The notes under the pieces: model-generated
Seen by the model: the letters and a program-made list of their open reading frames with translations, nothing else
Told to the model about the DNA's origin: nothing
Databases searched by the model: none
Shown here: in pieces, positions 1 through 64,000 of the stretch
How positions within the stretch are numbered: the first letter of the stretch is position 1
Layout: every line of letters starts with the position of its first letter
Made by a program: the position numbers and the translations under genes
DNA from: Bacteroidota bacterium
Lineage (GTDB): Bacteria; Bacteroidota; Bacteroidia; Palsa-948
Assembly (NCBI GenBank): GCA_016195025.1
Contig: JACQAL010000002.1
Location: 6,477-70,476, forward strand
DNA length: 64,000 nt
Reading direction: 5' to 3'

Positions 1-757
1 CAAAAGGATACATCGGCACCGGCTATGATGCTTCTGTAAACTACAGCGACTTTTATGAATATGACCCCGGAACCGACACATGGACACCGAAAGCCGCTTT
101 TGCAGGAGGCACGAGGCGCAATGCTGTTGGTTTTTCCATCGGCACAAAAGGATACATCGGCACAGGTTTTCCAAGTTCAAACGATTTTTGGGAGTACGAC
201 CCATCAGGAAATACATGGACGGCAAAAACTCCATTCGGAGGAACCGCAAGATACGGAGCTGTTGTTTTGCCTTTGGCGGAAAAGGATACATTGGCACAGG
301 CAATGATGCAAGTGGAAAAACAAATGATTTCTGGGAATGGGACCCAATGACAAATGTATGGACTGCAAGAGCTTCTTTTGCAGGAACAGCAAGAGTATAT
401 GCTGCTGGCTTTTCTATCGGCAGCAAAGGATATATTGGAACAGGGCAAGATGGTTCTCCTTATGTAAGCGACTATTGGCAATACAGCGCCATAAATGATG
501 CGGTGAATGAAATCAATCTTGATAATTATTTTTCTGTTTCCCCCAACCCCACCAGCGGAGTGTTTGAATTGCGGATTGCGGATTGCCAAAATTGCGGATT
601 GAAAATTTACAATACGCTCGGAGAAATTGTTCACCAATCCGAAATCCACACTCCGCAATCCAAAATTGATTTGAGCGCCTCGCCCGGTGGAGTTTATTTT
701 CTCCAACTCACCACCGATAAGGGAATTGCAAGAAAGAAAATTGTAATCAGCAAATAA
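1..757 (+). pseudogene. Kelch-like repeat protein with a T9SS type-A C-terminal sorting domain. It is 5'-partial (it runs off the window start) and carries an apparent -1 frameshift near position 265.
   Basis: Frame 3 from nt 3 and frame 2 from about nt 266 both encode repeated 'AVGFSIGxKGYIGTG...DFWEYDPxxNTWTxK' units. The two frames join only if one G is restored in 'gctgttgTTTTgcc' (compare 'gctgttggtttttcc' at 124-138). The C-terminus 'VSPNPTSGVFEL...GGVYFLQLTTDKGIARKKIVISK' is a Por secretion tail. Confidence 0.6.
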
Positions 758-846
758 TTTATATTTGTTCCCATTCAGTTTCGTACATTCGTTCCGCTAA
801 AAGGCGGAATCCGTCCTTTGGCGGATAAAAATTCGTATTCGTAGCT

Positions 847-1818
847 ATGAAAAGGAAATTGGTTTTCTTATTTATTACGATTAATTTTCCGGTTGTTCTT
901 TTTTCTCAGGATACTTACTTTTCTCAATACAATTCTTTTCCGCTTCAATTAGATAAATCATTGGCAGGAAGCGCAGGTTGTTCGCGTGCTCTGGCAGGAA
1001 CACGCCTGCAATGGCTGAATTTTGATGGCGGATACATCACCCGATATTTTTCTTACGACCAGTATTCAAGGCATATCTGTGGCGGATTGGGATTGGACTA
1101 CTCTCATTCTGATGAATCGAACGGAGTAATAAAAAATGATTTTGTTTACCTGACCTATTCTCCTTCCATCTCAATTGGAAAAAGAGATTCTTCCGATTCG
1201 CTCAGACCTGTTGTTATTAAACCTGCATTCAATGGAGGATATGTGCGGCATTGGTTTGATTATTCTCAATTAACTTTTGGAGACGAGATAGACCCTTATT
1301 ACGGATTTATCTATGGAACACGGGAAACACAAAACCAATACATAGTTAATGCGCTTGATTTTGGTGCGGGATTATCTGTGTATGGAAAAACTTTTGTTGC
1401 CGGATTTTACGCACATCATATTACGCAACCTGATTTGGCTTTTGTATACGGCAATGGCCCATTGTACATGAGAAAAGTTTTTCATGCTTCCTATCTGCTG
1501 AAGTGCAAATGGCTTGGCAAATTCACGCTTGTTCCTTCATGCGTATATGAAGCGCAGGGCAATGTAAGAAGAACTGAACTTTCATTGTCTGCAAAGTATG
1601 ATAAATATATTCTGGGAATCAGCCGCAGGTTTGCAAGTTCTGTTGTGTTCATGGCGGGCGTTGAATATAAATTTCTGAAGGTTGGGTATGCGTATGATTT
1701 GAACACAACGCCCATAAGCAAAATAGTTGGCGCAACGCATGAAATACTTTTATGTTCACGGTTTGCTTGCAGGGAGAAAAAGAAAAGAATAAGAACGCTG
1801 AAGTTTTTCGGAATGTAA
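847..1818 (+). CDS. T9SS membrane protein of the PorP/SprF family
   Basis: 323 aa with a signal peptide, then 'QDTYFSQYNSFPLQLDKSLAGSAG', which matches the conserved PorP/SprF N-terminal motif (QxxxFSQY...NPA.AG). The size (about 320 aa) fits and it sits next to T9SS cargo genes. Confidence 0.75.
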   Translation: MKRKLVFLFITINFPVVLFSQDTYFSQYNSFPLQLDKSLAGSAGCSRALAGTRLQWLNFDGGYITRYFSYDQYSRHICGGLGLDYSHSDESNGVIKNDFVYLTYSPSISIGKRDSSDSLRPVVIKPAFNGGYVRHWFDYSQLTFGDEIDPYYGFIYGTRETQNQYIVNALDFGAGLSVYGKTFVAGFYAHHITQPDLAFVYGNGPLYMRKVFHASYLLKCKWLGKFTLVPSCVYEAQGNVRRTELSLSAKYDKYILGISRRFASSVVFMAGVEYKFLKVGYAYDLNTTPISKIVGATHEILLCSRFACREKKKRIRTLKFFGM

Positions 1819-1819
1819 G

Positions 1820-2251
1820 TTACAGGAAGAGCGTGAACTTCCCCTGAAATTTATAATACTCACCGTTTTTGTCTTTCGCTTCAATGTAATAACCCAATGT
1901 CTGCATTGCCATACTATTTCCATCTGTTCCTCTTCCGTCAAACTTTGCCGGAGTGTTATACTTGACAATAATTTTTCCTGTCCTGTCAAAAATACTCAGG
2001 TGATAATCGGAAGAATCCAGTCCGCATGATTTTGGTTCCCAATAATCATTAGAGCCATCTCCATTTGGAGTAAATCCGGTTGGAACATAAAATGCAAAAG
2101 TTATGGGAGGTACGGTGCAACTGCAATTAACATTGTATGTTTTGGCAACCGTTTCATAAGTAATGAGTGAATCATAGTCCGGCTTCTGTTTTTCTTTTTT
2201 GCAGGAAGCAATTACAAGAACGAAAAGAAAAAATATAATCACGCGATTCAT
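1820..2251 (-). CDS. Small lipoprotein made up almost entirely of a T9SS type-B (gliding-motility-associated) C-terminal domain
   Basis: The internal start 'MNRVIIFFLFVLVIASC' gives a lipoprotein signal with a lipobox. 'FYVPTGFTPNGDGSNDYWEP...LSIFDRTGKII' is the hallmark FTPNGDGxND type-B CTD. The longer ORF-track start at 2473 runs back through the PIN gene region and is unlikely. Confidence 0.6.
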   Translation of the reverse strand: MNRVIIFFLFVLVIASCKKEKQKPDYDSLITYETVAKTYNVNCSCTVPPITFAFYVPTGFTPNGDGSNDYWEPKSCGLDSSDYHLSIFDRTGKIIVKYNTPAKFDGRGTDGNSMAMQTLGYYIEAKDKNGEYYKFQGKFTLFL

Positions 2252-2305
2252 GGCACTAAGATAAAACAAAATATTGGAATAATAATTTCTACATTTGCCT
2301 CCACT

Positions 2306-2398
2306 ATGAAAACCCTCCAATTCCGCGAAGCCCTCCGCGAAGCCATGAGCGAAGAAATGCGTGCCGTGTTCCTTAAGCGGACAAAATTTAATGATTAA
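2306..2398 (+). pseudogene. Duplicated remnant of the pdhB 5' end (MKTLQFREALREAMSEEMRA, then out-of-context residues to a stop)
   Basis: Nucleotides 2315-2366 are identical to 3057-3108, the first 52 nt after the pdhB start, and weaker similarity continues for about 15 nt. It is followed immediately by the inserted PIN cassette. Confidence 0.6.
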
Positions 2399-2400
2399 CT

Positions 2401-2856
2401 TTGTGCATGAGAATTTATATTGATACTTCTGTAATTGGTGGATATTTTGATGAAGAATTTGAGGAAAGTTCAAAAAAACTCTTTGATGAATTCAAGGCAG
2501 GAAAAAAAACAATGATTATTTCGGATGTTACGCTCAAGGAATTAGAAGATGCCCCTGTACGAGTACGCAGTTTACTTGACACGGTTTCCGATAAGCATAA
2601 AGAAATTGTTTTACTCGATGATGAAGCAAGAGAACTTGCCAACCATTATCTGAAAGAAAAAATTGTAACAGAAAAATCATTGGCAGATACCAGGCACATT
2701 GCAATTGCTTCCGTAAACCGCGCAGATGTTCTGGTGAGTTGGAATTTTAAACATATTGTGAACTATAAACTCATTCGCCTTTATAATTCTGTAAACTTAA
2801 AATTTGGTTACCCGATGCTTGAAATAAGAACACCTCAAGAAACAGTGGAACCTTAA
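2401..2856 (+). CDS. PIN-domain protein (VapC-like ribonuclease fold); the start may be M at 2407
   Basis: 'MRIYIDTSVI...' carries the N-terminal acidic Asp of the PIN fold. The segment 'TRHIAIASVNRADVLVSWNFKH' is typical of PilT-N/PIN proteins. Length is 151 aa. Confidence 0.65.
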   Translation: MCMRIYIDTSVIGGYFDEEFEESSKKLFDEFKAGKKTMIISDVTLKELEDAPVRVRSLLDTVSDKHKEIVLLDDEARELANHYLKEKIVTEKSLADTRHIAIASVNRADVLVSWNFKHIVNYKLIRLYNSVNLKFGYPMLEIRTPQETVEP

Positions 2857-2868
2857 AAAATAATACAA

Positions 2869-3027
2869 ATGAGAAAGAAAAAATTTGACTCCGTCAAAAT
2901 GATGCGTGAAATCAGGAATAAACTGAGTAAGCGCTGGGCAAAAAATCCTGAACAGGAAATGGCAGATTTGGAAAGGATAAGGAGCAAGTATAAAATCAGG
3001 AAAAGAACAAAAAAACACGCTGCATAA
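2869..3027 (+). CDS. Small basic ORF of 52 aa (MRKKKFDSVKMMREIRNKLSKRWAKNPEQEMADLERIRSKYKIRKRTKKHAA); possibly the partner of the PIN protein
   Basis: The ATG lies 13 nt after the PIN stop. It is Lys/Arg-rich, is not in the ORF track (under 60 aa), and lies inside the inserted cassette. Confidence 0.3.
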   Translation: MRKKKFDSVKMMREIRNKLSKRWAKNPEQEMADLERIRSKYKIRKRTKKHAA

Positions 3028-3047
3028 AATCAACCTAACTTATAACG

Positions 3048-4025
3048 GTGAAAGTTCTCCAATTCCGCGAAGCCCTCCGCGAAGCCATGAGCGAAGAAAT
3101 GCGTGCCGATGAGCGCGTGTTCCTCATGGGCGAAGAAGTGGCGGAGTACAATGGCGCTTATAAAGTGAGCCAGGGAATGCTTGCCGAGTTTGGCGCAAAG
3201 CGCGTGGTGGATACTCCCATTGCCGAACTCGGTTTCACCGGCATTGGCGTGGGTGCTGCCATGAACGGCTTGCGCCCCATCATCGAGTTCATGACATTTA
3301 ATTTTTCACTCGTTGCCATTGACCAGGTAATCAACAACGCGAGCAAATTATATAACATGAGCGGAGGGCAGTTTAATGTTCCCATTGTTTTCAGAGGACC
3401 CACGGCTTCTGCCGGGCAGTTGGCGGCACAGCACTCCAATGCGTTTGACAATTGGTATGCAAACTGCGCGGGGCTGAAAGTGATTGTGCCTTCCAATCCT
3501 GCCGATGCGAAAGGTTTATTGAAGAGCGCCATCCGCGATGATGACCCGGTGATTTTTATGGAAAGCGAACAGATGTATGGCGACAAAGGCGAAGTTCCCG
3601 AAGGAGAATACGTGATTCCGATTGGCGTTGCCGATATAAAAAGAGAAGGAAGCGATGTTACCATTGTGAGTTTCGGAAAAATTATTAAGGAAGCGTATAA
3701 AGCCGCGGACGAACTTGCCAGAGAAAATATTTCTGCCGAAGTGATTGACCTGCGCACCATCCGCCCGATTGATTATGCAGCGGTGGTGGAGTCGGTGAAG
3801 AAAACCAACCGCCTCGTGATTCTTGAAGAAGCATGGCCCCTCGGAAATATTTCCACAGAGATTACTTACCACATTCAGAAGAATGCGTTTGATTATTTAG
3901 ATGCTCCCGTCCGCAGGGTGAACTGCGAAGATGTTCCGCTCTCCTATTCCGCTCCGTTTGTGGAAGCCGCCCTGCCGAACATGAAAAAAGTGATTCGCGC
4001 GGTGAAGGAGGTAATGTATCTCTGA
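3048..4025 (+). CDS. pdhB: Pyruvate (2-oxoacid) dehydrogenase E1 component, beta subunit (transketolase-like), with a GTG start
   Basis: 325 aa beginning 'MKVLQFREALREAMSEEMRADERVFLMGEEVAEYNGAYKVSQGMLAEFG...'. This is the canonical E1-beta N-terminus, with the C-terminal transketolase domain 'VTIVSFGK...DLRTIRPID'. Confidence 0.9.
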   Translation: MKVLQFREALREAMSEEMRADERVFLMGEEVAEYNGAYKVSQGMLAEFGAKRVVDTPIAELGFTGIGVGAAMNGLRPIIEFMTFNFSLVAIDQVINNASKLYNMSGGQFNVPIVFRGPTASAGQLAAQHSNAFDNWYANCAGLKVIVPSNPADAKGLLKSAIRDDDPVIFMESEQMYGDKGEVPEGEYVIPIGVADIKREGSDVTIVSFGKIIKEAYKAADELARENISAEVIDLRTIRPIDYAAVVESVKKTNRLVILEEAWPLGNISTEITYHIQKNAFDYLDAPVRRVNCEDVPLSYSAPFVEAALPNMKKVIRAVKEVMYL

Positions 4026-4031
4026 TTTATT

Positions 4032-4068
4032 CCCCCTTAATGAAGGGGGCAATCCCGCTTTGCGGGAT
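4032..4068 (+). terminator. Two tandem GC-rich hairpins downstream of pdhB
   Basis: 'CCCCCTTaatgAAGGGGG' (4032-4049) and 'ATCCCGCtttGCGGGAT' (4052-4068), 7 nt after the stop. No strong T-tract follows, which is common in Bacteroidota. Confidence 0.45.
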
Positions 4069-4223
4069 GGGGGATGTCTTCTCATATCTTGTTAGCAACT
4101 TTCATCTTCCCTTCGGAAGAGAAAAATTTACATTCGCGTAAAATATTTCAGCACTCGTTCGTTACGTGCTCGTTTCTACAACCCGAAATTTGAACCATTA
4201 ACCCTAAACTTTCCAACTCTTCC

Positions 4224-5291
4224 ATGAAAAAACATTTCCTTTCTTTTTGCCTGCTGCTTACTGCCAACTGCCAACTTGTATTTTCCCAGATGGCCGGCAA
4301 TTCCACCTACAACCAGGCGGCAGAAAATTACAAATCATCCCTTTCTCTTCGCGGTAGCAGATCTAATTCCGAAAGTATAACAGGGTATGAAGCACCTAAA
4401 ATGTCAAATTACGATTATCAGCAGCAAACGCAAACCTATTACACTTCTTCCGTTGCAAATGCATGGGTGATTAGCGATACTGTTTTTGAATTGAGCGTGA
4501 ATGCGCTGATGAATGCGCACGCCAACTCGTATGTGGTTTCTCTCGGAGTTTCGCAGGCAGCGGGCACCATTGATTCCTGTCAGCAAATCATCAACGAGCG
4601 AATCAATAATTTCATTGCGCAACTTATGAAGTCAGGAATAAAGAAGGAAGATATATTTATTGATTTTGTTTCGCAGGTTCCCGTTTTCGAAGTTGCCATT
4701 GAAAAAAAGATTTTCAGCAAGCGCTATAACGAACTGCCCAGCGGGTTTGAACTCAAGAAAAATATTCACATCGCTTACAGGAAAAATGAAACGCTTGATG
4801 AAATTGTAACGCTTGCCGCCAAGAGCGAGATTTACGACATCATCAAAGTGGATTACATCATCAATACTATTTCTGCCGTGTACGACACGCTTCGCAATGC
4901 ATCCATAAAATTGCTGAATGAAAAAGCGGAGGACTATAAAAAACTCGGAATCAAATTTAATCCTAAGTTCCAGGTGATGGCGGAAGATGTGCAGGCGGTT
5001 TATCCGATTGAGCGCTATAAAAGTTATACTGCTTACAACAATTCATCTTTGCAGGCGCTGAAGAAAAGCGGAGTTTCTTCCACCAGCATTACTTACCAGC
5101 CCAAGCAAGCCACGCTTTACTACGATAAACTTCCCTACAACAATTATGATATAGTAATAAATCCGGTTGTGATTGAACCTGCCGCGCAGTTCACCTATAG
5201 TTTGAAAGTGCGTTATACTTACAAAGATGATTATGTTCCGAAAGAAAAAGTAACACCAATAACAACGACAGTAACTCCTCCTAAAAAATAA
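4224..5291 (+). CDS. Secreted protein of unknown function, possibly SIMPL/DUF541-like
   Basis: Signal peptide 'MKKHFLSFCLLLTANCQLVFSQ'. 'VVSLGVSQAAGTIDSCQQIINERINNFIAQLMKSGIKKEDIFIDFVSQVPVFE' loosely follows the SIMPL pattern. No catalytic motifs were recognised. Confidence 0.35.
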   Translation: MKKHFLSFCLLLTANCQLVFSQMAGNSTYNQAAENYKSSLSLRGSRSNSESITGYEAPKMSNYDYQQQTQTYYTSSVANAWVISDTVFELSVNALMNAHANSYVVSLGVSQAAGTIDSCQQIINERINNFIAQLMKSGIKKEDIFIDFVSQVPVFEVAIEKKIFSKRYNELPSGFELKKNIHIAYRKNETLDEIVTLAAKSEIYDIIKVDYIINTISAVYDTLRNASIKLLNEKAEDYKKLGIKFNPKFQVMAEDVQAVYPIERYKSYTAYNNSSLQALKKSGVSSTSITYQPKQATLYYDKLPYNNYDIVINPVVIEPAAQFTYSLKVRYTYKDDYVPKEKVTPITTTVTPPKK

Positions 5292-5304
5292 GGAAGACGT
5301 GGAA

Positions 5305-5345
5305 GAGCGGAAGATTGGTATTTGTCATTCTTCCGTCCTTCCCCC
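5305..5345 (+). terminator. Imperfect hairpin after the 4224-5291 gene
   Basis: 'GGAAGAGCGGAAGAttggtatttgtcaTTCTTCCGTCCTTCC' pairs over 13-15 bp with one or two mismatches. There is no T-tract. Confidence 0.3.
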
Positions 5346-5400
5346 TACAAGAAATTCGATTTCAAAAATATTTCCACCCACATAATTAAAATCTTAAAAC

Positions 5401-8400
5401 ATGAATCGCAAAATGATGCTCACGCTCACTGCGCTCGCAGTGATTGGAATTGTTTCCATTCCTTTCCTGAAAAAAAGCGGAACTGTTTCAGGCGCGCAGA
5501 AAGTAAATCCTGAATACAGCGAATATATTTCTGCATTCACTGCCGGATATATTTCTTCGGAAAGCACCATCCGCATTGTTCTCGCAAGCGAAGCGGAAGG
5601 CGAACACGAGTTCAACAAACCAACGGATGAAAAATTATTTTCCTTCTCTCCGAACATTGAGGGGACAACGGTGTGGATTGACAACCGCACGCTCGAATTC
5701 CGCCCGAAGAGTAAACTTCCTTCGGGACAGAAATACGATTGCACGTTTCATCTTTCGAAAGTCACAGGCGTCCCTTCCAACCTCGAAGATTTTGATTTCA
5801 CTTTTTCCACGCTCACGCAATCGTATGATGTGTATGTGGACGGAATGAAAACTGTTGACAAGAAAAATATGGTCTGGCAAAAAATTGCAGGGCAGATTGT
5901 AGTTGCCGATAATGTGGAGAACGATGCCGTGGAAAAAATGCTCAGCGCAATTGAAGGAGGAAGAAAATTAAAAATCACATGGGAGCACAGCGTTGAAAAC
6001 AAACACAAATTCTCGATTGACAGCGTGGAGCGCAAAGAAAAAGAAATGGAAGTTCTCATCGAATGGACAGGTGCGCCAATCGGTGTGGAAGGAGGCAACT
6101 CGCAGAAGTTTATGATTCCCGCTCTTGGAGATTTTAAAGTGATGGATATAAAAGTTATTCAGGAACCCGAACAATATGTTTCCGTTCAGTTCTCAGACCC
6201 GCTTCTCGAAAAACAAAATCTCGATGGATTAATTTCCTGTGACAACAGCGGAGTGAATGTAACTTTCAAATATATCATTGAAGACAACGAAGTGAAAGCA
6301 TATCCTTCCACGCGCCAGAGCGGAGTGAGAAATATAAATGTGGAACCCGGAGTGAAAAACATTCTCGGCTACGCGCTCAAATCAAAAATGACTATGGAAG
6401 TGATGTTCGAAGAACTCAAGCCGCAGGTGAGCATGACGGGCAAAGGCGTGATTCTTCCGAGTTCGAACGAAGGATTTGTTCTTCCCTTTCAGGCAGTGAG
6501 TTTGAAAGCGGTGGATGTGAAAGTGATTAAGATTTTTGAAAACAACATTGCGCAGTTTCTGCAGGTGAATGAACTGGGCGGAGAAAGAGAATTGAAAAGA
6601 GTGGGAAGAGTGATGCTCAAAAAAACCATTCAACTGAATCCGAAGAGCGAAGTGGATTTGCACAAGTGGTCAACTTACTATCTGGATTTATCCGATTTGG
6701 TGAAAGCCGAGCCGGGCGCTATATATAAGGTATCACTTGGTTTCCGCAAGTCGCAATCGGTTTGTCATTGCGAAGGCGAAACAAAAAATAAATCGAACAC
6801 GGTGGAAGTGGATGAGGAATTCAACGCGGACAATAACACGGATGACAATGTGCAAACTAATTATTATGATTATTACGGAGAAGATTATTATGGCGAAGGT
6901 TATTATGATGAAGAAGGCGGTGGTTATAATTACAGCGAGCGCGATGACCCGTGCAAGTCAAGTTTCTATCGCAGCAGCCACGAAGTAAGCCGCAATATTC
7001 TCGCGTCTGATTTAGGAATTATTGCGAAGAAAGGAACGGGCGGACAAATGACTTTTCTTGTAACCGATTTGAAAACCACCAAGCCGCAATCGGGAGTGAA
7101 CATCGAACTCTACAATTACCAGCAGCAATTAATTTCTTCTCTCAAAACAAACGGAGAAGGAATGGTGCAGATAGACAACATGAAAAAAGTTCCGTTCCTT
7201 CTCGTTGCGAAAACCGGAAATCAAAGAGGATATTTAAAACTGGATGACGGCTCTTCGCTTTCGCTTTCGATGTTTGATGTGGGCGGACAAACGGTGGAAA
7301 AAGGAATGAAAGGATTTATTTATGGCGAACGCGGTGTGTGGCGCCCGGGCGATTCGATTTATCTTTCCTTCATTCTCGAAGACAAACAAAAAACACTGCC
7401 TGCAAATCATCCCGTCACCATGGAATTAATTAATCCAAGATGGCAGACGGTAAAAAAACTTACTTCGACAAAAGGACTGAACGGCTTCTATAATTTTTCC
7501 ACTTCTACTTCGCAGGATGCTCCCACAGGAAACTGGACGGCAAGAGTAAAAGTGGGAGGTGCAACTTTCTCCAAAGATTTGAAAGTGGAAACCATCATGC
7601 CGAACCGTCTGAAACTTCATCTGGATTTTGGCGCGGAAAAAATTTATTCCAATGCAAAAGATGTAAAAGGCGAACTCGAAGTGAAATGGCTGCACGGTGC
7701 AATTGCGCGCGGGCTTGCCGCAAAAGTGGATGTTACGCTTGCGGAACAAGTCACCGAGTTCAAGGGTTTCGATGGATTTGAGTTTGATGACCCGACAGTG
7801 CATTTCGAAACGGAACAGCAGACAATTTTTGACGGCAATCTTTCGCAGGAAGGAAAAGCGACTGTGATTCCCAATCTGAAAACAAAAACTTCTGCGCAAG
7901 GAATGCTGCGCGCGAGTTTTGTGGTAAGAGTTTTTGAAGAAGGCGGAAATTTTTCCATAGATAGATTTTCTCTTCCGTATTCTCCGTTCCCTTCGTATGT
8001 CGGAATAAAATCTCCCGAAGGAGATAAATATTCCGGGATGATTATGACCGATACGAACAACGTGGTGCAGGTTGCGACTGTGGATGAAAACGGAAAACCG
8101 ATTTCCCGCGACAAACTCATTGTGAAAATTTATAAAGTGCAGTGGCGCTGGTGGTGGGATTCGTACGAAGAAAATCTCGGACAGTATGTGGGCGATGAAT
8201 ATCATCAGCCCTATCAGACGAAAGAAATTTCTACTGTGAATGGTAAAGGACAATTCATTCTCCGCGTGAACAAACCGGATTGGGGAAGATTTCTTGTTCG
8301 CATCACCGACCCTGTGAGCGGGCATTCCACCGGAAAAACAATTTACATTGACTGGCCTTCGTGGCGTGAGCGCGGAAACCAGGGCGACAATCAAGCGGCA

Positions 8401-11061
8401 ACGGTTCTTTCCTTCAATGCCGACAAGGAAAAATATAATGTGGGAGAAAAAGTAAAACTCACGATTCCTTCAGGCGAAGGCGGACGCGCATTAATTTCTT
8501 TGGAGACAGGTTCAAAAGTTTTGCAGGCAATGTGGGCGGAAACAAAAAAAGGAACTACCGAAGTTTCTTTCTCCGTCACGCCTGAAATGGCTCCGAATAT
8601 TTACGCGCATGTAACACTTGTGCAGCCGCACGCGCAAACGGTGAACGATTTACCTATAAGAATGTATGGCGTGATTCCGATTTCGATCGAAGACCCGAAC
8701 ACGCACTTGCGTCCGATAATTGAAACGGCACAGTCATGGCGGCCGGAAGAAAAAGCAAGCGTAACCGTTGGCGAAGAAAATGGAAAGCCGATGACATACA
8801 CGCTCGCGATTGTGGATGACGGCTTGCTCGACCTCACGCGTTTTCAAACACCCGACCCGTGGAAATATTTTTACGCGCGCGAAGCGCTCGGAGTGAAGAC
8901 ATGGGATTTGTTCGACAATGTGATTGGCGCGTATGGAGCAACCTTGCAACGGTTGCTTGCCATAGGCGGTGACGGTGAAGGCGCGGGCAAAGGCGGAGCG
9001 AAAGCGAACCGCTTCAAGCCGATGGTAAAATTTTTCGGGCCGTTCCATCTCGATAAAAATAAAAAGAACACTACGGAATTTATGATGCCGCAGTATGTCG
9101 GCTCTGTGCGCGTGATGGTGGTTGCAGGCGAGCCCGGAAAAAAATCGGGAGCGTCCTGCGCGTATGGTTCATCGGATAAAACAGTTCCTGTGAAAAAGCC
9201 GCTGATGATTCTGGCAACGCTTCCGCGCGTGGTGGGCCCGAACGAGATTGTGAATTTGCCGGTAACTGTTTTCGCGATGGAAAAAAATGTGAAGAGCGTG
9301 AATGTAAATGTGGAAGCGAATGAATTTTTCTCGCCTCTCGAAGGAACGAAGAAAAATATTTCTTTCAAAGAAATCGGAGATGAAGTCATCAATTTCCCTA
9401 TGAAAGTGAATCCGAAACTCGGAATCGGGAAAGTAAAAGTGCTGGCGACTTCCGGAAATGAAAAAGCAACTTACGATATAGAGATTGATGTGCGCAATCC
9501 GAATCCAAAGGTCACCGACTTCATTGAAACTGTGATCGAGCCGGGAAAAACCTGGAACTCCGATTATAAACCTGTGGGAATGTTCGGCACGAACAAAGGC
9601 ACGCTGGAGATCTCTAACATTCCTCCGATCAATTTGGATTATCGTCTGAAATATTTGATTCAGTATCCGCATGGCTGTGTGGAGCAAACCACTTCATCTG
9701 CTTTTCCGCAGTTGTATCTCACCGACATTATGGAACTCAACAGCGATTTTAAATCTGCGATTGATAAAAATATTAAAGCCGCTGTACTTCGCCTGCAGAA
9801 TTTCCAAACTTCCAGCGGAGGATTTTCTTACTGGCCCGGAGAAGTGGAAGCGAACGACTGGGCTTCTTCCTACGCGGGACATTTTCTTCTTGAAGCCGAA
9901 GCGAAAGGTTACGCGCTTCCCGCAGGAATTCTCGACAACTGGAAACGCTATCAGAAAAAATTGGCGAACGCGTGGACGTATAAAGCGCGCAACAACCGCT
10001 ACTGGTATTACAACGATGATTTGATGCAGGCGTATCGTTTATACACACTCGCGCTCGCGAAATCTCCCGAACTCGGAGCGATGAACCGCCTTCGCGAAGC
10101 CGGGGAACTTTCTACGAATGCGCGATGGAGATTGGCGGCTGCCTATGCGCTCGCAGGACAGCCCGAAGTTGCAAAACAGTTAGTGTACAACGCAACAACA
10201 AAAGTAAATCCGTATGCTGAACTTACTTATACTTACGGCTCCGGCTACCGAGATGAGGCGATGATTATCGAGGCGCTCTGTATCCTCAATGATTTCACCA
10301 AGGCTGCTCCTCTCGTGAAAGAACTTTCGCAGCAGTTGAGTAATAACAGTTATTGGATGAGCACACAAAGCACTGCATATTCTCTCATAGCGGTTTCACG
10401 TTTCGCAAAAGCGGGAGGAATGTCAAGCACGATGAGTTATTCTTTCGTGCAGAATAATTCTTCGCCTGAAAATAAAAATACAAAACTTCCCGTGTCGCAA
10501 ATCAATCTCGGAATCAAAGGAACTGACGCAGGAAAAATTTCTGTGACCAATAACGGAAAAGGAATTCTCTACGCAAGAATTATTCTGGAAGGAATTCCTG
10601 AAGAAGGCGATAAAACTTCTGCCGAAAGCAATCTCGGCATGAGCATTTCGTATCACACCATGGATGGAGGAAGCATTGATGTTTCCAAATTGGAACAGGG
10701 AACGGATTTCTATGCGGAAGTTACCATTTCAAATCCCGGAATAAAAAATTCGTGGTACAACGAAATGGCGCTCACGCAGATTTTTCCTTCCGGATGGGAA
10801 ATTCATAACACGCGCATGGATGAAAGCGAATCGGCAATAAAAAGTTCAACGCCCACTTATCAGGATATTCGCGATGACAGAGTTTACACTTACTTTAATG
10901 TGGGACAGCGCCAACCGGTAACTTTTCGCGTGATACTGAATGCTTCTTACATAGGAAAATATTATTTGCCAACGGTGCAGTGCGAAGCCATGTATGATAA
11001 TATGATCAACGCGCGCAAGCCCGGACAGTGGGTGGAAATTGTGAAGCCGGGGAATATTTAA
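5401..11061 (+). CDS. Bacterial alpha-2-macroglobulin family protein (large periplasmic or membrane-anchored protease inhibitor) with an intact thioester
   Basis: 1886 aa with an N-terminal signal anchor. The canonical thioester motif 'YPHGCVEQTTSSAFPQ' (CxEQ) is present, and MG-domain-like beta-rich repeats run throughout. It sits immediately upstream of pbpC, the conserved bacterial A2M-PBP1C pairing. Confidence 0.9.
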   Translation: MNRKMMLTLTALAVIGIVSIPFLKKSGTVSGAQKVNPEYSEYISAFTAGYISSESTIRIVLASEAEGEHEFNKPTDEKLFSFSPNIEGTTVWIDNRTLEFRPKSKLPSGQKYDCTFHLSKVTGVPSNLEDFDFTFSTLTQSYDVYVDGMKTVDKKNMVWQKIAGQIVVADNVENDAVEKMLSAIEGGRKLKITWEHSVENKHKFSIDSVERKEKEMEVLIEWTGAPIGVEGGNSQKFMIPALGDFKVMDIKVIQEPEQYVSVQFSDPLLEKQNLDGLISCDNSGVNVTFKYIIEDNEVKAYPSTRQSGVRNINVEPGVKNILGYALKSKMTMEVMFEELKPQVSMTGKGVILPSSNEGFVLPFQAVSLKAVDVKVIKIFENNIAQFLQVNELGGERELKRVGRVMLKKTIQLNPKSEVDLHKWSTYYLDLSDLVKAEPGAIYKVSLGFRKSQSVCHCEGETKNKSNTVEVDEEFNADNNTDDNVQTNYYDYYGEDYYGEGYYDEEGGGYNYSERDDPCKSSFYRSSHEVSRNILASDLGIIAKKGTGGQMTFLVTDLKTTKPQSGVNIELYNYQQQLISSLKTNGEGMVQIDNMKKVPFLLVAKTGNQRGYLKLDDGSSLSLSMFDVGGQTVEKGMKGFIYGERGVWRPGDSIYLSFILEDKQKTLPANHPVTMELINPRWQTVKKLTSTKGLNGFYNFSTSTSQDAPTGNWTARVKVGGATFSKDLKVETIMPNRLKLHLDFGAEKIYSNAKDVKGELEVKWLHGAIARGLAAKVDVTLAEQVTEFKGFDGFEFDDPTVHFETEQQTIFDGNLSQEGKATVIPNLKTKTSAQGMLRASFVVRVFEEGGNFSIDRFSLPYSPFPSYVGIKSPEGDKYSGMIMTDTNNVVQVATVDENGKPISRDKLIVKIYKVQWRWWWDSYEENLGQYVGDEYHQPYQTKEISTVNGKGQFILRVNKPDWGRFLVRITDPVSGHSTGKTIYIDWPSWRERGNQGDNQAATVLSFNADKEKYNVGEKVKLTIPSGEGGRALISLETGSKVLQAMWAETKKGTTEVSFSVTPEMAPNIYAHVTLVQPHAQTVNDLPIRMYGVIPISIEDPNTHLRPIIETAQSWRPEEKASVTVGEENGKPMTYTLAIVDDGLLDLTRFQTPDPWKYFYAREALGVKTWDLFDNVIGAYGATLQRLLAIGGDGEGAGKGGAKANRFKPMVKFFGPFHLDKNKKNTTEFMMPQYVGSVRVMVVAGEPGKKSGASCAYGSSDKTVPVKKPLMILATLPRVVGPNEIVNLPVTVFAMEKNVKSVNVNVEANEFFSPLEGTKKNISFKEIGDEVINFPMKVNPKLGIGKVKVLATSGNEKATYDIEIDVRNPNPKVTDFIETVIEPGKTWNSDYKPVGMFGTNKGTLEISNIPPINLDYRLKYLIQYPHGCVEQTTSSAFPQLYLTDIMELNSDFKSAIDKNIKAAVLRLQNFQTSSGGFSYWPGEVEANDWASSYAGHFLLEAEAKGYALPAGILDNWKRYQKKLANAWTYKARNNRYWYYNDDLMQAYRLYTLALAKSPELGAMNRLREAGELSTNARWRLAAAYALAGQPEVAKQLVYNATTKVNPYAELTYTYGSGYRDEAMIIEALCILNDFTKAAPLVKELSQQLSNNSYWMSTQSTAYSLIAVSRFAKAGGMSSTMSYSFVQNNSSPENKNTKLPVSQINLGIKGTDAGKISVTNNGKGILYARIILEGIPEEGDKTSAESNLGMSISYHTMDGGSIDVSKLEQGTDFYAEVTISNPGIKNSWYNEMALTQIFPSGWEIHNTRMDESESAIKSSTPTYQDIRDDRVYTYFNVGQRQPVTFRVILNASYIGKYYLPTVQCEAMYDNMINARKPGQWVEIVKPGNI

Positions 11062-11082
11062 AACAGAAGATGTAAATCTCTA

Positions 11083-11120
11083 AGGATGACATTGTGAAAA
11101 TGGTGTCATCCTTTTTATTT
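11083..11120 (+). terminator. Rho-independent terminator or attenuator between a2m and pbpC
   Basis: 'AGGATGACAttgtgaaaatggTGTCATCCT' is a 9 bp stem, followed by 'TTTTTATTT'. Confidence 0.6.
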
Positions 11121-11125
11121 AGAAA

Positions 11126-13510
11126 GTGAAAAATATTTTTCTATCAGGCAAGAAAAAAAAGATTTTGTTTGGAATCAGTTTTGTTTTTTTCATTTGGTTT
11201 ATTTTCTGCCTTCCCCGCCATCTTTTCAAAGATCCAACCTGCACTGTTCTTGAAGACAGGAACGGAGTTTTAATTGCTGCGCGCATTGCAGAGGATGAGC
11301 AGTGGAGATTTCCGTACAATGAAAAAGTTCCGGAGAAATTTCGGAAAGCAATCACGGAGTTCGAGGATAAATATTTTGAATATCATCCCGGAATAAATCC
11401 TGTTTCCATTCTTCGCGCGCTGTGGCAGGATGTTACTCACGGAAAAATTATCAGCGGAGGAAGTACGCTCAGCATGCAAGCCATCCGCATTTCAAGAAAA
11501 GGAAAAGGCAGAAACATTTTTGAAAAATTTATTGAAATGATTCTCGCCACGCGCGCGGAAATTTCCTATTCCAAAAAGACAATTCTCGCTTTGTATTCTT
11601 CCAACGCTCCGTTTGGCGGAAATGTGGTTGGATTGGATGCTGCTTCGTGGAGATATTTCGGAAGAAGTCCTGAAAAACTTTCATGGGCGGAAACGGCTAC
11701 ACTTGCAGTTCTTCCGAATGCGCCTTCATTAATTTATCCCGGCAAAAATCACAACAAACTTTTAGCAAAAAGAAATCGTTTACTTGACGCGCTCTGGAAA
11801 GATGGTGAAATAGATTCGCTCACTTGCATTCTTTCCAAATCCGAGCCGCTTCCCGAAAAACCTTTTCCGCTTCCGCAGCTTTCTCCTCACTTGCTCGACC
11901 GCGCTTTCAAAGAAGGAATGAGCGGACAAAAAGTTTTGACTGTGCTTGATGGAACTTTACAGGAACGCGTTGCCGATATAATTGAAAAACATTCTCTCAA
12001 ACTCCGCGGCAACCAAATCTGGAATGCAGCAGCAATTGTGGCTGATGTGGAAACTGGAAATGTGCTGGCTTACGTTGGAAATACTTCTCCCTCTCCTGTG
12101 GGAGAGGGACGAGGTGAGAGCAAAGATGAACACGGAAACTCTGTTGATGTTATAATGTCGCAAAGAAGCACCGGCAGCATTCTCAAACCTTTTCTTTATT
12201 CCGCAATGCTCAGCGAAGGAGAAATTCTTCCGAACACATTGGTGCCTGATATTCCCACGCAGATTGGAGATTTCTCTCCGCAGAATTATTATCTCACGTA
12301 CGATGGCGCAGTTCCTGCAAGAAGAGCGCTTGCGCGTTCGCTCAATGTTCCCGCAGTGAAAATGCTTCAGCAGTTTGGCGTGGACCGGTTTCATTACTTT
12401 CTGAAAAAACTTGGAATCACCACGCTGAATTTTTCTGCCGACCATTACGGGCTTTCATTAATCCTTGGTGGCGCAGAAGCAAAACTCTGGGACTTAGTCG
12501 GAATTTACGCAAGCATGGCGCGCACGCTGAATCATTCCAATCGCGAAGAAAATTTTTCCGAAGATTTATTTCCATTGAATTATTTTTCTTCCACATCATC
12601 CATCATCCATAAACCCTCAACCATTCCACTTGATCCCGCTTCCGTTTATTTAACCTTCGAAGCCATGTCGGAAGTGAACCGCCCGGATATGGATGCGAGT
12701 TGGCAACTCTTTTCTTCTTCTTCAAAGATTGCGTGGAAGACAGGAACAAGTTTTGGCTATCGCGATGGCTGGGCAATAGGGATCACTCCGAAATATGTGG
12801 TAGGAGTTTGGGTCGGCAACGCGAACGGAGAAGGACGACCGAACCTTACAGGAATCGGAACTGCCGCGCCAATTCTTTTTGAAGTTTTTGGTTTGCTGAA
12901 ATCGAATGAATGGTTCAGGATGCCGAAAGATGAGATGAAAGAAATTTTTGTCTGCAAGGAAAGCGGCTACCGCGCAACGGAACTTTGCGAAAATAAAATA
13001 AAAACTTTTGTGCAATCAGCAGGATTGAAAACTCCTCCGTGCCCGTTTCATCGCTTAGTTCATTTAGATGCTTCGGGAAAATTTCGTGTGAACAGCGAGT
13101 GCGAAGATGTTTCAAAGATGATTCACAAATCCTGGTTTGTGCTTCCGCCTTCGATGGAATATTATTACAAAACAAAAAATCCGACTTACAGCGAACTTCC
13201 TCCTTTCCGAAGTGATTGTAAAAGTTCTTCCGCAAGTTCAATGGAATTAATTTATCCGAAGCAGGACACAAAAATTTTTGTTCCGGTTGAACTGGATGAA
13301 TCTTCCGGCAAAACAGTTTTCAAAGTTGCTCATCGTAAACCGGAGACAACTATTTACTGGCATTTGGATGATAATTATATCGGCAGTACAAAGGGAATTC
13401 ACCAACTCGGATTTTCTCCCGAGCCGGGAAGACATAAACTTACTCTTGTGGATGAATTTGGCGAAACAATTTCGCAGCAGTTTGAAATTATCGGTAAGAA
13501 AACTAAGTAG
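11126..13510 (+). CDS. pbpC: Penicillin-binding protein 1C (transglycosylase plus transpeptidase)
   Basis: 794 aa with an N-terminal TM segment. GT51 motifs are present ('RFPYNEKVPEKFRKAITEFEDKYFEYHPGINPVSILRA...GGSTLSMQ'), and there is a transpeptidase 'SxxK'-type region ('STGSILKPFLY'). It is co-located with a2m. Confidence 0.85.
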   Translation: MKNIFLSGKKKKILFGISFVFFIWFIFCLPRHLFKDPTCTVLEDRNGVLIAARIAEDEQWRFPYNEKVPEKFRKAITEFEDKYFEYHPGINPVSILRALWQDVTHGKIISGGSTLSMQAIRISRKGKGRNIFEKFIEMILATRAEISYSKKTILALYSSNAPFGGNVVGLDAASWRYFGRSPEKLSWAETATLAVLPNAPSLIYPGKNHNKLLAKRNRLLDALWKDGEIDSLTCILSKSEPLPEKPFPLPQLSPHLLDRAFKEGMSGQKVLTVLDGTLQERVADIIEKHSLKLRGNQIWNAAAIVADVETGNVLAYVGNTSPSPVGEGRGESKDEHGNSVDVIMSQRSTGSILKPFLYSAMLSEGEILPNTLVPDIPTQIGDFSPQNYYLTYDGAVPARRALARSLNVPAVKMLQQFGVDRFHYFLKKLGITTLNFSADHYGLSLILGGAEAKLWDLVGIYASMARTLNHSNREENFSEDLFPLNYFSSTSSIIHKPSTIPLDPASVYLTFEAMSEVNRPDMDASWQLFSSSSKIAWKTGTSFGYRDGWAIGITPKYVVGVWVGNANGEGRPNLTGIGTAAPILFEVFGLLKSNEWFRMPKDEMKEIFVCKESGYRATELCENKIKTFVQSAGLKTPPCPFHRLVHLDASGKFRVNSECEDVSKMIHKSWFVLPPSMEYYYKTKNPTYSELPPFRSDCKSSSASSMELIYPKQDTKIFVPVELDESSGKTVFKVAHRKPETTIYWHLDDNYIGSTKGIHQLGFSPEPGRHKLTLVDEFGETISQQFEIIGKKTK

Positions 13511-13521
13511 TACATTTACAA

Positions 13522-13908
13522 ATGCGAAAATTAATTTTCATTTTTGGATTTTTCTCTTTTCTCTTTTCCTGTAACGCCCAGAAAACTCTTCCGCAGAAAT
13601 TAAACGGAGCTTATTGCGACAAAGTTCCGGGACTCATTGCATTTTGTCTGACCTTTGATGGAGATACTTTTCATTCAGCGCTTGCTTCAATGATGTTCGG
13701 TTACACCGGAAAAGGAACGTATGCGATAAAAAATGATTCGCTCATTCTTTATTATTGCAAAGCCGACAGCGGCTATTATGTGGATGGTACAACTCCTGCA
13801 GGCACAATTACAAAATATAAAATCAAAAAGGCGACTGAGGCGGAACTTATCATTAAAGGAACAGACGAAAAAGATTTCTCAACTTTAAAAAAAGAAAAAC
13901 ATGAATAG
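13522..13908 (+). CDS. Small lipoprotein, hypothetical
   Basis: 128 aa with 'MRKLIFIFGFFSFLFSCNAQ', a signal peptide with a lipobox Cys. Its 3' end overlaps the next gene by 8 nt. Confidence 0.5.
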   Translation: MRKLIFIFGFFSFLFSCNAQKTLPQKLNGAYCDKVPGLIAFCLTFDGDTFHSALASMMFGYTGKGTYAIKNDSLILYYCKADSGYYVDGTTPAGTITKYKIKKATEAELIIKGTDEKDFSTLKKEKHE

Positions 13909-14887
13909 AAAAGAGTTTCTTCTAAAATCTTCTCTTGCAATGGGAGCTATAGGATTGGTAACCCCGTCCCTAAAGGGAGAAGAAAAAAAATTATCGGCTG
14001 TTTCACCCTTTAGGGCTGGGGCTTCATTTCCTCTTGTGATTGCCACCTGGAATAATCTTGGCGCAACCGAAGCCGCATGGAAATCAATTCAGCAAAACGG
14101 AACTGCACTTGATGGAGTGGAAGCAGGTGTGCGCGTTCCCGAAGCTGACCCGGAAAATGATTCTGTCGGTTTGGGTGGTTTGCCCGACCGTGACGGACAT
14201 GTTACGCTCGATGCCTGCATCATGGATAAAAATGGAAACGCGGGCTCGGTAACTTTTTTGGAAAATATTGTTCACCCAATTTCCGTAGCGAGAAAAGTAA
14301 TGGAGAAAACTCCGCACGTAATGCTGAGCGGTGAAGGAGCGTTTAAGTTTGCAATTGATAACGGATTTAAAAAAGAAAATCTTCTCACGGAAAAATCGAA
14401 GAAGGCATGGGAAGAATGGAAAAAAACTTCCAAGTACGAACCGATTGTGAATTATGAAAATCACGATACGATTGGAATGCTCGCGCTCGATAAAGAAAAT
14501 AATATTTCAGGCGCGTGCACAACGAGCGGGCTTTCTTATAAAATGCACGGCAGAGTAGGAGATTCACCTATTATTGGCGCGGGCATGTTTTGTGATAATG
14601 AAGTGGGCGGGGCTTGTGCAACTGGCGTGGGAGAATTTGTAATGAAGACGCTTGGCTCTTTTTTGGTTGTAGAACTTATGCGCCAGGGAAAAACTCCGCA
14701 GCAGGCATGCGAAGAAGCGATTAATCGAATCGTAAAAAAATACGATTATAAAAAATTTCAGGTTGGATATCTTGCAGTGAATAAAAACGGAGAGACGGGT
14801 TCTTATTCAATTCAAAAAGGATTTACGTATTCCCTCTTTCTGAATAATGAAAATAAAATTTTTGATTCGGATTATTTTATGCATTGA
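13901..14887 (+). CDS. N4-(beta-N-acetylglucosaminyl)-L-asparaginase / isoaspartyl peptidase (Ntn-hydrolase, asparaginase-2 family)
   Basis: 328 aa. The autoproteolytic 'HDTIGMLALD' Thr nucleophile is present, along with the conserved 'GRVGDSPIIGAG...GGACATGVGE'. The N-terminal region holds a 60 nt palindromic insert (see the repeat feature at 13962-14021). Confidence 0.8.
   Translation: MNRKEFLLKSSLAMGAIGLVTPSLKGEEKKLSAVSPFRAGASFPLVIATWNNLGATEAAWKSIQQNGTALDGVEAGVRVPEADPENDSVGLGGLPDRDGHVTLDACIMDKNGNAGSVTFLENIVHPISVARKVMEKTPHVMLSGEGAFKFAIDNGFKKENLLTEKSKKAWEEWKKTSKYEPIVNYENHDTIGMLALDKENNISGACTTSGLSYKMHGRVGDSPIIGAGMFCDNEVGGACATGVGEFVMKTLGSFLVVELMRQGKTPQQACEEAINRIVKKYDYKKFQVGYLAVNKNGETGSYSIQKGFTYSLFLNNENKIFDSDYFMH
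13962..14021 (+). repeat. 60 nt inverted-repeat (palindromic) element sitting in-frame inside the asparaginase ORF
   Basis: Arms 'CCCCGTCCCTAAAGGG' (13962-13977) and 'CCCTTTAGGGCTGGGG' (14006-14021) are reverse complements at 14 of 16 positions, with a 28 nt spacer. The element is 60 nt, which is 20 codons (TPSLKGEEKKLSAVSPFRAGA), and lies between the signal region and the conserved 'PLVIATWNN'. The same 16-mer recurs at 47326-47341. Confidence 0.6.
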
Positions 14888-16160
14888 TAGACACGCTTCC
14901 ATTATTCACCACCCCAACAATTTTTCCTTTCAGTTTTTTCCCTATGAACGGAGTGTTTTTGGATTTTGAACGAATATTTTTTTCTTCCAACTTCCATTCT
15001 TTGTTCGGAAGGAATAAAGTGAGATTTGCTTTTTCTCCCGCTTTTATTTTCGAAACAGGCAATCCGAAAATTTCTCTCGGGCGGACAGAAAATTTTTTCA
15101 CGAGTTCATTTAACTTGAGATTGCTGTATGTATTTGCAATTGCAAAAGCGGTTTGCACTCCAATCATTCCGAAAGCAGCATAATCAAACTCCACATTTTT
15201 ATTTTCCACATCTTCGGGCGAGTGGTCGGAAGTGATTGCATCAATGGTCCCGTCAGTCAAACCTTTTTTCAGCGAGGCAATATCTTCTTTCGTTCTGAGC
15301 GGAGGATTCACTTTATAGTTTGTGTCAAAATCTTTCAGTAATAAATCATCGAGCGCGAGGTTATATGCATTCACCGATGCGGTTACTTTTAATTTTTTCT
15401 TTTTCGCTTCACGAATCAATTGTACCGAACCTGCTGTGGAAATGGAAGAGAAATGAATTCTTCCGCTCGTATATTCGCAGAGAAAAAGATTTCGCGCCAC
15501 CATCACTTCTTCGGCAAGCGCGGGAATTCCTTTCAGCCCGAGCGAAGTAGAAATTTTTCCTTCGTTCATTTGTCCGTTGAGAGAAATAGTTTTTTCATCG
15601 CAGTGCGTGAGTAAAAGTCCGTTGAAATTTTTTGCGTAGAGAAGCGCGCGCAGCAAAAGTCCGGAATCACTTACAGGTTTTTTATCATCTGAAAAAGCAA
15701 CCGCACCCGCGCTATGCATATCAAACATTTCGGATAGTTCTTTTCCATCGGTGTTTTGCGTGATTGCTCCAACAGGAAAAACATCTATAATATTTCCTGC
15801 TATTTTTCTTTTCACATATTCTATTTGCGATTTATTATCTATGGGCGGATGAGTGCCGGGCATCACTGCAACTCCCGTAAATCCGCCAGCACTTGCCGAA
15901 GCACAGCCGCTCAGTAAATCTTCCTTGTATTCATGTCCCGGGTCGCGGAAGTTCACCTGCATATCAAAAAATCCCGGAGAGATATGCAAGCCATCTGCTT
16001 CTATAATTTGTGTATTGGAACTTGAAACCTGTAACTTGTAACCTGAAACCTCTTTGATGATTCCGTTCTCAATAAAAATGCTGATTGTCTTGTTGTGATG
16101 AGGAGAGTTGGGGTCAACTACTTTCGCGGACTTTATGAGCAACTGCATTTCAAGTGGCAA
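14877..16160 (-). CDS. pyrC: Dihydroorotase-like cyclic amidohydrolase
   Basis: 427 aa. It has an amidohydrolase fold: 'ADGLHISPGFFDMQVNFRDPG', then 'LLTHCDE...', then 'AITSDHSPEDVENKNVEFDYAAFGMIG', which is DHxP-type metal binding. The length is typical of Bacteroidota PyrC. Confidence 0.7.
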   Translation of the reverse strand: MPLEMQLLIKSAKVVDPNSPHHNKTISIFIENGIIKEVSGYKLQVSSSNTQIIEADGLHISPGFFDMQVNFRDPGHEYKEDLLSGCASASAGGFTGVAVMPGTHPPIDNKSQIEYVKRKIAGNIIDVFPVGAITQNTDGKELSEMFDMHSAGAVAFSDDKKPVSDSGLLLRALLYAKNFNGLLLTHCDEKTISLNGQMNEGKISTSLGLKGIPALAEEVMVARNLFLCEYTSGRIHFSSISTAGSVQLIREAKKKKLKVTASVNAYNLALDDLLLKDFDTNYKVNPPLRTKEDIASLKKGLTDGTIDAITSDHSPEDVENKNVEFDYAAFGMIGVQTAFAIANTYSNLKLNELVKKFSVRPREIFGLPVSKIKAGEKANLTLFLPNKEWKLEEKNIRSKSKNTPFIGKKLKGKIVGVVNNGSVSINA

Positions 16161-16169
16161 AGATAAAAT

Positions 16170-18224
16170 TTATTTCCATAATCGGAGAAGAGCGGTTTCC
16201 ATAGCAAGAAACAGCAAAACAAAAAGAATGCACCACTTCCATAATTTTTTTCCTTGACCAATATCTGCAAGAACTTTGGTGATGTCTTTATTGCCCGCAT
16301 CAATGAGTGAAAAGTTTTTCAGGTTTGATTTTTCATAGAGAGAAATAAGTTCTTCGGGCATATACCGGCTCAGGTCAGATTCTTTTCTGTCATAGTTGAA
16401 AGAGATACCGGAAATTTTTTCTGCTCTGGCATAGAGTTCATAATTGCCTGCGTTTTTTATTTGGTCGTGTACAAAAATTGTGGGCTGCAAATCAACCATT
16501 CTGCTTTCAGGAATTACTTCAAAACCTGTGGTGAGCGGAGCCGAACCATCTCCTTTAATCTTGAAAACATTTTCCCCTGTTAATTTCGTTTTAACATCAA
16601 TCGAATTATCTTTTCCGATTGTGTAAAATAAATCTGATGATGGCTGGCTGTTCATCGCAATCTTATACATCAGCGGAACAAATATGGCATGCTTGGAAAG
16701 ATTGCTCCATTCAGAATTAAGCGGGACTGCGCTCAGATAAATTTTTCCTTTCTTGAAATTATATTTGGAAAAAAAAGGATTTCCATTTTTCATTTTCATC
16801 AGCACTTCTTCATTGGTTTTGCTTGAGTGTGATTGGATATAATGATTATGCACGACAGGCAAATCCAAATTCTCTCCTTTCTTTTCGAACACATCTGCAA
16901 AAATTTCGCTTTCGAAATTTGCCCAGTCAACTTTTGTGCCTGCTGTATCTTTTTTCAAATAAAAATTTGTCCCGAGAGAAGATAGAAATGCTTTGTAAGA
17001 ACTTGTATCGGTTTCCGCGGAAGGAAACACAATTAAACTTCCCCCATTCTGCGCGAAGCGCGTTAACTCCTGCGCAAGCCCGGAAGAAATTGATTTGAGT
17101 TCGCTGAGAATAATTACTTGTTGTGAAGGCAGTGAAGAGTAATCAATTTTATTTTCATCCTGAACAGTTAAAATAAATAATGAATCCTTTCCGAATAAAG
17201 TTTCAATTGGTTTAGAAGATTCCTTTCCAATATTCATTACGAAAATATTTTTTGCCACATCAAACGAGAAATAAAACTTGTCATCATACGTAACCGGATA
17301 ATCGGTGATTTCAATTCTTCCCTGCTGTATGCCCGGCTCTTTGATGACAAAAGAAAGTGGAATGTCTTTGCTTTCATTGGGCGCAATAGAAAAAGAGGAA
17401 GGAGTTTTCTGCTGGTTATTCAAAAAAAGTTTTACGGGAATATTTTCCAGATTATTTTCTGAAAGATTTTTTACCCGAATAAATAATTTTTCCGGTTGAT
17501 TCAATTGATGAACGGGCGATTCAAACCAGCACGAATCAATATATAAATTACTTTGCTGGTTGGCGGGAACGGGCAGAAGAATGGCTTTGATGCCCGTATC
17601 TGCTTTCACTTTCTCAAAATCTGAAATTGATTTCTGGAAGTCAGAAACAATAAATAACTTTTTGTTTTTCGTTTCTGATTTACTGAGCACATCGTTTTGC
17701 CTTGCACTTATTTCAGAAATCGTTCTCACCGCAGGAGAAATTTTCACTTCATCGAGTAGGATGAGAAATTCTTCGCGACTTACTAAGCGTTGGTGTTTTC
17801 CTTCGAAATCATTGGTGAGCAATTGAAATAAATCTGTTTGAGAATGAGCGAGCGCAATTTCACGCGCCATTTTTTTCGCTTCATCGAGCAGCATTCCGTT
17901 CTTGCTCACGTTTTCCATGCTGAAAGAATTATCTACATAAATGCTCACTGCCTGCGTTCCAACGATTGCATTTTTTTTATCGGAAGGAATAAATGGCTGC
18001 GCAAAAGCAAAAACTAAAAATGAAATTGCAAGAATCCGCGAGAGTAAAATCAAAAGATGTTTGATTCGATTTCTGTTCTGAGTTTGCTGTTTTACTTCTT
18101 TGAGAAAACGTATGTCAGGGAAATAAACTTTTTTGAATCTGCGGAAATTTAAAAGATGAATAATTATCGGAATAGAAATTGCGGACAACGCAAAAAGAAA
18201 ATATGGATAAACAAAACTCATCAA
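16170..18224 (-). CDS. BatA-like membrane protein with an N-terminal double-transmembrane anchor and a vWA-like (MIDAS) domain
   Basis: 'MMSFVYPYFLFALSAISIPIIIHLLNFRRFKKVYFPDIRFL...' matches the BatA-type double-TM N-terminal domain. 'IYVDNSFSM' is a DxSxS MIDAS motif. There is a C-terminal TM segment. Confidence 0.6.
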   Translation of the reverse strand: MMSFVYPYFLFALSAISIPIIIHLLNFRRFKKVYFPDIRFLKEVKQQTQNRNRIKHLLILLSRILAISFLVFAFAQPFIPSDKKNAIVGTQAVSIYVDNSFSMENVSKNGMLLDEAKKMAREIALAHSQTDLFQLLTNDFEGKHQRLVSREEFLILLDEVKISPAVRTISEISARQNDVLSKSETKNKKLFIVSDFQKSISDFEKVKADTGIKAILLPVPANQQSNLYIDSCWFESPVHQLNQPEKLFIRVKNLSENNLENIPVKLFLNNQQKTPSSFSIAPNESKDIPLSFVIKEPGIQQGRIEITDYPVTYDDKFYFSFDVAKNIFVMNIGKESSKPIETLFGKDSLFILTVQDENKIDYSSLPSQQVIILSELKSISSGLAQELTRFAQNGGSLIVFPSAETDTSSYKAFLSSLGTNFYLKKDTAGTKVDWANFESEIFADVFEKKGENLDLPVVHNHYIQSHSSKTNEEVLMKMKNGNPFFSKYNFKKGKIYLSAVPLNSEWSNLSKHAIFVPLMYKIAMNSQPSSDLFYTIGKDNSIDVKTKLTGENVFKIKGDGSAPLTTGFEVIPESRMVDLQPTIFVHDQIKNAGNYELYARAEKISGISFNYDRKESDLSRYMPEELISLYEKSNLKNFSLIDAGNKDITKVLADIGQGKKLWKWCILFVLLFLAMETALLRLWK

Positions 18225-18288
18225 AAGCGAATTTATACTAACATACGAATAAGAATTTATTTTTCAAATGCAAAAATCCGGAAAGAAA

Positions 18289-20820
18289 TTATTTCACAAC
18301 CGCTTTGATAATTTTATTTTGCCACGGTTTCCAATCTTTCGATTCAACATAGTTAATGATGATTCGCTTGTAAGCAGATTGTAAATAAAAAAATGTGAGC
18401 ACATCGCTTGCCGGTCCGCTCAAGCGGGAATTCGCGCTGAGCATTGCGTCAGTAATATATTCGATGGCAACATCATCGAGGTAATTTAATTTTTTCAGCG
18501 AGGTCATTGCGTTTGCGCGCGTGCGAAATTCATAGGAGGAACTGCAGAAACTCACGAGTTGGTCAACATATTTCGGATTGGTGAGCGAAGCAATCTCCAG
18601 CCATTTTATTTTTACGTTGCGACCGGGAAATCCTTCCACATCTTTTGTCTGCTCCAGATAAAAACCAATCTTATCAGGATTTGCAAACGCGAGATAATCG
18701 AGCACCTGCGTGATAATATCATAGGAAGGGTCTTTCAAAAGTTTTTCCACTTCGGGCAGCATATCTTCTTCGCGGAGTTCGCGGATGTTATCAATCACCG
18801 CTTTTCGCACATGCACATCGGCATCACTCAGCGCATTTTTAATCAGCGTCATTGATTGCTTGTGGTTGTCGTGCGAAAGTTGTTTTATGATTTCAGATTT
18901 CAGCGAATAAAAATCAGCTTTGTTATAAGCGGCAATCAGAAAATCGCGCTTGCGCTCTATGTCAATATCGTTCATTGCAACAAGCGCATCGTAGCGGTCA
19001 AGTACGCTGGCAGATTTCATTGCCTGCGCTTTCAGCATGTCAAAAGATTTATTGAAAGAAACATTTTTCAAAACTTCGTTATCGGGGTCGAACAAAGCAA
19101 AATCAATTTTCTTTCCTGCGGGAATTGGGAGGCGGATAATTTCTGTTTGCTGTTCAATCCGGATTTGTTTTTTGTCGAGTGTTCCATCGGTGTAATGAAC
19201 TTCAAACCAGATTGGCATTTTCCAAAGTCCAGATGGGGTTGCAGAATTATTTTCTTTTTCCTGAACAAACGGGTCGGATGAAACAGCATTTGATTTATTT
19301 CCTCCCGCTTGCGGAAGACCAGAGATTTCTGTTTGCTCCTGCACCTGCTGAACTAAAAATTCAGAATAGTGCAAAGCATTTTTATCTCCTGAATTTTCTG
19401 TGATGTCACGAAACACGACTTGAAAATTCGGTTCGCCTCCGCGGTAAATCCATTCATCCCAAAACCAATCGAGTTGCATGCCCGTGACTTCTTCACAGGC
19501 AACAAGTAAATCTTCCGAATCAACATTTGAATAAGAATGAGTTTCGAGATAATGCTTGATACATTTATTATAAACTTCTCTTCCGCCTAAAATATATTTC
19601 AGCATGTTCAGCACAAATGCGCCTTTCGGATAATGGCGAACGCTTCCGGCTTCGCTGTGCGCGATTGGAAAATAATTTTTCTTCGATTCCTCGAGAGAAT
19701 TTATTTGCGCGCCTCTGCGCGTCCAGTTAAAATTATTTTCTCCGAAAGTTTCTTTTTCAAAAAGCCAGTCATAATAAGTTGCAAAACTTTCCTGCAGCCA
19801 GTGATGTGCATCGCTTCTCGCTGTAATAAAATCTCCGAACCACTGATGCGCAAGTTCATGCGCGTTCACTCCGTAATAAGGGCGGTCAAGAAAAGCACGT
19901 TCATCGCAAAAAAGAAAATCTCCGAACACGGTTGCAGTTGTATTTTCCATAGCGCCATACATGAATTCCTGCACGGGAATCTGCGAATAACTTTCCCATG
20001 GATAATTCATGCCAATTTCTTTTTCGTAGAAGTCAACCATTTTTTCGCTCATCGTGTAACAGGTCTCTACACGATTTTTCCATTCAGGATAATAATATAA
20101 ATGCATTGGAATTCCCGAAGCGGATTTTGTTTCTTTAATATCATATTTTCCGATTCCAATCATAATAAGATATGGCGCGAACGGATGACTCATGCGGTAA
20201 TGCCACGTAAAAGTTCCGTTCGGATTATTTTTTTTGTCGAGCATTTTTCCATTTGATAAAACTTTATACGCAGTATCAAACGTGATAAAAGTTTCCGTAG
20301 TGATTTTATCGTTCATCTCATCGTACATCGGAATCCAGTTACGGTTGTCAACGCCTTGCCCCTGCGACCAGATTTGTTTTCTCGCAATTCCGGTTTTGTC
20401 ATTCCACCCGATGAAATAAAGCCCTTTGCGCGGAGTGCATTCATACGTAATCGTCATCGAATCTTTTTTCTCCCAAGAAAGAGAAGGGCAGTAAATAATA
20501 ATATTTAAACTATCACTTCGGAATTTTGCGGGCTTGCCGTTTAGAATAATTTCTTTTATATCCATATTGATTCCATCAAGAACAATTGAATCAACTTTTT
20601 GGCGGAGAGGAATAAATGTATGTGTAACTTTTCCTTTTACCAAATTTTTTTGCGGTTCGAAAGAAACTTCCAGTTTCAAATGCTGAAAATCTACGTTGTG
20701 TTCACGCGGAGCGAGGAGCGGGTCAATTATATAGGAACGGGTTTTGACTTGCGCATTGGAATTAAAAATTAAAAATGAAAAATTAAAAATGAAAAGACAT
20801 GCATGCAGGAGTTTTTTCAT
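18289..20820 (-). CDS. M1-family zinc aminopeptidase (aminopeptidase N-like) with a C-terminal HEAT/ARM-like region
   Basis: 843 aa with a signal peptide. The exopeptidase motif 'GAMENTT' and the gluzincin 'VNAHELAHQWFGD...E' (HExxH-x18-E) are both present. Confidence 0.85.
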   Translation of the reverse strand: MKKLLHACLFIFNFSFLIFNSNAQVKTRSYIIDPLLAPREHNVDFQHLKLEVSFEPQKNLVKGKVTHTFIPLRQKVDSIVLDGINMDIKEIILNGKPAKFRSDSLNIIIYCPSLSWEKKDSMTITYECTPRKGLYFIGWNDKTGIARKQIWSQGQGVDNRNWIPMYDEMNDKITTETFITFDTAYKVLSNGKMLDKKNNPNGTFTWHYRMSHPFAPYLIMIGIGKYDIKETKSASGIPMHLYYYPEWKNRVETCYTMSEKMVDFYEKEIGMNYPWESYSQIPVQEFMYGAMENTTATVFGDFLFCDERAFLDRPYYGVNAHELAHQWFGDFITARSDAHHWLQESFATYYDWLFEKETFGENNFNWTRRGAQINSLEESKKNYFPIAHSEAGSVRHYPKGAFVLNMLKYILGGREVYNKCIKHYLETHSYSNVDSEDLLVACEEVTGMQLDWFWDEWIYRGGEPNFQVVFRDITENSGDKNALHYSEFLVQQVQEQTEISGLPQAGGNKSNAVSSDPFVQEKENNSATPSGLWKMPIWFEVHYTDGTLDKKQIRIEQQTEIIRLPIPAGKKIDFALFDPDNEVLKNVSFNKSFDMLKAQAMKSASVLDRYDALVAMNDIDIERKRDFLIAAYNKADFYSLKSEIIKQLSHDNHKQSMTLIKNALSDADVHVRKAVIDNIRELREEDMLPEVEKLLKDPSYDIITQVLDYLAFANPDKIGFYLEQTKDVEGFPGRNVKIKWLEIASLTNPKYVDQLVSFCSSSYEFRTRANAMTSLKKLNYLDDVAIEYITDAMLSANSRLSGPASDVLTFFYLQSAYKRIIINYVESKDWKPWQNKIIKAVVK

Positions 20821-21015
20821 ATAGGAAATTTGATTCGCTAAAATACAAAAATGCAGGATGCAGAAAGATTGATTGGGATTCAGACGGGTAGAGAATTTTC
20901 TAACGGTTGCTCTGCGCTCTGTGCGTCTCTACGGGAAATCTTTAACATTTTTTAACGAAACCATTTCCCTCTTATCGTTGTTATACTCTTTGAAAAACAT
21001 TCTAACTTTACTCCA

Positions 21016-21690
21016 ATGAAATCAAAAATTTTTAATGCATTGATGACTGTTCTTTCTTTCTCATCATGCGCGCAAAATCAAAATAAAGAAGTACCAAAAA
21101 TGGAAACACAAAAAGCAGATACGGTTGTTAAACCTGAAACTTCAAAAACGAAACTTGAAACTGCCACATTCGGTGCCGGATGTTTCTGGTGCGTGGAAGC
21201 ACAATTTCAGATGCTCGATGGCGTGGTGAAAGTCGAGTCGGGATTTTCCGGAGGAAGCGTGAAGAATCCTTCCTATAAAGACGTTTGCACCGGAAGCACC
21301 GGTCACGCAGAAGTTTGCAATATCACTTACGACCCTTCAAAAATTTCTTACGAGGAAATGCTTTTTGCATTCTGGCAAACGCACGACCCGACTCAACTCA
21401 ACAGGCAGGGAAATGATGTAGGCACGCAATACCGCTCCGTAATTTTTTACCACAACGAAAAACAAAAACGACTTGCGGAAGAGTACAAGAAAAAACTGAA
21501 CGATGAAAAAGTTTTTGACAAGCCGGTGGTAACAGAAATTTCTCCGTTCACTGCTTTTTACAAAGCAGAAGATTATCACCAGAATTATTTTAACCAGAAT
21601 GGAGAAGAACCCTATTGCCAGTTTGTGGTTCGACCGAAGGTGGAAAAATTTCAGAAAGTGTTTAAGAATAAATTGAAGAATCAGCAGTAA
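21016..21690 (+). CDS. msrA: Peptide methionine sulfoxide reductase A (lipoprotein form)
   Basis: 224 aa. It has a lipoprotein signal 'LSFSSCAQ', the catalytic 'ATFGAGCFWCVEAQF' (GCFWC), and conserved 'HDPTQLNRQGNDVGTQYRSVIFY'. Confidence 0.9.
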   Translation: MKSKIFNALMTVLSFSSCAQNQNKEVPKMETQKADTVVKPETSKTKLETATFGAGCFWCVEAQFQMLDGVVKVESGFSGGSVKNPSYKDVCTGSTGHAEVCNITYDPSKISYEEMLFAFWQTHDPTQLNRQGNDVGTQYRSVIFYHNEKQKRLAEEYKKKLNDEKVFDKPVVTEISPFTAFYKAEDYHQNYFNQNGEEPYCQFVVRPKVEKFQKVFKNKLKNQQ

Positions 21691-21692
21691 AT

Positions 21693-21727
21693 AAAAAAGG
21701 GCTGCAATTGTTGCAACCCCTTTTCTT
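21693..21727. terminator. Bidirectional rho-independent terminator between convergent msrA and a T9SS cargo gene
   Basis: 'AAAAAAGGGctgcaattgttgcaaCCCCTTTTCTT': a GC stem flanked by an A-run and a T-run on either side. Confidence 0.6.
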
Positions 21728-21740
21728 AAGGATTTTTTTT

Positions 21741-22841
21741 CTATTCATCCTGTACCGATAATTTGCCTCTCTTAATAATTTGCGTTCCATTTCTTACTTC
21801 GTAAATATACATTCCAACCGGCAGTTGGTTTTTCTGAATGGTAAATTTATTTGTTGCGATACTTTCTGTTTTTCTAATCAAGTTTCCTACTAAATCAAAA
21901 ACATTAAATGAAAATCCCGCAGAAGATTTTTTAATATTATCAGAGATAAAAACTTCTGCAGAAGAAATCATCGGATTCGGATAAACAGAAACATTATTAT
22001 TATTATAAAGCTCATTCACTCCGTTGAAGCTTGTTCCATAAATTTTAAAAGGTAATCCTTGCGGTGCATCATCTCCGGGTCCTGCCTGCGCAGTGTCAAT
22101 AATTGAATTCCAAGTGCTGGTGTTAAATTGCATTGCATCGCCCGTAATGGTTGTTACACTATAAGAAACAGGCGGAGCCCACGGACCCGATGAAAGAGAA
22201 CCGCCTGTTTGCCAATCCACCCAATATTGCCCGGAGGTGAGTTGAAGAGACGGAGTTAATGTTTCAACAACATTTTTCATAATAGGGCGGCTGGTAGCGG
22301 TAAGTGTTGCAGAAGTTACACGGTAAATGCCCGACCAATAAGAAACGGTAAGAACATTTGAAGTGGTGTCGCCCCAAATAATTGCTGAAGGGTTTGCATT
22401 CGTCAAAGGATTGGCGTTGCGCACTGCTAAACGCACATCGGTCATCGTTGAAGTGTTCCCTGAGTTGGTTTGATAGGCATAAAAAATAAGCGAGTCAATG
22501 GTCCATGTTTGACCTGCAGGAACAGTAAAATCATCTGCTACTCTGTAGCCGGATGAAACTGCATGACCGAAACCATAGGTGATAAGACCATCGTGGGTGG
22601 CAGATGCATCTGCACCGCCAGCACCTTGTCCGGGAAAATTTGCCAGCGGACCGTTGTCATAAAGCAGCGAAGCGTTGTAAGGTTCCGGGTTTGTTTTTGC
22701 TACCGGAAGAATAGCATTTTCCGCAGGAGAGATGGCGTTAACATCCGTTTCACAATCAGCCGCAAAATTTTTTTCGTTCTGTGCGAAAGCGAAACCTGCA
22801 CCCGCAGTAATTAAACTGAGTAGAGTAAAAATTTTTTTCAT
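21741..22841 (-). CDS. Secreted protein with a T9SS type-A C-terminal sorting domain
   Basis: The likely start is the internal 'MKKIFTLLSLITAGAGFAFAQ' (signal peptide). The C-terminus 'VSVYPNPMISSAEVFISD...LPVGMYIYEVRNGTQIIKRGKLSVQDE' is a Por-CTD. Confidence 0.7.
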   Translation of the reverse strand: MKKIFTLLSLITAGAGFAFAQNEKNFAADCETDVNAISPAENAILPVAKTNPEPYNASLLYDNGPLANFPGQGAGGADASATHDGLITYGFGHAVSSGYRVADDFTVPAGQTWTIDSLIFYAYQTNSGNTSTMTDVRLAVRNANPLTNANPSAIIWGDTTSNVLTVSYWSGIYRVTSATLTATSRPIMKNVVETLTPSLQLTSGQYWVDWQTGGSLSSGPWAPPVSYSVTTITGDAMQFNTSTWNSIIDTAQAGPGDDAPQGLPFKIYGTSFNGVNELYNNNNVSVYPNPMISSAEVFISDNIKKSSAGFSFNVFDLVGNLIRKTESIATNKFTIQKNQLPVGMYIYEVRNGTQIIKRGKLSVQDE

Positions 22842-22931
22842 GAAAAATAATTTAGTTGATGTTGAAGAATTATTAGAGGCGATGAAGATATACAAAAAAA
22901 TTCAAAATGTTTTTTTTCTAAGAAGAAATTC

Positions 22932-24092
22932 TCAACTGTTATAAACAACTTTGATTTTCTCTCTCAAATTATATTGCGAAGCCATCACTTCTCCGTATGC
23001 GCCTGTTGTTCGGATGGCAATTAAATCTCCCCGCTTAGTTTGAGGAAGGATTACGGCTTTGCCAAAACAATCCGAACTTTCGCAGATGGGACCGACAACA
23101 TCATAGCGGATGGTTGATGGTTGATGGTTGATGCTTGATGGAGAAGAAATATTTTCAATCTTGTGAAAGGATTGATAAAGTGCCGGGCGAATCAATTCCG
23201 TCATTCCTGCATCGAGGATTACAAAATTTGTATTCACACCTTTTTTTACATAGAGCACTTTTGAAATCAAACTTCCGCATTGCGCGACAATTGCTCTGCC
23301 GATTTCAAAATGCAAAGTTTGTTTCGGGCGTAGTTCAAGGAATTGTTTGAACAATCCAAAGTAAGAAGTAAAATCAGGAATGGAATTTTTATCCGGCTGG
23401 TGATAATCAACGCCAAGTCCGCCACCAACATTTATATGTTCCAAAGAAATTTTATGGCTTACAAACCAACTCTGAATTTCATTCGCGCGGAGGCAAAGCG
23501 ATTTGAATGCATTCAAATCTGTAATCTGCGAGCCAATATGAAAATGTATTCCGCAAATTTTTATGTTCTTCAATTGCTGCGTGCGTTTCACCACTTCTTC
23601 CAGTTCCCAGAGATTTATTCCGAATTTATTTTCTTCCAAACCTGTTGTAATGTACTTGTGCGTGTTCGCATTCACATTCGGATTAATGCGGAAAGCAATC
23701 GGAGCAATCTTATTTTTTTTCTTTGCTAATTCATTTATCACTTCAATCTCCTGTAAACTTTCGCAATTGAAACATGAAATATTTTTTTCAAGCGCAACAT
23801 TTATTTCTTCATCGTTTTTTCCAACTCCGGCAAAAAATAGTTGCGCAAACTTATATTCGCTTGCTTTTTTTACTTCATTACCGCTCACACAATCTGCTCC
23901 TAAACCGGATTTCTGAATCATAGAAAGTATTTCATCATTTGCATTTGCCTTCAGCGCATAGTGAACGTGATAGCCGTATTTCTCCGATTCTTTTTTCAAT
24001 GCCTCAATCGTTCGAGTCAGCAAATCCAAATCATAATAATAGAATGGAGTGGAGATTGAAGAGAACTTTTGTATTGTATTTTTTGAAAACAT
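22932..24092 (-). CDS. lysA: Diaminopimelate decarboxylase
   Basis: 386 aa. It carries the PLP-dependent Orn/DAP/Arg decarboxylase motif 'YALKANANDEILSMIQKSGLGADCVSGNEV' and lies downstream of lysC on the same strand. Confidence 0.85.
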   Translation of the reverse strand: MFSKNTIQKFSSISTPFYYYDLDLLTRTIEALKKESEKYGYHVHYALKANANDEILSMIQKSGLGADCVSGNEVKKASEYKFAQLFFAGVGKNDEEINVALEKNISCFNCESLQEIEVINELAKKKNKIAPIAFRINPNVNANTHKYITTGLEENKFGINLWELEEVVKRTQQLKNIKICGIHFHIGSQITDLNAFKSLCLRANEIQSWFVSHKISLEHINVGGGLGVDYHQPDKNSIPDFTSYFGLFKQFLELRPKQTLHFEIGRAIVAQCGSLISKVLYVKKGVNTNFVILDAGMTELIRPALYQSFHKIENISSPSSINHQPSTIRYDVVGPICESSDCFGKAVILPQTKRGDLIAIRTTGAYGEVMASQYNLREKIKVVYNS

Positions 24093-24167
24093 CTATTTCA
24101 AATTAAATGACTGAATGGTTAGATGATTGGATGGTTATTTAACCATATAGCCATTCAACCATATAAC

Positions 24168-25496
24168 CTATAAATTAAACAGCCCTTTGTTAAGGGCAAT
24201 TAAAGCGTCCTTTTTATATTTCGTTCCCACCAGCATCGAAATATTATTTTCACTTCCGCCATAGGAAATCATTCTCAGCGGAATGTTTTTCAGCGCGTCA
24301 AATATTTTTACAGCCACACCTTGTTTTTCCGCAGTGAAACTTCCCACCACGCAAATGATGGTTTGGTCTTTATCAATTTCAACAGAACAAAATTCTTTCA
24401 GCTCTTTCACAATCGCGTCTAAATTTTTTAGGTTATCAATCGTAACAGATACTGCCACTTCCGAAGTGGTAATCATATCAATCGGAGTTTTGTAGCGCTC
24501 AAAAATTTCAAACACGCTGCGCAAAAATCCATACGCCAAAAGCATTCGAGCAGATTTTATATTCACGGCAATGATTTCATCTTTCGCAGCAACAGCCGTA
24601 ATTCTTTCTGTCGGTTTCATTTCTTTAATCACTGTTCCTTTTGCCTGCGGCTGCATTGTGTTCAGCAACCGAACCGGAACTTTTCTTTTCTGCGCGGGAA
24701 GAACACAAGTCGGGTGAAGAATCTTTGCTCCGAAATATGCCAGCTCTGCTGCTTCATCAAACGAAAGTTCAGTAACCGGAAAAGTTTTTTCTACGATGCG
24801 CGGGTCATTATTGTGCATTCCGTCAATGTCTGTCCAGATTTGAATTTCTTCGGAGTTAAGAGCTGCGCCAATCAACGTTGCAGTGTAATCGCTTCCTCCG
24901 CGTTTCAGATTATCTATTTCACCGAATGAATTTCTGCAGATGTATCCTTGCGTGATGAAAAGTTTTTTCCCGGAATACTTTTTCAATTCTGCTTTCAGAT
25001 TCTCCTCTATATATTTCAAATCGGGTTCATCATTTTCGTCAATGCGCATGAAGTTCAGCGCGGGAAGCAAAACAGAATCAATTCCGATTTCTTCCAGATA
25101 AAAATGTTCCATTGCGGTGGAAAGCAGTTCACCTTGCGCGAGAATCGCTTTCTCTTCATTCGCAGTGAACATATCGAGCGTAAATGAGCGGATAAACTCA
25201 AAATGATTTTTTACTAACTCCTTTCCTTTATTCAGAGAAGATTCTTTCGAGTAAAGTTCTTTCAGAACTCCTTCGTATTTTTTTTCAAGCGCGTCAATCA
25301 GTTGCTTTGCTTTGGCATTTTCTTTTGCGTACAAAGCGTTTGCAATTTCGACCAGAGCATTTGTGGTTCCGCTCATAGCGGAAAGCACAACAATCTTCGG
25401 CTCATCACTTTTAATAAGTGCGACAAGATTTTTCATCCGCTCAGCTGAGCCAACAGAAGTTCCTCCGAATTTTAAAATCTTCATAGCCGAATTCAA
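24168..25496 (-). CDS. lysC: Aspartate kinase
   Basis: 442 aa. It begins 'MKILKFGGTSVGSAERMKNLVALI', the amino-acid kinase N-terminus, and has C-terminal ACT-type regulatory domains. Confidence 0.9.
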   Translation of the reverse strand: MNSAMKILKFGGTSVGSAERMKNLVALIKSDEPKIVVLSAMSGTTNALVEIANALYAKENAKAKQLIDALEKKYEGVLKELYSKESSLNKGKELVKNHFEFIRSFTLDMFTANEEKAILAQGELLSTAMEHFYLEEIGIDSVLLPALNFMRIDENDEPDLKYIEENLKAELKKYSGKKLFITQGYICRNSFGEIDNLKRGGSDYTATLIGAALNSEEIQIWTDIDGMHNNDPRIVEKTFPVTELSFDEAAELAYFGAKILHPTCVLPAQKRKVPVRLLNTMQPQAKGTVIKEMKPTERITAVAAKDEIIAVNIKSARMLLAYGFLRSVFEIFERYKTPIDMITTSEVAVSVTIDNLKNLDAIVKELKEFCSVEIDKDQTIICVVGSFTAEKQGVAVKIFDALKNIPLRMISYGGSENNISMLVGTKYKKDALIALNKGLFNL

Positions 25497-25522
25497 ATAA
25501 GATTGCGAATATACAAACTCAA

Positions 25523-25657
25523 CTCACATCGGTCCCATAGGAGTTTGAATGGCTTTCTTGCCGTTGCATTTTCGGTAAGTGTGGCAGGATGAAAAAAGAA
25601 AAGAGATAAAAATGAAAACGAATGCAACTGTTGCTAAGTGAATAAGAATTTTTTTCA
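25523..25657 (-). CDS. Candidate small lipoprotein ORF of 44 aa (MKKILIHLATVAFVFIFISFLFSSCHTYRKCNGKKAIQTPMGPM), located just upstream of lysC
   Basis: Read by eye from the minus strand of the 161 nt lysC upstream gap. It has a signal-like hydrophobic stretch plus an 'FSSC' lipobox. It is under 60 aa and so is absent from the ORF track. Confidence 0.25.
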
Positions 25658-26911
25658 TCAGTCGAGAATTTTCACCTGCACCTGTTCAATAGTTGTGCCG
25701 GAGGTGCTGAGAATTTTGAAAACATAAGGAGAGATAACCACAATTTCATTTTGGTTGGGAATGCTTTGTCTGAGATGAAGAATTAATCCAGCCAGCGTGG
25801 TGTACTCATCCGACTGCGGGAGCGAAAGTTTATAGCGCTCGTTCAGATAATCAATTTCCAATCTCCCTGAAAAAACAAATTCATTGGAGGAAATTTTTTT
25901 CTCCGTCATTTCTTCTTTGTCGTGCTCGTCTTCAATCTCGCCAAAAATTTCTTCGATGATGTCTTCCATCGTGAGCATTCCTGCCGTTCCGCCAAATTCA
26001 TCCACTACCAGCGCCACGCTTTTATGCTGCTGAATGAAAAGCGTGAGCACTTCGTTTGCGGGCATAGATTCGGGAAGGATGATGACAGGTAGAAGAATGG
26101 ATAAAATGTTTTCAGGTTTTTTGAAAATTTCAGACGAGTGCGTGTAGCCGATGATGTTGTCCACGCTGTCGCGGTAAATTAAAATTTTTGAGAGACGCGT
26201 TTCGATGAACATTTTTTTTAGTTCTTCTACTGAATCGTCAATGTTGATAGCGGAAATTTCATTCCGCGGAATCATGCAGTCGCGGGCTTTCACTTTTGAA
26301 AATCCAAGTGCGCGTTTGAAAATTTTCACTTCATTCTCCAGTTCGTTGCGTTGCTTTGGAGAAGTGCTTTCACGGATGAAATGGTCGAGGTCAATTCTTC
26401 CGAACACAACTTTTTTTTCGGGGAATGAAGTGCCAAGTACGAAACGTAAAATAAATCGTGCAAGATTATTTGTAAGAAAAACTATCGGGTATAAAATCAG
26501 ATAGACAAGCAGAAGAGGAATTGCGAACACGGAAAGAATTCTGTTCGGGTTTATCCGGAAAAGATTTTTCGGAATGAATTCTGCGGTGACAAGAATGAAA
26601 ATGGTTGAGAGAACAGTTGTAAGAAGCAGAATCAAGATTTCCGAGGAAATATATTTTTTCAAATGCGGCTCTAAGATTTCTGCCATAAAAATACTGAACA
26701 CAACCAGCGAAATGCAATTTCCCACCAGCATAGTGCTGATGTAATGCGAAGAATTTTTTATGAAGTAAGAAAGAATCTGCGCGGGGAAAATATTCCGTTT
26801 TTTCAGCAGTTCAATTCTTAATTTGTTGGAGGTGAGAAAAGCAATCTCCAGCCCCGAAAAAAATGCGGAGAGGATGAGCATTACAAGAACAATAATCCAG
26901 GGGGTAGTCAT
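25658..26911 (-). CDS. HlyC/CorC-family membrane protein (DUF21-CBS-CorC_HlyC), GldE-like
   Basis: 417 aa. It has N-terminal four-TM DUF21 ('IAFLTSNKLRIELL'), a CBS pair, and the C-terminal CorC domain 'MLTMEDIIEEIFGEIEDEHD'. The architecture matches Flavobacterium GldE. Confidence 0.75.
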   Translation of the reverse strand: MTTPWIIVLVMLILSAFFSGLEIAFLTSNKLRIELLKKRNIFPAQILSYFIKNSSHYISTMLVGNCISLVVFSIFMAEILEPHLKKYISSEILILLLTTVLSTIFILVTAEFIPKNLFRINPNRILSVFAIPLLLVYLILYPIVFLTNNLARFILRFVLGTSFPEKKVVFGRIDLDHFIRESTSPKQRNELENEVKIFKRALGFSKVKARDCMIPRNEISAINIDDSVEELKKMFIETRLSKILIYRDSVDNIIGYTHSSEIFKKPENILSILLPVIILPESMPANEVLTLFIQQHKSVALVVDEFGGTAGMLTMEDIIEEIFGEIEDEHDKEEMTEKKISSNEFVFSGRLEIDYLNERYKLSLPQSDEYTTLAGLILHLRQSIPNQNEIVVISPYVFKILSTSGTTIEQVQVKILD

Positions 26912-26959
26912 CAGCGAATGCGAATCTTTTACGAATGTACGAATAAGAAAACGAAACCT

Positions 26960-27520
26960 CTACTTCACGCGCTCCACATATTCGCTCGTGCGGGTGTCAA
27001 TGCGGATTTTATCGCCTTGGTTTACGAAAAGAGGAACGTTCACTGTTGCGCCTGTTTCAACCGTTGCAGGTTTCATTGCGTTGGTTGCTGTGTTGCCCCT
27101 GACACCGGGTTCGGTGCGAATGATTTCTACTTCAACAAATGTTGGCGGTTCAGCATAAATGGGAGTTTCGCTTTCAATTCCTATTTTCACTTCCATTCCT
27201 TCCTTCAGAAATTTTGTGCCTTCGCCAAAAAGAGTTTTCGGAACATAAATTTGTTCGTAGGTAGCGGGGTCCATACAAACTAAGTTTGCGCCATCTTCAT
27301 AAAGGTATTGCATCATTTTATATTCGAGGCGGGCAACTTCCACTTCTTCGCCTGAGCGGAAACGCTGGTCGAGCATTTTTCCTGTGCGAAGGTTGCGCAT
27401 TCTCACCTGCACGAACGCGCGCTTGTTTCCCGGTGTGCGGTGCTGAAGTTCTGTAATCTGGCAGAGGTCGCCATTGTAGCGTATCACTGAGCCGTTGCCG
27501 ATATCTTGTGTGGTTGACAT
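26960..27520 (-). CDS. efp: Translation elongation factor P
   Basis: 186 aa from the internal M: 'MSTTQDIGNGSVIRYNGDLCQITELQHRTPGNKRAFVQVRMRNLRTGKMLDQRF...'. This matches the EF-P KOW and OB domains. The longer ORF-track N-terminal extension is antisense to the next gene and was rejected. Confidence 0.9.
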   Translation of the reverse strand: MSTTQDIGNGSVIRYNGDLCQITELQHRTPGNKRAFVQVRMRNLRTGKMLDQRFRSGEEVEVARLEYKMMQYLYEDGANLVCMDPATYEQIYVPKTLFGEGTKFLKEGMEVKIGIESETPIYAEPPTFVEVEIIRTEPGVRGNTATNAMKPATVETGATVNVPLFVNQGDKIRIDTRTSEYVERVK

Positions 27521-27604
27521 AGTTTTTTTGTTTTCGTTTAAATGGACGCAAAGATAATTTATTTCATAAGAGCGAGAAAAGGAGTTTTGTACATTCGTTC
27601 TGCT

Positions 27605-28336
27605 ATGAAAATTGCAAAGTGGATAGGCGTAATACTCGGTTGGATTTTGATTCACAACTTCTGGGGAATATTTTTGGGATTTATTATCGGGTCGCTCATT
27701 GACGAAGGACAAGTAAGAGTTTACAGCGGAAGTTCCGGCTCTTCGCCTTTCGGAAACATAAATGATTTCACCACTTCGCTGCTTTATCTTTCGGCTGCGG
27801 TGATGAATGCGGATGGAAGCGCGATGAAGTCGGAACTGGATTTTGTGAGAAGATTTTTCACGCAGCAGTTTGGAGAAGCGAAAGCAAATGCGGATATGCT
27901 TTTGCTCCGCGAAATTCTTCAGAAGGAAATTCCTGTGCAGGAAGTTTGCAGCCGGATAAAAAATTTTATGCCCTTTGCTTCCCGCTTGCAGTTGATTCAT
28001 TATTTATTTGGCTTATCGAATGCGGACGGACATCTTCATCCTGCAGAAATTTCTGTCATAGAGCAAATCGCTTACTATCTCGGAATTAATTCTGCCGACA
28101 TGAATTCGATAAAGGCAATGTACTGGCGTGATGCGGAGAGCGACTATAAAATTCTGGAGATAGAAAAGAATTCTACGGAGGCAGAAATTAAAAAAGCGTA
28201 CCGCAAAATGGCAAACAAGTTTCATCCTGATAAGGTAGCAAGCGAAGGAGAAGAAGTTCAGCGCGCGGCAACGGAAAAGTTTAAGAAGGTGCAGGAAGCG
28301 TATGAGAATATAAAAAAGCAAAGAGGTATAAACTGA
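27605..28336 (+). CDS. djlA: DjlA-like co-chaperone (N-terminal TM, TerB-like domain, C-terminal J-domain)
   Basis: The internal start 'MKIAKWIGVILGWILIHNFWGIFLGFIIGSLID' is a TM segment. 'NADGHLHPAEISVIEQIAYYLGI' is the TerB-like region. The C-terminal 'DYKILEIEKNSTEAEIKKAYRKMANKFHPDK' contains the HPD of a J-domain. Confidence 0.7.
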   Translation: MKIAKWIGVILGWILIHNFWGIFLGFIIGSLIDEGQVRVYSGSSGSSPFGNINDFTTSLLYLSAAVMNADGSAMKSELDFVRRFFTQQFGEAKANADMLLLREILQKEIPVQEVCSRIKNFMPFASRLQLIHYLFGLSNADGHLHPAEISVIEQIAYYLGINSADMNSIKAMYWRDAESDYKILEIEKNSTEAEIKKAYRKMANKFHPDKVASEGEEVQRAATEKFKKVQEAYENIKKQRGIN

Positions 28337-28384
28337 TAAGTCAAAAATCAAAAGTTAAAAGAGAAATACGATTACATTTGCGTT

Positions 28385-29566
28385 ATGCCGGTAGAAATAA
28401 AAGAAGTTAAAACGAAGAGTGACGCAAAGCAGTTTGTAAATCTTCCGTTTGAAATTTACAAAGGCAATGCCTTTTGGGTGCCGCCTTTGAAGGAAGGAGA
28501 AATGAAATCGCTTTTTCCCGAGACAAATCCCGCCTTTGATTTCTGCAAAGCAAAATTCTGGCTTGCGTTTAAGAATAAGAAATGCGTTGGAAGAATTGGC
28601 GCCATCATTAACGAAGCGTACAATAAAAAAACCGGAGAGAAGTTCGCGCGCTTTTCACGGCTGGAATTCTTTGATGACGAACCCCCCCCCCACTCCCCGA
28701 AGGGGGGAACACGGGAGAGTGGATTTCCTGATTTCCCCCTTCGGGGGACAGAGGGGGCTTTGCTTTCCACTGCCGAAAACTGGGCGAAAGAGAATAATTG
28801 CATAGGAATTCACGGGCCGCTTGGCTTTGCCAACCTCGATACTCAGGGTTTGCTGGTGGAAGGTTTTGAGCATTTGCAGGCGGTGGGTTCGGTTTATCAT
28901 CACGATTATTATCACAAGCACTTGGAAAAACTGGGCTATGAAAAAGAAATTGACTGGGTGGAGTTTCGTTTAACGCTGGGGCAGCAGGCGGTGGAAAAAG
29001 CAAACCGCGGTGCCGCGCTCATTCAGAAAAGATACGGCATTGAAGTTCTTCATTTCAAAAAGATGGACGAACTTCTTCCGCATTCCGACACTATTTTTAA
29101 AATACTGAACGATGCTTTCAGCGAACTTCCGTATGTAACGGAGTTTTCTGAAAGGATGATGGAGTTCTACAAAGAAAAATATATCAAACTTCTCAATCCC
29201 GAATTTGTGAAGATGGTAAAACTAAAAGGCGAGTTGGTTGGTTTTGTAATCGGGCTTCCTTCTTTATCCCATGCGCTGCAAAAAGCAAAGGGAAAACTTT
29301 TTCCTTTGGGGTTTCTTCACCTTTTAAAAGCGCGCAAGGGCGGAGAAGTGGTGGAGCAGTTGCTTACCGGAGTGAAAAAAGAAGTGATGTCAACCGGTGC
29401 GGGAGTTATTCTGATGGCTGAACTGCAAAAAGAAATGCTGAAGAAGGGAATGAAATATATTGAGACCACAGGCATTTTTGAAACCAACCAGAATGCAATT
29501 TCCAACTGGAAAAACTACGAGCATATTCAGCATAAAAGAAAGCGGATTTACCGCAAGATGTTTTAG
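28385..29566 (+). CDS. Acyl-CoA N-acyltransferase (GNAT-fold)-like protein of unknown specificity, carrying an in-frame GC-rich insert
   Basis: 393 aa, matching a Bacteroidota family of roughly 370 aa hypothetical GNAT-like proteins. Residues about 98-125 ('DDEPPPHSPKGGTRESGFPDFPLRGTEGA') are encoded by a GC-rich palindromic element. Confidence 0.45.
   Translation: MPVEIKEVKTKSDAKQFVNLPFEIYKGNAFWVPPLKEGEMKSLFPETNPAFDFCKAKFWLAFKNKKCVGRIGAIINEAYNKKTGEKFARFSRLEFFDDEPPPHSPKGGTRESGFPDFPLRGTEGALLSTAENWAKENNCIGIHGPLGFANLDTQGLLVEGFEHLQAVGSVYHHDYYHKHLEKLGYEKEIDWVEFRLTLGQQAVEKANRGAALIQKRYGIEVLHFKKMDELLPHSDTIFKILNDAFSELPYVTEFSERMMEFYKEKYIKLLNPEFVKMVKLKGELVGFVIGLPSLSHALQKAKGKLFPLGFLHLLKARKGGEVVEQLLTGVKKEVMSTGAGVILMAELQKEMLKKGMKYIETTGIFETNQNAISNWKNYEHIQHKRKRIYRKMF
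28682..28758 (+). repeat. GC-rich double-hairpin element sitting in-frame inside the GNAT-like ORF; includes a C10 homopolymer
   Basis: A C x 10 run at 28682-28691 is followed by 'CCCCgaaGGGGGG' (28695-28707) and 'CCCCCttcGGGGG' (28735-28747). The local GC is far above the roughly 40% background. It translates without stops. Confidence 0.6.
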
Positions 29567-29569
29567 AAA

Positions 29570-30427
29570 TTACTTCACCACCACCATCTTCTTTGTTCCC
29601 ACACTCCCCTTGCTGGTTTGCAGTTGGTAATAATAAACCCCCGCAGGAAGTTGCGTGTTATCAAGCAGCAAATCAGTAAATGTATCATCCACTTTATAGC
29701 GTTTAACCTCTGCGCCTTGCGTGTTGTATAAAATTATCTCTCCCTCTTTTTCTCCTTTGGGTAATTCATATTGTAAAGTTACCGCGCCATTGCTTGGGTT
29801 TGGGTATAAATTGCCTAAGCCCTGCGCCTGCATTAGCGCGGCATTGCCCTCCTGTATGCCGGTGCTTAGGGTGCCGGGTAAACTATATACAATTGCATCT
29901 CCTTTAGTTGTGCTTTGGTCGCTTAAAATCATTTTTGTTCCTTGCGAAGTATTGTATATAGGATATTGTTGTAACTGAATATTAAGTGTTATTAAAGGAG
30001 CCATACTATCTGCTGAAAAAATAATAGTCCCATCTTCTTTATATATTTGTGTGTGTACTCCACCGGCACAATCACCATAAATATACATAAATTCGATTTG
30101 CGCATCAGTATTAAATAATTGCTCAGAGAAATAAAGTATAGTTGCATATGGTCCATTACATCCAGGGAAGCCTGAAAGAGAAATTGTTTTAACTAAAGAA
30201 TGGTTTATATCATAGATGCTTATCATTTTTCCTGTTCTATTAATCTTAACATATCTTTCTCCAGATAATTCAAATTTTATTAACATTAGTTGAGATGAGG
30301 GAGCAGTATTAGTAGATGTATTGAATACGCCATAAGTAGAGGCACTATCATATTTGTGCTCCATAGTAATTTGTGCTTTTGTTTTGATAGCAAATGCAAA
30401 CAATACAAGAAGTAATATTTTTTTCAT
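29570..30427 (-). CDS. Secreted protein with a T9SS type-A C-terminal sorting domain
   Basis: 285 aa with signal peptide 'MKKILLLVLFAFAIKTKAQ'. The C-terminus 'LYPNPSNGAVTLQYELPKGEKEGEIILYNTQGAEVKRYKV...LPAGVYYYQLQTSKG' is a Por-CTD. Confidence 0.7.
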   Translation of the reverse strand: MKKILLLVLFAFAIKTKAQITMEHKYDSASTYGVFNTSTNTAPSSQLMLIKFELSGERYVKINRTGKMISIYDINHSLVKTISLSGFPGCNGPYATILYFSEQLFNTDAQIEFMYIYGDCAGGVHTQIYKEDGTIIFSADSMAPLITLNIQLQQYPIYNTSQGTKMILSDQSTTKGDAIVYSLPGTLSTGIQEGNAALMQAQGLGNLYPNPSNGAVTLQYELPKGEKEGEIILYNTQGAEVKRYKVDDTFTDLLLDNTQLPAGVYYYQLQTSKGSVGTKKMVVVK

Positions 30428-30532
30428 AGCATTCTACTTTTAGCAAAAGTAAAGATTTTATAGTAAAAGCCCATCTTTTTTCTTAATACGGGCTTTTACT
30501 ATAATTAGTTGCGTTGTTATTTACTTCTTCAG

Positions 30533-32935
30533 TTAATCCTTAATCATTTTTTTCGTCTCTATAACTTTTCCGTTTACAATAAGGGAATAAGAATAAACTC
30601 CTGCTGAGAGATTAGTGGCGGTAATATTCAACTGCCCCATTCCTTTTTCTTCCACTTTGTAAATCTTTAACTGAGTGCCAAACTCATCGTAGAAAACAAT
30701 TTGCGCGTTGGCATTATCGGGCACAAAGTATTTAATGGTTGTGCCATCGCCAAACGGATTAGGAGAATTTTGAAAAAGTACAGCAGTATTTGCGAGTTCA
30801 AGTTCATGAATGGAAGGAATATTTCCCTGCTCGGTATTTGTATTGCCGTTTGAATTATTTCCGCTGCCGTTTGTGCGCTGTCCGCCTGTGAGTGTGGAAA
30901 TTTGTGATTTCAATGCAGCAACAGTAGTTGTTAATGTATCAATCATTTTTTGCTGCTCTTGCATTGCTTTTACCATAGGAACAATAAATTTTGCATAACC
31001 CAAACTGTAATGGTCTTTTGAATTTTGTGGTCTGTAAACTCCATCAAAATCATATCCAAGTTTATTAGCAACGCTATCAACTTCTTGAGCAATAAATCCA
31101 GTACAAACCTTTTTTTCTGCTTTATCAAGTCCATCATTCATTTGCTGAATAAGGCTATCGCTTCTGCCAATAAATTTTTCTAAAGCATGGGCTTGAAAAT
31201 TATAAGTAATAGGTCGTAGTTTCATAATGAAAGCTAATCCGGGAACATTTTCTTTAATATTTGTTTTGAATCTACCATCAGAAAGAATTGACCAACCTGT
31301 TGTTGGATACCCGCCTATTGTCCCGCCTGTCATTGTAGAATTTCCTATAACTATTTTATCGCTTGCAGTCGATGAAGCAAGATATCCAAATGCACCTGCA
31401 TTTGTACCAGTCGCTCCCGCATCCGCGCCATAGCCCACGCAGGTATTATAAGTACCGGTAGTAATGCTTGCTCCCGTATTATATCCAATTGCAGTATTGC
31501 CGTCACCGGTGCTGTTGCTGCTTGCATTGCGTCCCACGCAGGTATTGTAACTCCCCGTGTTGGTGTAGCCGGCAGAAAAACCAATCATTGTGTTTGAGCC
31601 GCTGGTTGCATTGGAATAGCCCGCCTGATAACCCAAGTTTGTATTTCTTGAGCCGCTTGTATTGAGGTATCCCGCCCCGCTTCCTATAGAAGTTGCCCAG
31701 GACGCTGTGTTGTTATAACCGGACTGGTAACCCATCATAACAATATCGGTGGCGGTGGTTGATTTATATCCTGCCTGTGAGCCAAAAAAACAGTTATCAG
31801 AAAAAGAATTAGCAACCGTGCCTCCTCCTCCGCCTGCTTTATAACCGGTAATTGCATTATCAGTTCCGGTCTGGTTCCAGTAACCGGCATTATATCCAGC
31901 AATGGTGTTGTTTGTACCCGATGAATTACTTGCTCCTGCTAAACTTCCCACCATAGTATTGCTGGTTGCAGATGCCGCGCAACTAAATCCTGCCTCATAA
32001 CCGAGCAAAGTATTGTCATTTGCACCTGAAGCAAGATTTTGACCTGCATAATATCCGAAACAGGAATTATTGCTTCCGTTAGAATTGTTATATCCTGCAT
32101 TATTTCCTACAAAAACATTACCTGTGCCCGTTGTATTTAAGTCACCGGCATAATATCCAATAAAGGTATTTCCATTCACTGTATTATTTGATCCTGCAAG
32201 ATACCCGACAAAAACATTATTGCTCGCAGTTTGAGTGGTGCAAGTAGGACAATTACCTGCCGAATATCCTACATATACATTGGATGTGCCGGAGTAATTA
32301 TTAATCCCCGCATCTCCTCCTAAAAATGTATTGCCTGTAGCGCCTGAAGAGTTTTTGCCTGCGTCAACTCCCGCATAAATATTAGTATGAGTTCCATTAA
32401 TCCAAAGAACTTTTTGTGTTCCTAAAAAATACGCGTTTGACGTGCCTGTGGTTGTGCCGCCTGCATTTATATCTTGATCGACATCCAATCTATAAGTACC
32501 TGGAGAGTAATTAGTGCCAATGCCAAGATTACCGGTGCTATTTTTAAGAACCAATAAATCTGTATTGTCAGCGGCATTACTTACACGGAGTGAAAGAGAG
32601 CTTGCTCCGATTTTAATATAGGAGTGTTGATAGGTTGTGTTATAGTAACCAATCTCCAATTTTGCGCTTATATTATCATCTATATGAAGCCCTCCGTGAA
32701 GCGTTAATTTTCCATAAGTGGATGAGGAAGTGGTACCGCCAATTACAATTTTGCTGTTAGTAGCATCTTCATAAATTGGAGTGGCAGTGTTTCCTGCTGT
32801 ACTCCCCGTAGATGTAAATTTCGTTATGTAATTATTTGTACCGCTTCCAGTAATATTTTGTGCAAACATGCTGCCTGCGCTAAAGCACACCGCCACTCCC
32901 AGCAGCAATGCCTTTGTAAAAGTAGTTGTTTTCAT
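30533..32935 (-). CDS. Tail-fibre-like secreted protein: Gly/Asn/Thr-rich hemagglutinin-like repeats, a Peptidase_S74 (intramolecular chaperone) domain, and a T9SS type-A CTD
   Basis: 800 aa with a signal peptide. It has long runs of the repeat 'GxxAGxxNTxGxxNTxxGYxAG'. 'SDGRFKTNIKENVPGLAFIMKLRPITYNF...GFIAQEV...YAKFIVPMVKAMQEQQKMIDTL' matches the SDxRxKxNI chaperone-of-endosialidase domain. The C-terminus 'NSPNPFGDGTTIKYFV...SAGVYSYSLIVNGKVIETKKMIKD' is a Por-CTD. Confidence 0.7.
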   Translation of the reverse strand: MKTTTFTKALLLGVAVCFSAGSMFAQNITGSGTNNYITKFTSTGSTAGNTATPIYEDATNSKIVIGGTTSSSTYGKLTLHGGLHIDDNISAKLEIGYYNTTYQHSYIKIGASSLSLRVSNAADNTDLLVLKNSTGNLGIGTNYSPGTYRLDVDQDINAGGTTTGTSNAYFLGTQKVLWINGTHTNIYAGVDAGKNSSGATGNTFLGGDAGINNYSGTSNVYVGYSAGNCPTCTTQTASNNVFVGYLAGSNNTVNGNTFIGYYAGDLNTTGTGNVFVGNNAGYNNSNGSNNSCFGYYAGQNLASGANDNTLLGYEAGFSCAASATSNTMVGSLAGASNSSGTNNTIAGYNAGYWNQTGTDNAITGYKAGGGGGTVANSFSDNCFFGSQAGYKSTTATDIVMMGYQSGYNNTASWATSIGSGAGYLNTSGSRNTNLGYQAGYSNATSGSNTMIGFSAGYTNTGSYNTCVGRNASSNSTGDGNTAIGYNTGASITTGTYNTCVGYGADAGATGTNAGAFGYLASSTASDKIVIGNSTMTGGTIGGYPTTGWSILSDGRFKTNIKENVPGLAFIMKLRPITYNFQAHALEKFIGRSDSLIQQMNDGLDKAEKKVCTGFIAQEVDSVANKLGYDFDGVYRPQNSKDHYSLGYAKFIVPMVKAMQEQQKMIDTLTTTVAALKSQISTLTGGQRTNGSGNNSNGNTNTEQGNIPSIHELELANTAVLFQNSPNPFGDGTTIKYFVPDNANAQIVFYDEFGTQLKIYKVEEKGMGQLNITATNLSAGVYSYSLIVNGKVIETKKMIKD

Positions 32936-33021
32936 TATTATTTTTGTTTTAGAAATTTATTTTGCAGTTTTAAAAATCATTATTCAATAATCAATAATCA
33001 TTACACATTGGTCATTCCCCC

Positions 33022-33927
33022 TCACGACACCACCGCCCAGGCAGGCATGGAAAAAGCCCCCAGTTCGCCACGCGAGTTTTTCACGCGCGCAATGTACCAG
33101 GCGCATTTGCCAAGAGAGGTATTGTCTAAAACGCTTCTGAACAAGCCGCGGCTCGCATCGCCCGAATACTGGTAATCTGCCTGCGCGGGAATGGTTTGCG
33201 GGTTTAGTGTGAGCGCTATGTACACCTGAATTTCTTTCACTCCTTTTTCCTTGCCGCGTTTTTTATGCTCCACGCTGGTTACCAAAAGCACATGCAGCAA
33301 ATGTTTTATTTCGCGTATGGCAATGCTCACTTCTTTTCTGCCGGGCGCGGCAGTGCGTGTGAGGGTGGTATCCTGCAAAAGCGTTCCTTTCTTAATGCGG
33401 AAGGTTTCGCAGTCGCTCACCGTGCCGTTGAGGGCAATTTTATCGAGCAGGTGATGCCCCGTGTTTTTATCGTGGTCATACCTGAGCGTGTTCTTAATCA
33501 GAATAAGCAGTTGGTCTTTAATGTCGGTGTTCCGGTGCCGCTTGTCGGCATACTGCGCGTAAAGCGTATCGCTCTGGCTGCGGAAGGTATGCCAGTCAGT
33601 GCTTTCCTGCCCCGTCCAGCCCCAGTTCTGGAAGCGGTTGTTTTGCAGTTGATAGTTATCGGTGTTCACCATATAAGCGGCAAACTCCGAGGGTTTGTTG
33701 GGGATGCGTGTGGTGCAGGCAATGAATGGCTCACGGACGGCAATGAGTGATTTTTGGCAGGCAATGAGCGGCTCACGGACGGCAATGAACGATTTTCGGC
33801 AGGCAATGAGCGGCTCACCGCCTGCCATAAATGCCTTGCGGTTAAGAGAACCGCGTTTTTTGAATGATTTTGCTACCTTGCGGAGTGCCTCAGCCAATGC
33901 GCGAAGCAGAGCCGAAAGGAGGCGCAA
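33022..33927 (-). CDS. Hypothetical protein in a GC-rich island. The likely true start is the internal Met at 33672 (MVNTDNYQ..., 216 aa). Upstream, the ORF translation is made of tandem nucleotide repeats.
   Basis: The minus-strand ORF is 301 aa. The first roughly 85 aa (Ala/Leu/Arg-rich, 'EPLIACRKSFIAVREPLIACQKSLIAVREPFIAC') are the translation of the 42 bp repeats, so a start at 33672 is more plausible. No family was recognised. GC content is visibly about 50% against about 40% for the flanks. Confidence 0.35.
   Translation of the reverse strand: MRLLSALLRALAEALRKVAKSFKKRGSLNRKAFMAGGEPLIACRKSFIAVREPLIACQKSLIAVREPFIACTTRIPNKPSEFAAYMVNTDNYQLQNNRFQNWGWTGQESTDWHTFRSQSDTLYAQYADKRHRNTDIKDQLLILIKNTLRYDHDKNTGHHLLDKIALNGTVSDCETFRIKKGTLLQDTTLTRTAAPGRKEVSIAIREIKHLLHVLLVTSVEHKKRGKEKGVKEIQVYIALTLNPQTIPAQADYQYSGDASRGLFRSVLDNTSLGKCAWYIARVKNSRGELGAFSMPAWAVVS
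33715..33828. repeat. Tandem direct repeats of about 42 bp, roughly 2.7 copies
   Basis: 'GCAGGCAATGAATGGCTCACGGACGGCAATGAGTGATTTTTG', then 'GCAGGCAATGAGCGGCTCACGGACGGCAATGAACGATTTTCG', then a partial 'GCAGGCAATGAGCGGCTCACCGCCTGCCAT'. Each unit contains a 21 nt sub-repeat 'GGCAATGAnnGnnTnnnGgnn'. Confidence 0.8.
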
Positions 33928-33986
33928 ACGCGGGTGAGTGTAATAATAAGGAAGAAATAAACTTTGCTTATGAGAGCAGAAGAAGG

Positions 33987-34049
33987 GCTGGTCGCTGGTC
34001 GCTGGTCGCTGGTCGCTGGTCGCTGGTCGCTGGTCGCTGGTCGCTGGTC
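33987..34049. repeat. Perfect heptanucleotide microsatellite (GCTGGTC) x 9
   Basis: 63 nt of uninterrupted 'gctggtc' units, about 60 nt upstream of the 33927 ORF start, in the gap between two T9SS protease genes. Confidence 0.9.
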
Positions 34050-34210
34050 AAACGGTTTCATAGAGCGAACATAACTGATTGCCGTCAATTTATTGCAAGG
34101 AGAGAGGGAAAAGATACGATTTTTTGCAAACAAGTTTTCAACAATAAAAAAAACCCTGAATCTGCCTTAAACAGACAGTCCCGGGGTTTTCTGTGAGAGA
34201 ATTTTACCTT

Positions 34211-37135
34211 TTATTTCATCACACTGAATCTTTTCGTCAGCACTGCTTCGCCTGCTTTTAACTGGAAAAAATAATTTCCCGCGCTGAGTTTGGAAGCATC
34301 GAGGGTGAGCGTGTTTCTTCCCTGCTGAATGTTTTCATAGGTCATTACCACTTCGCCCAGTGAATTCATAATGCGGATGGCGGCATGCTCGTAGCCAATC
34401 ACGTTGTAGGCAATGTTCACGTTGGTGGTTGCGGGCGAGGGATAAGCATACGCCCAGAAGTTATCGGTTTCGCCATTTTCAAACACACCGGTGCTGCAGG
34501 AGTTATCCCATTTATCCTGCGCAGCGCAGGCGGTTGCCTGAATGTCGGCAAGGTTGTCTCCGCCAATGAGCGCGAAGGCAACGGTTACGCTGTCGCCCGC
34601 ATTTACGGTGAAGGGCCCGCTGCTCACGCAGTTCATCACATCTCCTCCGGTGGCAGAAAATCCATCGCTGGCGCGCAGAACGGAAAGGGCTTTGTATTTA
34701 TCGGCAGTGGTGAAATTGGTGGTGGGGTCAATGTCTCCATTTCCTCCCGAAACGTTGTCCACCACATGGCAGTTGGGAGGTGCGGAATTAGTTAAGACCT
34801 TCGTAGCCGCATATAAATTATTTCCCACCCAGTAAACGTATCCCATTTTGTTGGGCACATCCCAACTTGCTTTGTCCTGCCCCGAATTGGCATTGGGCAC
34901 ATCCCAGTCAGACATGATTCCGGCATACAAGCCGCTGAGCGTGCTTGCGCCCGTATTGGTGATTACATATTTCACAATCACAAATTTCCTGTAAGGCGCG
35001 GTTTGCCATGCATACGCATTGTGGTGAACGCTCACGGGAATGGGACCGCTGGTGGTGGCAGGCGCATCGTTGAAACTTCCATCCACATCAAAATCGGAAA
35101 CCGTTGCGGGAAGAACTTGTTTCACGCGAACGGTAGAACCAAAATCGGTGTTGCCCGTGCTTGCATCGCGGAACATATCAGAAACCTTTGTACTTGAAGC
35201 GCCAATCATCAAACTGGATTCATAGAGAAGCGCCTGGGGCGATGGGTTTTCGTATTCAACGCCAAGCCCGTTCACCTGCCCGTCATTGTTATAGCCAATT
35301 CTTCCTTTGCTGGTAATGGTGGTGTGCAAATCATTAATGGTAATATTAATGTAATCGGGGTTCACCAGAATATCAAAATACGTATCGCCCGTGAACGTTC
35401 CATCCGTAATATGAATTTTGAAACGCACGGTTTGATTAATGGGAGCGCTGGCAGAAAGCACCGCTGTAAAAGGCGAAGCATTGTTGTTGGTTGTTGCCAG
35501 CGTGGCAAGCGCGCCAATGGTGAAACTTCCGTTTGTAATAGTAGGATTGGGTCCCGCAGAAACCGAATAGGTGCTCAGCGTTGCCGTTGCGCTGGAAGAA
35601 GAAGGGTCAAGATAATTGGTGAATATTCCGCTGATGTCAATGGTTTCACCCACATCAAAAATGTTATCGTTATTGTCAGTAACTGTAACCGGATTTACCA
35701 AAATGGATTTTGCCGCCTGCGTGAGCGCGTTGTTGATGTCAATTCTTCCCTTGCCAAGTTTTCCTAAAGGATATTGCGTGGCGCTTGGCATAGGGTCGCA
35801 GGTTTGTTTCATCTGCTCTCCAATCTGGAAAGCATTGGTATAATTTTTCACCGACTGAATCAATGCCGCACCGCCTGCCGAAACCGGGCAAGCCATGGAA
35901 GTTCCGCTGGCTGATTGGTATCCTGCACCGCTCGTGGTTGAATAAACATTATTTCCGGGAGCGCAGTAGTCCACATCCAGCCCGTAAGAAGAAAAACCCG
36001 CCATGTTATCTGTGCTGGTGGAAGCCGACACGCGGTATATATTATTATAGGAAGAAGGATAGGTTTGGTCTTCCACTCCGTTATTGCCGGCAGAAGCCAT
36101 CACCAGAATATTATTGTTGATGGCGGCATAGTCAATAATGTTTTGCCCGTAAGAGCCGCCACCGCTTCCGCCCCATGAGTTGCTGATCATCTGAACAATG
36201 TTTCCATGCTTGGCAGAAAAATCGGCAAGCCATTGAATTCCCTGGTAGGCAGCCACCAGTGCACCGCTTGCATCGGCAATTTTGCACATGATAAATTTCG
36301 TATTGAAGCCGGGGCTTGAAACTCCCGTGCTGTTATTTGTAACCGCACAGGCATCTCCGCTTGTCATCACTCCGTGATTGTTTCCCTGCCAGGTGGGGTC
36401 GTTGTCATTCATTCCCACATCCCAGCCGTTGTAATCGTCTATATAACCGTCTGCATCATTATCACTGCCATCAACCGGGTCAGCGGTGTTGTGGTAAACA
36501 TTTGCGGCAAGGTCGGGGTGAGTGAGTTCTGTGCCGGTGTCGGTGATTCCCACTATAAAACTTGCGCTTCCGTTGGTGGTGCACCAGGCGGTTCCTTTCA
36601 CATCAATGCTGCCGGTAACATTTCCTTGGATATGATATTGGCTTCCTAAAGATGGGTCATTCGGAGTGCATACGGCATGAAGTTTGGGAACATACCAGGG
36701 CTCCACGTATTCAAAATAGCCGAGCGAAAGCATTCCGTTAATTACTTTTTCAAGATTCAAACCTGAGGTGAACTTGAAAGAATAAATAAGAGAGAGGTCA
36801 ACTAATTTTTGTCCGAGCGCATTTCTTTCCTGCGCGGGCGCTTCCACGTGAGGATAAATTTTTGCCACTTTAGTTGCGCCCACCGAATTAAGATAATCCT
36901 GAAGCGGAAGAATATTATCAACTGAATTTATTTTGCAGTTCTGCCGGTACTGGGGTTTTACTTTGAAGATAACTGTGGTTGGCAGATAATCTCCTTCGTG
37001 AACATTTGCAGCCAGTTTGAAATGCATGGGCGCATGGTTGCCCGGAATAATTACTTCGCATTTGTTGCCTGCGAATGTAAGCGCTGTGCCAGAGAGAAAA
37101 AGCGCAGCAGTAAACAGAGATGTAAATTTTTTCAT
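34211..37135 (-). CDS. Subtilisin-like serine protease (S8 family) with a T9SS type-A C-terminal sorting domain
   Basis: 974 aa with a signal peptide. The catalytic triad context is present: D ('VGITDTGTELTHPDL'), H ('NNHGVMTSG') and S ('GTSMACPVSAGGAALI'). The C-terminus 'YPSPATTNVNIAYNV...LSAGNYFFQLKAGEAVLTKRFSVMK' is a Por-CTD. Confidence 0.9.
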   Translation of the reverse strand: MKKFTSLFTAALFLSGTALTFAGNKCEVIIPGNHAPMHFKLAANVHEGDYLPTTVIFKVKPQYRQNCKINSVDNILPLQDYLNSVGATKVAKIYPHVEAPAQERNALGQKLVDLSLIYSFKFTSGLNLEKVINGMLSLGYFEYVEPWYVPKLHAVCTPNDPSLGSQYHIQGNVTGSIDVKGTAWCTTNGSASFIVGITDTGTELTHPDLAANVYHNTADPVDGSDNDADGYIDDYNGWDVGMNDNDPTWQGNNHGVMTSGDACAVTNNSTGVSSPGFNTKFIMCKIADASGALVAAYQGIQWLADFSAKHGNIVQMISNSWGGSGGGSYGQNIIDYAAINNNILVMASAGNNGVEDQTYPSSYNNIYRVSASTSTDNMAGFSSYGLDVDYCAPGNNVYSTTSGAGYQSASGTSMACPVSAGGAALIQSVKNYTNAFQIGEQMKQTCDPMPSATQYPLGKLGKGRIDINNALTQAAKSILVNPVTVTDNNDNIFDVGETIDISGIFTNYLDPSSSSATATLSTYSVSAGPNPTITNGSFTIGALATLATTNNNASPFTAVLSASAPINQTVRFKIHITDGTFTGDTYFDILVNPDYINITINDLHTTITSKGRIGYNNDGQVNGLGVEYENPSPQALLYESSLMIGASSTKVSDMFRDASTGNTDFGSTVRVKQVLPATVSDFDVDGSFNDAPATTSGPIPVSVHHNAYAWQTAPYRKFVIVKYVITNTGASTLSGLYAGIMSDWDVPNANSGQDKASWDVPNKMGYVYWVGNNLYAATKVLTNSAPPNCHVVDNVSGGNGDIDPTTNFTTADKYKALSVLRASDGFSATGGDVMNCVSSGPFTVNAGDSVTVAFALIGGDNLADIQATACAAQDKWDNSCSTGVFENGETDNFWAYAYPSPATTNVNIAYNVIGYEHAAIRIMNSLGEVVMTYENIQQGRNTLTLDASKLSAGNYFFQLKAGEAVLTKRFSVMK

Positions 37136-37230
37136 AGTGAAAATAGTTAGTTTGGTTTTAAAAGGGATGTAAAGGTAGAAATCTCCTAATCAAAACCAAA
37201 ATTTAGGTAAACTTTTTTTTACACTTAGAA

Positions 37231-37280
37231 CTCACCCCTAACCCCTCTCTTTCTGAAAGAGAGGGGAATTTAAGGGGAGA
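37231..37280. repeat. Intergenic GC-rich palindromic hairpin element, in a terminator position for the 37282-37731 gene
   Basis: 'CCCCTCTCTttctgaaAGAGAGGGG' has a 9 bp stem (37242-37266). It is flanked by 'cacccctaa...ttaaggggag'. The 'CTCTCCCC/GGGGAGAG' stem is shared with the holA insert. Confidence 0.55.
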
Positions 37281-37281
37281 G

Positions 37282-37731
37282 TTATTTGTACTCAGGAAAA
37301 TCTTTTAGAAATAAATGCTTTCCCTGTTCATAGTTCATTTCGCAGCAATAATGTTTCAAGCCGTTTGTTACCGCCAAAAATTTTGTTCTGAGTTTATTCG
37401 ATATATTGTAAACGGCAACCTGATTAAAAGTTTCCTGAGAAATTTTTACATCGGGTTTTTTGCATTCCACAATCATCCACACATTTCCTTTCCGGTTGTG
37501 AATTTTTATGTCGCTTCGCTTTTGAAGTTTGTTGTACTTCAATCCTGTTTCAACGGCAATAAGCGAAGCAGGATATTTTTTTTCTTCAATTAAATACTGA
37601 ATAAAATTCTGGCGCACCCATTCTTCGGGTGTGAGAGCGACAAACTTTTTGCGAATCGCATCAAAGATTTGATTTCCTTTTTCACCTTGTCGAATTCGAA
37701 AAGAATATTCGGGAAGATTTAATTTTAACAT
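37282..37731 (-). CDS. Stand-alone protein resembling the type I restriction enzyme HsdR N-terminal domain
   Basis: 149 aa. 'EEWVRQNFIQYLIEEKKYPASLIAVETGLKYNKLQKRSDIKIHNRKGNVWMIVECKKP' fits the HSDR_N fold pattern (E...R.DI...P...IE.K), which is common as a solo roughly 150 aa protein in Bacteroidota. Confidence 0.6.
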   Translation of the reverse strand: MLKLNLPEYSFRIRQGEKGNQIFDAIRKKFVALTPEEWVRQNFIQYLIEEKKYPASLIAVETGLKYNKLQKRSDIKIHNRKGNVWMIVECKKPDVKISQETFNQVAVYNISNKLRTKFLAVTNGLKHYCCEMNYEQGKHLFLKDFPEYK

Positions 37732-37829
37732 CTACTAAATACTAATTTTTACTAATGTACTAATTTACGAATCAGCGCACGGCTGTTTTGTCTAATTCGT
37801 AAATTCGTATTAATTAGTATTTAGTAGAT
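37730..37829. promoter_or_regulatory. Divergent promoter region with an 18 bp perfect inverted repeat, each arm directly abutting a start codon
   Basis: 'ATCTACTAAATACTAATT' at 37730-37747 is the reverse complement of 37812-37829 'AATTAGTATTTAGTAGAT'. The ATG of the 37282-37731 gene (minus) and the ATG of holA (37830) follow the arms immediately. The inner sequence 'tactaatttacgaat'/'attcgtaaattcgta' extends the imperfect palindrome. Confidence 0.5.
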
Positions 37830-38927
37830 ATGGATTTTGACAAAATAATATCCGACCTCAAGAACAAAGTTTACCATCCCGTTTATTTTTTAATGGGCGA
37901 GGAGCCGTTCTTTATTGATGAAGTTTCAAATTACATAGAGAAAAATATTCTGGATGATTCCGAAAAAGAATTCAACCAGACAGTTTTATACGGAGGCGAG
38001 ACAAACATTCTGCAGGTCATCGGCGAAGCCAAGAGTTATCCCATGATGAGCAATTACCGCGTGGTGATTATCAAGGAAGCGCAGAACATGAAAGACCTTG
38101 TGCCGAAGGAAAAATCAGACCCCTCTCCATCTCTCCCCAAAGGGGAGAGGGTTGAGCGCGCAAACTCCTCCCCTTCGGGGAGGTCGGGTGGGGTTGTTCA
38201 TCCGCTAGAAAATTATCTCGACAATCCCCAAAAGACAACCATTCTTGTTTTCTGCCATAAGTACAAAACCATTGACATGCGCACAGGGTTCGCAAAAAAT
38301 CTTTCCAAGCGCGCAGTGGTTTTGAAATCGGATACGCTTTACGATTACAAAGTGCCGAAGTGGATTGAAGAATTTATAGCGGATAAAAAATATTCCATTG
38401 AGCCGCGTGCGAGCCAACTGCTCACGGAATTTCTTGGAAATGATTTGAGCAAGATTGCCAACGAACTTGAAAAACTTTTCTTAAACATTCCTGAGAAAAG
38501 CAAAATTACTTCCGACCACATTCAAAAATACATCGGCATCAGCAAGGAGTACAACAATTTTGAATTGCAGGATGCCATTGGGAAAAAAGATTCGCTGAAA
38601 GCAAACCGCATCATCAATTATTTTTCTGCCAATACAAAGGATAATCCCATGGTGGTAACGGTTGCTTCGCTGGCAGGGTATTTCAGCAAGATGCTGCTGT
38701 ATCATATGGTAAAAGGAAAACCGCAGAATGAAATTGCAGCAACTCTCAAAGTGCCTCCGTTTTTTGTGAAGGATTATGCATCGGCTTCAAATAATTATCC
38801 TCCCGGAAAAATTTTCAGCGCCATTTCTCTCCTCCGCGAATACGATATGAAATCAAAGGGCTATGAAAATTCAAACATAGATGAAGGAGAACTGATGAAA
38901 GAAATGGTGTATAAAATAATGCATTGA
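37830..38927 (+). CDS. holA: DNA polymerase III delta subunit, carrying an in-frame GC-rich insert
   Basis: 365 aa. 'VYHPVYFLMGEEPFFIDEVSNYIEKNIL...VLYGGETNILQVIGEAKSYPMMSNYRVVIIKEAQNMKD' is the delta-subunit N-terminal clamp-loader fold. Residues about 95-125 ('SDPSPSLPKGERVERANSSPSGRSGGVVHP') are the inserted element. Confidence 0.8.
   Translation: MDFDKIISDLKNKVYHPVYFLMGEEPFFIDEVSNYIEKNILDDSEKEFNQTVLYGGETNILQVIGEAKSYPMMSNYRVVIIKEAQNMKDLVPKEKSDPSPSLPKGERVERANSSPSGRSGGVVHPLENYLDNPQKTTILVFCHKYKTIDMRTGFAKNLSKRAVVLKSDTLYDYKVPKWIEEFIADKKYSIEPRASQLLTEFLGNDLSKIANELEKLFLNIPEKSKITSDHIQKYIGISKEYNNFELQDAIGKKDSLKANRIINYFSANTKDNPMVVTVASLAGYFSKMLLYHMVKGKPQNEIAATLKVPPFFVKDYASASNNYPPGKIFSAISLLREYDMKSKGYENSNIDEGELMKEMVYKIMH
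38120..38183 (+). repeat. GC-rich double-hairpin element sitting in-frame inside holA
   Basis: 'CTCTCCCCaaaGGGGAGAG' (38131-38149) and 'CCTCCCCttcGGGGAGG' (38167-38183), with 'cccctctcc' also at 38120-38128. There is no stop codon. Confidence 0.6.
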
Positions 38928-39194
38928 AAATTTTTTATTCGAAAAAATTATACGCTTTTTCCAGATACTTTGTTTTCAGCGCAGCAATGCGGTTGCTGCC
39001 GAAAATACTTGACGGACTCGCAAAAATTCCCTGCAGAAGCGGAAAAACCCCGCACGGAATTGCTGAATAAACAGACGGGATGCCTGAATGAACGCGCGGG
39101 ACTTCAAAAAGAAGTTCAAGTTATTGATGAATCCCGCACCTGCATTTAAAATGAACACGCGGGAGGGCAGAAAAAATTTGCGTTATGTATGCGG

Positions 39195-39340
39195 AAACAT
39201 TCCCTTATGCAGCAGGAAGTTTTAGTAGTTGCACAGCAAGTTTTAGTTGAGCGCGCCAAACATTGCCTTATGCAGCAGGAAGTTTTAGCAGTTATACAGC
39301 AAGTTTTATTTCAACCTGCCGAACATTGCTTGCTGCGCGC
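39195..39340. repeat. Tandem direct repeat of about 63 nt (about 2.5 copies) with an internal periodicity of about 21 nt, inside a 530 bp intergenic region
   Basis: Unit 1 is 'AAACATTCCCTTATGCAGCAGGAAGTTTTAGTAGTTGCACAGCAAGTTTTAGTTGAGCGCGCC'. Unit 2 is 'AAACATTGCCTTATGCAGCAGGAAGTTTTAGCAGTTATACAGCAAGTTTTATTTCAACCTGCCG'. Unit 3 is partial. The sub-motif 'GCAGCA(G)GAAGTTTTAG' recurs four times. Confidence 0.8.
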
Positions 39341-39456
39341 CAAAGGAAAATTTTTTTCTGAAAATGTCAACTTCAGGCAAAAGGGTGCTTCGCCCTTCGG
39401 AATAATTTTTCTTTCGCTATTCCCATATCTCAATTATTTTTGCAGAAAAAAACAGG

Positions 39457-39858
39457 ATGAATTATTTCCTCGTCAAATCCGAACCCGAAACGTATTCATG
39501 GGAACAATTTGCCAAAGACGGCAAAACCATGTGGGAAGGCGTGCGCAACTTTGCCGCGAGAAAAAATTTACGCTCTATGAAAAAAGATGATTTGGTTTTG
39601 TTCTATCACAGCGGAGAAGATAAATGCGTGAAAGGAATTGCAAAAGTTACCAGAGAATTTTACCAAGACCCCACCACAAAAGAAGATTGGTCGGTGGTTG
39701 ACCTTGCTTCTGAAAAACCGCTGAAGAAACCCGTTACGCTGGCGCAAATAAAAGCAGAAAAAAAATTGCAGAACATTTATCTGGTGAGACAAGGAAGATT
39801 ATCCGTTATGCCGCTTGGCAAAGAAGAGTTTGAACTTATCGTTCGCATGGGAAGTTGA
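39457..39858 (+). CDS. EVE-domain (PUA-like) protein
   Basis: 133 aa. 'MNYFLVKSEPETYSWEQFAKDGKTMWEGVRNFAARKNLRSMKKDDLVLFYHSGEDKCVKGIAKVTREFYQDP' is the canonical EVE/DUF55 signature. Confidence 0.85.
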   Translation: MNYFLVKSEPETYSWEQFAKDGKTMWEGVRNFAARKNLRSMKKDDLVLFYHSGEDKCVKGIAKVTREFYQDPTTKEDWSVVDLASEKPLKKPVTLAQIKAEKKLQNIYLVRQGRLSVMPLGKEEFELIVRMGS

Positions 39859-39931
39859 AGCCAGTAGGCAATCGGCAGTTGGCAGTAGACAAAAAATTCA
39901 TTCGTACATTCGCAGAAATTCGTATTCGTAG

Positions 39932-40942
39932 ATGACCATTCAGGAAAACATTTCTCTTCGCAAATACAACACCTTCGGCATTGATGTTTCGGCAAAATAT
40001 TTTCTCGAAGCGAATTCTGTTTCTGATGTTCAAAACTATTTAGATGAAAAAAAATCTTCGCCTCTGCTTATCTTGGGCGGAGGAAGCAATATTCTTTTCA
40101 CAAAAAACTTTGACGGAGTTGTTCTGAAAAATAATCTCAAGGGAATTGAACTGCTCAGGGAAGATTCGGAAAATTATTTTGTGAAAGTTGGCGGAGGCGA
40201 GGTGTGGCATGAATTCGTTCTGCACTGCATAAAAAATAATCAGGCGGGCATTGAAAATCTTTCACTCATTCCCGGCTCGATGGGCGCAGCGCCCATTCAG
40301 AACATTGGTGCGTATGGCGTGGAGCAAAAGGAAACTTTTCACGAACTCGAAGCCGTCAATCTTCAGGAAAACAAAAAAGTTATTTTCAAAAATTCCGATT
40401 GTAAATTCGGTTACCGCGACAGTATTTTCAAACGCGAAGCAAAAAATAAATACATCATTACTTCCGTTACTTTCCGCCTGAACAAAAAACCAAAATACAA
40501 TACAAGTTACGGAGCAATCAATCAGGAGTTAGAAAAAATGGGGGTGAAAAAACTTTCCATCGCTGCCATTTCTCAGGCGGTGATTACTATCCGCAGAAGC
40601 AAACTGCCCGACCCTGCAATGATTGGCAATGCAGGAAGTTTTTTTAAAAATCCAATCGTTTCGAATGAGAAATATGAATTGCTGAAGAAAGAATTTCCGG
40701 CTATTGTCGCCTATAAAAACTCCAATAGCGAAATGAAATTGGCTGCCGGCTGGCTCGTTGAACAATGCGGATGGAAAGGAAAACGGTTCAACGCTCATGG
40801 CGTTCACAAAGACCAGGCATTGGTGCTGGTGAATTATGGAAACGCAAACGGAAATGATATTTATGAACTCTCGGAAAAAATTTTGCAATCAGTGAAAGAA
40901 AAATTCGGAGTAATGCTCGAAAGAGAAGTAGTAATCGTATAA
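39932..40942 (+). CDS. murB: UDP-N-acetylenolpyruvoylglucosamine reductase
   Basis: 336 aa. 'NISLRKYNTFGIDVSAKYFLEANSVSDVQNYL...LLILGGGSNILFTKNFDGVVLKN', then 'GIENLSLIPGSMGAAPIQNIGAYGVE': FAD-binding and MurB C-terminal motifs. Confidence 0.9.
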   Translation: MTIQENISLRKYNTFGIDVSAKYFLEANSVSDVQNYLDEKKSSPLLILGGGSNILFTKNFDGVVLKNNLKGIELLREDSENYFVKVGGGEVWHEFVLHCIKNNQAGIENLSLIPGSMGAAPIQNIGAYGVEQKETFHELEAVNLQENKKVIFKNSDCKFGYRDSIFKREAKNKYIITSVTFRLNKKPKYNTSYGAINQELEKMGVKKLSIAAISQAVITIRRSKLPDPAMIGNAGSFFKNPIVSNEKYELLKKEFPAIVAYKNSNSEMKLAAGWLVEQCGWKGKRFNAHGVHKDQALVLVNYGNANGNDIYELSEKILQSVKEKFGVMLEREVVIV

Positions 40943-41721
40943 TGATATTCAGCAAGCAGGTTGAACTTGGTTTTCGCTCTTACTTCAATGCCATCGGATT
41001 TATTTTTTCGAAAGGTTTGTGGTGGGCATTCTTCATTCCGCTCCTGCTGAATATTCTTTTATTCATAGGAGGATATTCACTGATTGAAAATCTTACAACT
41101 CATGTGCAGGATTGGTTAAAAGGAATTTTAGGATTGGACAGCGATTCTTTTTTCCTCTCGAAATATCTTGGCGTGTTTATCGCAGGATTTGTATGGATTT
41201 TTTTCCGCGTGCTTTTCTTTTTTGTGTTTGCTTATTACGGAGGATACATTATTTTGATTTTACTTTCGCCTTTGTTCGCGTACCTCTCTGCGAAGACCGA
41301 AGAAATCATCAGCGGAAAAAAATATCCCTTCGATGGCGACCAATGGATGCGCGACATGGTGCGCGGAATTTTAATTGTGCTGCGGAATCTTTTCATTCAA
41401 ACGGGCTGGATTATTTTAATGTTCGTTGCAGGATTTATTCCGGTGGTTGGATGGTTTTCGGCAATTGTTTTATTTCTTGTCTCCGCCTACTTCTACGGGT
41501 TTTCTTTTATTGATTACACCAGCGAAAGAAGAAAATTAAAAATCCATGAGAGCATTCAGTTTGTGCGCGCGAATAAATGGCTGGCAATTTCCAACGGATT
41601 TATTTTTTGCCTTTTTCTTCTTCTTCCGTTCTGTGGAATTTTATTCTCAGGGTTTGCGGCAATTGTTGCAGTGGTAGCGGCAACACTGGCTGTAAATGAA
41701 ATTTCTCCGGGCAGGGAATAG
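40942..41721 (+). CDS. EI24/CysZ-family integral membrane protein
   Basis: 259 aa, multi-TM. The N-terminus 'FRSYFNAIGFIFSKGLWWAFFIPLLLNILLFIGGYSL' parallels E. coli CysZ '[35 protein letters not shown]'. Its start overlaps the murB stop (TAATG). Confidence 0.55.
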   Translation: MIFSKQVELGFRSYFNAIGFIFSKGLWWAFFIPLLLNILLFIGGYSLIENLTTHVQDWLKGILGLDSDSFFLSKYLGVFIAGFVWIFFRVLFFFVFAYYGGYIILILLSPLFAYLSAKTEEIISGKKYPFDGDQWMRDMVRGILIVLRNLFIQTGWIILMFVAGFIPVVGWFSAIVLFLVSAYFYGFSFIDYTSERRKLKIHESIQFVRANKWLAISNGFIFCLFLLLPFCGILFSGFAAIVAVVAATLAVNEISPGRE

Positions 41722-41754
41722 TTCTTTAGAATAATTTACATTTGAATCCTTTTT

Positions 41755-42510
41755 ATGAAAAAATCTTCTCTGAGAATTTCTGCCGTATCCTATATAAACG
41801 CAAAGCCGTTTGTGTATGGAATTGAGCAAGGCGGGTTTCTGAAAAATTATTCTCTTTCACTCGATATTCCTTCTTTATGTGCCGATAAATTAATGAAAGA
41901 TAAAGTGGACATCGGGCTTGCACCTATAGCCGTTATTCCCCATTTGAAAAAATATTTTCTCTTTCCTGATTTCTGCATTGGCGCAAATGGTCCCGTGCGC
42001 TCGGTGATGCTCTACAGCGAAGCTCCGTTGAATGAAATAAAAAGAATTCATCTCGATAATCAATCGCGAACATCCGTTATGCTGCTGCAAATTCTGGCAA
42101 AACATTTCTGGAAAATTTCTCCTCAGTGGATTCAGGCGAAAGACGGCTATGAAAAAAATATTAACGGAAATGTTGCGGGATTAATTATTGGCGACCGGAA
42201 TTTTTCTTTCACAAAAAAATTTCAATATGCATTTGACTTATCCGAACAATGGAAATTATTCACCGGTCTTCCGTTTGTTTTTGCCTGCTGGATTTCAAAT
42301 AAAAAATTAGATGCGCAGCATGAAATTTCATTTTACAAATCCATGAAGTTCGGGCTGGAGCAGAAAGAAAAAGTAATTGAGCAATTAGACAAAGAGTTCG
42401 ATAAAAAAATAATGAGCGATTACCTGAACGAGTATATCATCTATTCTCTTGACCAGCCCAAAAGAATTGCCATGAATTTATTTCTGAAACTTTGCGCTAC
42501 CATTCGTTGA
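41755..42510 (+). CDS. mqnA: Chorismate dehydratase of the futalosine menaquinone pathway (MqnA family)
   Basis: 251 aa. 'LRISAVSYINAKPFVYGIEQG...VDIGLAPIAVIP...FCIGANGPVRSVMLYSEAPLNEIKRIHLDNQSRTSVMLLQIL' fits the MqnA/DUF178 periplasmic-binding-like fold. Confidence 0.75.
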   Translation: MKKSSLRISAVSYINAKPFVYGIEQGGFLKNYSLSLDIPSLCADKLMKDKVDIGLAPIAVIPHLKKYFLFPDFCIGANGPVRSVMLYSEAPLNEIKRIHLDNQSRTSVMLLQILAKHFWKISPQWIQAKDGYEKNINGNVAGLIIGDRNFSFTKKFQYAFDLSEQWKLFTGLPFVFACWISNKKLDAQHEISFYKSMKFGLEQKEKVIEQLDKEFDKKIMSDYLNEYIIYSLDQPKRIAMNLFLKLCATIR

Positions 42511-42589
42511 AAAATATTCTTTTTGGCTTTTAAATTCTATTCGTTATGTTTGCATCGTTAAAAAAATCCATGAACTAATTCGCATTGCT

Positions 42590-44230
42590 ATGAAAAAAAA
42601 TATTTTACTTATCGGTGTTATTTCAATTGTCATACTGAGCGGAGTCGAAGTATCCTTTTCTCAAAAAGGAGATGGCGGAAATGTTTTCAAAAAAGGGACC
42701 GATGAATATAAAATGTTCATGGCGAAGCAGGATTTTTTCGGAGGCGATTACCGCTCGGCTCTCAATAAATTTAAGGAAGTGGAAAAGAACCGCCCGAACG
42801 ATGGCAACATTCATTTCTGGATTGGCAACTGCTATTACATGATGAAAACCTATCAGGATGCGGTGGATGAATTGGAAAAAGCAAAATCACTCGACCCTAA
42901 TGCTTCTTCCGAATTAAGCTTGGCGCTCGGCAAGGCGTATCACGCGCGCGGCATGATTGACAAAGCGCTCGAAGAACTGAATGCTTACCGCAAAACCGTT
43001 GCCGACAGTCCCAAAAAAATTTCCGAGAGCGAAGTGGATGTGGAAATTGCGCAGTGCAACGTTGCAAAAGAAATGATGGCGCATCCGGTAAATGCCAAAC
43101 TTTCTTTTCTGATAGACCTCAATTCGCAATACGATGACAAAGGTCCCGTGCTTACCGGAGGCGACAAGGTGATGATTTTTACTTCGCGCAGGCCCGAAGG
43201 CGATAAATCAAAAACTGACAAGGAAGGCGATTACGGATATTTCGACAACGTGTATGAAAGTTTCTGGAGCGATGAAAAGAAAACCTGGCTGGCGGGTGAT
43301 TTAATTCGTGGTCCTATTAATTTGGATGGCGGCTATAATTCTGTTACGAGCATTTCTTCCGATGGAAATCAAATGTTCATTTACCGCAACCATGTTACCG
43401 AAGCGCACGGAGGAGAAATTTTTGTTTCCAAAAAAGCCACTTCCGGAAAATGGAAAACGCCCGAAATTCTTCTCAAGCCCGTTAATACGAGTTACTACGA
43501 AGATGCGGCAGTGCTTTCGCCCGATGGAAACACACTTTATTTTGTGAGCGAGCGACCGGGCGGATTAGGACAAGGAGATATATGGCTCTCAAAAAAAATG
43601 CCGGAAGGATGGGCAGAGCCCGTGAATATGGGTGCACCTGTAAATTCTCCCTTCGATGAAAACGGATTATGGCTTGCGCCCGATGGCAAAACACTTTTCT
43701 TCTGCTCGAACGGGCCCAACTCCATTGGCTCTTATGATATTTTTAAAACCACCATGGATGAAAAAGGAAAATGGAGCAACCCGGTAAACATCGGTTATCC
43801 GATTAACAGCGTAGGCATAGAATCAAAATTCGTGATGACTGCCGATAAAAAAACCGCTTACATTGCCACCGTGCGCGACAGCGGGCTGGGCGAACGCGAT
43901 ATTATTATGGTAGATATTTCCAATTACGATGTGATGAGCGGAGTGAGCAAGCCACTTTTGCAGACGGCTTCGCTTGCCGGAAAAATTACAGGTGCCGACA
44001 GCACACACAAAGCATTGCCTGCCGAAATTCGGATTCTTGACAAAGCCACCGGCATGCAAAGCGCCATGACTAAATCGGGAGAAGATGGTTCTTACATCAT
44101 TGATTTTCCTTGCAGTAAGCCCTGCCTTATAGAAGTTTCCTCAGAAGGATACCAGAAATTCTCGGAAGAAATTTCGCTGCCTGCCGGAAAAACCGAAACA
44201 AAAAATATTACGCTTTCGAAAAGCCAATAG
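42590..44230 (+). CDS. Secreted TPR-repeat / TolB-like (PD40 beta-propeller) protein
   Basis: 546 aa with a signal peptide. The N-terminal TPR is 'ALNKFKEVEKNRPNDGNIHFWIGNCYYMMKTYQDAVDELEKA'. There are repeated 'SPDGxxLYF/IxSxR...G..DI' PD40 motifs. Confidence 0.6.
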   Translation: MKKNILLIGVISIVILSGVEVSFSQKGDGGNVFKKGTDEYKMFMAKQDFFGGDYRSALNKFKEVEKNRPNDGNIHFWIGNCYYMMKTYQDAVDELEKAKSLDPNASSELSLALGKAYHARGMIDKALEELNAYRKTVADSPKKISESEVDVEIAQCNVAKEMMAHPVNAKLSFLIDLNSQYDDKGPVLTGGDKVMIFTSRRPEGDKSKTDKEGDYGYFDNVYESFWSDEKKTWLAGDLIRGPINLDGGYNSVTSISSDGNQMFIYRNHVTEAHGGEIFVSKKATSGKWKTPEILLKPVNTSYYEDAAVLSPDGNTLYFVSERPGGLGQGDIWLSKKMPEGWAEPVNMGAPVNSPFDENGLWLAPDGKTLFFCSNGPNSIGSYDIFKTTMDEKGKWSNPVNIGYPINSVGIESKFVMTADKKTAYIATVRDSGLGERDIIMVDISNYDVMSGVSKPLLQTASLAGKITGADSTHKALPAEIRILDKATGMQSAMTKSGEDGSYIIDFPCSKPCLIEVSSEGYQKFSEEISLPAGKTETKNITLSKSQ

Positions 44231-44340
44231 AGAAAGAATCGGATTTCTCTGCCGGAAAATGAAATTTCCATTTTGCTATTCAGATATTTTACTTACTTTC
44301 GCCCTCCGTTTTAACAAACACATAAACATAAAAATTAAAA

Positions 44341-44874
44341 ATGCCTGCAATCATTCGCCTCTCGCGCCATGGAAAAAAAGGACAAGCGTTCTATCACATT
44401 GTGGTAGCCGACAAACGCTTTCCGCGTGATGCCCGCTTCATTGAAAAAATAGGAACCTATAACCCGCGCACCAATCCTGAAACGGTGGTATTGAAATTCG
44501 ACCGCGCCATTGAATGGCTTCATAAAGGCGCCAAGCCATCGGATACTATGCGCTCCATTTTTTCAAGGCAGGGAGTGTTGTTTAAATCCCATTTGCTCAA
44601 AGGCGTGAAAAAAGGAGTTCTTACGCAGGAGCAGGCAGATGCAAAGTTTGCCAAATGGGTTTCTGAAAACGAAGCCAAAGTGAGCGGAAAAAAATCATCC
44701 TCTGAATCTTCTAAGCGTGATGCGTATAAAAAGCGCATGGCAACAGAGCAATCTGCCCGTGAAAGTCGTAGTGCAAAGCGCAAAGCGAAAGAGGCAGCCA
44801 GCATTTCTGCCGCAGAAACGCCTGTTGCTGCCGAAACTCCTTCATCGGAAACTACTGGAGAGCCAAAGGCATAG
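44341..44874 (+). CDS. rpsP: 30S ribosomal protein S16, with the long Lys/Ala/Glu-rich C-terminal extension typical of Bacteroidota
   Basis: 'MPAIIRLSRHGKKGQAFYHIVVADKRFPRDARFIEKIGTYNPRTNPETVVLKFDRAIEWLHKGAKPSDT' is the S16 core. Confidence 0.9.
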   Translation: MPAIIRLSRHGKKGQAFYHIVVADKRFPRDARFIEKIGTYNPRTNPETVVLKFDRAIEWLHKGAKPSDTMRSIFSRQGVLFKSHLLKGVKKGVLTQEQADAKFAKWVSENEAKVSGKKSSSESSKRDAYKKRMATEQSARESRSAKRKAKEAASISAAETPVAAETPSSETTGEPKA

Positions 44875-45002
44875 TTTCTCTTTACTTCTTTGGAGTTTTT
44901 CTCAGGTTTACTTCTTGTAACTATTTTATAGTTATTTTCGTATTAAGTCGAAAAGAGGGATTGGTACGCTTCTTTTCTTCTTTTATCCCAGGAAAAAAAT
45001 GT

Positions 45003-45710
45003 ATGCCGAAAACTACTTTTGCATTCAAGGAATTTGTTGTCCGTCAGGACAAATGCCCGATGAAAATCAGCACAGATTCTGTTTTGATTGGCGCGTGGGT
45101 GGATAGCGGCAAGGCAAAAAAAATTTTAGACATAGGCACCGGCACCGGAGTTATTTCATTGATGCTTGCCCAGCGCTCTTCCGCACAAATTGATGCCATA
45201 GATATTGATGCCAATTCCTGCAAGCAGGCAGAAATAAATTTTTCCCAATCGAAATGGAAAGAGCGGCTGCAGGCGCATCATTCTTCCTTGCAGGAATTTT
45301 TCCCGAAAGAAAAATATGACATCATCGTGAGCAATCCTCCGTATTTTCCCTGCCCGTTATCGCACGAGAAAAAAGAAGGCGCACAGGCGCGTTTTCGCCA
45401 TAAATTATCTTTTGTTGAACTGGCTGAAAATGTTTTGCGGCTGCTTGCTTCCAAAGGAAGTTTCTATGTAATTTTTCCCGTGCACGAAGGCGCTTATTTT
45501 ACCAACGAAGCGGAAAAAAGAAATCTCTTTCTTACCAATTATATGTGGGTGAAAACTACTTCCCGGAAAAAATTTCCCAAACGCATTCTCATGCGTTTTG
45601 AATTTTTCAAAAAAGAAATTCAAGATGATAATCTGCTCGTTATTCAAAGTGAAAACAATTTTACGAGTGATTACAAACAATTAACCAAAGAATTCTATTT
45701 GCATTTTTGA
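45003..45710 (+). CDS. trmN6: tRNA1(Val) (adenine37-N6)-methyltransferase (YfiC/TrmN6-like); an alternative TTG start lies at 44961
   Basis: 'FAFKEFVVRQDKCPMKISTDSVLIGAWV...ILDIGTGTGVISLMLAQRS...YDIIVSNPPYF...' parallels E. coli YfiC block by block, including the NPPY motif and the C-terminal '...FYL'. Confidence 0.8.
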   Translation: MPKTTFAFKEFVVRQDKCPMKISTDSVLIGAWVDSGKAKKILDIGTGTGVISLMLAQRSSAQIDAIDIDANSCKQAEINFSQSKWKERLQAHHSSLQEFFPKEKYDIIVSNPPYFPCPLSHEKKEGAQARFRHKLSFVELAENVLRLLASKGSFYVIFPVHEGAYFTNEAEKRNLFLTNYMWVKTTSRKKFPKRILMRFEFFKKEIQDDNLLVIQSENNFTSDYKQLTKEFYLHF

Positions 45711-45858
45711 TTTCCTTCTTTTCAGTACGAAAGAAAAAAAATATTTACTCCCGTAAAAACTTGTATATCTTCGCCAAAATTAAGATTAAGGATTAAGGAA
45801 TTACGATGTAGGATTTTTAAATTCCAAATCCTTAATCTAAAATCCTAAATTTATTTTT

Positions 45859-47337
45859 ATGTCGCTATTCAGAACAAAATCTCACGAACATTTATTGAAC
45901 GAAGCAGCGGAATCGGATAAAGGACTGAAACGTTCACTCACAGCACCAAGTTTGGTTGCACTTGGAATCGGAGCTATCATTGGTGCCGGGCTTTTTGTTC
46001 GCACTGCAGCAGCAGCAGGCGAGCATGCAGGCAATGGAGTTATCATGTCGTTTGTGATTGCCGCAGTGGGCTGCGCGTTCGCAGGACTTTGCTATGCAGA
46101 ATTTGCTTCTATGATTCCGATTGCGGGAAGCGCGTACACTTACGCTTACACAACCATGGGAGAATTGATTGCATGGATTATCGGCTGGGCGCTCATTCTT
46201 GAATATGCATTGGGCGCTGCAACCGTTTCCATTGCATGGAGCGAATACCTCAATAATCTTGTCGGAGGTTCAATTCCTTTTTCGTTATGTCATTCACCGT
46301 TTGAAGTTTCAGCAGCAGGCGAGCATGGCTTGGTAAATCTTCCCGCGCTTTTTATTTTGCTTTTGCTTTCTCTCATTCTCATTCGGGGAACGCAGGAATC
46401 GGCAATGGTGAATGCGGTGATTGTATTTGTAAAAGTTGCCATCGTTCTTATGTTTATTGGCATCGGCTGGAAATTTTTGAATCCGAGCAATCACACTCCA
46501 TTTTTAATTCCCGATAATGCTCCTCCGGTTGATATGGGAAACGGAAAAATGTATGATTACTCTCCCACGTTCAATCACGGGTGGATGGGAGTTCTTCGCG
46601 GAGCGGCAATTGTATTCTTTGCTTTCATCGGGTTCGATGCGGTTTCCACGGCAGCGCAGGAAGCAAAAAATCCCAAGCGCGATATGCCGATTGGAATTCT
46701 TGGTTCATTGGTGGTCTGTACTATATTATATATTCTTTTCTCCTGGGTATTAACAGGAGTTGCGCCTTACACCGATTTTGTAAAAGCCGGAAAAGAAGCA
46801 TCGGTCGCTTACGCCATTCAGCATTACATGGCAGGATATAACTGGCTGGCAACTTTTGTTACGGTTGCCATCCTCGCAGGATTTTCTTCTGTAATACTTG
46901 TAATGCTGCTCGGTCAGTCGCGTGTGTTTTATTCCATGTCGCGCGATGGATTGCTTCCAAAAACTTTTTCTGACATTCATCCGAAGTTCCGCACTCCTTG
47001 GAAATCAAATTTAATTTTGTTTGTCTTCGTAGGAATTTTCGGAGGATTTATTCCCGGAAGTGTTGCCGGTGATTTAACTTCCATCGGAACTTTATTTGCG
47101 TTTGTGCTCGTATGTATTGGCATTTGGATTATGCGCGTGAAAAATCCAACTATTCCCCGCCCGTTCAAAGCTCCTGTTGTTCCCATTACTGCAACGCTTG
47201 GCGTTATTGTATGTGGAGCAATGATTGTTTCACTCGATAAAATAACCCAACTCAGCGCTTTTGGCTGGATGATTGTCGGGCTCATAATTTATTTTGGTTA
47301 CAGCCGCACGCGAAGCAAACTGCACCCCCAGCCCTAA
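45859..47337 (+). CDS. APC-superfamily amino acid permease (cationic amino acid transporter-like)
   Basis: 492 aa with 12 TM segments. The N-terminus 'LKRSLTAPSLVALGIGAIIGAGLFV' is the APC consensus. The stop codon lies inside a copy of the 16-mer CCCCAGCCCTAAAGGG (47326-47341). Confidence 0.85.
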   Translation: MSLFRTKSHEHLLNEAAESDKGLKRSLTAPSLVALGIGAIIGAGLFVRTAAAAGEHAGNGVIMSFVIAAVGCAFAGLCYAEFASMIPIAGSAYTYAYTTMGELIAWIIGWALILEYALGAATVSIAWSEYLNNLVGGSIPFSLCHSPFEVSAAGEHGLVNLPALFILLLLSLILIRGTQESAMVNAVIVFVKVAIVLMFIGIGWKFLNPSNHTPFLIPDNAPPVDMGNGKMYDYSPTFNHGWMGVLRGAAIVFFAFIGFDAVSTAAQEAKNPKRDMPIGILGSLVVCTILYILFSWVLTGVAPYTDFVKAGKEASVAYAIQHYMAGYNWLATFVTVAILAGFSSVILVMLLGQSRVFYSMSRDGLLPKTFSDIHPKFRTPWKSNLILFVFVGIFGGFIPGSVAGDLTSIGTLFAFVLVCIGIWIMRVKNPTIPRPFKAPVVPITATLGVIVCGAMIVSLDKITQLSAFGWMIVGLIIYFGYSRTRSKLHPQP

Positions 47338-47481
47338 AGGGAAAAATCCCAAATGACAAATTCCAAAACACAAATAAATTCCAAACACAAAATTTCAAAT
47401 TCAAATAATTTGGAATTTTTGATTTAGATAATTGGTATTTGTTTGTTATCTGGTATTTGTGTTTTGGTGCTTAATGATTAA

Positions 47482-48933
47482 ATGGAGAATCAAAATCCCG
47501 ATACAGAATTAAAACGTTCACTCGGTCTCATTGATGCAACAATGATTGTTGCCGGCTCCATGATTGGCTCGGGAATTTTCATAGTGAGTTCGGATATGGC
47601 GCGCGCGGTTGGCTCTGCTGGATATTTAATTTTACTTTGGATAATTACAGGAGTGATTACCGTGTTCGCAGCGCTGAGTTACGGAGAACTGGCGGGCATG
47701 ATGCCCAAAGCAGGCGGACAATTTGTTTACATTGAACGCGCGTTCGGAAAACTTACTTCGTTTCTTTATGGCTGGACGGTCTTCACAGTAATTTCAACGG
47801 GAGTAATTGCGGCAGTGGCGGTTGCGTTTGCAAAATACTCAGCAATCTTCTTTCCCATTCTGAACTCAACTATTTTTTCAATCGGAGAAAAATTTTCTAT
47901 CACGCCTGGTCAGTTATGCGCCATCGCAATGATTGTTCTTCTTACTTATATCAACACGCGCGGGGTGAACAGCGGAAAAATGATTCAGGGAATTTTCACT
48001 TCGACAAAACTTCTTGCGCTCTTTGCGCTGATTGTTCTCGGAATTTTTTTCGGAATGAAATCAAACACGCTTGCAGAAAATTTTTCTCATCCGTGGGATG
48101 CATCCACAACAACTTTCAAGGATGGAATTCTGAATGTTGTTCCGCTTGCGGGGTTTGCTTTGCTTGGCGCGATGGGTTCCACAATAATTAATTCTCTTTT
48201 CTCTGCCGATGCGTGGAACAACGTTACGTTCATTGCCGGAGAAATTAAAGACCCGAAAAAAAATATTCCGCGTAGTTTGTTTCTCGGAACTTTTTTAGTC
48301 ACCACAATTTATGTTCTTGCAAACGTTGCATATCTCTCTTTGCTTCCGCTGAAAGGAAATCCTAATGCAGCCGATGTTGCAGGATTGGGAATGCAGTTCG
48401 CAACGAATGACAGAGTAGGAGCGAGCGCTGCCTATATGATTTTCGGAGATGCTTCGCTGTTCATCATGGCGGGATTGATAATGGTTTCCACTTTTGGCTG
48501 CAACAACGGACTCATCCTCGCGGGCGCGCGCGTGTATTATGCCATGGCGAAGGATAAATTATTTTTTCAGAAAGCAGCTGCGGTAAATTCAAAATCAGTT
48601 CCCGGAAATGCGTTATGGTTTCAATGCGCATGGGCGTGTGCATTATGTTTGACGGGCACGTATAAAGATTTGGTGAACTACTCCACCTTCGCCTCCATGA
48701 TTTTTTACATTGTAACTATCACCGGAATTTTTGTGCTGAGAAAAAAAGAGCCGGACACCGAGCGTCCGTACAAAGCATTCGGCTATCCGCTTGTTCCCGC
48801 GCTGTATATTCTTGCCGCACTTGCCGTTTGTATTATCCTTATTATATATGACGGAAGAAATACCGGTTTCGGATTGGTATGCGTTGCAGCAGGAATTCCG
48901 GTTTATTATCTCACCGTTGGCAGAAAAAAATAA
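47482..48933 (+). CDS. APC-superfamily amino acid permease (second, diverged paralog)
   Basis: 483 aa. 'LKRSLGLIDATMIVAGSMIGSGIFIVSSDM', with 12 predicted TM segments. Confidence 0.85.
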   Translation: MENQNPDTELKRSLGLIDATMIVAGSMIGSGIFIVSSDMARAVGSAGYLILLWIITGVITVFAALSYGELAGMMPKAGGQFVYIERAFGKLTSFLYGWTVFTVISTGVIAAVAVAFAKYSAIFFPILNSTIFSIGEKFSITPGQLCAIAMIVLLTYINTRGVNSGKMIQGIFTSTKLLALFALIVLGIFFGMKSNTLAENFSHPWDASTTTFKDGILNVVPLAGFALLGAMGSTIINSLFSADAWNNVTFIAGEIKDPKKNIPRSLFLGTFLVTTIYVLANVAYLSLLPLKGNPNAADVAGLGMQFATNDRVGASAAYMIFGDASLFIMAGLIMVSTFGCNNGLILAGARVYYAMAKDKLFFQKAAAVNSKSVPGNALWFQCAWACALCLTGTYKDLVNYSTFASMIFYIVTITGIFVLRKKEPDTERPYKAFGYPLVPALYILAALAVCIILIIYDGRNTGFGLVCVAAGIPVYYLTVGRKK

Positions 48934-49704
48934 ATGAAGCAATTCTTTAGAGATTATTTTACTTTCAACCGCAGAGAGCGCAACGGAGTTTTCATTTTGC
49001 TTTCAATTATTATTCTGCTTTTGCTTTATCTTTCTTTCTCTGATTTCTTTTTTCCGCAGGAGAAAACTGATTTTTCAAAGTTTGAAAAAGAAATTGCAGA
49101 GTTTGAAACCGCACAAAAGAAAGCCGCTGATTCCATTACTGATTCAAGGAAAAATTATTTTTCAGGAAATAGTTTGGTTTCTGACTCGGAAGAAACGGAA
49201 AAAGTTTTTACCAAAGAAAAGAAGTATCAAAAGTTTGAAAAGAAAAATAATTATGAGAAAACCGAAAAAATAGTTGAGAATAAATTCCCGAAGAAAAATG
49301 CAACTGTAATTGTTGAATTAAATTCTGCCGATACCACTTCGTTAAAGCAATTGAAGGGAATCGGTTCGGGTTTTGCAAAACGCATCGTGAAGTTTCGTGA
49401 CTTACTTGGCGGCTTTGTGAAAAAAGAACAACTGCTGGAAGTATATGGTTTCGATAAAGAAAAATTCGATTTGGTTTCTCCGCAACTGGAAATTGATTTA
49501 TCGAAAGTCAAAAAAATAAATATTAATTCTGCTTCGGTGGATGATTTGAAAAAACATCCTTATATGGATAAGAAAGCCGCAATAAAAATTTTCTGGCATC
49601 GCATTAACAAAGGTGATTATTCAGATGTGTCGGATATTATGAAAGATAATTTGGTGGATGGAGAAACCTTCAGTAAACTTGCGCCCTATTTGACTGTGAA
49701 ATGA
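48934..49704 (+). CDS. ComEA-like helix-hairpin-helix DNA-binding protein with an N-terminal TM segment and a Lys/Glu-rich linker
   Basis: 256 aa with two HhH-type motifs ('VELNSADTTSLKQLKGIGSGFAKRIVKFRD' and 'ININSASVDDLKKHPYMDKKAAIKIFWHR'). The stop overlaps the apt start (ATGA). Confidence 0.55.
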   Translation: MKQFFRDYFTFNRRERNGVFILLSIIILLLLYLSFSDFFFPQEKTDFSKFEKEIAEFETAQKKAADSITDSRKNYFSGNSLVSDSEETEKVFTKEKKYQKFEKKNNYEKTEKIVENKFPKKNATVIVELNSADTTSLKQLKGIGSGFAKRIVKFRDLLGGFVKKEQLLEVYGFDKEKFDLVSPQLEIDLSKVKKININSASVDDLKKHPYMDKKAAIKIFWHRINKGDYSDVSDIMKDNLVDGETFSKLAPYLTVK

Positions 49705-50234
49705 CGCAGGAAGAAAAAATAAAAAGCAGTATCAGAGATGTTCCCGATTTTCCAAAGAAAGGAATTGTTTTCAAAGACATAACCCCTATCCTGAAAGATT
49801 CAAAACTCTGTACGGAAATTGCAAACGGATTTATAAAACAATTAAAAGGAAAAAAGATTGATGCAATCGTAAGCACCGAAAGCCGCGGATTCTTTTTCGG
49901 ATTTCTTCTCGCAAATAAAATGGGAATACCTCTCATTCCGCTACGCAAACCGGGAAAACTTCCTTACAAAACCATTTCACACGAATACGAACTCGAATAC
50001 GGAAAAGCAAAAGTTGAAATGCACGTGGATGCACTGAAAAAAAACTGGCGCGTGCTCATTCACGATGATTTGCTCGCCACCGGAGGAACTGCTGAAGCAT
50101 CGGCAGTTTTAGTGCAGCGTCAGAATGCAAAAGTCGCGGGCTTTGCTTTTGTGGTGGAACTTGGTTTTCTTGGCGGAAGAAAAAAACTGGAAAGATATTC
50201 TGATAACATTATAAGTTTAGTAAGATACGGATAA
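49701..50234 (+). CDS. apt: Adenine phosphoribosyltransferase
   Basis: 177 aa. 'VPDFPKKGIVFKDITPIL...IDAIVSTESRGFFFGFLLANKMGIPLIPLRKPGKLP...VLIHDDLLATGGT' is the PRTase signature. Confidence 0.9.
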   Translation: MTQEEKIKSSIRDVPDFPKKGIVFKDITPILKDSKLCTEIANGFIKQLKGKKIDAIVSTESRGFFFGFLLANKMGIPLIPLRKPGKLPYKTISHEYELEYGKAKVEMHVDALKKNWRVLIHDDLLATGGTAEASAVLVQRQNAKVAGFAFVVELGFLGGRKKLERYSDNIISLVRYG

Positions 50235-50324
50235 CGAATGGCTGCGAAATTTCGAATTAATACAAAACAATAATTCGTAATTTCGTTATGTTTCGTTATC
50301 CGCATTAAAAATAAATTTTCAAGT

Positions 50325-51494
50325 ATGAGTACAACGGTTCACGAAGAAACAACAATGGAATTTTCTCTCAGCGAAAACCAGCAGATGATTGCGGAAATGA
50401 TTCGCAAGTTTGGAGATGAAAATATTCGTCCTCACATGATGGAGTGGGATGAGACGCAAAAATTTCCTGTGGAATGTTTTAAAAAATTGGGCGAACTTGG
50501 ATTAATGGGCGTTCTCGTGCCTGCTGAATACGGAGGAGCGGGATTTGGTTATATGGAATACGTAACAGTGATTTCCGAGATTGCAAAAATCTGCGGCTCG
50601 ATTGGATTATCCGTTGCCGCGCACAATTCACTTTGCACCGGACATATTCTCCAATTTGGAAATGAAGAACAGAAGAAAAAATATTTACCCAAGCTTGCAT
50701 CCGCAGAATGGATTGGCGCATGGGGATTGACTGAAGTAAACACGGGCTCTGACGCGGCAAACATGCTCACCACCGCAGTGAAGGATGGAGATTATTATGT
50801 GCTTAACGGTTCAAAAAATTTTATCACGCATGGTGTAAGCGGAAACGTTGCGGTTGTAATCGTGCGTACGGGAGAAAAAAGCGATTCGCACGGCATGACT
50901 TCTTTCATCATTGAAAAAGGCACTCCGGGTTTTCGCGGAGGAAGAAAAGAAAATAAATTGGGAATGCGCGCGAGCGAAACCACCGAATTGATTTTTGAAA
51001 ACTGCCGCGTGCATAAATCGCAGATGATGGGAAAAGAAGGCGATGGTTTTGTTCAGTCGCTGAAAGTTTTGGATGGCGGAAGAATTTCCATTGCTGCGCT
51101 TGGTCTTGGAATTGCGAAAGGCGCATACGAAGCGTCAAAAAAATATTCCAAAGAGCGCCAGCAGTTTGGAAAACCCATAGCGGAATTTCAGGCAATTGCT
51201 TTTAAGATTGCCGACATGGCAACAATGATTGAGGCTGCAGAACTTCTCACCTTCCAGGCGGCATATAAAAAACAGAAAGGAGAAAAGGTTACAAAACTTT
51301 CTGCCATGGCGAAATATTATACTTCGGAAGTTGCCTGCAAAGTTGCCAACGAAGCCGTTCAGATTTTCGGAGGATATGGTTATACAAAAGATTTTCCTGT
51401 TGAAAAATATTACCGCGATGCAAAACTTTGTACGATAGGGGAAGGAACTTCTGAAATTCAGAAATTAGTTATTGCAAGAGAAATTCTGAAATAA
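50325..51494 (+). CDS. Acyl-CoA dehydrogenase (short/medium chain or isovaleryl-type)
   Basis: 389 aa with the ACAD N, M and C domains, including 'LMGVLVPAEYGGAGFGYMEYVTVISEIA', 'GAWGLTEVNTGSDAANMLTTA' and 'QIFGGYGYTKDFPVEKYYRDAKLCTIGEGTSEIQ'. Confidence 0.9.
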   Translation: MSTTVHEETTMEFSLSENQQMIAEMIRKFGDENIRPHMMEWDETQKFPVECFKKLGELGLMGVLVPAEYGGAGFGYMEYVTVISEIAKICGSIGLSVAAHNSLCTGHILQFGNEEQKKKYLPKLASAEWIGAWGLTEVNTGSDAANMLTTAVKDGDYYVLNGSKNFITHGVSGNVAVVIVRTGEKSDSHGMTSFIIEKGTPGFRGGRKENKLGMRASETTELIFENCRVHKSQMMGKEGDGFVQSLKVLDGGRISIAALGLGIAKGAYEASKKYSKERQQFGKPIAEFQAIAFKIADMATMIEAAELLTFQAAYKKQKGEKVTKLSAMAKYYTSEVACKVANEAVQIFGGYGYTKDFPVEKYYRDAKLCTIGEGTSEIQKLVIAREILK

Positions 51495-51511
51495 AATGTT
51501 GTAACCGAAAA

Positions 51512-53848
51512 TTATTTGGCAATCGTAATCGTGCCGATGTAGTCGTATTTTTTATCTTTCAGGTCTTTGAGGTGCACTTTCCAAACGTAAACATCTTCCT
51601 GCACCGTGTCGCCATTGCGTTTTATTTTTCCGTCCCAGGTGCATTTAGAATCGCTCTGCGGGTTGCCGAAAGTATGGCAACTCCACACGAGGTTTCCCCA
51701 GCGGTCAAAAATTTCCATTTCAAATTCTTTGATGTAAGTTCCGAATGCGGTAAAGAAATCATTTATCCCGTCTGTTCTTCCCGGAGTAAATGCATTCGGA
51801 ATATAAAAGGTGAAAGGCGCTTCCACGCGCAGGCATTTCACGAGCGTATCCTTGCAAACTCCCGATGGATCGGCAATGGCAAGAGTGATGCAATAAATTC
51901 CCGTATCGGAATAGGTGTGTGTAGGATTTTGCAGCGAAGAAATATTGTTGGAAGAAAGCGAATCGCCAAAATTCCAGTTCCACATGCCCGTGTTTCCCAA
52001 CGAAGCATCGGAGAAAATCACAAGCGGGTCAAGCAGGTTCACCACATCAAATGGAGTGTAAGTGAAATTGGCAACGGGCGGTTTTCCTCCTCCAATGGTT
52101 ATGTTCTGCATTTGCGTGCATCCGTTTCCATCGGTAACAATTATCGTATAAGTGGAACCACCCTGCAGCCCTGTGGCAGTGGGAGTGGATTGAATGGGAT
52201 TGGTAAGCCATAAATAGGTATGCGGATTCGCTCCTCCGGTAATATTTGCAGTTGCTGTTCCGTTCGTTACTCCGCAGTCGGCAGGGGTAGAAGAAGTGGT
52301 GAGCGTGGAGGTGGCGGGAGATGTAATGGTTACGCTCGCAGTTTTTGTACATCCGTTCGCATCGGTAACAGTGACTATATAATTTCCGGCAGCAAGATTA
52401 TTTGCTGTGGCGCCTGATTGCGAAGGCGAAGTGCTCCACGAATAAGTGAGCGTTCCGTTTCCTCCGCTTCCGCTGGCAGTAGCCGAGCCGTTCGGATTGG
52501 AAGGAGGAGGGCAACTCACATTGGTGGAAGAAACAATGGAAGCAGTAAGCGCTGGCGGCTGAGTAATGGTAAAGGTTTGCGTAAAGGTGCAGCCGGTGGC
52601 ATCGGTAATGGTGCAGGTATAATTTCCTGCGGGAACATTGTTAATGCTTGTGCTGGTTTGAACAGGATTGGTGCTCCATGCATACGTGTATGGCGCACTT
52701 CCGCCAGTTGGATTTGTGATGGAAGCGCTGCCGTTGTTAGCCCCGAAACATTTTACATTTACCTGCGTGGGAGTTACTGTAAACCCTCCGCCAGTTGAAA
52801 TGGTTACACTTTGTGTTCCGCTTAAGCATCCGTTGGCATCAACAACATTAACAGTATAACTTCCCGGAGCGAGCCCTGTGGCGGTCTGTGTATTTTGCGG
52901 GGGAGTGGTATTCCATACGTAAGTGTAAGGCGACTGACCGCCCTGAACGCTGGTTACGGTTGCAGCACCGGTATTTGCAGAGCAAACAGAATTAGTATAA
53001 GTTGCCGCCACCGTAAGAGAAGTTGCGCATATGAGAGATTGCATGGCAAAAAAAACTCCGGTATCGTAAATATGGTCGAGCGCATCGGCAATGGCTAATT
53101 TAAAATGGTAATTGGTGCAGGGAACAACGCTAAGTGTAACCGTAACCGGCTTGGTGAACGCATCGTATTCCACAGTAGTTCCGGTGCAATTGTCTATATA
53201 AAAAGAGCAATTTGCACAAGGACCGGAAGGAGGACCAGGGCAAGAATAATTTCCATTGTTCACATTGTTGATAGAAACAGGAGTGCCCGGTGGCGCAGGA
53301 GGAGGAAGCAAAGCCATATTGTATCCGGTGTAGTTTGGTCCTGAAGGATTAGTGCCGGTAACAAAAATTCCAAACCCATCATTGAACGAACCGACAAACT
53401 CCGGATATTCTTCAGAGCCGAAAGAAAAAGTAAATGCAAGCGTGTTGCAGGTTGGCTTGGCATCAAACTCTAAAATGCAAACATCGTTTGTAAGGTTCGG
53501 GTCAATCGCCATTAAATCGGGGTCATTAAAAGTAAAATTATTATCTGCACCGGAACTTGGAGATATATTCGGACCCACTGCCCATTGAACATCTCCTGAA
53601 GTAAGCAGCACGCCTCCGGCAATTCCTATATTGCTCGATGTGCCTACAAATGTTCCGCTCGGATTGTTGGTGGGAGAACTTAAACTCGGGCAGTTCATCG
53701 TAGCCCCGGAAATAGTAACACCGTTGCCCGCCAATGTTTGCGCAAGTTGAGCGGGGTTGTTATTCGGTGTAACCTGTAATTGAGAAAATGAATCAGATGA
53801 AACCGCAAGCAGCGCTGAAAAGAAAATCAGTGAAAAAAAAATTCTCAT
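51512..53848 (-). CDS. SprB-repeat surface protein with a T9SS type-B (gliding-associated) C-terminal domain
   Basis: 778 aa with a signal peptide. It has multiple 'CxGxxNGSA...GG..PYTYxWxTxPxQ...AxGLxxGxYxVxVTDANGC' SprB repeats. The C-terminus 'FYIPNAFTPGRTDGINDFF...FDRWGNLVWSCHTF' is a type-B CTD. Confidence 0.8.
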   Translation of the reverse strand: MRIFFSLIFFSALLAVSSDSFSQLQVTPNNNPAQLAQTLAGNGVTISGATMNCPSLSSPTNNPSGTFVGTSSNIGIAGGVLLTSGDVQWAVGPNISPSSGADNNFTFNDPDLMAIDPNLTNDVCILEFDAKPTCNTLAFTFSFGSEEYPEFVGSFNDGFGIFVTGTNPSGPNYTGYNMALLPPPAPPGTPVSINNVNNGNYSCPGPPSGPCANCSFYIDNCTGTTVEYDAFTKPVTVTLSVVPCTNYHFKLAIADALDHIYDTGVFFAMQSLICATSLTVAATYTNSVCSANTGAATVTSVQGGQSPYTYVWNTTPPQNTQTATGLAPGSYTVNVVDANGCLSGTQSVTISTGGGFTVTPTQVNVKCFGANNGSASITNPTGGSAPYTYAWSTNPVQTSTSINNVPAGNYTCTITDATGCTFTQTFTITQPPALTASIVSSTNVSCPPPSNPNGSATASGSGGNGTLTYSWSTSPSQSGATANNLAAGNYIVTVTDANGCTKTASVTITSPATSTLTTSSTPADCGVTNGTATANITGGANPHTYLWLTNPIQSTPTATGLQGGSTYTIIVTDGNGCTQMQNITIGGGKPPVANFTYTPFDVVNLLDPLVIFSDASLGNTGMWNWNFGDSLSSNNISSLQNPTHTYSDTGIYCITLAIADPSGVCKDTLVKCLRVEAPFTFYIPNAFTPGRTDGINDFFTAFGTYIKEFEMEIFDRWGNLVWSCHTFGNPQSDSKCTWDGKIKRNGDTVQEDVYVWKVHLKDLKDKKYDYIGTITIAK

Positions 53849-53860
53849 AACATTCTTTTT

Positions 53861-56503
53861 TTATCTCACCATGCTCACATTCCCGATATATTTATGCTGT
53901 TTCTTGTTGGCATCGGTGAGTTCCACTTTCCATACATACACATCTTCCTGCACCAATTCTCCGTTGCGCTTTACTTTTCCATCCCACGAGCATTTCTTAT
54001 CGCTTTGCGGGTCGCCAAAGGTGTGGCAACTCCAGATTAAATTTCCCCAGCGGTCAAAAATCCACATGTTGAAATCAATGATGTAGGAACCCAGCCCGGT
54101 GAAATATTCATTGAAGCCGTCTTCATTCGGAGTAAAAGCATTGGGAGCGTAAAAGGTGAAGGGCGCTTCCACGTAAATGCAGTGCGTGATGGTATCCATG
54201 CATACGCCTCCCGAATCGGCAACGTAAAGCGTGATGCAATACACGCCCGTATCGGTATACACATGGAAAGGATTTTCCACGCTGCTCGTGGAAGGATTAT
54301 TCGGGTCGCCAAACGTCCAGTACCAGGTAGCCGTATTGTTGGAGGAGCCATTGAAACAATATACGGTTCCGTCAAGCAGGTTTACGGTATCGGGAGTGTC
54401 ATAGAAATTTGCAACGGGCGGACCTTTCTGCGGAACAACCACCGTCATTGATTGATTGCATCCGTTGCCATCCGTTACCAATACATTGTAGGTTCCACCG
54501 GAAATATTATTGAGTGTTTGAGTCATTTGCACAGGAGAAGTAAGCCACGTGTAAGTATAAGGCGAAGTTCCGCCCGAAGCGAAGGCGCTGGCAGAGCCGT
54601 TTGCCATTCCGCAGGAAGCAATGGCGGTGGAATTGGATAAAGTGAGTTGGGTGGGCTGCGTAATGTTTACGGTGGAAACTTTCGTGCAGCCGTTGGCATC
54701 GGTAATCATTACTGAGTAAGTTCCCACAGGCAGCCCCGTTGCCGCTTGCGTGGTTTGATTAGGCGAAGTAGCCCATAAATACGTATAAGGAAGTGTTCCT
54801 CCGCCTCCGTTCACCATGGCATTTCCATCGCTGTTGCCGAAGCACTTCACGTTGTTAAGCACGTTAGTAGCAGCAGTTAATGTGGGCGCCTGCGTGGTAA
54901 CAGAAACTGTCTGCGTTTTGGTGCAGCCATTGGCATCGGTTACGGTTGCTACATAGTTGCCAATGCCAAGCCCTGTTGCTGTCTGGGCATTCTGCACGGG
55001 AGATGTGTTCCATGAATAAGTATAGGGAGAAGTTCCGCCCGAGCCGGTGGCTGTAGCAGTTCCTATGTTTGCCGTGCATTGCGTGGGGGTGGAAGTGGTG
55101 GTTGCCGCCAAAGCCGGTGGCTGCGTTACCGCAACGGTGTAAGTGGCTTTGCAGCCCGAAGCATCGCTCACCTGAACGGAATAAGTTCCTGCCGAAAGCC
55201 CGGTGGCAGTGGTAGATGTTTGTATTGGAGTTGTTGCCCATGCATATGTGTAGGGAGCGTTTCCTCCAGTAGCAGTTAATGTGGCGGAGCCGTTGCTGCC
55301 TCCGCTGCATTTGGTGGCGGTGGTTGTAAATGTTACATTGGGACCGGGAGAAGTTGTAATTGTAAAAGTTGCCGAAACCGGACCACATCCGCCTGTACCA
55401 GTAACAGAAACAGAATAATTTCCTGCTGTAAGGTTACTGATGGAAGTTGTCGTGGCTCCTGTACTCCATAAATACGTATAAGGTTGTGTTCCTCCCGATA
55501 CATTTGCAATAGCAGAACCATTTGGAGCGTTGCAGGTGGAATTGGTGGGAGCAACAGTTAGGGAAAGAACATTACAACTGGATAGCTGATAATATACTCC
55601 CATATTTCCCCAGAGCCAGCAGTCGCTTCCTCCTCCATCTTGGGCGAATAGGGAAGTAGTTTGTCCACAAGTTAATGTTACAGGCGCTTCATCGTAGCAA
55701 TAAAAATCATTGGGGAAAGCAATGACGTTACCATTCAAGGTGGTATTATGCGTGGCGGCAACATTGTCCTGGTGGTCGGAAGAAGTTGCCCATGCGCGCG
55801 CAAGCGTAGGCGTTCCCGAAACAGTCAAGCCGGTCATGGTGTATGGTTTATACATGCCTGTTTGCCCGTCAGTCATTGCGCCATCCCAGATATCAAGAGA
55901 GCCCATGTAAGTAGCACCGGGATCAGTATAAATAATCATAAGTGTCATTCCGTCTATCTCCCAGTTGGGATTGGAGAAGCCGGAAACATTGAAGTTGTAA
56001 GTTCCGTTTCCGCTAACAGATGTAGTTACATCCCAGCGGTAAACGGCAGTGCCGGTTTCTCCCCAGCATTTGGGACCGTCTGTTCCAATGGGACCGCCCG
56101 ATGCGTAACTGGTGGTGGCGGCAGCGGGATTTGTAATGGTAACTGTTCCATTTGGAGCAGTGGCTGATTGATAGCCCGTCAGCGCCCAGACAAATGCCTT
56201 ATCCAAAACATAACCAGCAGGTAAACCAGCAATCGTCCATTTGGCAGGAAACCCGGAGCCATAGTAGCCGGAAGTAGTGTAGGTATTATATCTTGTTTCA
56301 GTCAACGTGGTGTCATACACATAATTTAATCCGCAGGCGGATTTATTGTAAATGGGTCCGCCCATAACACCGTTTCCGTTCATGGGAGAAATGGTAACAT
56401 TGTGTTTTCCGCAGGCGCCCGGCAGCCCTTGTGAAAATGTTTCGGGAAGCGATATTCCCATAGTGGCAGCGATGAAAAATAGTGAATGTAAAAAATACTT
56501 CAT
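53861..56503 (-). CDS. SprB-repeat surface protein with a T9SS type-B C-terminal domain; a tandem paralog of 51512-53848
   Basis: 880 aa. It has the same SprB repeat architecture, and the C-terminus 'FYAPNAFTPNEDGFNEYF...FDRWGNLIWSCHTFGDPQSD' is nearly identical in motif to its neighbour. Confidence 0.8.
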   Translation of the reverse strand: MKYFLHSLFFIAATMGISLPETFSQGLPGACGKHNVTISPMNGNGVMGGPIYNKSACGLNYVYDTTLTETRYNTYTTSGYYGSGFPAKWTIAGLPAGYVLDKAFVWALTGYQSATAPNGTVTITNPAAATTSYASGGPIGTDGPKCWGETGTAVYRWDVTTSVSGNGTYNFNVSGFSNPNWEIDGMTLMIIYTDPGATYMGSLDIWDGAMTDGQTGMYKPYTMTGLTVSGTPTLARAWATSSDHQDNVAATHNTTLNGNVIAFPNDFYCYDEAPVTLTCGQTTSLFAQDGGGSDCWLWGNMGVYYQLSSCNVLSLTVAPTNSTCNAPNGSAIANVSGGTQPYTYLWSTGATTTSISNLTAGNYSVSVTGTGGCGPVSATFTITTSPGPNVTFTTTATKCSGGSNGSATLTATGGNAPYTYAWATTPIQTSTTATGLSAGTYSVQVSDASGCKATYTVAVTQPPALAATTTSTPTQCTANIGTATATGSGGTSPYTYSWNTSPVQNAQTATGLGIGNYVATVTDANGCTKTQTVSVTTQAPTLTAATNVLNNVKCFGNSDGNAMVNGGGGTLPYTYLWATSPNQTTQAATGLPVGTYSVMITDANGCTKVSTVNITQPTQLTLSNSTAIASCGMANGSASAFASGGTSPYTYTWLTSPVQMTQTLNNISGGTYNVLVTDGNGCNQSMTVVVPQKGPPVANFYDTPDTVNLLDGTVYCFNGSSNNTATWYWTFGDPNNPSTSSVENPFHVYTDTGVYCITLYVADSGGVCMDTITHCIYVEAPFTFYAPNAFTPNEDGFNEYFTGLGSYIIDFNMWIFDRWGNLIWSCHTFGDPQSDKKCSWDGKVKRNGELVQEDVYVWKVELTDANKKQHKYIGNVSMVR

Positions 56504-57024
56504 GGTATTTGGCTTTACGAAGTTAATTTATGTGAGTGTGTTGAACAGAACATCTTTTTTGTTTAATGACAGGTCTGAGTTTTTCTATACAAGTTATCCT
56601 GGAATTCTAATTTTTATGCCGCTCAATGCCGGAATGCTGAAGTGCGGTGCAAAAATATAAAATAAAAACCACACATTGAGAGGATTTCCAAGGGTATTTA
56701 TGCACACTTTTTAAGAATCTTTGATTGCTGTTTTATACAAGACGCAATAGCGGAAAAAAGGTTGCCTTTGTGGAGAACTAATATTTTATACCAAAACAAC
56801 TCAGGTTTCAGGAATGTTCAGGAAGAATGGAATGATGGAAGATTGTCCCGAAGGGACTTCTTCGGAGGAAGATTGGCTGTTTCCCAACATTCCATTATTC
56901 CAACCTTCCAAATAATTTTCGGAAACCTGACTCTGCCTTCGGTATAGATTATGGTTTATGCTATGGTGGTTTTTTGCAGTTTTCACACTTATTTTCATAC
57001 TTTCTTCATGGAAATGCTCAGTAG

Positions 57025-57129
57025 GAGCACTCCTCCGGAGCGCAGGAGCACTCCTCCGCTCGTGAGGAACACTCCTCCGCTCGTGAGGAACACTCCTCCG
57101 CTCGTGAGGAACACTCCTCCGCTCGTGAG
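57025..57129. repeat. Tandem 21 bp repeat x 5 in the 680 bp gap upstream of the SprB-repeat genes
   Basis: Copy 1 is 'GAGCACTCCTCCGGAGCGCAG' (diverged). Copy 2 is 'GAGCACTCCTCCGCTCGTGAG'. Copies 3 to 5 are 'GAACACTCCTCCGCTCGTGAG', then 'GACACGCC'. Confidence 0.85.
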
Positions 57130-57185
57130 GACACGCCAAATCGTTTGAGAATTCTTCTCAAACGGAGTAAGAGGTATTTCAGGAG

Positions 57186-59003
57186 TTAATTTTCAAGCAT
57201 TAATTGCCGGATGTATTTCACCGGAGCGCTGCCATAACTGAGAAACTTCTCATTGAACTCTTTCAGGTTGAATTTCTCTCCAAGTTTTTTCTTCATCTCT
57301 TCCCTTAGTTCATAAATTTCGGTGAAGCCGGTGAAGTAAGAATCCAACTGAACTTGCGTGAGGGAAACCCGCTTCCATTTATTTTCGGCTTCCTGTTTTT
57401 GCTGGAAAGCATCTTCCACCAGAAATTTGATTGCATCTTCTTTGCTCATTCCGCGAACATGCACGCTGTAATCCAAAATGGTGTTGCATACAGAGCGCAA
57501 ATGCCATTTATAATACATCAGCCACATTTCAAGTGAATCGGGTCCTGCGCCAAAACCGTTTTCAAGCATGAGGCGTTCTGAATAAACCGCCCATCCTTCA
57601 ATCATTGCTCCGTTGCCGAATAAACTTTTCACCCTACTGGGCGATTGATTGCTGTAAATCAATTGCGCGTAATGCCCCGGAATGGCTTCGTGAATGGAAA
57701 GTATTTGCAGGATGTAATGATTGTATTCACGCAGATAACTTTCGGCTTCTTCTTTTGAATAATGAGCCAGCGAACCAACGTTGTAATAAGAATTTCCCTC
57801 TTTGTCATACGGACCGGGTGAAGACATGGAAGCGCCCGCAACTCCTGCCATGTAAGCAGGTTCTTTACGAACCACCAATGGTTTTGCAGGATCCATGTAT
57901 AATAGATTTTTGTCGCTCACGAATTTTGTAAGCATGGGAATTTGTTTTTCTATTTCGGTTTGAAAATCTCCGGGCTTCACATGCTTTTTAGAAATTTCGT
58001 CTATGAGCATTTTAACTTCCGATTTTGTGAAACCACTCAGTCGGATATTGGGAAAATAGTTGTGAAAAATCTTTTTAGTAATGCCCAGCATTTCTTTTTG
58101 AATCTCGTCCTTGCGCTGAACGGCTTTATTGTAAATTTCTTCGGCAGTAAAATGCGATTGGATATCGTACATAAATTTCTTCTCGTATAAATCTTTTCCT
58201 ATTCTGAAAGAACGCGCTTCAAATCCCCCTGCTTCGCTTTCCCCCTTTGAAAAGGGGGACTTAGGGGGATTCAACTTCGAGCGCAAATCTTTCAGCCAGG
58301 AAACATAATCGTCAATGACTTTCACAAAATATTTAATCTGCATTTCGATTATCTGAATTTCGTGTTCATCCATTTTGCATTTCGCCAGCGAATCCATCAT
58401 CATTCCCGTAAAAACTTCTTCTCCTCCTTTGTTTTGCTGAATCGCCAAATCGGTATGTTCAATGGTTGGATTCTTAATCATCTTTTTCGCATTTTCATAA
58501 TATGCTTTAATAGGTTTCATGCGCTGAGAAAGCGCGCGGAGTTTTTCTTCGTTCGGTTCATTTTTATTCTGAAGAATATCTGCAAAGGTTGAACTCACAT
58601 TATACGAAGCAGGATTCCATTCATATTCACGGAATTCATTTACATTAAAAATAATTCCGTTCAGCATGTTATCGAGAATGTGAAAATCTGTTTTGTTGGA
58701 AGAAGAAAGTTTTGTGATGTCCATTTTTTTCAGCGCTTCCAGCTTTTCATTTGCAAAAGCAATTTCTTTTTGATGAAACGCCTCATCGGTCACAACGAGA
58801 ACACTGTCATATTTATGATATCCTTGTGATGAAGCCCATCCGGGGTAAAGTTTCCATAAATCCTCTATGAAGTTGGCACTGAATTTTGAAAAAGAAGAAT
58901 CTGCATCTGGCGGGTTGATGAGTTGCCGGGTTGCAGAGGGGTTATTTTCACAGGAGAAAAATAGCAAGCCCGTGATGAAGAACAGAAAAATTATTTTTTT
59001 CAT
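57186..59003 (-). CDS. DUF885-family lipoprotein (putative HExxxGH metallopeptidase-like), carrying an in-frame GC-rich insert
   Basis: 605 aa with a lipoprotein signal 'LLFFSCENN'. It carries the 'SIHEAIPGHYAQ' motif characteristic of DUF885. The inserted element encodes 'KLNPPKSPFSKGESEAGGFE'. Confidence 0.65.
   Translation of the reverse strand: MKKIIFLFFITGLLFFSCENNPSATRQLINPPDADSSFSKFSANFIEDLWKLYPGWASSQGYHKYDSVLVVTDEAFHQKEIAFANEKLEALKKMDITKLSSSNKTDFHILDNMLNGIIFNVNEFREYEWNPASYNVSSTFADILQNKNEPNEEKLRALSQRMKPIKAYYENAKKMIKNPTIEHTDLAIQQNKGGEEVFTGMMMDSLAKCKMDEHEIQIIEMQIKYFVKVIDDYVSWLKDLRSKLNPPKSPFSKGESEAGGFEARSFRIGKDLYEKKFMYDIQSHFTAEEIYNKAVQRKDEIQKEMLGITKKIFHNYFPNIRLSGFTKSEVKMLIDEISKKHVKPGDFQTEIEKQIPMLTKFVSDKNLLYMDPAKPLVVRKEPAYMAGVAGASMSSPGPYDKEGNSYYNVGSLAHYSKEEAESYLREYNHYILQILSIHEAIPGHYAQLIYSNQSPSRVKSLFGNGAMIEGWAVYSERLMLENGFGAGPDSLEMWLMYYKWHLRSVCNTILDYSVHVRGMSKEDAIKFLVEDAFQQKQEAENKWKRVSLTQVQLDSYFTGFTEIYELREEMKKKLGEKFNLKEFNEKFLSYGSAPVKYIRQLMLEN
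58222..58271. repeat. Nested GC-rich palindromic element sitting in-frame inside the DUF885 ORF
   Basis: The outer arms are 'AATCCCCCT' (58222-58230) and 'AGGGGGATT' (58263-58271). The inner hairpin is 'CCCCCTTTgaAAAGGGGG' (58241-58258). Confidence 0.6.
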
Positions 59004-59132
59004 AGGGAAGTTTCAGCAAAGATAGAAGAATTGATGCCTTCTGAGGTTGCCGAAAAAAGTTTTTAACCTGGATTAATAAAATTTAAGTTGTATATATTTG
59101 ATTATAGTTTATCTTAGCAAAAAATAATCAAC

Positions 59133-59702
59133 ATGAAAAAACTTTTACTCTTTATCCTCTCGGGCACTTTTTCATCTTATCTTTTTTCTCAGGCGGCATC
59201 ACTCACGGTAACCGCCACGCATACCGATGCATCAGTTTGCACTGCGCCCTGCAACGGCTCGGCATCAGTAACGGTTACAGGCGGAAGTCCGCCTTACACC
59301 TACCAATGGGTGCCAAGTGGTGGCACCGGTCCGGTGGCTACGGGGCTTTGCCCGGGAACTTATTCCGTTGGAGTTAGCGATGGGTCTTTTAATTACGGAG
59401 GAACAACTGCAACCATTATTTGCGTGCAGGGAGTGCCTGAATATCTGATGAATGAATTTATCAGCATTTATCCGAATCCGGCAACAGAAAATCTTTCCGT
59501 CAATCTTTCTTATCCTAACGGAGGAACGGTGAAAGAAATTTCAGTGTATAATTCGGAAGGGAAAAAAGCGCTGAGCGAAAATTTTTCTTCCGCGAAGAAA
59601 TTTCCGAACACGCTTTCAGTGGCAAAACTTCCTGCGGGAATTTATTTTCTTGAACTGAAGGATGAAAAAAATCTTTACCGGACGAAGTTTTTGAAGGAAT
59701 AA
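59133..59702 (+). CDS. Small secreted protein with one SprB-type repeat and a T9SS type-A CTD
   Basis: 189 aa. 'CNGSASVTVTGGSPPYTYQWVPSGGTGPVATGLCPGTYSVGVSDG', then 'ISIYPNPATENLSVNL...LPAGIYFLELKDEKNLYRTKFLKE'. Confidence 0.65.
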   Translation: MKKLLLFILSGTFSSYLFSQAASLTVTATHTDASVCTAPCNGSASVTVTGGSPPYTYQWVPSGGTGPVATGLCPGTYSVGVSDGSFNYGGTTATIICVQGVPEYLMNEFISIYPNPATENLSVNLSYPNGGTVKEISVYNSEGKKALSENFSSAKKFPNTLSVAKLPAGIYFLELKDEKNLYRTKFLKE

Positions 59703-59706
59703 TAAA

Positions 59707-62001
59707 ATGAAAAAGGTTTTCACTTTAATTTCTTTTTTCTTCATTGCTCATTTTTCTTTTTTTGCTCAAACTTCAAAGCAGGGGCAGGATTTTTTCAAAG
59801 AGGAAACCGGTTTTTTCTTTTTCATTGGCGTTGACAATTATTCTTCCGTTCATTTGGTGTGGGATGAAATTCAAAATCCCGCGCTGAAGGAATTTATTCT
59901 TGAGCGAAGCGAAGACGGCAAACAATTTTCCGAAATCGCATCCCGTCAAATGTCTTCTGAAAAATTACCGGACCTTATGGGTTTATCGAAAACTCAGTTG
60001 CAAAAAATTATTGATGCACCGTACAATCAATTACTATACACTACCGAAACCGGCCCGGGAAGATTTATTTATAATCAAATTATTCCTGAGTTTATGGCCG
60101 GTAACAAAAAGTATCAATGGTACTACCGCCTGAAATTTATTTGGAAGGATGAAAAAATAACTTTCAGCGCTGTTCGCTCATTTGATTTCTATTTCGATTT
60201 CAGAAAACAAAACGGAACCAAAATCAATTCACAGAAAGAGAAAGAAAAACAAAATGCAAACGAGATAAAACTTTCAGAAAGAGAAACTATTTTTTCTCAG
60301 CAAGCCGATGCGCTTAAAACAGTTGCTCCTCCTGTGGTTTTTGGTCCTTGTCCTTCTATTCAGATTGCGCCTTCTGATTCCTGCCCGACAGGCAATAGTC
60401 AAAATTTTTCAGGCACTTGTTGTACGTGGACACAAGGAGAGTTTTTTGTTGAATCACCTGTGAACTGTGCCGGAAAATGCTGCTGCAATATTGATTGTAG
60501 CCCTGGCGGATATGATTCCTGTTGTGTTCACACTTGCTCCCAGCATAATATTTGCGGATGCACGCCATGGGTTTGCTGCTCCGGTGCAAATCAATGGGTG
60601 GTTACACAATCCACTTCCACTTCAACAATGAATATTACGATAAATACATACGGCAACTCCTGTCTTCCGAATGATTCGGCAACAGTAAATGTTTCAGGAG
60701 GCACACCGCCTTATTCTTTTTCATGGAGCAACGGGCAAACTACCCAAACCGCTACGGGATTAACTGCTGGCACTTATTCTGTAACAGTGAATGATAGTTC
60801 ATGTGTTGATACAAAAACTTTCACAATTACTCCGCCTGTTCAAATTAATTTATCAGGTTCCGGAACAAATCCTGTTTGTAATGGCGGAAATAACGGAAGC
60901 GCGAGCATTTCTGCATCGGGCGGAACCTTGCCCTATTCGTACAACTGGAGCAATGGAGGAACAACTCAAACTATTACCGGCCTTTCAGCAGGAAATTATA
61001 GTGTTGTAGTTGCTGATTCAAACGGATGTTCTGCAACAAATACAATTACAATTTCAAATCCTTTTGCAATTGTTGTTGCTCTTTCTGCTTTTACGAATTG
61101 TTCCTGCTATAATTCATCAGATGGAAGCGCTTCTGTAAATGCATACAATGGAACTTCTCCTTATACGTTTGTTTGGAGCAATGGACAAACAGGTCAGAAT
61201 GCTACCGGCCTTCAGGCAGGAAATTATATCGTTACAGTTACCGATAGTAATGATTGCACGGGAACACACACAATCACTATCTATAGCCCTTCACCTCTTA
61301 CTGCATCTGTTTCGGTGAATAATCCAGGTTGCTATAACGGTAATAACGGAACCGCTACTGTTAATGCAAATGGAGGAATTGCTCCGTATTCCTATTCGTG
61401 GAGCAATGGGCAAACTTCTCAAACTATTACAGGACTTTCTGCCGGCAATTATACAGTTACTGTTATGGATAATAATGGATGCACAAATATTGTTTCTGTA
61501 TCTGTTGCAAATCCTCCCGCGCTTTTGCTTTCTGTAATTTCCACTCCTGATTCCGGAAATTGCAACGGCACTGTTTCCGCAACACCTTCAGGAGGCAATC
61601 CTCCTTATACTTATTTATGGAATAATGGGTGCACCACTTCTTCCTGCTCCGGCTTATGTGCAGGCGCGTATGCTGTTAATGTTTGGGATTCGAACGGATG
61701 TTCCTGGAGTATTTCTATTTCTGTCGGTAGTTTCACCGGAATTGTTTCACCGAATGAAAACTCTGAGTATGAAATTTATCCCTCTCCTGCCACTTCAGAA
61801 ATTTTTATTGAGTTTTCCCGCCCTCAAGATGTTAAAGAAATAAACATTATTGATGTTCTTGCAAGAACTCTTCTTCATCAGGCATATGATACTTCTTTAA
61901 ATAAAATTCGAATAGATGTTAGTGCTCTTGCTTCTGGGTATTATTTACTTCTTATAAATTCTGCTGAAAGAAAACACCGGCAAGGCATTATTATCAAGTA
62001 A
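59707..62001 (+). CDS. SprB-repeat surface protein with a Cys-rich N-terminal module and a T9SS type-A CTD
   Basis: 764 aa with a signal peptide. The Cys-rich segment is 'CCTWTQGEFFVESPVNCAGKCCCNIDCSPGGYDSCCVHTCSQHNICGCTPWVCC'. There are at least six SprB repeats ('CNGGNNGSASISASGGTLPYSYNWSNGGTTQTITGLSAGNY...'). The C-terminus 'YEIYPSPATSEIFIEF...ASGYYLLLINSAERKHRQGIIIK' is a Por-CTD. Confidence 0.75.
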   Translation: MKKVFTLISFFFIAHFSFFAQTSKQGQDFFKEETGFFFFIGVDNYSSVHLVWDEIQNPALKEFILERSEDGKQFSEIASRQMSSEKLPDLMGLSKTQLQKIIDAPYNQLLYTTETGPGRFIYNQIIPEFMAGNKKYQWYYRLKFIWKDEKITFSAVRSFDFYFDFRKQNGTKINSQKEKEKQNANEIKLSERETIFSQQADALKTVAPPVVFGPCPSIQIAPSDSCPTGNSQNFSGTCCTWTQGEFFVESPVNCAGKCCCNIDCSPGGYDSCCVHTCSQHNICGCTPWVCCSGANQWVVTQSTSTSTMNITINTYGNSCLPNDSATVNVSGGTPPYSFSWSNGQTTQTATGLTAGTYSVTVNDSSCVDTKTFTITPPVQINLSGSGTNPVCNGGNNGSASISASGGTLPYSYNWSNGGTTQTITGLSAGNYSVVVADSNGCSATNTITISNPFAIVVALSAFTNCSCYNSSDGSASVNAYNGTSPYTFVWSNGQTGQNATGLQAGNYIVTVTDSNDCTGTHTITIYSPSPLTASVSVNNPGCYNGNNGTATVNANGGIAPYSYSWSNGQTSQTITGLSAGNYTVTVMDNNGCTNIVSVSVANPPALLLSVISTPDSGNCNGTVSATPSGGNPPYTYLWNNGCTTSSCSGLCAGAYAVNVWDSNGCSWSISISVGSFTGIVSPNENSEYEIYPSPATSEIFIEFSRPQDVKEINIIDVLARTLLHQAYDTSLNKIRIDVSALASGYYLLLINSAERKHRQGIIIK

Positions 62002-62007
62002 TATTTC

Positions 62008-63522
62008 TTATATCAAAATTTTTCCCGTCATCTCCTTCGGAATTTCAATTCCCATAATTTTTAAAATGGTGGGAGCAAGGTCGGCAAGTTTTCCGTTGGA
62101 AATCTTTTTGTAATCACTATCAATTAAAATACAGGGAACCGGATTAGTGGTGTGCGCTGTGTTTGGCGAACCATCGGGATTAATCATGTATTCCGCATTT
62201 CCATGGTCGGCAATAATGATGAACGAATAATTATTTTTTAATCCGGCTTCAACCACTCTGCGATTGCATTCGTCAACGGTTTCAATTGCTTTTTGTACTG
62301 CTGAATAAACTCCGGTGTGCCCAACCATATCGGGATTGGCAAAGTTCAGGCAGACAAAGTCAGGAGTTGGGAGTTTAGAGTTCGGAGAAATTTCTTTTAC
62401 CAAGGCATCGGTAACTTCTACTGCACTCATTTCGGGTTTTAAATCATACGTGGCAACTTTCGGAGAAGGAATCATGATTCGTTTCTCACCTTCAAATTCT
62501 TTTTCTCTTCCGCCCGAAAAGAAAAATGTAACGTGAGGATATTTCTCTGTCTCTGCAATTCGTAATTGCGTTTTGCCTGCTTTGCTCAGCACTTCTCCGA
62601 GTGTCATGCTCAGATTATCTTTTTCAAAAATCACATTCACATTTTTAAATGTATCATCATAGCGCGCCATGGTTACATAATGCAAAGGAATTGTTTTCAT
62701 TCCGAAATCAGGAAAATCTTTTTGCGTGAGCACGGTTGTAATTTCTCTGCATCGGTCTGTACGGAAGTTGAAACAAATCACGCAATCATCTTCTTTAATT
62801 TTTCCTTCATCGGAAACAATACAGGGCTTGATAAATTCATCCGTCACATTTTCTGCATAGGAACTTTTAACGGCTTCTTCCGCATTGGAAAATTTTTTTC
62901 CGGTTCCGTTCACGAGCATATCGTATGCAAGTTTGATTCGCTCCCAGCGTTTGTCGCGGTCCATTGCGTAATATCTTCCTATGACAGTTGCAATTTTTCC
63001 GGTAGAGTTCTTCAAATGATTTTCTAAATTCTGAATATGTTTCAATCCGCTTTTCGGGTCGCAATCTCTTCCGTCCATGAATGCGTGAATGAAAACTTTT
63101 TCAAGTTTATGTTCTTTCGCTAAGTCGCAGAGTTTGTATAAATGTTTTTCATGCGAATGAATTCCTCCGGGAGAAACTAAACCCATAAGATGAAGCGCTT
63201 TGTTATTTTTTTTTGCGTATTCGAGCGCCTGAATCAGCACCGGATTTTTGTCAATAGTTTTTTCACGGACTGCTTTATTTATTTTCGCTAGGTCCTGATA
63301 AACAATTCTTCCTGCGCCAATGTTCAGATGCCCGACTTCTGAATTTCCCATTTGTCCTTCGGGAAGTCCAACATTTTCTCCGTTGGTGAGAAGCTGCGAG
63401 TGCGGATATGTTTTCAGAAGATGATTGTAAAAAGGAGTTTTCGAATTTGCAATCGCATCTGCTTTGGAACCATCACCGATTCCCCAGCCGTCAAGAATTA
63501 TTAAGACAAGTTTTTTATTCAT
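62008..63522 (-). CDS. gpmI: 2,3-bisphosphoglycerate-independent phosphoglycerate mutase
   Basis: 504 aa. 'LVLIILDGWGIGDGSKADAIANSKTPFYNHLLKTYPHSQLLTNGENVGLPEGQMGNSEVGHLNIGAGRIVYQDL' is the canonical iPGM N-terminus. Confidence 0.95.
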   Translation of the reverse strand: MNKKLVLIILDGWGIGDGSKADAIANSKTPFYNHLLKTYPHSQLLTNGENVGLPEGQMGNSEVGHLNIGAGRIVYQDLAKINKAVREKTIDKNPVLIQALEYAKKNNKALHLMGLVSPGGIHSHEKHLYKLCDLAKEHKLEKVFIHAFMDGRDCDPKSGLKHIQNLENHLKNSTGKIATVIGRYYAMDRDKRWERIKLAYDMLVNGTGKKFSNAEEAVKSSYAENVTDEFIKPCIVSDEGKIKEDDCVICFNFRTDRCREITTVLTQKDFPDFGMKTIPLHYVTMARYDDTFKNVNVIFEKDNLSMTLGEVLSKAGKTQLRIAETEKYPHVTFFFSGGREKEFEGEKRIMIPSPKVATYDLKPEMSAVEVTDALVKEISPNSKLPTPDFVCLNFANPDMVGHTGVYSAVQKAIETVDECNRRVVEAGLKNNYSFIIIADHGNAEYMINPDGSPNTAHTTNPVPCILIDSDYKKISNGKLADLAPTILKIMGIEIPKEMTGKILI

Positions 63523-64000
63523 AACACTACTTCAAATATAGTTCCTCTCGGAGAACCGTGCCTGTCGGCAGGCAGGTTATCCTTCACTAAAATTTTTCCT
63601 CCGTGTTTCTCCACAAGATATTTCACAATGTATAATCCAAGACCTGTTCCTTTTGTCCTGCGTGTTTCTTCGCTACCCACTCTGTAAAATTTTTTAAAAA
63701 TATTTTCTTTTTCTTCTGCTGAAATTCCTGTGCCTTCATCCGCCACGGATAAAATTACTCCGTTGCCTTGCTCTTTCAATATGACTTTTATCATTGAATT
63801 CTCCGGAGAATATTTTACAGCATTTTCAAAAAGATTCAGAATGATGGAAGGAAAAATGGTTTTATCAATGCTGAAAGAAACATTCGGCTGAATATCTAGC
63901 ACAATTTTTTGCTTCGGCTGAAAAGTTTGAATAGTTTGCTTCATTCCTTCTTCAACATACTCCGAGAGGTTTACATTTTCTTTGTGCAGTTCAAAAGCCA
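63519..64000 (-). CDS. Sensor histidine kinase, C-terminal HATPase_c part only; the N-terminus lies beyond the window end
   Basis: 'NLFENAVKYSPENSMIKVILKEQGNGVILSVADEGTGISAEEKENIFKKFYRVGSEETRRTKGTGLGLYIVKYLVEKHGG' contains the N, G1 and G2 boxes. The frame stays open to position 64000. Confidence 0.75.
   Translation of the reverse strand, partial: AFELHKENVNLSEYVEEGMKQTIQTFQPKQKIVLDIQPNVSFSIDKTIFPSIILNLFENAVKYSPENSMIKVILKEQGNGVILSVADEGTGISAEEKENIFKKFYRVGSEETRRTKGTGLGLYIVKYLVEKHGGKILVKDNLPADRHGSPRGTIFEVVL

Follow-up and report, generated by a model that had tools for sequence, protein, structure and literature searches.

The GC-rich, repeat-laden segment that we have analysed is, to judge from its relatives in other genomes, a native copy of a conserved Bacteroidota gene family. 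Comparison of the homologous loci shows that a tandem array upstream of the gene is a hallmark of this large family: the array retains a 21-bp period although its sequence turns over, and whole 21-bp units are gained and lost. The window referred to below is the whole 64-kb stretch of DNA that was analysed. We put it at about an even chance that array and gene together form a two-part cassette, native in uncultured Bacteroidota, in which the array is a putative phased cis-regulatory element.

The gene is found within a minus-strand open reading frame of 301 aa (33022-33927), which has no significant match in Pfam, NCBIfam, PHROG or PADLOC. A word-indexed search gave 25 homologs from Bacteroidota metagenome-assembled genomes (MAGs) and metagenomes, all of them labelled "hypothetical" and, with the exception of one partial sequence of 126 aa, 239-268 aa long. 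At E<=1e-3, an exhaustive profile search brought the family to 448 cluster representatives. Almost all of these are 220-260 aa long, no Pfam domain was matched, and the description of the gene as an orphan in the original prediction can thus be dropped. Our literature search returned no description of the family or of its arrays. Structure prediction and fold search point to an N-terminal three-helix bundle (pLDDT 90) and a C-terminal FN3 domain, with no HTH, winged-helix, Rep-like or known nucleic-acid-binding domain in the predicted fold. The family protein has no signal peptide and is basic, with a mean pI of 8.5 for the family and of 9.15 for the C-terminal domain.

The start of the window copy is abnormal, and annotators would probably mis-call it. 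The homologs start with M-x(3-6)-R-I-[PS], which aligns at window residues 69-75. Because the homologs align from about 33714-33723, the window array directly abuts the conserved N-terminus. A start at the methionine at 33672, as proposed earlier, is then too far downstream, and would cost 16-17 conserved N-terminal residues, the near-invariant R-I and F included. Every homolog has a stop codon in frame 10-40 nt before its ATG, and its array is followed by an A-rich leader. In the window this leader of 35-106 nt is missing and the last array unit runs into the coding sequence, which reads ...TTC ATT GCC TGC ACC ACA CGC ATC CCC, or I-A-C-T-T-R-I-P after the TTC, at the place where the homologs have M-A-x-x-(x)-R-I-P. 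The ATT that occupies the position of the homologs' ATG is a part of the last array unit. A relative that is 95% identical (P0001, HY063_15400) has a normal start, MANTRIPNK. From the sequence, the ATT could be either a lost or a rare start codon. The frame is open from it through the array to the first upstream ATG, and a start there would add about 36 repeat-encoded residues (MAGGEPLIACRKSF...). With the leader missing and ATT in place of ATG, the gene may therefore be translated in extended form from 33828, use a rare ATT start or be disabled; a truncated product from the internal ATG at 33672 is the other option. Table 1 gives the coordinates of these and the other features of the locus.

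Table 1. Features of the family gene locus and its neighbours, in window coordinates.
Feature	Position	Strand	Basis or remark
Second downstream T9SS cargo, 285 aa	29570..30427	-	L004 synteny
Tail-fibre-like T9SS cargo: Peptidase_S74 intramolecular-chaperone domain + Por_Secre_tail	30533..32935	-	L004 synteny
Conserved coding core of family gene	33022..33714	-	Residues T72-S301 of the 301-aa ORF + stop codon
Internal ATG (Met86)	33670..33672	-	Start proposed by the original prediction
Tandem array, 42 bp x 2.5 = five 21-bp units	33715..33818	.	TRF, unit search, equivalent arrays at homologous loci
ATT at homologs' ATG position	33721..33723	-	Sequence, alignment, start-codon survey of homologs
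First in-frame upstream ATG	33826..33828	-	Frame open through array
Perfect (GCTGGTC)x9 microsatellite, 63 bp	33987..34049	.	TRF
Lone inverted copy of array unit, 16 of 19-21 positions	34066..34086	.	Marginally above chance
Imperfect hairpin, then T-run	34150..34190	-	Inverted repeat + sequence
Upstream neighbour: Peptidase_S8 subtilase + Por_Secre_tail (T9SS sorting)	34211..37135	-	Domain matches

Both tandem repeats that had been read from the letters of the window proved to be real. TRF reports the array with a period of 42, 91% matches and a 21-nt sub-period, and the heptamer tract with 9.0 copies at 100%. Each of the five 21-bp units of the array has the same invariant core of 8-9 bp, TCATTGCC on the gene strand, which can be extended to (C/T)TCATTGCC. 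The spacers of 12-13 nt between the cores come in two versions that alternate. When all lags from 5 to 89 are scanned, tandem periodicity in the 64-kb window is seen only at 7, 14, 21, 42 and 63, and neither the array unit nor the heptamer unit has a second site in the window (about 0 matches are expected from shuffles). The lone inverted copy of the array unit gave 15/18 in the null test, with about 3% of shuffles as good, and such a copy is not general among the homologous loci. A plus-strand ORF through the array (33695-33937) and an ORF that spans the heptamers are without homologs or other support and are therefore treated as by-products of the repeats. The hairpin upstream of the heptamers was not flagged by a consensus terminator scan; judged by its sequence it probably serves to terminate the S8 gene upstream, which would set the upstream limit of the cassette.

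The original prediction suggested a foreign origin of the segment on the basis of its GC content. Windowed GC confirms that the deviation is present: the peak of the window is the 1-kb bin 33001-34000 at 0.523, against 0.379 for the bin 32001-33000, and the conserved core of the ORF (GC 0.525, GC3 0.649) ranks first among the 39 window ORFs, whose means are 0.424 for GC (sd 0.040) and 0.418 for GC3 (sd 0.070). The surroundings of about 40% GC that had been described hold on the low-coordinate side. On the high-coordinate side they do not, and the contrast there is small because the adjoining S8 gene (34.2-37.1 kb) is itself at 0.47-0.50. In 9 of 10 other genomes the family gene also lies 6-14 points of GC above its own locus, and since the excess is family-wide it is no mark of recent import in the window. 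The family gene and the two downstream T9SS genes are syntenic with those of another homologous locus, L004 (MAG contig CAWHOW010000026), where the counterpart of the S74/T9SS protein has 43% identity and that of the 285-aa T9SS protein 55%. No tRNA genes are present in the 64-kb window and no mobility genes or integrase near the ORF. The composition thus deviates from the window mean, but signs of patchy presence and mobility are absent, and a foreign origin is not supported.

Foreign origin had been coupled to a more specific proposal, in which the segment would be an island gained by horizontal transfer, with iterons and a gene for a replication initiator or phage regulator. One can see how the locus invites this reading, as direct repeats in the 17-22-bp size range of iterons immediately precede the gene, no other window ORF is as GC-rich, and the single marginal inverted unit further upstream resembles a Rep operator. 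However, the protein expected by this reading is not there: the bundle and FN3 domain are not a Rep-type fold, and a viral fold search matched only the FN3 domains of tail proteins. A replicon finds no support either: tblastn against 72,556 plasmids and 50,697 phages came back empty, and no relatives were found in IMG/VR viral contigs. The homologs sit on chromosomal contigs of up to 545 kb and the family is multi-copy, with several copies per genome on contigs of 100-545 kb and two copies in each of two MAGs; one of the within-genome pairs is a 2.18-kb duplication that is 97.5% identical. Taken with the chromosomal synteny to L004, the lack of tRNA and integrase genes nearby, the family-wide GC excess and an inverted unit that is not a general feature, this reading is already contradicted and we consider it highly improbable. 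A foreign replicon or phage island was a false lead, and for the window it can be removed.

The gene was also said to lie between two T9SS protease genes. This is right for the upstream neighbour, which encodes a Peptidase_S8 protein, and not for the downstream one, which is a T9SS cargo with an S74 chaperone domain. The S8 gene is outside the conserved cassette, and upstream neighbours differ between homologs. The downstream side is more regular. In the window the S74 gene follows the family gene on the same strand after 87 nt, and the next same-strand gene encodes a signal-peptide protein at most loci. This gene has a T9SS sorting domain in the window and at L002, L003, L004, L009 and L021; at L013 it ends at the contig end before a sorting domain could be scored, and at L033/L034 the sorting domain is found one gene further downstream. 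The exceptions include Hsp20, aldehyde dehydrogenase and transposase genes.

The main finding on the array comes from the other members of the family. That the repeats are tied to the gene and no accident was a point on which the original prediction held up, as every homologous locus examined has an equivalent array. Of the 36 homologous loci whose upstream sequence reaches 130 nt or more, all 36 have an array; some 26 of these loci are independent. TRF identifies them in 28 loci, with periods of 21, 42, 63, 84 or 126 bp, 2-16 units and a distance of 35-106 nt from the array end to the ATG. Three loci missed by TRF have their top autocorrelation lags at 21, 42 or 63, and five more loci (three distinct arrays) likewise have arrays. 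A period of 20 or 22 bp was seen at none of the 36. The sequences of the units are unrelated between loci, and the proteins at array-bearing loci can be as low as 30-45% identical. Two comparisons are informative about how the arrays are inherited. The homology between L003 and L013 begins exactly at the first array unit, and array and gene therefore travel as one cassette. The flanks of L020 are 94-95% identical to those of L022 and of L024, and in each of these two comparisons the difference amounts to exactly 105 bp, or 5 x 21.

The units themselves are not random in content. Short palindromes are enriched in them (combined p = 2e-4), and the hexamer AAATGA is found on the sense strand of 8/20 independent arrays and on the antisense strand of 1/20, with a null maximum of 5. 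At L003-type loci the 42-bp unit is built as an inverted repeat rather than from direct repeats of 21 bp. Elsewhere in 268 kb, about 10 further sites have an array whose period is a multiple of 21, for example 39054-39329 and 57044-57131 of the window. Since these stand before unrelated genes, 21-bp arrays are not exclusive to the family.

Intrinsic curvature was considered as a sequence-independent cause of the 21-bp phase and rejected. A wedge model (Bolshoy parameters), which gave the correct result for a phased A-tract control, placed only 9/20 arrays above the null mean of shuffled-unit arrays (combined p = 0.18).

These observations can be read in a way that requires no function at all. 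The array could be a selfish or neutral minisatellite that is inherited with the gene, with unequal crossing-over alone keeping the 21-bp period. Unit sequences that are unrelated between loci, a polymorphic copy number, similar arrays at unrelated positions and a predicted curvature no higher than that of shuffled-unit arrays are all in line with this. What makes it unlikely in our view is the retention of arrays at all 36 loci down to 30-45% protein identity, when a neutral array should often have collapsed to one unit, together with the constant position relative to the ATG, a period that is never 20 or 22, and the enrichment of palindromes and AAATGA.

We return to the array as a phased cis element. 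A strict 21-bp period, free sequence and palindrome-rich units are what we would expect of sites for a dimeric or oligomeric DNA binder, and by analogy the likeliest mechanism is a putative protein-binding platform with a two-helical-turn (LytTR-like) spacing. The first part of the cassette is the tandem array in strict 21-bp phase (21, 42, 63 or 84 bp), and the second, immediately downstream, the gene for the ~250-aa protein with a predicted three-helix bundle and FN3 domain; the gene of a secreted or T9SS-sorted protein usually comes next on the same strand. The array would offer binding sites two helical turns apart to a dimerising or oligomerising regulator, and its copy number would tune expression of the family gene and probably also of the cargo gene behind it.

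Some observations bear on the choice of regulator. In L003/L004, L009 and L013 a stand-alone LytTR protein is encoded immediately upstream, and L013 has two copies of such a gene. Against a simple LytTR model, L003 and L013 share one array and have unlike LytTR neighbours, the units at some loci are 42-bp inverted repeats, and the 64-kb window has no LytTR gene. A sigma-54 promoter was looked for and rejected, as TGGCAC-N5-TTGG is found in only 2/21 loci; L036 has a sigma-54 activator gene upstream. The idea of an invertible array switch was prompted by AATGA on the antisense strand of the window array and by the missing leader. It was also rejected: the closest paralog, L001, likewise has CAT/ATG on the antisense only, flanking inverted repeats are absent, and the lone inverted unit is of marginal strength and not seen generally. 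The alignment between the window array and that of L001 is weak.

A serious rival to a DNA platform is a role in the leader RNA, as there are signs that the arrays are transcribed. The gaps between array and ATG are A-rich, contain no promoter motifs and are in some cases only 35-50 nt long. At least 13 loci share a conserved (C)GTTCTTT motif, which precedes the array by 10-170 nt, and in L006, L012 and L014 a TAnnTTTG-like -7 box stands 5-6 nt before this motif. Together these sequence features suggest transcription through the array, and the (C)GTTCTTT context fits a leader RNA at least as well as it does an upstream activator site. The array would then be transcribed as a long 5' UTR in which short hairpins are repeated between A-rich linkers, and which possibly acts through protein binding (the encoded basic FN3 protein is one candidate), mRNA stability or control of translation. 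The strand specificity of AAATGA, the enrichment of palindromes able to form hairpins and the basic C-terminal domain agree with this. However, predicted folding has no strand asymmetry, with the sense strand more stable in just 11/22 arrays, a result on which an RNA hairpin array defined by such asymmetry was rejected. There is also no match to an Rfam family: in the window Rfam gave only a sub-threshold miRNA-hairpin artefact, and on the arrays of 16 loci it gave nothing. ATG is found on the sense strand of 12/20 arrays and on the antisense strand of 5/20, but their reading frame bears no consistent relation to that of the gene. Tandem mini-ORFs and a leader peptide were rejected for the same reason, with only 3/16 in frame with the gene and uORFs of 2 to 82 codons. 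Finally, no known RNA mechanism imposes a strict 21-nt period, and 21 bp corresponds to two turns of the DNA helix. On balance we find a leader-RNA role doubtful, but worth keeping in view.

A broader form of the cassette proposal can be stated, which we put forward as a tentative possibility. The array and the three-helix-bundle/FN3 protein could be a self-contained Bacteroidota module that has not been described before, in which the protein or a partner would recognise the array specific to its own locus, as DNA or as leader RNA. Concerted turnover and copy steps of 21 bp would make the array a heritable rheostat for the protein and for its secreted or T9SS cargo, and the same repeat grammar would be reused before other genes.

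The heptamer tract is a separate matter. Placed between the probable S8 terminator and the array, it is 159 nt from the ATG at 33828 and precedes the conserved N-terminus by 273-335 nt. It is present in no homologous locus, nor elsewhere in 268 kb of related loci, and it is therefore not part of the conserved design. It is a lineage-specific microsatellite with a hypermutable look, and changes in its length could further alter expression of the cassette. It could also be given the leading role, as a contingency switch, with the cassette and possibly also the cargo genes being turned on and off as (GCTGGTC)n slips. Nine perfect copies that are unique in the window and in the related loci would suit such a switch, and so would their place in the cassette's upstream region, directly behind GTTCGCT; at other loci the array begins directly behind GTTCTTT. 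We nevertheless regard the switch as quite improbable, since no homologous locus has such a tract, a promoter scan could define no promoter at the window locus, and all candidate start codons are over 150 nt away.

If the array is functional, it would be a rule-like cis element with strict 21-bp phase, free sequence and variable copy number, and a testable case of helical phasing being conserved rather than sequence. It would also give a handle on the regulation of surface and secreted proteins in environmental Bacteroidota, which are poorly understood, and a first functional hypothesis for an unannotated family with hundreds of cluster representatives.

Comparison with known systems helps to place the array. 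Plasmid iterons with their Rep proteins and centromere arrays such as F sopC (12 x 43 bp) and R1 parC have units of about 20 or about 43 bp, which often hold short inverted repeats and adjoin the gene for their cognate protein. Unit size and a phasing near two helical turns are common to these systems and to our arrays. However, the family protein has no Rep, ParB or RHH fold, and the loci are chromosomal, multi-copy and syntenic, without plasmid or phage relatives. Simple-sequence contingency loci include the hmw promoters of Haemophilus influenzae with their heptanucleotide repeats. The window likewise has a perfect heptamer tract upstream of a cluster of surface or secreted protein genes, but this tract is absent from all homologous loci.

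The closest geometry is that of the LytTR promoters (AgrA, ComE, SilA, PlnC type), whose sites are direct repeats of 9-10 bp with spacers of 11-12 bp, 21 bp from centre to centre (PMC2766830). The window array, with a core of 8-9 bp every 21 bp, has the same geometry, and three independent homologous loci have stand-alone LytTR genes beside them. The known sites are pairs, however, whereas here the arrays have 2.5-16 units; several of ours are palindromic or have 42-bp units, and they may lie downstream of the promoter.

The nearest described repeat in Bacteroidota is BrickBuilt of Porphyromonas gingivalis, a minisatellite/MITE with one shared 23-nt unit, a leader and tail, and terminal inverted repeats (PMC4596501). 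Its copy number varies from strain to strain and it has been proposed to influence the expression of neighbouring genes (PMC4596501). The likeness is that of an intergenic tandem direct-repeat array of variable copy number in Bacteroidota. Our arrays differ in having locus-specific units, a period of 21, no terminal inverted repeats and a bond to one gene family; at the window the unit is unique and there are no flanking terminal repeats. The likeness to iterons with Rep, to centromere arrays and to LytTR promoters is one of geometry only. The array falls among the phased direct-repeat cis elements, with a moderate chance that it represents a new kind of module.

At the homologous loci L003 and L004 (8616-10792), the cassette formed by the array and the family gene is contained in a 2.18-kb intragenomic duplication of 97.5% identity. 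The duplicated segment also holds a stand-alone gene for a LytTR DNA-binding regulator domain, and each of the duplicate copies precedes a different T9SS cargo gene. At another homologous locus, L012, the family gene (1492-2265) is found in two pieces of 129 aa and 106 aa, a split that marks it as frameshifted or a pseudogene; despite this, a degenerate 21-bp array is still detectable there. In 9 of the 10 genomes compared (10 homologous loci), the GC content of the family gene is 6-14 points above that of the locus around it. Candidate causes of this excess are the codon bias of high expression, gene conversion between paralogs, or mobility of the cassette.

A conserved motif, (C)GTTCTTT, is located 10-170 nt upstream of the arrays in at least 13 loci, which include L002, L003, L005, L006, L011, L012, L014, L019, L032, L034, L035 and L036, and it is often followed by GTAAAC. 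In a first test it was present in 7 of 16 loci, compared to a null 95th percentile of 5. The motif may represent the 5' end of the transcript, since in L006, L012 and L014 it comes 5-6 nt after a TAnnTTTG-like -7 box. Its only counterpart in the window is GTTCGCT (34056-34062, minus strand), just before the heptamer tract. Sigma-54-like promoters of the form TGGCAC-N5-TTGG are found ahead of the motif in L002 (-370 from the ATG) and L034 (-325), and in L036 a sigma-54 activator gene (3218-4315) is directly upstream of the cassette. As a general feature of the cassette the sigma-54 promoter was rejected, being found in only 2 of 21 loci.

When all lags from 5 to 89 were scanned over the 64 kb, tandem self-similarity was seen only at lags 7, 14, 21, 42 and 63, and multiples of 7 dominate the TRF periods over 268 kb (window and loci). 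The heptamer tract (GCTGGTC)x9 spans 63 bp, or 3 x 21, and the array starting at 33715 about 5 x 21. Between the two lies a unique spacer (33819-33986) of 168 bp, or 8 x 21, whose length may be a coincidence given that no 21-bp autocorrelation is found within it. Just upstream of the S8 gene, which encodes a subtilase with a T9SS sorting domain, a gene at 37282-37731 encodes a stand-alone 149-aa protein with a type I restriction enzyme R subunit N-terminal domain (HSDR_N_2, E = 1.5e-36).

Repeats and hairpin-like features in the window and in locus L003
Feature	Location	Strand	Remark
Heptamer repeat GATGGTT x 4.7	window 23109-23141		inside ORF 22932-24092
Near-palindrome, 14-bp arms	window 33792-33832		at distal end of the 33715 array
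Terminator-like hairpin	window 33837-33855	+	
Arrays, periods 21 bp and 63 bp	window 39054-39329		
21-bp x 4.2 array, unit AGGAACACTCCTCCGCTCGTG	window 57044-57131		near-perfect, 98% matches
21/42-bp array	L003 18111-18230		65 nt upstream of ORF 18295-18906

Two further sets of 21-bp arrays are found elsewhere in the window. The near-perfect one sits within a 680-nt intergenic gap, and downstream of it is a gene (53861-56503, minus strand) for a secreted repeat protein of 880 aa; the repeat grammar is that of the family arrays, but the adjoining gene is unrelated. The arrays with periods of 21 and 63 bp lie downstream of a 365-aa gene, and they precede, by 128 nt, a plus-strand gene at 39457-39858 that encodes 133 aa. 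The 8-mer AATGAACG occurs both in one of their units and in the array at 33715, a match no better than chance.

The L003 array in the table precedes an ORF for a different protein of 203 aa, which likewise has no signal peptide. It is helical at the N-terminus and FN3-like at the C-terminus, and no sequence relationship to the family protein was detectable. A weakly related 225-aa paralog is encoded elsewhere on the same contig (2117-2794). The array habit may reach beyond the family to a broader class of small proteins that combine a helical part with FN3.

What the first reader, a model, noticed from the sequence alone, without database searches (positions are those of the whole stretch)
38120..38183. 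In-frame GC-rich double hairpin inside holA
'CTCTCCCCaaaGGGGAGAG' and 'CCTCCCCttcGGGGAGG' encode about 28 extra residues (SDPSPSLPKGERVERANSSPSGRSGGVV) between the AAA+-like N-domain motif 'IIKEAQNMKDL' and 'LENYLDNPQKTTILVF'. An essential replication gene tolerating such an insert argues for a neutral surface-loop location. It shares the CTCTCCCC/GGGGAGAG stem with the intergenic element at 37242-37266.
Basis: seen in the sequence. Interest (0 to 1): 0.55.

Follow-up and report, generated by a model that had tools for sequence, protein, structure and literature searches.

The report
BoxC-like triplex repeat inside holA
The GC-rich double hairpin in the clamp-loader gene holA is one copy of a dispersed DNA repeat of the E. 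coli BoxC / "intrastrand triplex motif" type, which in this Bacteroidota lineage repeatedly sits in-frame in tolerant loops of housekeeping proteins, where it is read through as a floppy peptide.

Summary
Window 38120-38193 holds two perfect hairpins (8 bp and 7 bp) inside an intact holA ORF. They add about 19-26 residues to a loop that AlphaFold2 predicts as disordered.

The closest HolA homolog (86% identity) lacks the insert, and so do distant Bacteroidota.

Each hairpin is flanked by a box that is the mirror image of its purine arm, with A to T swaps allowed. That is the code of a class II purine-motif intrastrand triplex, as in E. coli BoxC/PIT/TMECO repeats. The holA element is an inverted dimer of two such units.

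The same family sits in-frame in three more genes of this window (PBP1C-like, GNAT/YghO-like, DUF885) and in two intergenic spots. In metagenomes it sits in-frame in genes whose products read as LeuRS, MetRS, MetH and others.

Related HolA genes carry related copies in the same loop in scattered lineages. This points to recurrent gain. The junctions show no target-site duplication and about 17-19 nt of target replaced.

How the element spreads is unknown, and triplex formation was not tested here. I rate it a new variant of known kinds: BoxC-type repeats, so far described as intergenic, behaving like Rickettsia RPEs or intragenic REPs.

The parts
37830..38927 (+). holA (DNA polymerase III delta subunit) ORF, 365 aa, intact across the element
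   Evidence: ORF list. Pfam PF06144 and PF21694. Best structural match is B. subtilis delta 3zh9, followed by E. coli clamp-loader chains including delta.
38120..38149 (-). Unit 1. Read on the minus strand it is a class II intrastrand triplex motif: CTCTCCCC-TTT-GGGGAGAG-ATG-GAGAGGGG. On the plus strand it reads as C-box 38120-38128 followed by hairpin 38131-38149.
   Evidence: Formal motif finder: 8-nt stems, no mismatch. Perfect hairpin.
38150..38166 (.). Spacer GGTTGAGCGCGCAAACT between the two inverted units
   Evidence: Sequence. Nearly the same spacer (GGTTGGGCGCGCAAAAA / ggttgcgcgcgaaagt) occurs in the holA copy of L082 and in copies in other genes, L199 and L189.
38167..38193 (+). Unit 2, a class II intrastrand triplex motif on the plus strand: CCTCCCC-TTC-GGGGAGG-TCG-GGTGGGG
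   Evidence: Formal motif finder: 7-nt stems, no mismatch, with a T opposite the A-T pair.
38112..38195 (+). Codons for residues 95-122 (KSDPSPSLPKGERVERANSSPSGRSGGV), predicted disordered
   Evidence: pLDDT below 50 for residues 95-121. Only 3 counterpart residues in B. subtilis delta. The element is stop-free in 5 of 6 frames.
37228..37284 (.). Intergenic copy of the same family. It is 'palindromic', with class II motifs on both strands and stems of 11-12 nt.
   Evidence: It resembles the second in-frame holA insert of L083 (CTCACCCCCAACCCCTCTCCttcaGGAGAGGGGcgAAGGGGAGAGG), visible in the L083 gene sequence printed.
28682..28758 (+). Double-hairpin copy in-frame in the GNAT/YghO-like ORF 28385-29566 (PPPHSPKGGTRESGFPDFPLRGTEGA)
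   Evidence: Sequence. Absent from the 89-90% identical homologs P0122 and P0124 and from most of the 54 aligned. Junction.
58223..58271 (+). Copy in-frame in the DUF885 ORF 57186-59003 (minus strand), encoding NPPKSPFSKGESEAGGF
   Evidence: Class II motif with 9-nt stems. Absent from nearly all of 29 homologs.
12088..12120 (+). Degenerate BoxC-like copy in-frame in the PBP1C-like ORF 11126-13510 (SPSPVGEGRGE)
   Evidence: Nearly identical to the holA inserts of L085 and L084. The loop is about 8-10 residues longer than in 19 representatives. It fails the strict motif finder.
4032..4075 (+). Intergenic pair of C-run/G-run hairpins just after the stop codon of ORF 3048-4025. Family membership is looser.

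Best explanation
Window 38120-38193 is an inverted dimer of two units of a dispersed DNA repeat of the BoxC / PIT / TMECO type (intrastrand triplex motif). Each unit has three parts:
- a C-rich arm;
- a short loop (RAA or TTC) followed by the complementary G-rich arm;
- after 2-4 nt, a G/T/A box that is the mirror image of the G-rich arm.

A single DNA strand with this layout could fold twice into a purine-motif triple helix using G.G-C, A.A-T and T.A-T triplets.

The dimer entered the Lys/Glu-rich, disordered loop of HolA domain I after the window's lineage split from its nearest sampled relatives. It replaced about 19 nt of the old loop.

The element is made of C-runs and G-runs, so it is stop-free in 5 of 6 frames. 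It is simply translated, here as a Pro/Ser/Gly-rich 26-27-residue disordered peptide, and the essential protein tolerates it.

It has no holA-specific function. The same family occupies loops of other genes and intergenic DNA in this genome and its relatives.

Shown here: the anatomy, the mirror-box rule, the family's dispersal, the presence/absence pattern and the loop location.

Inferred: neutrality, recurrent independent insertion, and mobility of the element.

Not shown: triplex formation in vivo, and the enzyme or repair pathway that copies the element.
For: (1) Anatomy. Both units pass a formal class II triplex-motif test with no mismatch. The window has 5 such motifs, against 0 in 100 shuffles.

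(2) The mirror-box rule is general.
- Of 132 non-ascertained, de-duplicated C-arm hairpins, 103 have a full-length mirror box on one side.
- Among 47 with asymmetric arms, the mirror match beats the direct-repeat match 35 times and loses twice.
- Box and arm co-vary between copies: GGGGAGG with GGGTGGGG, GGGAGGGG with GGGGTGGG, GGGAAGGG with GGGATGGG, GGGGGAGA with AGAGGGGG.

(3) Same kind as BoxC. Holder et al. 2015 (PMC4666352) define TMECO/BoxC as CCCTCNCCC-N3-6-GGGNGAGGG-N3-GGGNGAGGG. An E. coli copy between deoB and deoD, CCCCCTCTCCCTGTGGGAGAGGGCCGGGGTGAGGGCA, is nearly identical to the in-frame holA insert of relative L084, TCCCCCTCTCCTGTGGGAGAGGGGACAGGGGTGAGGGCG.

(4) It is an insertion.
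- P0002 (86% identity) and P0007 have a short K/E-rich loop like the outgroups.
- B. subtilis delta has 3 residues where the window has 26.
- The nucleotide junction is shown.

(5) Dispersed family.
- In-frame copies sit in the GNAT, DUF885 and PBP1C-like genes of the window and are absent from close homologs.
- L083 has 6 hairpins in 6.3 kb, including two sites in holA and one in MurB.
- Density is 23 per 159 kb in close relatives, 2 per 501 kb in distant Bacteroidota, and 0.28 expected in window shuffles.
- Near-identical 80-nt dimers lie in unrelated ORFs: L199, L189, L172, L158.
- 34 of 87 metagenomic sites lie inside long ORFs. I read the flanking peptides as LeuRS, MetRS, MetH, OGDH E1 and HsdR; those names come from my own recognition of motifs, not from a family search.

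(6) All three reading frames are used, so the conserved thing is DNA, not a peptide.

(7) Permissive site. pLDDT is below 50 for residues 95-121, and 18 of 68 homologs have extended loops at this position.
Against: - No target-site duplication and no clean empty site were found. The insertion replaces about 17-19 nt in both junctions examined, which does not look like classical transposition.
- No transposase is encoded in the 64-kb window. Holder et al. found none near E. coli BoxC either. Mobility is therefore inferred only from distribution.
- The window has no second near-identical copy of the holA dimer.
- The holA copies of the window and of L082 are more alike (86% over 73 nt) than the surrounding gene (74%). 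Selection on the DNA structure at this site could also produce that.
- Independent gain rests on an unbootstrapped NJ tree of one protein.
- Neutrality of the peptide is assumed, not tested.
- Triplex formation is predicted from the sequence code only.
Confidence: 0.8

Rival explanations
1. There was a single ancient insertion in the HolA loop of the clade's ancestor. It was inherited vertically, diverged into single- and double-hairpin forms, and was lost many times, rather than being gained repeatedly.
For: Related elements sit within a few codons of the same position in window, L082, L083, L084, L085, L087 and L002. The GNAT gene shows the same pattern: the window and the more distant P0146 share an insert at one site. 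Palindromes and triplex motifs are deletion-prone; Holder 2015 links TMECO to local instability.
Against: Insert-free alleles (P0002, P0007 and many others) keep a K/E-rich loop like the outgroups (EDKEEKKHPLE versus SEEKKHPLE and similar). The window has lost that stretch, so insert-free alleles cannot be deletion products of a window-like allele. Carriers are scattered over the loop-masked tree among non-carriers. The window and L082 elements are more alike than their genes.
Confidence: 0.12
2. The double hairpin is a selected cis-regulatory structure for holA. It might act as an mRNA structure that pauses ribosomes, promotes frameshifting or stabilises the transcript, or as a DNA structure that modulates transcription.
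For: As RNA the region folds far better than shuffles (-51 kcal/mol, z = -3.4). Stems are kept by changes on both sides between holA copies, for example CCTCCCC/GGGGAGG versus CCCCCC/GGGGGG. L082 has an in-frame A AAA AAC heptamer upstream of the hairpin.
Against: The element is absent from the closest relatives and from most Bacteroidota. The same elements occur in unrelated genes and in intergenic DNA. There is no conserved slippery site; the window has GAA AAA TCA. Rfam gives only chance-level hits. The DNA fold z-score is only -1.7. The mirror box is a DNA-level feature, because a purine-motif triplex does not form in RNA (Holder 2015).
Confidence: 0.04
3. The segment arose locally in each gene by slippage or template switching in a low-complexity purine-rich loop. 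On this view it is convergent palindrome formation, not copying of a pre-existing element.
For: The ancestral loop DNA is a purine tract (AGACAAAGAAGAAAAAAAA). There is no TSD. The insert replaces target bases, which fits replication or repair errors.
Against: Long shared strings outside the pairing constraint (GGTTGNGCGCGNAAA spacer, conserved AAA/TTC loops, boxes) recur between holA and unrelated genes in different assemblies. Composition jumps from 40% to 65% G+C. A purine tract cannot generate C-runs by slippage.
Confidence: 0.03
4. It is an assembly or binning artefact, such as a chimeric join inside holA.
For: The source is a metagenome-assembled genome (names).
Against: The reading frame is preserved. 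The identical protein is held in NCBI and in the Logan assemblies. Homologous inserts appear in many independent assemblies from JGI, ENA, NCBI and Logan.
Confidence: 0.01

Closest known systems
BoxC / PIT (potential intrastrand triplex) elements / TMECO of E. coli and other Proteobacteria and Cyanobacteria (Hoyne & Maher 2000/2002 as cited in Holder et al. 2015, NAR, PMC4666352)
   Same: Same three-block architecture: pyrimidine arm, loop, purine arm, short loop, mirror G/T/A block (class II purine motif). Stem lengths are 7-12 nt. The second loops (TTA, CCG, TTG) resemble those of TMECO types A and B. The family is multi-copy, G/C-rich in an A/T-richer genome, and includes 'palindromic' versions. 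One relative's holA insert is almost the E. coli BoxC sequence.
   Different: E. coli TMECO is reported as always intergenic, and the 3610 TMECO copies were found in proteobacterial genomes. Here the host is Bacteroidota, and many copies are inside protein-coding genes in-frame. The window's holA units use asymmetric stems (CTCTCCCC, CCTCCCC) instead of the self-mirror CCCTCNCCC. The two units are joined as an inverted dimer.
Rickettsia palindromic elements (RPE; Ogata et al. 2000, as summarised in PMC10969869 and PMC3733652)
   Same: Small palindromic repeats inserted in-frame into many unrelated housekeeping genes, translated, and thought to lie in positions compatible with the protein fold.
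   Different: RPE-1 is about 150 bp and each RPE encodes a conserved peptide, which implies one reading frame. Some RPEs carry a CGTC tag. Here the units are about 30 nt (dimer about 75 nt), all three frames are used, there is no CGTC or GTAG tag in the holA copy (sequence), and there is a mirror-repeat box.
Intragenic REPs, GTAG/CGTC super-families (Di Nocera et al. 2013, PMC3733652), and REP doublets (REPINs; the latter from my own knowledge)
   Same: Short G/C-rich palindromes, often as inverted dimers encoding 20-30 residues. They are sometimes inside ORFs and notably in replication and repair genes. They are argued to be neutral in linkers or loops.
   Different: The defining GTAG or CGTC end tag is absent from the holA copy. 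No RAYT transposase was seen in the window. The mirror box is not a REP feature.

Membership tests
BoxC / PIT / TMECO-type class II intrastrand triplex motif (ITxF criteria of Holder et al. 2015) | Order on one strand: pyrimidine-rich block, loop, complementary purine-rich block, loop, reverse-Hoogsteen block | tested here: met
   38167-38193 (+) CCTCCCC/TTC/GGGGAGG/TCG/GGTGGGG. 38120-38149 (-) CTCTCCCC/TTT/GGGGAGAG/ATG/GAGAGGGG.
BoxC / PIT / TMECO-type class II intrastrand triplex motif (ITxF criteria of Holder et al. 2015) | Stems of 6-15 nt made only of C-G.G, T-A.A or T-A.T triplets (at most one mismatch if longer than 7 nt) and loops of 1-6 nt | tested here: met
   Stems of 7 and 8 nt with 0 mismatches; loops of 3 and 3 nt. 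Criteria quoted.
BoxC / PIT / TMECO-type class II intrastrand triplex motif (ITxF criteria of Holder et al. 2015) | Match to the TMECO consensus CCCTCNCCC-N3-6-GGGNGAGGG-N3-GGGNGAGGG | tested here: not met
   The window's holA units have different, asymmetric stems. Relatives' holA inserts (L084, L085) and window 12088-12120 are close to the consensus. So the holA copy is the same kind of motif but not the TMECO sequence family in the strict sense.
BoxC / PIT / TMECO-type class II intrastrand triplex motif (ITxF criteria of Holder et al. 2015) | Over-represented, multi-copy in the genome | tested here: met
   5 motifs in 64 kb against 0 in 100 shuffles. 225 de-duplicated motifs in the fetched loci. 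The whole genome was not available.
BoxC / PIT / TMECO-type class II intrastrand triplex motif (ITxF criteria of Holder et al. 2015) | Intergenic location (as reported for E. coli K-12) | tested here: not met
   The holA, GNAT, DUF885 and PBP1C-like copies are inside ORFs. 109 of 225 motifs lie in long ORFs.
BoxC / PIT / TMECO-type class II intrastrand triplex motif (ITxF criteria of Holder et al. 2015) | The single strand actually folds into a triplex (CD, NMR, DMS footprint) | not testable with these tools
   ViennaRNA models only Watson-Crick and wobble pairs.
Rickettsia palindromic elements (RPE) | In-frame insertion in functional protein-coding genes | tested here: met
Rickettsia palindromic elements (RPE) | Each element encodes a conserved peptide (implying one reading frame); sequence homology to RPE families | tested here: not met
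   All three frames are used and the peptides differ: PSPSLPKGER, LSPxGRxGEG, PLPFGERxRGV. The length is about 75 nt, against about 150 bp for RPEs.
REP / REPIN (GTAG or CGTC super-families) | GTAG or CGTC tetranucleotide at one end of the palindrome | tested here: not met
   Neither tetranucleotide occurs in 38116-38197 on either strand (sequence). Some metagenomic copies are preceded by (G)TAG or AAG, which I did not follow up.
REP / REPIN (GTAG or CGTC super-families) | Association with a RAYT (IS200/IS605-like Y1) transposase gene | tested here: inconclusive
   No transposase among 46 ORFs of the window. The window is only a small part of the genome.
MITE | Terminal inverted repeats plus target-site duplication | tested here: not met
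   No duplication at the two junctions compared with empty alleles; about 17-19 nt of target are replaced.

The most novel reading that the evidence does not exclude
BoxC-type intrastrand-triplex repeats have had no known function or means of spread since the 1990s. They may be an actively copying DNA element in Bacteroidota and other phyla, spreading through a non-transposase, replication- or repair-coupled route. The signature would be no target duplication, replacement of about 12-19 nt of target, and recurrent hits in the same loops. Their stop-free C-run/G-run composition would let them colonise essential proteins, adding disordered Pro/Ser/Gly segments. If so, conserved genes with and without the insert give exact insertion junctions from which the mechanism can be deduced.
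Probability: 0.3. Interest if true: 0.75.

Novelty: new variant of a known kind. Interest (0 to 1): 0.55.

Why it matters
BoxC/PIT/TMECO repeats are abundant in bacteria, fold into triplex DNA in vitro and are linked to local genome instability. Nobody knows how they spread or what they do, and in E. coli they were described as strictly intergenic.

Here the same architecture, in one relative almost the same sequence, is found translated inside HolA and other housekeeping genes. I read the metagenomic hosts as including LeuRS, MetRS and MetH. Close relatives provide empty sites.

This gives three things:
1. A natural set of insertion junctions for working out the copying mechanism.
2. A second, independent example, besides Rickettsia RPEs and intragenic REPs, of selfish or structure-driven DNA remodelling protein loops.
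3. A practical warning for annotation: Pro/Ser/Gly-rich 'PSPxLPxGE' or 'LSPxGRxGEG' stretches in Bacteroidota proteins are repeat-derived, not functional motifs.

For HolA itself, it maps a loop that tolerates at least 26 extra residues.

Tried and rejected
- Rfam search of 36500-39500: only chance-level miRNA hits.
- Programmed frameshift idea: a slippery heptamer exists in L082 only, not in the window. Rejected.
- Sense-strand orientation bias: the scanned variant shows 31 sense to 3 antisense in ORFs. Other family members show 29 to 33. It is therefore not a family property, and I do not build on it.
- Target-site duplication: none at the holA and GNAT junctions.
- Transposase in the window: none among 46 ORFs.
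- Pair counting on the MAFFT alignment A3: abandoned, because the hairpins were misaligned by one column between copies. I listed stems per copy instead.
- A covariance model was not built. The family is too heterogeneous, and a purpose-written motif finder answered the question.
- My first semi-global DNA alignments were badly gapped. Only the identity figures from the full-gene alignments in that call are used. The junctions were redone.
- The genome-contig scan did not return the window's own genome. Only 6 relatives at 66-73% identity were found, so sister-genome comparison relied on metagenomic contigs.
Full report
OBSERVATION

The plus strand reads, from 38120:
- CCCCTCTCC, then AT
- CTCTCCCC AAA GGGGAGAG (hairpin 1)
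- GGTTGAGCGCGCAAACT (spacer)
- CCTCCCC TTC GGGGAGG (hairpin 2)
- TC, then GGGTGGGG

The two hairpins (38131-38149 with 8 bp; 38167-38183 with 7 bp) are perfect. Together the halves form a 25+25-nt imperfect palindrome.

The segment lies in an intact 365-aa ORF, 37830-38927. That ORF matches Pfam DNA_pol3_delta and DNA_pol3_delta_C. Its predicted fold is closest to B. subtilis delta 3zh9, followed by E. coli clamp-loader chains including delta.

The element is 65% G+C in a gene that is otherwise 40% G+C. It has no stop codon in 5 of 6 frames. Chance does not explain it:
- The first hairpin pattern is expected 0.02 times in the window.
- C-arm hairpins occur 7 times, against 0.28 in shuffles.

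IS IT AN INSERT, AND WHERE IN THE PROTEIN?

I aligned the window's HolA with 67 homologs (68 sequences in all). The stretch between KEAQNMKDL and (H)PLExYLxNPQ varies in every one. It is usually 31-40 residues counted between those anchors and rich in Lys, Glu and Asp.

The window has 53 residues there. Its nearest homolog, P0002 (86% identity), has 34 (ILPRGKESEDKEEKKHPLE), and P0007 also has 34.

B. subtilis delta has 3 residues opposite window residues 97-122. AlphaFold2 on the 68-sequence alignment gives pLDDT below 50 for residues 95-121. These lie between strand 77-82 and helix 125-131. The rest of the model is confident, with a mean pLDDT of 81.

The 74 more distant Bacteroidota holA loci have matches of about 990-1005 nt, against 1095 nt here. 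They have almost no such hairpins: 2 in 501 kb.

The condition that would have refuted it is not met.

WHAT THE ELEMENT IS

Other C-run/G-run hairpins exist in the window.
- 28682-28758 is a second double hairpin, in-frame in a GNAT/YghO-like gene.
- 58223-58271 is in-frame in a DUF885 gene.
- 12088-12120 is in-frame in a PBP1C-like gene.
- 37228-37284 and 4032-4075 are intergenic.

Homolog alignments show that these are also insertions.
- The GNAT insert (21 residues) is missing from the 89-90% identical P0122 and P0124 and from most of the 54 sequences aligned. Other homologs carry similar inserts at three other positions.
- The DUF885 insert is missing from nearly all of 29 homologs.
- The PBP1C-like loop is 8-10 residues longer than in 19 representatives.

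The units share a rule that I had not expected. Next to each hairpin, on one side, lies a box that is the mirror image of the adjacent arm. It is neither the complement of that arm nor a direct repeat of it.

On the G-rich strand the order is: pyrimidine arm, loop, purine arm, 2-4 nt, mirror of the purine arm, in which an A may be replaced by T. That is exactly the code of a purine-motif (reverse-Hoogsteen) intrastrand triple helix: G.G-C, A.A-T, T.A-T.

I tested the rule on 132 hairpins that had not been selected for it.
- 103 have a full-length mirror box on one side.
- The box lies on the 5' side in 62 and on the 3' side in 53. It lies on both sides in only 4 and on neither in 13.
- Among 47 hairpins with asymmetric arms, the mirror match beats the direct-repeat match 35 times, loses twice and ties 10 times.

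Hairpins with the opposite polarity (G-rich arm first) are almost absent: 1 against 7 in the window, and 0 against 16 in close relatives.

A finder written to the published ITxF criteria reports five class II motifs with stems of at least 7 nt in the window, and none in 100 shuffles. Both holA units are among them with no mismatch. The other three are the intergenic element on both strands and the DUF885 copy.

The literature names this architecture. Holder et al. 2015 (PMC4666352) describe BoxC, also called PIT elements or TMECO, as CCCTCNCCC-N3-6-GGGNGAGGG-N3-GGGNGAGGG. According to that paper:
- It is a class II purine-motif intrastrand triplex that folds in vitro.
- It occurs 3610 times in 262 proteobacterial genomes.
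- It is 'always located intergenically' in E. coli K-12.
- It is not associated with mobility genes.
- It is linked to local rearrangement.
- Purine-motif triplexes do not form in RNA.

An E. coli copy between deoB and deoD, CCCCCTCTCCCTGTGGGAGAGGGCCGGGGTGAGGGCA, is nearly the same string as the in-frame holA insert of relative L084, TCCCCCTCTCCTGTGGGAGAGGGGACAGGGGTGAGGGCG.

The window's holA copy uses different, asymmetric stems but obeys the same rule. It consists of two units in inverted orientation, one motif on each strand.

DISTRIBUTION IN HolA

Nucleotide sequences of relatives show related elements within a few codons of the same place.
- Double units occur in L082 (P0021), L083 (P0008), L087 (P0013) and L002 (P0017).
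- Single BoxC-like units occur in L084 (P0009) and L085 (P0006).

Stems differ between copies, with both sides changed, while the loops (AAA or GAA, and TTC) are kept.

On a neighbour-joining tree built with the loop masked, the window groups with the insert-free P0002 and P0007. The double-unit carriers are scattered among non-carriers.

Insert-free alleles retain the K/E-rich loop seen in the outgroups, and the window has lost that stretch. At the nucleotide level the element replaces AGACAAAGAAGAAAAAAAA of the P0002-type allele. Insert-free alleles therefore cannot derive from a window-like allele. The simplest reading is several independent gains. I hold this as an inference, because it rests on a one-gene tree without support values.

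The window and L082 copies are 86% identical over 73 nt, whereas the genes are 74% identical. Flanks next to the element are not unusually similar, so this is not a transferred holA segment.

The GNAT junction is the same kind: about 17 nt are replaced and there is no target-site duplication.

DISTRIBUTION ELSEWHERE

The contigs range from 33% to 73% G+C.

Of 87 non-redundant sites, 34 lie inside long stop-free spans. From the flanking peptides I recognise the host proteins as leucyl- and methionyl-tRNA synthetases, methionine synthase, 2-oxoglutarate dehydrogenase E1, a type I restriction HsdR, a Toprim (primase-like) protein and urocanase. These names are my own reading of motifs and were not run against family libraries.

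Complete dimers nearly identical to the holA copy, including parts not specified in the search pattern, lie in unrelated ORFs: L199, L189, L172, L158 and L144. An example is ...GGGGAGAGggttgcgcgcgaaagtcctccccttcggggaggatttaggtggggt.

All three reading frames are used, so no particular peptide is being conserved.

In the fetched loci, 109 of 225 de-duplicated class II motifs are inside long ORFs. Some genes carry several.

HOW IT MOST LIKELY WORKS

Shown:
- The element is a copy of a dispersed DNA repeat with a triplex-type architecture.
- It is in-frame and sits in a disordered loop.
- It is absent from the nearest relatives.

Inferred:
- It was copied into holA by whatever process spreads BoxC-type repeats.
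- It survives because its C-run/G-run make-up rarely creates stop codons and because this loop is the one place in HolA that tolerates extra residues.
- It does nothing specific for HolA.

The recurrence in one loop can be explained by a high insertion rate filtered by selection, by a target preference, or by both. I cannot separate these.

The junctions (no duplication, a short replacement) argue against cut-and-paste transposition. They suggest a replication- or repair-coupled route, but that is speculation. No transposase is encoded among 46 ORFs of the window.

RIVALS

- Single ancient insertion with many losses: 0.12.
- Selected cis-regulatory structure for holA: 0.04. The RNA fold is strong. 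However, the element is missing in sisters, is present in unrelated genes, and its box feature is DNA-specific.
- Local de novo origin: 0.03.
- Assembly artefact: 0.01.

COMPARISON WITH KNOWN SYSTEMS AND NOVELTY

The element works like two known things at once.
- By architecture it is a BoxC/PIT/TMECO-type motif. It meets the structural criteria but not the strict TMECO consensus, and it does not meet the intergenic habit.
- By behaviour it resembles Rickettsia RPEs and the intragenic REPs of Di Nocera et al. 2013 (PMC3733652). Those authors already noted REPs in replication and repair genes, and dimers encoding 20-30 residues.
- It lacks the GTAG or CGTC tags, the RPE size, and the conserved peptide of RPEs.

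In the papers I could search, I found no description of BoxC-type triplex motifs translated inside genes, or of such a family in Bacteroidota. The library is limited, so this is absence of evidence.

I therefore rate it a new variant of a known kind, of moderate interest.

Noticed in passing
window 37730-37829: The whole divergent intergenic region between the HSDR_N_2-domain gene (37282-37731, minus strand) and holA is an A/T-rich palindrome. Its arms are 36 nt, 86% complementary and 28 nt apart. It reaches from the start codon of one gene to the start codon of the other.
   Followed up: no
window 39019-39320: The 530-nt gap between holA and the EVE-domain gene holds direct repeats with a 63-nt period. 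For example, 39195-39257 and 39258-39320 are 86% identical, and 39087 and 39150 are 77% identical. Relatives have different DNA here, including an integrase/methylase island in L084 and a PKD-domain gene in L087.
   Followed up: no
metagenome loci L088-L207: The exact variant CCCCTCTCCNNCTCTCCCCNNNGGGGAGAG, when inside ORFs, has its G-box strand as the coding strand in 31 of 34 sites. Other family members show no such bias, at 29 against 33. This is unexplained.
   Followed up: partly
L083 (JGI 3300031576, Ga0247727_10035114) 500-590, 860-910, 4085-4125, 5865-5965: One 6.3-kb contig carries the repeat at two sites in holA, in MurB, at the end of the EI24 gene and in the next spacer. All copies use the same contig-specific unit, GCCCATCCCCnnCCCTTCCCnAAGGGAAGGG, in both orientations.
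   Followed up: partly
L210 (E. coli E2863, between deoB and deoD) 303-337: An E. coli BoxC copy is about 90% identical to the in-frame holA insert of a Bacteroidota relative. 4250 of 5426 complete E. coli genomes have matches to that insert, with a median of 2 places each, under no annotated feature in the 10 rows listed.
   Followed up: partly
L092, L159, L111 and similar loci: Single large genes in metagenomic contigs carry three to five in-frame triplex-motif units each. From the peptides I read them as leucyl-tRNA synthetase and a Toprim/primase-like gene; some of the contigs are from human gut.
   Followed up: no
L081 and L086 versus window 34211-37731: The two insert-free nearest relatives have MgtE upstream of holA. 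The window and the more distant relatives have an S8 peptidase plus an HSDR_N_2 gene there. Downstream synteny (EVE, MurB, EI24, menaquinone gene, TPR/PD40, S16) is shared.
   Followed up: no
metagenome loci, 5' flank of the unit: Many copies are preceded by AAG or (G)TAG and by purine-rich strings such as GTGAAAAG or GGTAAAAAGG, sometimes tandemly repeated, for example in L103, L169 and L188. This is a possible larger composite repeat or a target preference.
   Followed up: no
window 26960-28000 (minus strand): The listed 346-aa ORF has EF-P domains only in residues 163-344. The long N-terminal extension is probably an artefact of taking the first start codon.
   Followed up: no

Follow-up and report, generated by a model that had tools for sequence, protein, structure and literature searches.

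A 50-nt nested palindrome in a Bacteroidota DUF885 gene as a probable solo copy of a widespread hairpin repeat

A 50-nt nested palindrome lies in frame within a DUF885 family gene of the window, i.e., the whole 64-kb stretch of DNA that was analysed, and comparison with orthologous sequences establishes, as far as an alignment can, that it was inserted there. In our best reading, to which a probability of about 0.72 is given as a whole, this palindrome represents one solo copy of a hairpin repeat that is tiny, GC-rich and horizontally widespread, a REP/MITE-like selfish element tolerated in a permissive loop of the host protein. Nucleases of the DUF559 family, whose genes are often flanked by hairpins of this kind, may be a previously unrecognised partner of the repeat.

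Results

The palindrome (58222-58271) reads AATCCCCCT gcttcgctt TCCCCCTTT ga AAAGGGGGA ctt AGGGGGATT and is in frame in the DUF885 gene on the minus strand, exactly as an earlier note on this DNA had described it. Direct reading of the sequence also confirmed the perfect 9-bp outer stem around a perfect 9-bp inner hairpin, and the coding-strand translation that had been given, KLNPPKSPFSKGESEAGGFEARSFRIGK, is correct. The outer left arm AATCCCCCT (58222-58230) has its partner at 58263-58271 and is followed by the spacer GCTTCGCTT (58231-58239), which reads AAGCGAAGC on the coding strand, with GCGAAGC within it. The inner hairpin TCCCCCTTT ga AAAGGGGGA (58240-58259; 9-bp stem, 2-nt loop) comes next and, together with the CTT spacer and the outer right arm AGGGGGATT (58260-58271), makes up a unit termed U (Y1-loop-R1-nnn-R2). 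The whole nested palindrome, termed a doublet, has the coding-strand layout Y2-nnn-Y1-loop-R1-spacer-R2. The oligonucleotide d(GCGAAGC) is known as a DNA mini-hairpin of unusual stability. The predicted RNA fold of the coding strand reached -37.7 kcal/mol (z = -4.1), with none of 200 shuffles being equally stable, and the DNA fold gave a z of -3.4. In the window, there is one occurrence of the full 50-mer (0.00 expected from shuffles) and likewise one of the 18-nt inner hairpin (0.08 expected). Because its arms are only 9 bp long, the palindrome was not reported by a repeat search with a minimum length of 12. No Rfam family covers the hairpin, and this region of the window had no credible match; the palindrome was not called in an intrinsic-terminator scan either, being located in the middle of an ORF with a tail of ATTC/ATTTGAA rather than a T-run.

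The host gene (57186-59003, minus strand) encodes a DUF885 family protein of 605 aa (Pfam DUF885 match, E 5e-93). The in-frame insertion before the conserved ARSFRIGKDLYEKKF, as proposed from the sequence alone, is supported by an alignment of 35 orthologues with 56-80% identity. Indeed, only 4-5 residues were found at this place in 32 of the 35, which read L-KPET-ARSF or L-SKGEG-ARSF where the window protein has 18 residues (N245-E262, NPPKSPFSKGESEAGGFE; 58218-58271, minus strand), i.e., 13-14 extra residues, or about 14 codons. Orthologues with equivalent sequence at the site would have refuted the proposal, and none was found among the 35 aligned; two of them, P0010 and P0024, have insertions of their own, different ones, in this loop. 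The solved homologue 3U24 has a 14-residue gap at the same place. In the AlphaFold model, the extra loop is located between helices 213-243 and 269-281, with a mean pLDDT of 63 for the block 251-260 vs at least 89 for its neighbours. The insertion kept the reading frame and brought no stop codon, and the palindrome is translated as a Pro/Ser/Gly/Glu/Lys-rich excursion in this inter-helix loop. For the DUF885 gene, it is probably harmless passenger DNA. TTCAA is present on both sides of the palindrome (58218-58222 and 58270-58274). This direct repeat was considered as a simple target-site duplication and rejected, because its 52-nt spacing cannot be divided by 3 and a unit of this length would break the frame. 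Taking out 45 nt leaves a plausible ancestral KFE. Since the nearest orthologue is only about 78% identical and no close empty site is available, neither a target-site duplication nor an exact insertion boundary could be defined.

In the basic unit U of the repeat, a second purine arm comes after a hairpin made of one pyrimidine and one purine arm (TCCCCCTTT-loop-AAAGGGGGA-nnn-AGGGGGATTT); the window copy has a matching outer left arm as well, hence its doublet form. Species-representative genomes were searched with the pattern TCCCCCTTN{1,8}GGGGGACNNAGGGGG, derived from the window copy, and at least 141 matches were obtained in at least 120 genome stretches, with about 2 being expected by chance according to our own estimate. 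Among the matches listed are Bacteroidota, Proteobacteria, Nitrospirota, Chloroflexota, Cyanobacteria, Planctomycetota, Patescibacteria, Bacillota and others (nearly all bacterial phyla), as well as the cultured isolates Acinetobacter lwoffii, Pseudoxanthomonas, Crocosphaera and Nitrosomonas. The U pattern was also found in 41 viral-contig stretches. Plasmid and phage collections gave 1 and 2 weak partial matches, respectively; either such collections, mostly of clinical or cultured origin, seldom contain the element, or it is masked by the BLAST low-complexity filter. The window itself fits the pattern at 58240-58268 (inner hairpin TCCCCCTT(T)-loop-(A)AAGGGGGA, then C-nn-AGGGGG), a match that is circular and uninformative because the pattern was taken from the window. 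Family membership was judged on features outside the search pattern, namely the 9-bp TTT/AAA stem, the ATT(T) after the last G-run and the outer left arm, and the window copy has all three. By eye, most of the 141 matches listed have the TTT/AAA stem and ATTT after the last G-run. Of the matches listed, 16 are doublets of a compact form that share the outer left arm of the window copy, (A)AATCCCCCT, and the outer arm in compact doublets of other phyla is AAATCCCCCT.

The family resemblance extends to the whole doublet in a genome of the Ignavibacteriaceae (L087), where 45 of 50 bases are those of the window 50-mer, the differences being confined to the loop and the 9-nt spacer being identical. 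This copy lies in frame within a T9SS C-terminal domain, where its peptide KGESEAGGF is that of the window. In-place formation of the palindrome by template switching was rejected because of this near-identical 50-mer. GCTTCGC spacers similar to that of the window were found in three more loci (L052, L059 and L042). Long open frames, including those of MetRS, a topoisomerase, GH32 and a methylase, harbour 20 of 138 sites (about 15%) among the matches listed. Tandem hairpin arrays were observed in L014, L084 and L121; the only Rfam hit at gathering threshold was sRNA-Xcc1, 1.8 kb from the L084 array. A literature text search for the motif AAAGGGGGAC and similar ones returned only unrelated eukaryotic or viral oligonucleotides, and the literature on in-frame palindromic insertions yielded no description of such a hairpin repeat family, although coverage was incomplete and earlier accounts are possible.

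The earlier note, in which membership of a very widespread repeat family was not anticipated, had also suggested looking for other copies of the motif across the genome; this was done for the 64-kb window only, where one related unit and other hairpin subtypes came to light. Pyrimidine-first GC hairpins number 8 in the window vs 0.23 expected, with a single purine-first one; these 8 comprise the DUF885 copy, a second U-type unit and six others. The second unit, TCCCCC ttc GGGGGA cag AGGGGG (28734-28758), lies within a GNAT-like ORF (28385-29566, plus strand), and a related hairpin, TCCCTCTCC tgtg GGAGAGGGA (12086-12109), within a PBP1C-like ORF (11126-13510, plus strand); for both, presence alone is recorded, without orthologue comparison. 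More C/G-run palindromes at 28682-28722 adjoin the U-type unit. Pyrimidine-first hairpins in holA (38117-38183), CCCCTCTCCAT CTCTCCCC aaa GGGGAGAG GG and CCTCCCC ttc GGGGAGG, are homologous to positions 4139-4180 of another locus (L001), located there in an unrelated Wzy_C gene. Among holA orthologues, the loop that carries these hairpins is hypervariable, with SPSP..GEG being often encoded there. In intergenic DNA, a nested palindrome of the CCCCTC subtype, ACTCaCCCCT aa CCCCTCTCTTT ctg AAAGAGAGGGG aattta AGGGGaGAGT, was found at 37230-37285, a subtype that is also present downstream of many DUF559 genes, and a C5/G5 hairpin cluster at 4030-4076, directly past the stop of ORF 3048-4025.

When the top three ORF clusters of the hairpin-selected loci were inspected, DUF559 was the sole recurrent small ORF family. 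A set of 80 DUF559 loci was picked by protein similarity alone, consisting of the best matches to one query subfamily and not of a random sample of the family. A hairpin was located within 250 nt of a DUF559 gene end in 62 of these 80 loci, and on both sides in 37. Hairpin density in these loci was 3.50/kb near the gene vs 0.33/kb elsewhere, and the hairpin-to-gene distances were stereotyped. The arrangement is polar, as illustrated by an extra G-arm in 35 of 50 upstream hairpins and an extra C-arm in 26 of 38 downstream ones. Free-standing DUF559 genes follow the polarity U-ORF-U' (U upstream, inverse U' downstream), and DUF559 modules inside genes the opposite one, U'-ORF-U. More distant DUF559 genes are accompanied by other pyrimidine-first hairpin sequences, as judged by eye. 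Bacteroidota with hairpin-flanked DUF559 genes are represented by L007, L073, L204, L247 and L249, and complete U'-DUF559-U modules were found inside MetRS (L073), ValRS (L204), MetH (L247) and an RfbB-like gene (L249). Only in MetRS and ValRS does the host frame run through the module without a break, and the ValRS gene carries one solo doublet in addition to its full module. The flanks of the modules inside genes consist of 20-30-nt hairpins only, and Pfam detected host domains and DUF559 in L073 and L204, with no intein domain. No DUF559 gene is present in the 64-kb window.

Profile comparison matched DUF559 to 3HRL (E 3e-33) and to I-Bth0305I (3R3P, E 9e-7). DUF559 is a PD-(D/E)XK nuclease of the Vsr-like/EDxHD type, whose E..D..H..D residues are shared with EDxHD homing endonucleases. 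I-Bth0305I acts as a homodimer, and its cleavage site is pseudo-palindromic (PMC3239194). No literature linking DUF559 with such repeats, with hairpins or with homing was found, within an incomplete coverage that leaves earlier descriptions possible. While the association of DUF559 with the hairpins is demonstrated by these counts, its role in mobility is an inference, no nuclease activity data on the hairpins being available. The association could also have another sense, with the hairpins being landing sites for DUF559 genes, or else their terminators or Shine-Dalgarno sequences, rather than nuclease substrates.

Discussion

In the mechanism proposed here for the solo repeat, the DUF559 nuclease, as a relative of the dimeric I-Bth0305I, would recognise the palindromic repeat, for which there are no binding or cutting data. 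This recognition would in turn drive the spread of the repeat, with no presence/absence polymorphism between close strains in evidence. Hairpin-only copies may be non-autonomous copies moved in trans or, as a second option that is equally inferred, remnants left when the nuclease gene was lost through recombination between the two flanking hairpins. The copy in the DUF885 gene would persist through tolerance and not through a benefit to its host. A wider proposal is held only tentatively and falls somewhat short of an even chance: DUF559 nucleases and their flanking pyrimidine-purine hairpins could form an undescribed pan-bacterial class of selfish elements, a PD-(D/E)XK counterpart of REP-RAYT, made of full modules and of 30-50-nt hairpin-only copies and colonising conserved genes in frame without an intron or intein.

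Full modules inside genes have the layout Y2-hairpin-ORF-hairpin-R2, and recombination between their two hairpins would yield exactly Y2-hairpin-R2. The window element could thus be a deletion remnant of a full hairpin-DUF559-hairpin module, comparable to a solo LTR, and never have been a hairpin-only copy moved in trans; the full module and the solo doublet carried together by the L204 ValRS also speak for this. We regard this origin as unlikely, though not negligible, in view of hairpin-only copies being more than 10 times as numerous as DUF559-adjacent ones (in a hairpin-selected sample), of the tandem arrays in L014, L084 and L121, and of the 9-nt spacer that the window copy has in common with L087. 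Because of this common spacer, the 50-mer itself was apparently copied as a unit.

The REP/REPIN-RAYT systems of Enterobacteria and Pseudomonas offer a model for an ordinary element of this size. Like the present repeat, they consist of 20-50-nt GC-rich imperfect palindromes that occur as singlets and as inverted doublets making a longer hairpin, with one small gene between inverted units (PMC3116915, PMC3733652); the many copies per genome of REPs may be a further parallel. It is nevertheless very unlikely that the element is simply of REP/REPIN type, moved by a RAYT or an IS200/IS605-type Y1 transposase, with DUF559 being merely a frequent neighbour. REPs are defined by a conserved GTAG or CGTC tetranucleotide head beside the palindrome (PMC3733652), and both heads are absent from the 50-mer and from the family consensus, in which the arms are strictly pyrimidine then purine. 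Unlike REPs, the present repeat is near-identical across phyla and its copies are often intragenic and in frame, with the window copy and about 15% of those sampled located in ORFs. In 62 of 80 loci, themselves picked by DUF559 similarity, the flanked gene encodes a PD-(D/E)XK DUF559 nuclease instead of a Y1 HUH transposase. No Y1-transposase family appeared in the top ORF clusters of the at least 120 hairpin loci (three clusters inspected), a weak test because RAYTs act in trans.

The hairpin could instead have arisen, or persist, for a function in the DUF885 gene, such as ribosome pausing or transcript stabilisation by an mRNA structure, or the provision of a useful peptide loop. The very stable fold would suit such a role, and the different palindromes at the same DUF885 loop in three lineages could hint at selection for structure; a permissive loop is, however, a simpler account of these repeated insertions. 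Besides, the same 50-mer is found in unrelated genes and intergenic DNA of other phyla, most orthologues and 3U24 have no structure at the site, and the site is neither terminator-like nor matched by an Rfam family, all of which makes a function highly improbable. Finally, an assembly or sequencing artefact, conceivable for a metagenome-assembled genome since chimeric reads can create palindromes, or a chance palindrome can practically be set aside, as the same 50-mer with the same flanks is present in an independent Logan assembly of run SRR12113410 (L246; 297/297 aligned bases), the reading frame is preserved, the repeat family occurs in isolate genomes and no shuffle reproduces the palindrome.

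The solo-repeat reading has partial precedents. As with MITEs such as Correia/NEMIS and Nezha, the repeat is a short, non-autonomous palindromic DNA far outnumbering its putative autonomous partner, and the window element has inverted arms; it differs from them in its far smaller size (30-50 nt), in the lack of a demonstrable target-site duplication, and in that its putative autonomous form encodes a nuclease, not a DDE transposase. Rickettsia palindromic elements are also inserted in frame in conserved protein genes and translated as an extra surface peptide. They are said to be 100-150 bp long and restricted to Rickettsia and its relatives, and we know of no nuclease associated with them. 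Only the in-frame behaviour is in common, the present element being 50 nt long, from Bacteroidota and of unrelated sequence. Small dispersed repeats (SDRs) are likewise very small (<30 nt) mobile repeats; they reportedly nest in each other and in structured sequences, and to our knowledge no enzyme is known for them. Of two papers that cite SDRs (Elhai et al., 2008), PMC3116915 and PMC5861425, the latter reports them only in Nostocaceae. EDxHD/Vsr-like homing endonucleases (I-Bth0305I, PDB 3R3P; PMC3239194, PMC2677866) have the same catalytic fold as DUF559, which resembles them further as a seemingly selfish nuclease gene lodged in conserved housekeeping genes. Known members, however, reside in group I introns or (split) inteins and have NUMOD DNA-binding domains, whereas the 120-aa DUF559 nuclease is flanked by hairpins, without an intein (Pfam) or an apparent intron, and is apparently translated with the host protein.

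Conclusion

A repeat of 30-50 nt is nearly unchanged across Bacteroidota, Proteobacteria, Chloroflexota and Cyanobacteria, which implies either that it often spreads horizontally or that a conserved protein recognises it. Translated hairpin insertions recur in bacterial housekeeping proteins (aminoacyl-tRNA synthetases, MetH, holA, topoisomerase) and bear on alignments, annotation and the evolution of loops. In MetRS and ValRS, a homing-endonuclease-like gene is located in an uninterrupted host frame, apparently co-translated rather than spliced out. The tight and polar association of DUF559 with the hairpins suggests what a very large and uncharacterised family of nucleases may do, in a form that can be tested. 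It also suggests that RAYTs are not the only enzyme class to be partnered with REP-like repeats, DUF559 being a second one. If DUF559 nucleases and their hairpins do form a selfish class, this would provide a function for a large family now known as a domain of unknown function and would account for many of the short Pro/Ser...Gly/Glu insertions in bacterial proteins.

The palindrome of the DUF885 gene

The earlier note had described a nested palindrome lying in frame within the DUF885 gene, and both points were upheld. Read directly from the window, positions 58222-58271 (AATCCCCCT GCTTCGCTT TCCCCCTTT GA AAAGGGGGA CTT AGGGGGATT) form a perfect 9-bp hairpin enclosed by a perfect 9-bp outer stem, which keeps the frame of the 605-aa ORF 57186-59003 (minus strand), a full-length match to Pfam DUF885 (E 5e-93). 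This 50-mer occurs once in the 64-kb window, 0.00 occurrences being expected from shuffles. As RNA, the coding strand gives a fold of -37.7 kcal/mol (z = -4.1, with 0 of 200 shuffles as stable) and the DNA fold has a z of -3.4. On the coding strand, the 9-nt spacer, AAGCGAAGC, includes GCGAAGC, an unusually stable DNA mini-hairpin. An assembly artefact is unlikely, since the 50-mer and its flanks are identical in a contig of an independent Logan assembly (L246, run SRR12113410). Directly downstream of the gene, the intergenic sequence holds a 21-nt tandem unit (AGGAACACTCCTCCGCTCGTG) at 57044-57131 (and 57016-57131), with 4.2 copies and 98% matches. A 130-nt nested inverted repeat at 56801-56930, with arms 56801-56814/56917-56930 around arms 56821-56838/56884-56901, looks like another small palindromic element, with a sequence unrelated to the C5/G5 family.

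The proposal that the palindrome had been inserted was borne out by 35 DUF885 orthologues (56-80% identity): between L244 and A263, 32 of the 35 have 4-5 residues (KPET or SKGEG), against 18 in the window (NPPKSPFSKGESEAGGFE). The solved homologue 3U24 (E 7e-185) likewise shows a 14-residue gap at this site. In the AlphaFold model of the window protein (mean pLDDT 87.6), the extra residues lie between helices 213-243 and 269-281, and mean pLDDT falls to 63 at residues 251-260. No strain-level empty site was found, and the exact boundaries cannot be defined because the nearest orthologue is just 78% identical; removal of 45 nt would, by inference, give L-KFE-A for the usual L-KPET-A. This loop has been struck by insertions more than once. 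The orthologue P0010 (locus L002), reading LSK(AVPACLPTGKTGRQ)GEG, has at that place a palindrome of 42 nt from another family, CCTGCCTGTCTGCC gaca GGCAAGACCGGCAGG (CCTGCC.../...GGCAGG), itself enclosed by the loop of an older CCCTCTCC/GGAGAGGG hairpin (8 bp), which suggests that new palindromes land inside older ones. P0002 (L001) retains the older hairpin alone, imperfectly, and P0024 has an unrelated 11-residue insertion in the same loop.

A hairpin repeat family found across phyla

The window palindrome is one copy, inserted and translated, of a hairpin repeat with a wide distribution. A search pattern taken from the two C5/G5 units of the window, TCCCCCTTN{1,8}GGGGGACNNAGGGGG, for which we estimate a chance expectation of about 2 in 596 Gb, gave at least 141 matches in at least 120 stretches of the species-representative genome collection. 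The matches listed span Bacteroidota, Alpha-, Beta-, Gamma- and Deltaproteobacteria, Nitrospirota, Chloroflexota, Cyanobacteria, Planctomycetota, Patescibacteria, Bacillota and others, and include isolates of Acinetobacter lwoffii, Pseudoxanthomonas, Crocosphaera, Nitrosomonas and Nitrotoga. The pattern was also present in 41 stretches of viral contigs and almost missing from reference collections of plasmids and phages; no Rfam family matched the hairpin repeat. The consensus reads (AAATCCCCCT nnn) TCCCCCTTT nnnn AAAGGGGGA Cnn AGGGGGATTT. Among the matches listed, copies are mostly singlets, Y1-loop-R1-nnn-R2 (hereafter U, Y and R being pyrimidine and purine arms), and 16 are compact doublets with an outer left arm. 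In an Ignavibacteriaceae genome (L087), the window's 50-mer recurs, 9-nt spacer included, the loop being the sole difference. That the palindrome is an mRNA structure or peptide kept by local selection is disfavoured, because the 50-mer stands in unrelated contexts and is missing from the orthologues.

Arrays of the repeat occur at some loci. A Nitrospirales chromosome (L014, 5211-6277) carries four copies, about 275 nt apart, of a tandem unit containing the hairpin; in L121, two copies of such a unit lie 65 nt apart, and Pseudoxanthomonas sp. z9 (L084, 668-1040 and 2787-2869) has three hairpin units at 168-nt spacing. At 1.8 kb from the latter array lies a match to sRNA-Xcc1 (79 bits, above the gathering score), an integron-cassette associated sRNA, so that the hairpin units may themselves be part of a cassette array. 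At about 1465-1494 of L079, a four-layer nested palindrome surrounds a standard unit with one C-run and G-run layer after another, which suggests that it nested repeatedly or grew outward.

The family regularly includes in-frame copies. Among the matches listed, 20 of 138 repeat sites are flanked on each side, in a single frame, by 60 or more codons without a stop, and Pfam identified the host ORFs as real genes: MetRS (L036, L073), topoisomerase (L077), GH32 (L006), an Eco57I-type methylase (L064) and others. The L087 copy is translated (...IPLSPPLLKGESEAGGF...) within the sorting domain of a T9SS-sorted protein. The window itself is rich in perfect GC-rich hairpins (stem of at least 6 bp, loop of 2-8 nt) with a pure pyrimidine 5' arm, 8 being counted vs 0.23 expected from block shuffles; the purine-first mirror class numbered 1 vs 0.1. 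Two are intergenic (4032-4049, and 37242-37266, also nested). The five ORF-internal hairpins fall in PBP1C-like, GNAT-like, holA (two) and DUF885 genes, the PBP1C-like hairpin comprising two overlapping calls. The latter, at 12086-12109 of ORF 11126-13510 (TCCCTCTCC tgtg GGAGAGGGA), is translated as SPSPVGEG where the transpeptidase domain begins and is probably another in-frame insertion. The GNAT-like hairpin (28734-28748, ORF 28385-29566) belongs to what is probably a composite insertion at 28680-28760, where a 10-C run, CCACTCCCCG...CGGGAGAGTGG and the U-type TCCCCCttcGGGGGAcagAGGGGG together encode DDEPPPHSPKGGTRESGFPDFPLRGTEG; orthologues were not compared in either case. In holA (ORF 37830-38927), the hairpins at 38131-38149 and 38167-38183 lie in a stretch, 38117-38183, of two or three pyrimidine-first hairpins encoding SDPSPSLPKGERVERANSSPSGRSGG. 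Its element 38117-38155 is homologous beyond the stem to one in a Wzy_C gene of another genome (L001), and in holA orthologues this loop is hypervariable in length, repeatedly encoding SPSP...GEG, i.e., translated CCCTCTCC...GGAGAGGG.

Association with DUF559 nuclease genes

A tight, directional association links the repeat superfamily to DUF559 genes. When all ORFs of the 120 hairpin-selected loci listed were clustered, a single small family, about 120 aa long, was recurrent, and Pfam scans of representatives assigned it to DUF559 (E 1e-29 to 1e-35); a profile search found it in 6 of the 120 hairpin-selected loci listed and in one viral-contig locus. In L007, L050 and L112, U lies directly upstream of the gene and its inverse, U' (Y2-nnn-Y1-loop-R1), directly downstream, while composite U'-spacer-U elements flank it on both sides in L014 and L046. 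At 1090-1160 of the latter (Sulfuricella), the conserved N-terminal stretch (M..QYNP.LK) is out of frame with the remaining gene, which may reflect a pseudogene or a sequencing error. An unbiased set was formed by the best 80 metagenome loci, chosen by DUF559 protein similarity alone from at least 600 matching stretches (577 confirmed relatives) and centred on one subfamily. A pyrimidine-first GC hairpin lay within 250 nt of a gene end in 62 of the 80 loci, on both sides in 37, and hairpin density was 3.50/kb near the gene vs 0.33/kb elsewhere in these loci. The nearest upstream hairpin had an extra G-arm after it in 35 of 50 cases and an extra C-arm before it in 3; downstream, the C-arm came before in 26 of 38 and the G-arm after in 3. 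Upstream hairpins end a median of 82 nt before query residue 1, and full-length relatives begin about 25 codons further upstream, which puts the end of the hairpin some 10-25 nt ahead of the real start codon; downstream ones start a median of 14 nt past the stop. By eye, more distant DUF559 genes have other pyrimidine-first hairpins (CCTCCC...GGGAGG, GCTCTCCC...GGGAGAGC), which would fit a co-evolution of protein and repeat that remains unmeasured.

A RAYT-type REP system, in which a Y1 transposase would accompany the repeat, is disfavoured: the GTAG/CGTC head is missing, no recurrent Y1 transposase was seen in the three top ORF clusters inspected among hairpin-selected loci, and what the repeats flank is a DUF559 gene. 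Among PDB entries, the DUF559 profile hits 3HRL (E 3e-33) and 3R3P (E 9e-7), the latter being the homing endonuclease I-Bth0305I in its catalytic domain; the invariant residues of DUF559 (E, D, H and D) agree with the EDxHD motif. I-Bth0305I is a homodimer cutting a pseudo-palindromic site (PMC3239194).

Modules and solo copies alike occupy coding sequences. In a 904-aa ORF of L073, the MetRS catalytic domain is split in two by DUF559 (residues 294-400), the module (1218-1800) being bordered by C7-a-C6-aaa-G6 (U') on the left and C5-ttc-G6-actta-G6 (U) on the right. The same U'-DUF559-U layout was found in ValRS (L204, 11662-14838, minus strand), which also holds a solo doublet, in MetH (L247, 4190-4650) and in an RfbB-like dehydratase (L249, 2080-2510). 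Only the MetRS and ValRS ORFs are uninterrupted among these four; the L247 contig has several frameshifts and L249 an in-frame stop in the DUF559 part. No intein domain was picked up by Pfam in either L073 or L204. In databases, the nearest relatives of the in-gene domain share their annotation with fragments of MetRS, MetH and GDP-mannose dehydratase; one labelled leucyl-tRNA synthetase proved, on reading its locus (L248), to be a free-standing DUF559 gene.

We infer that DUF559 both recognises this palindromic repeat and is what makes it spread, without biochemistry for these proteins. No DUF559 gene lies in the 64-kb window, the sole part of this genome read, and whether the DUF885 palindrome is a deletion remnant or a copy moved in trans remains open. 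A solo doublet (Y2-hairpin-R2) would be either a non-autonomous copy or the leftover of a module whose two hairpins recombined, with loss of the nuclease gene. In the reverse event, integration of a circle of ORF plus hairpin, or homing into a doublet, would create the U'-ORF-U layout inside genes. The DUF885 copy most likely persists, we infer, because it is in frame, stop-free and in a loop.
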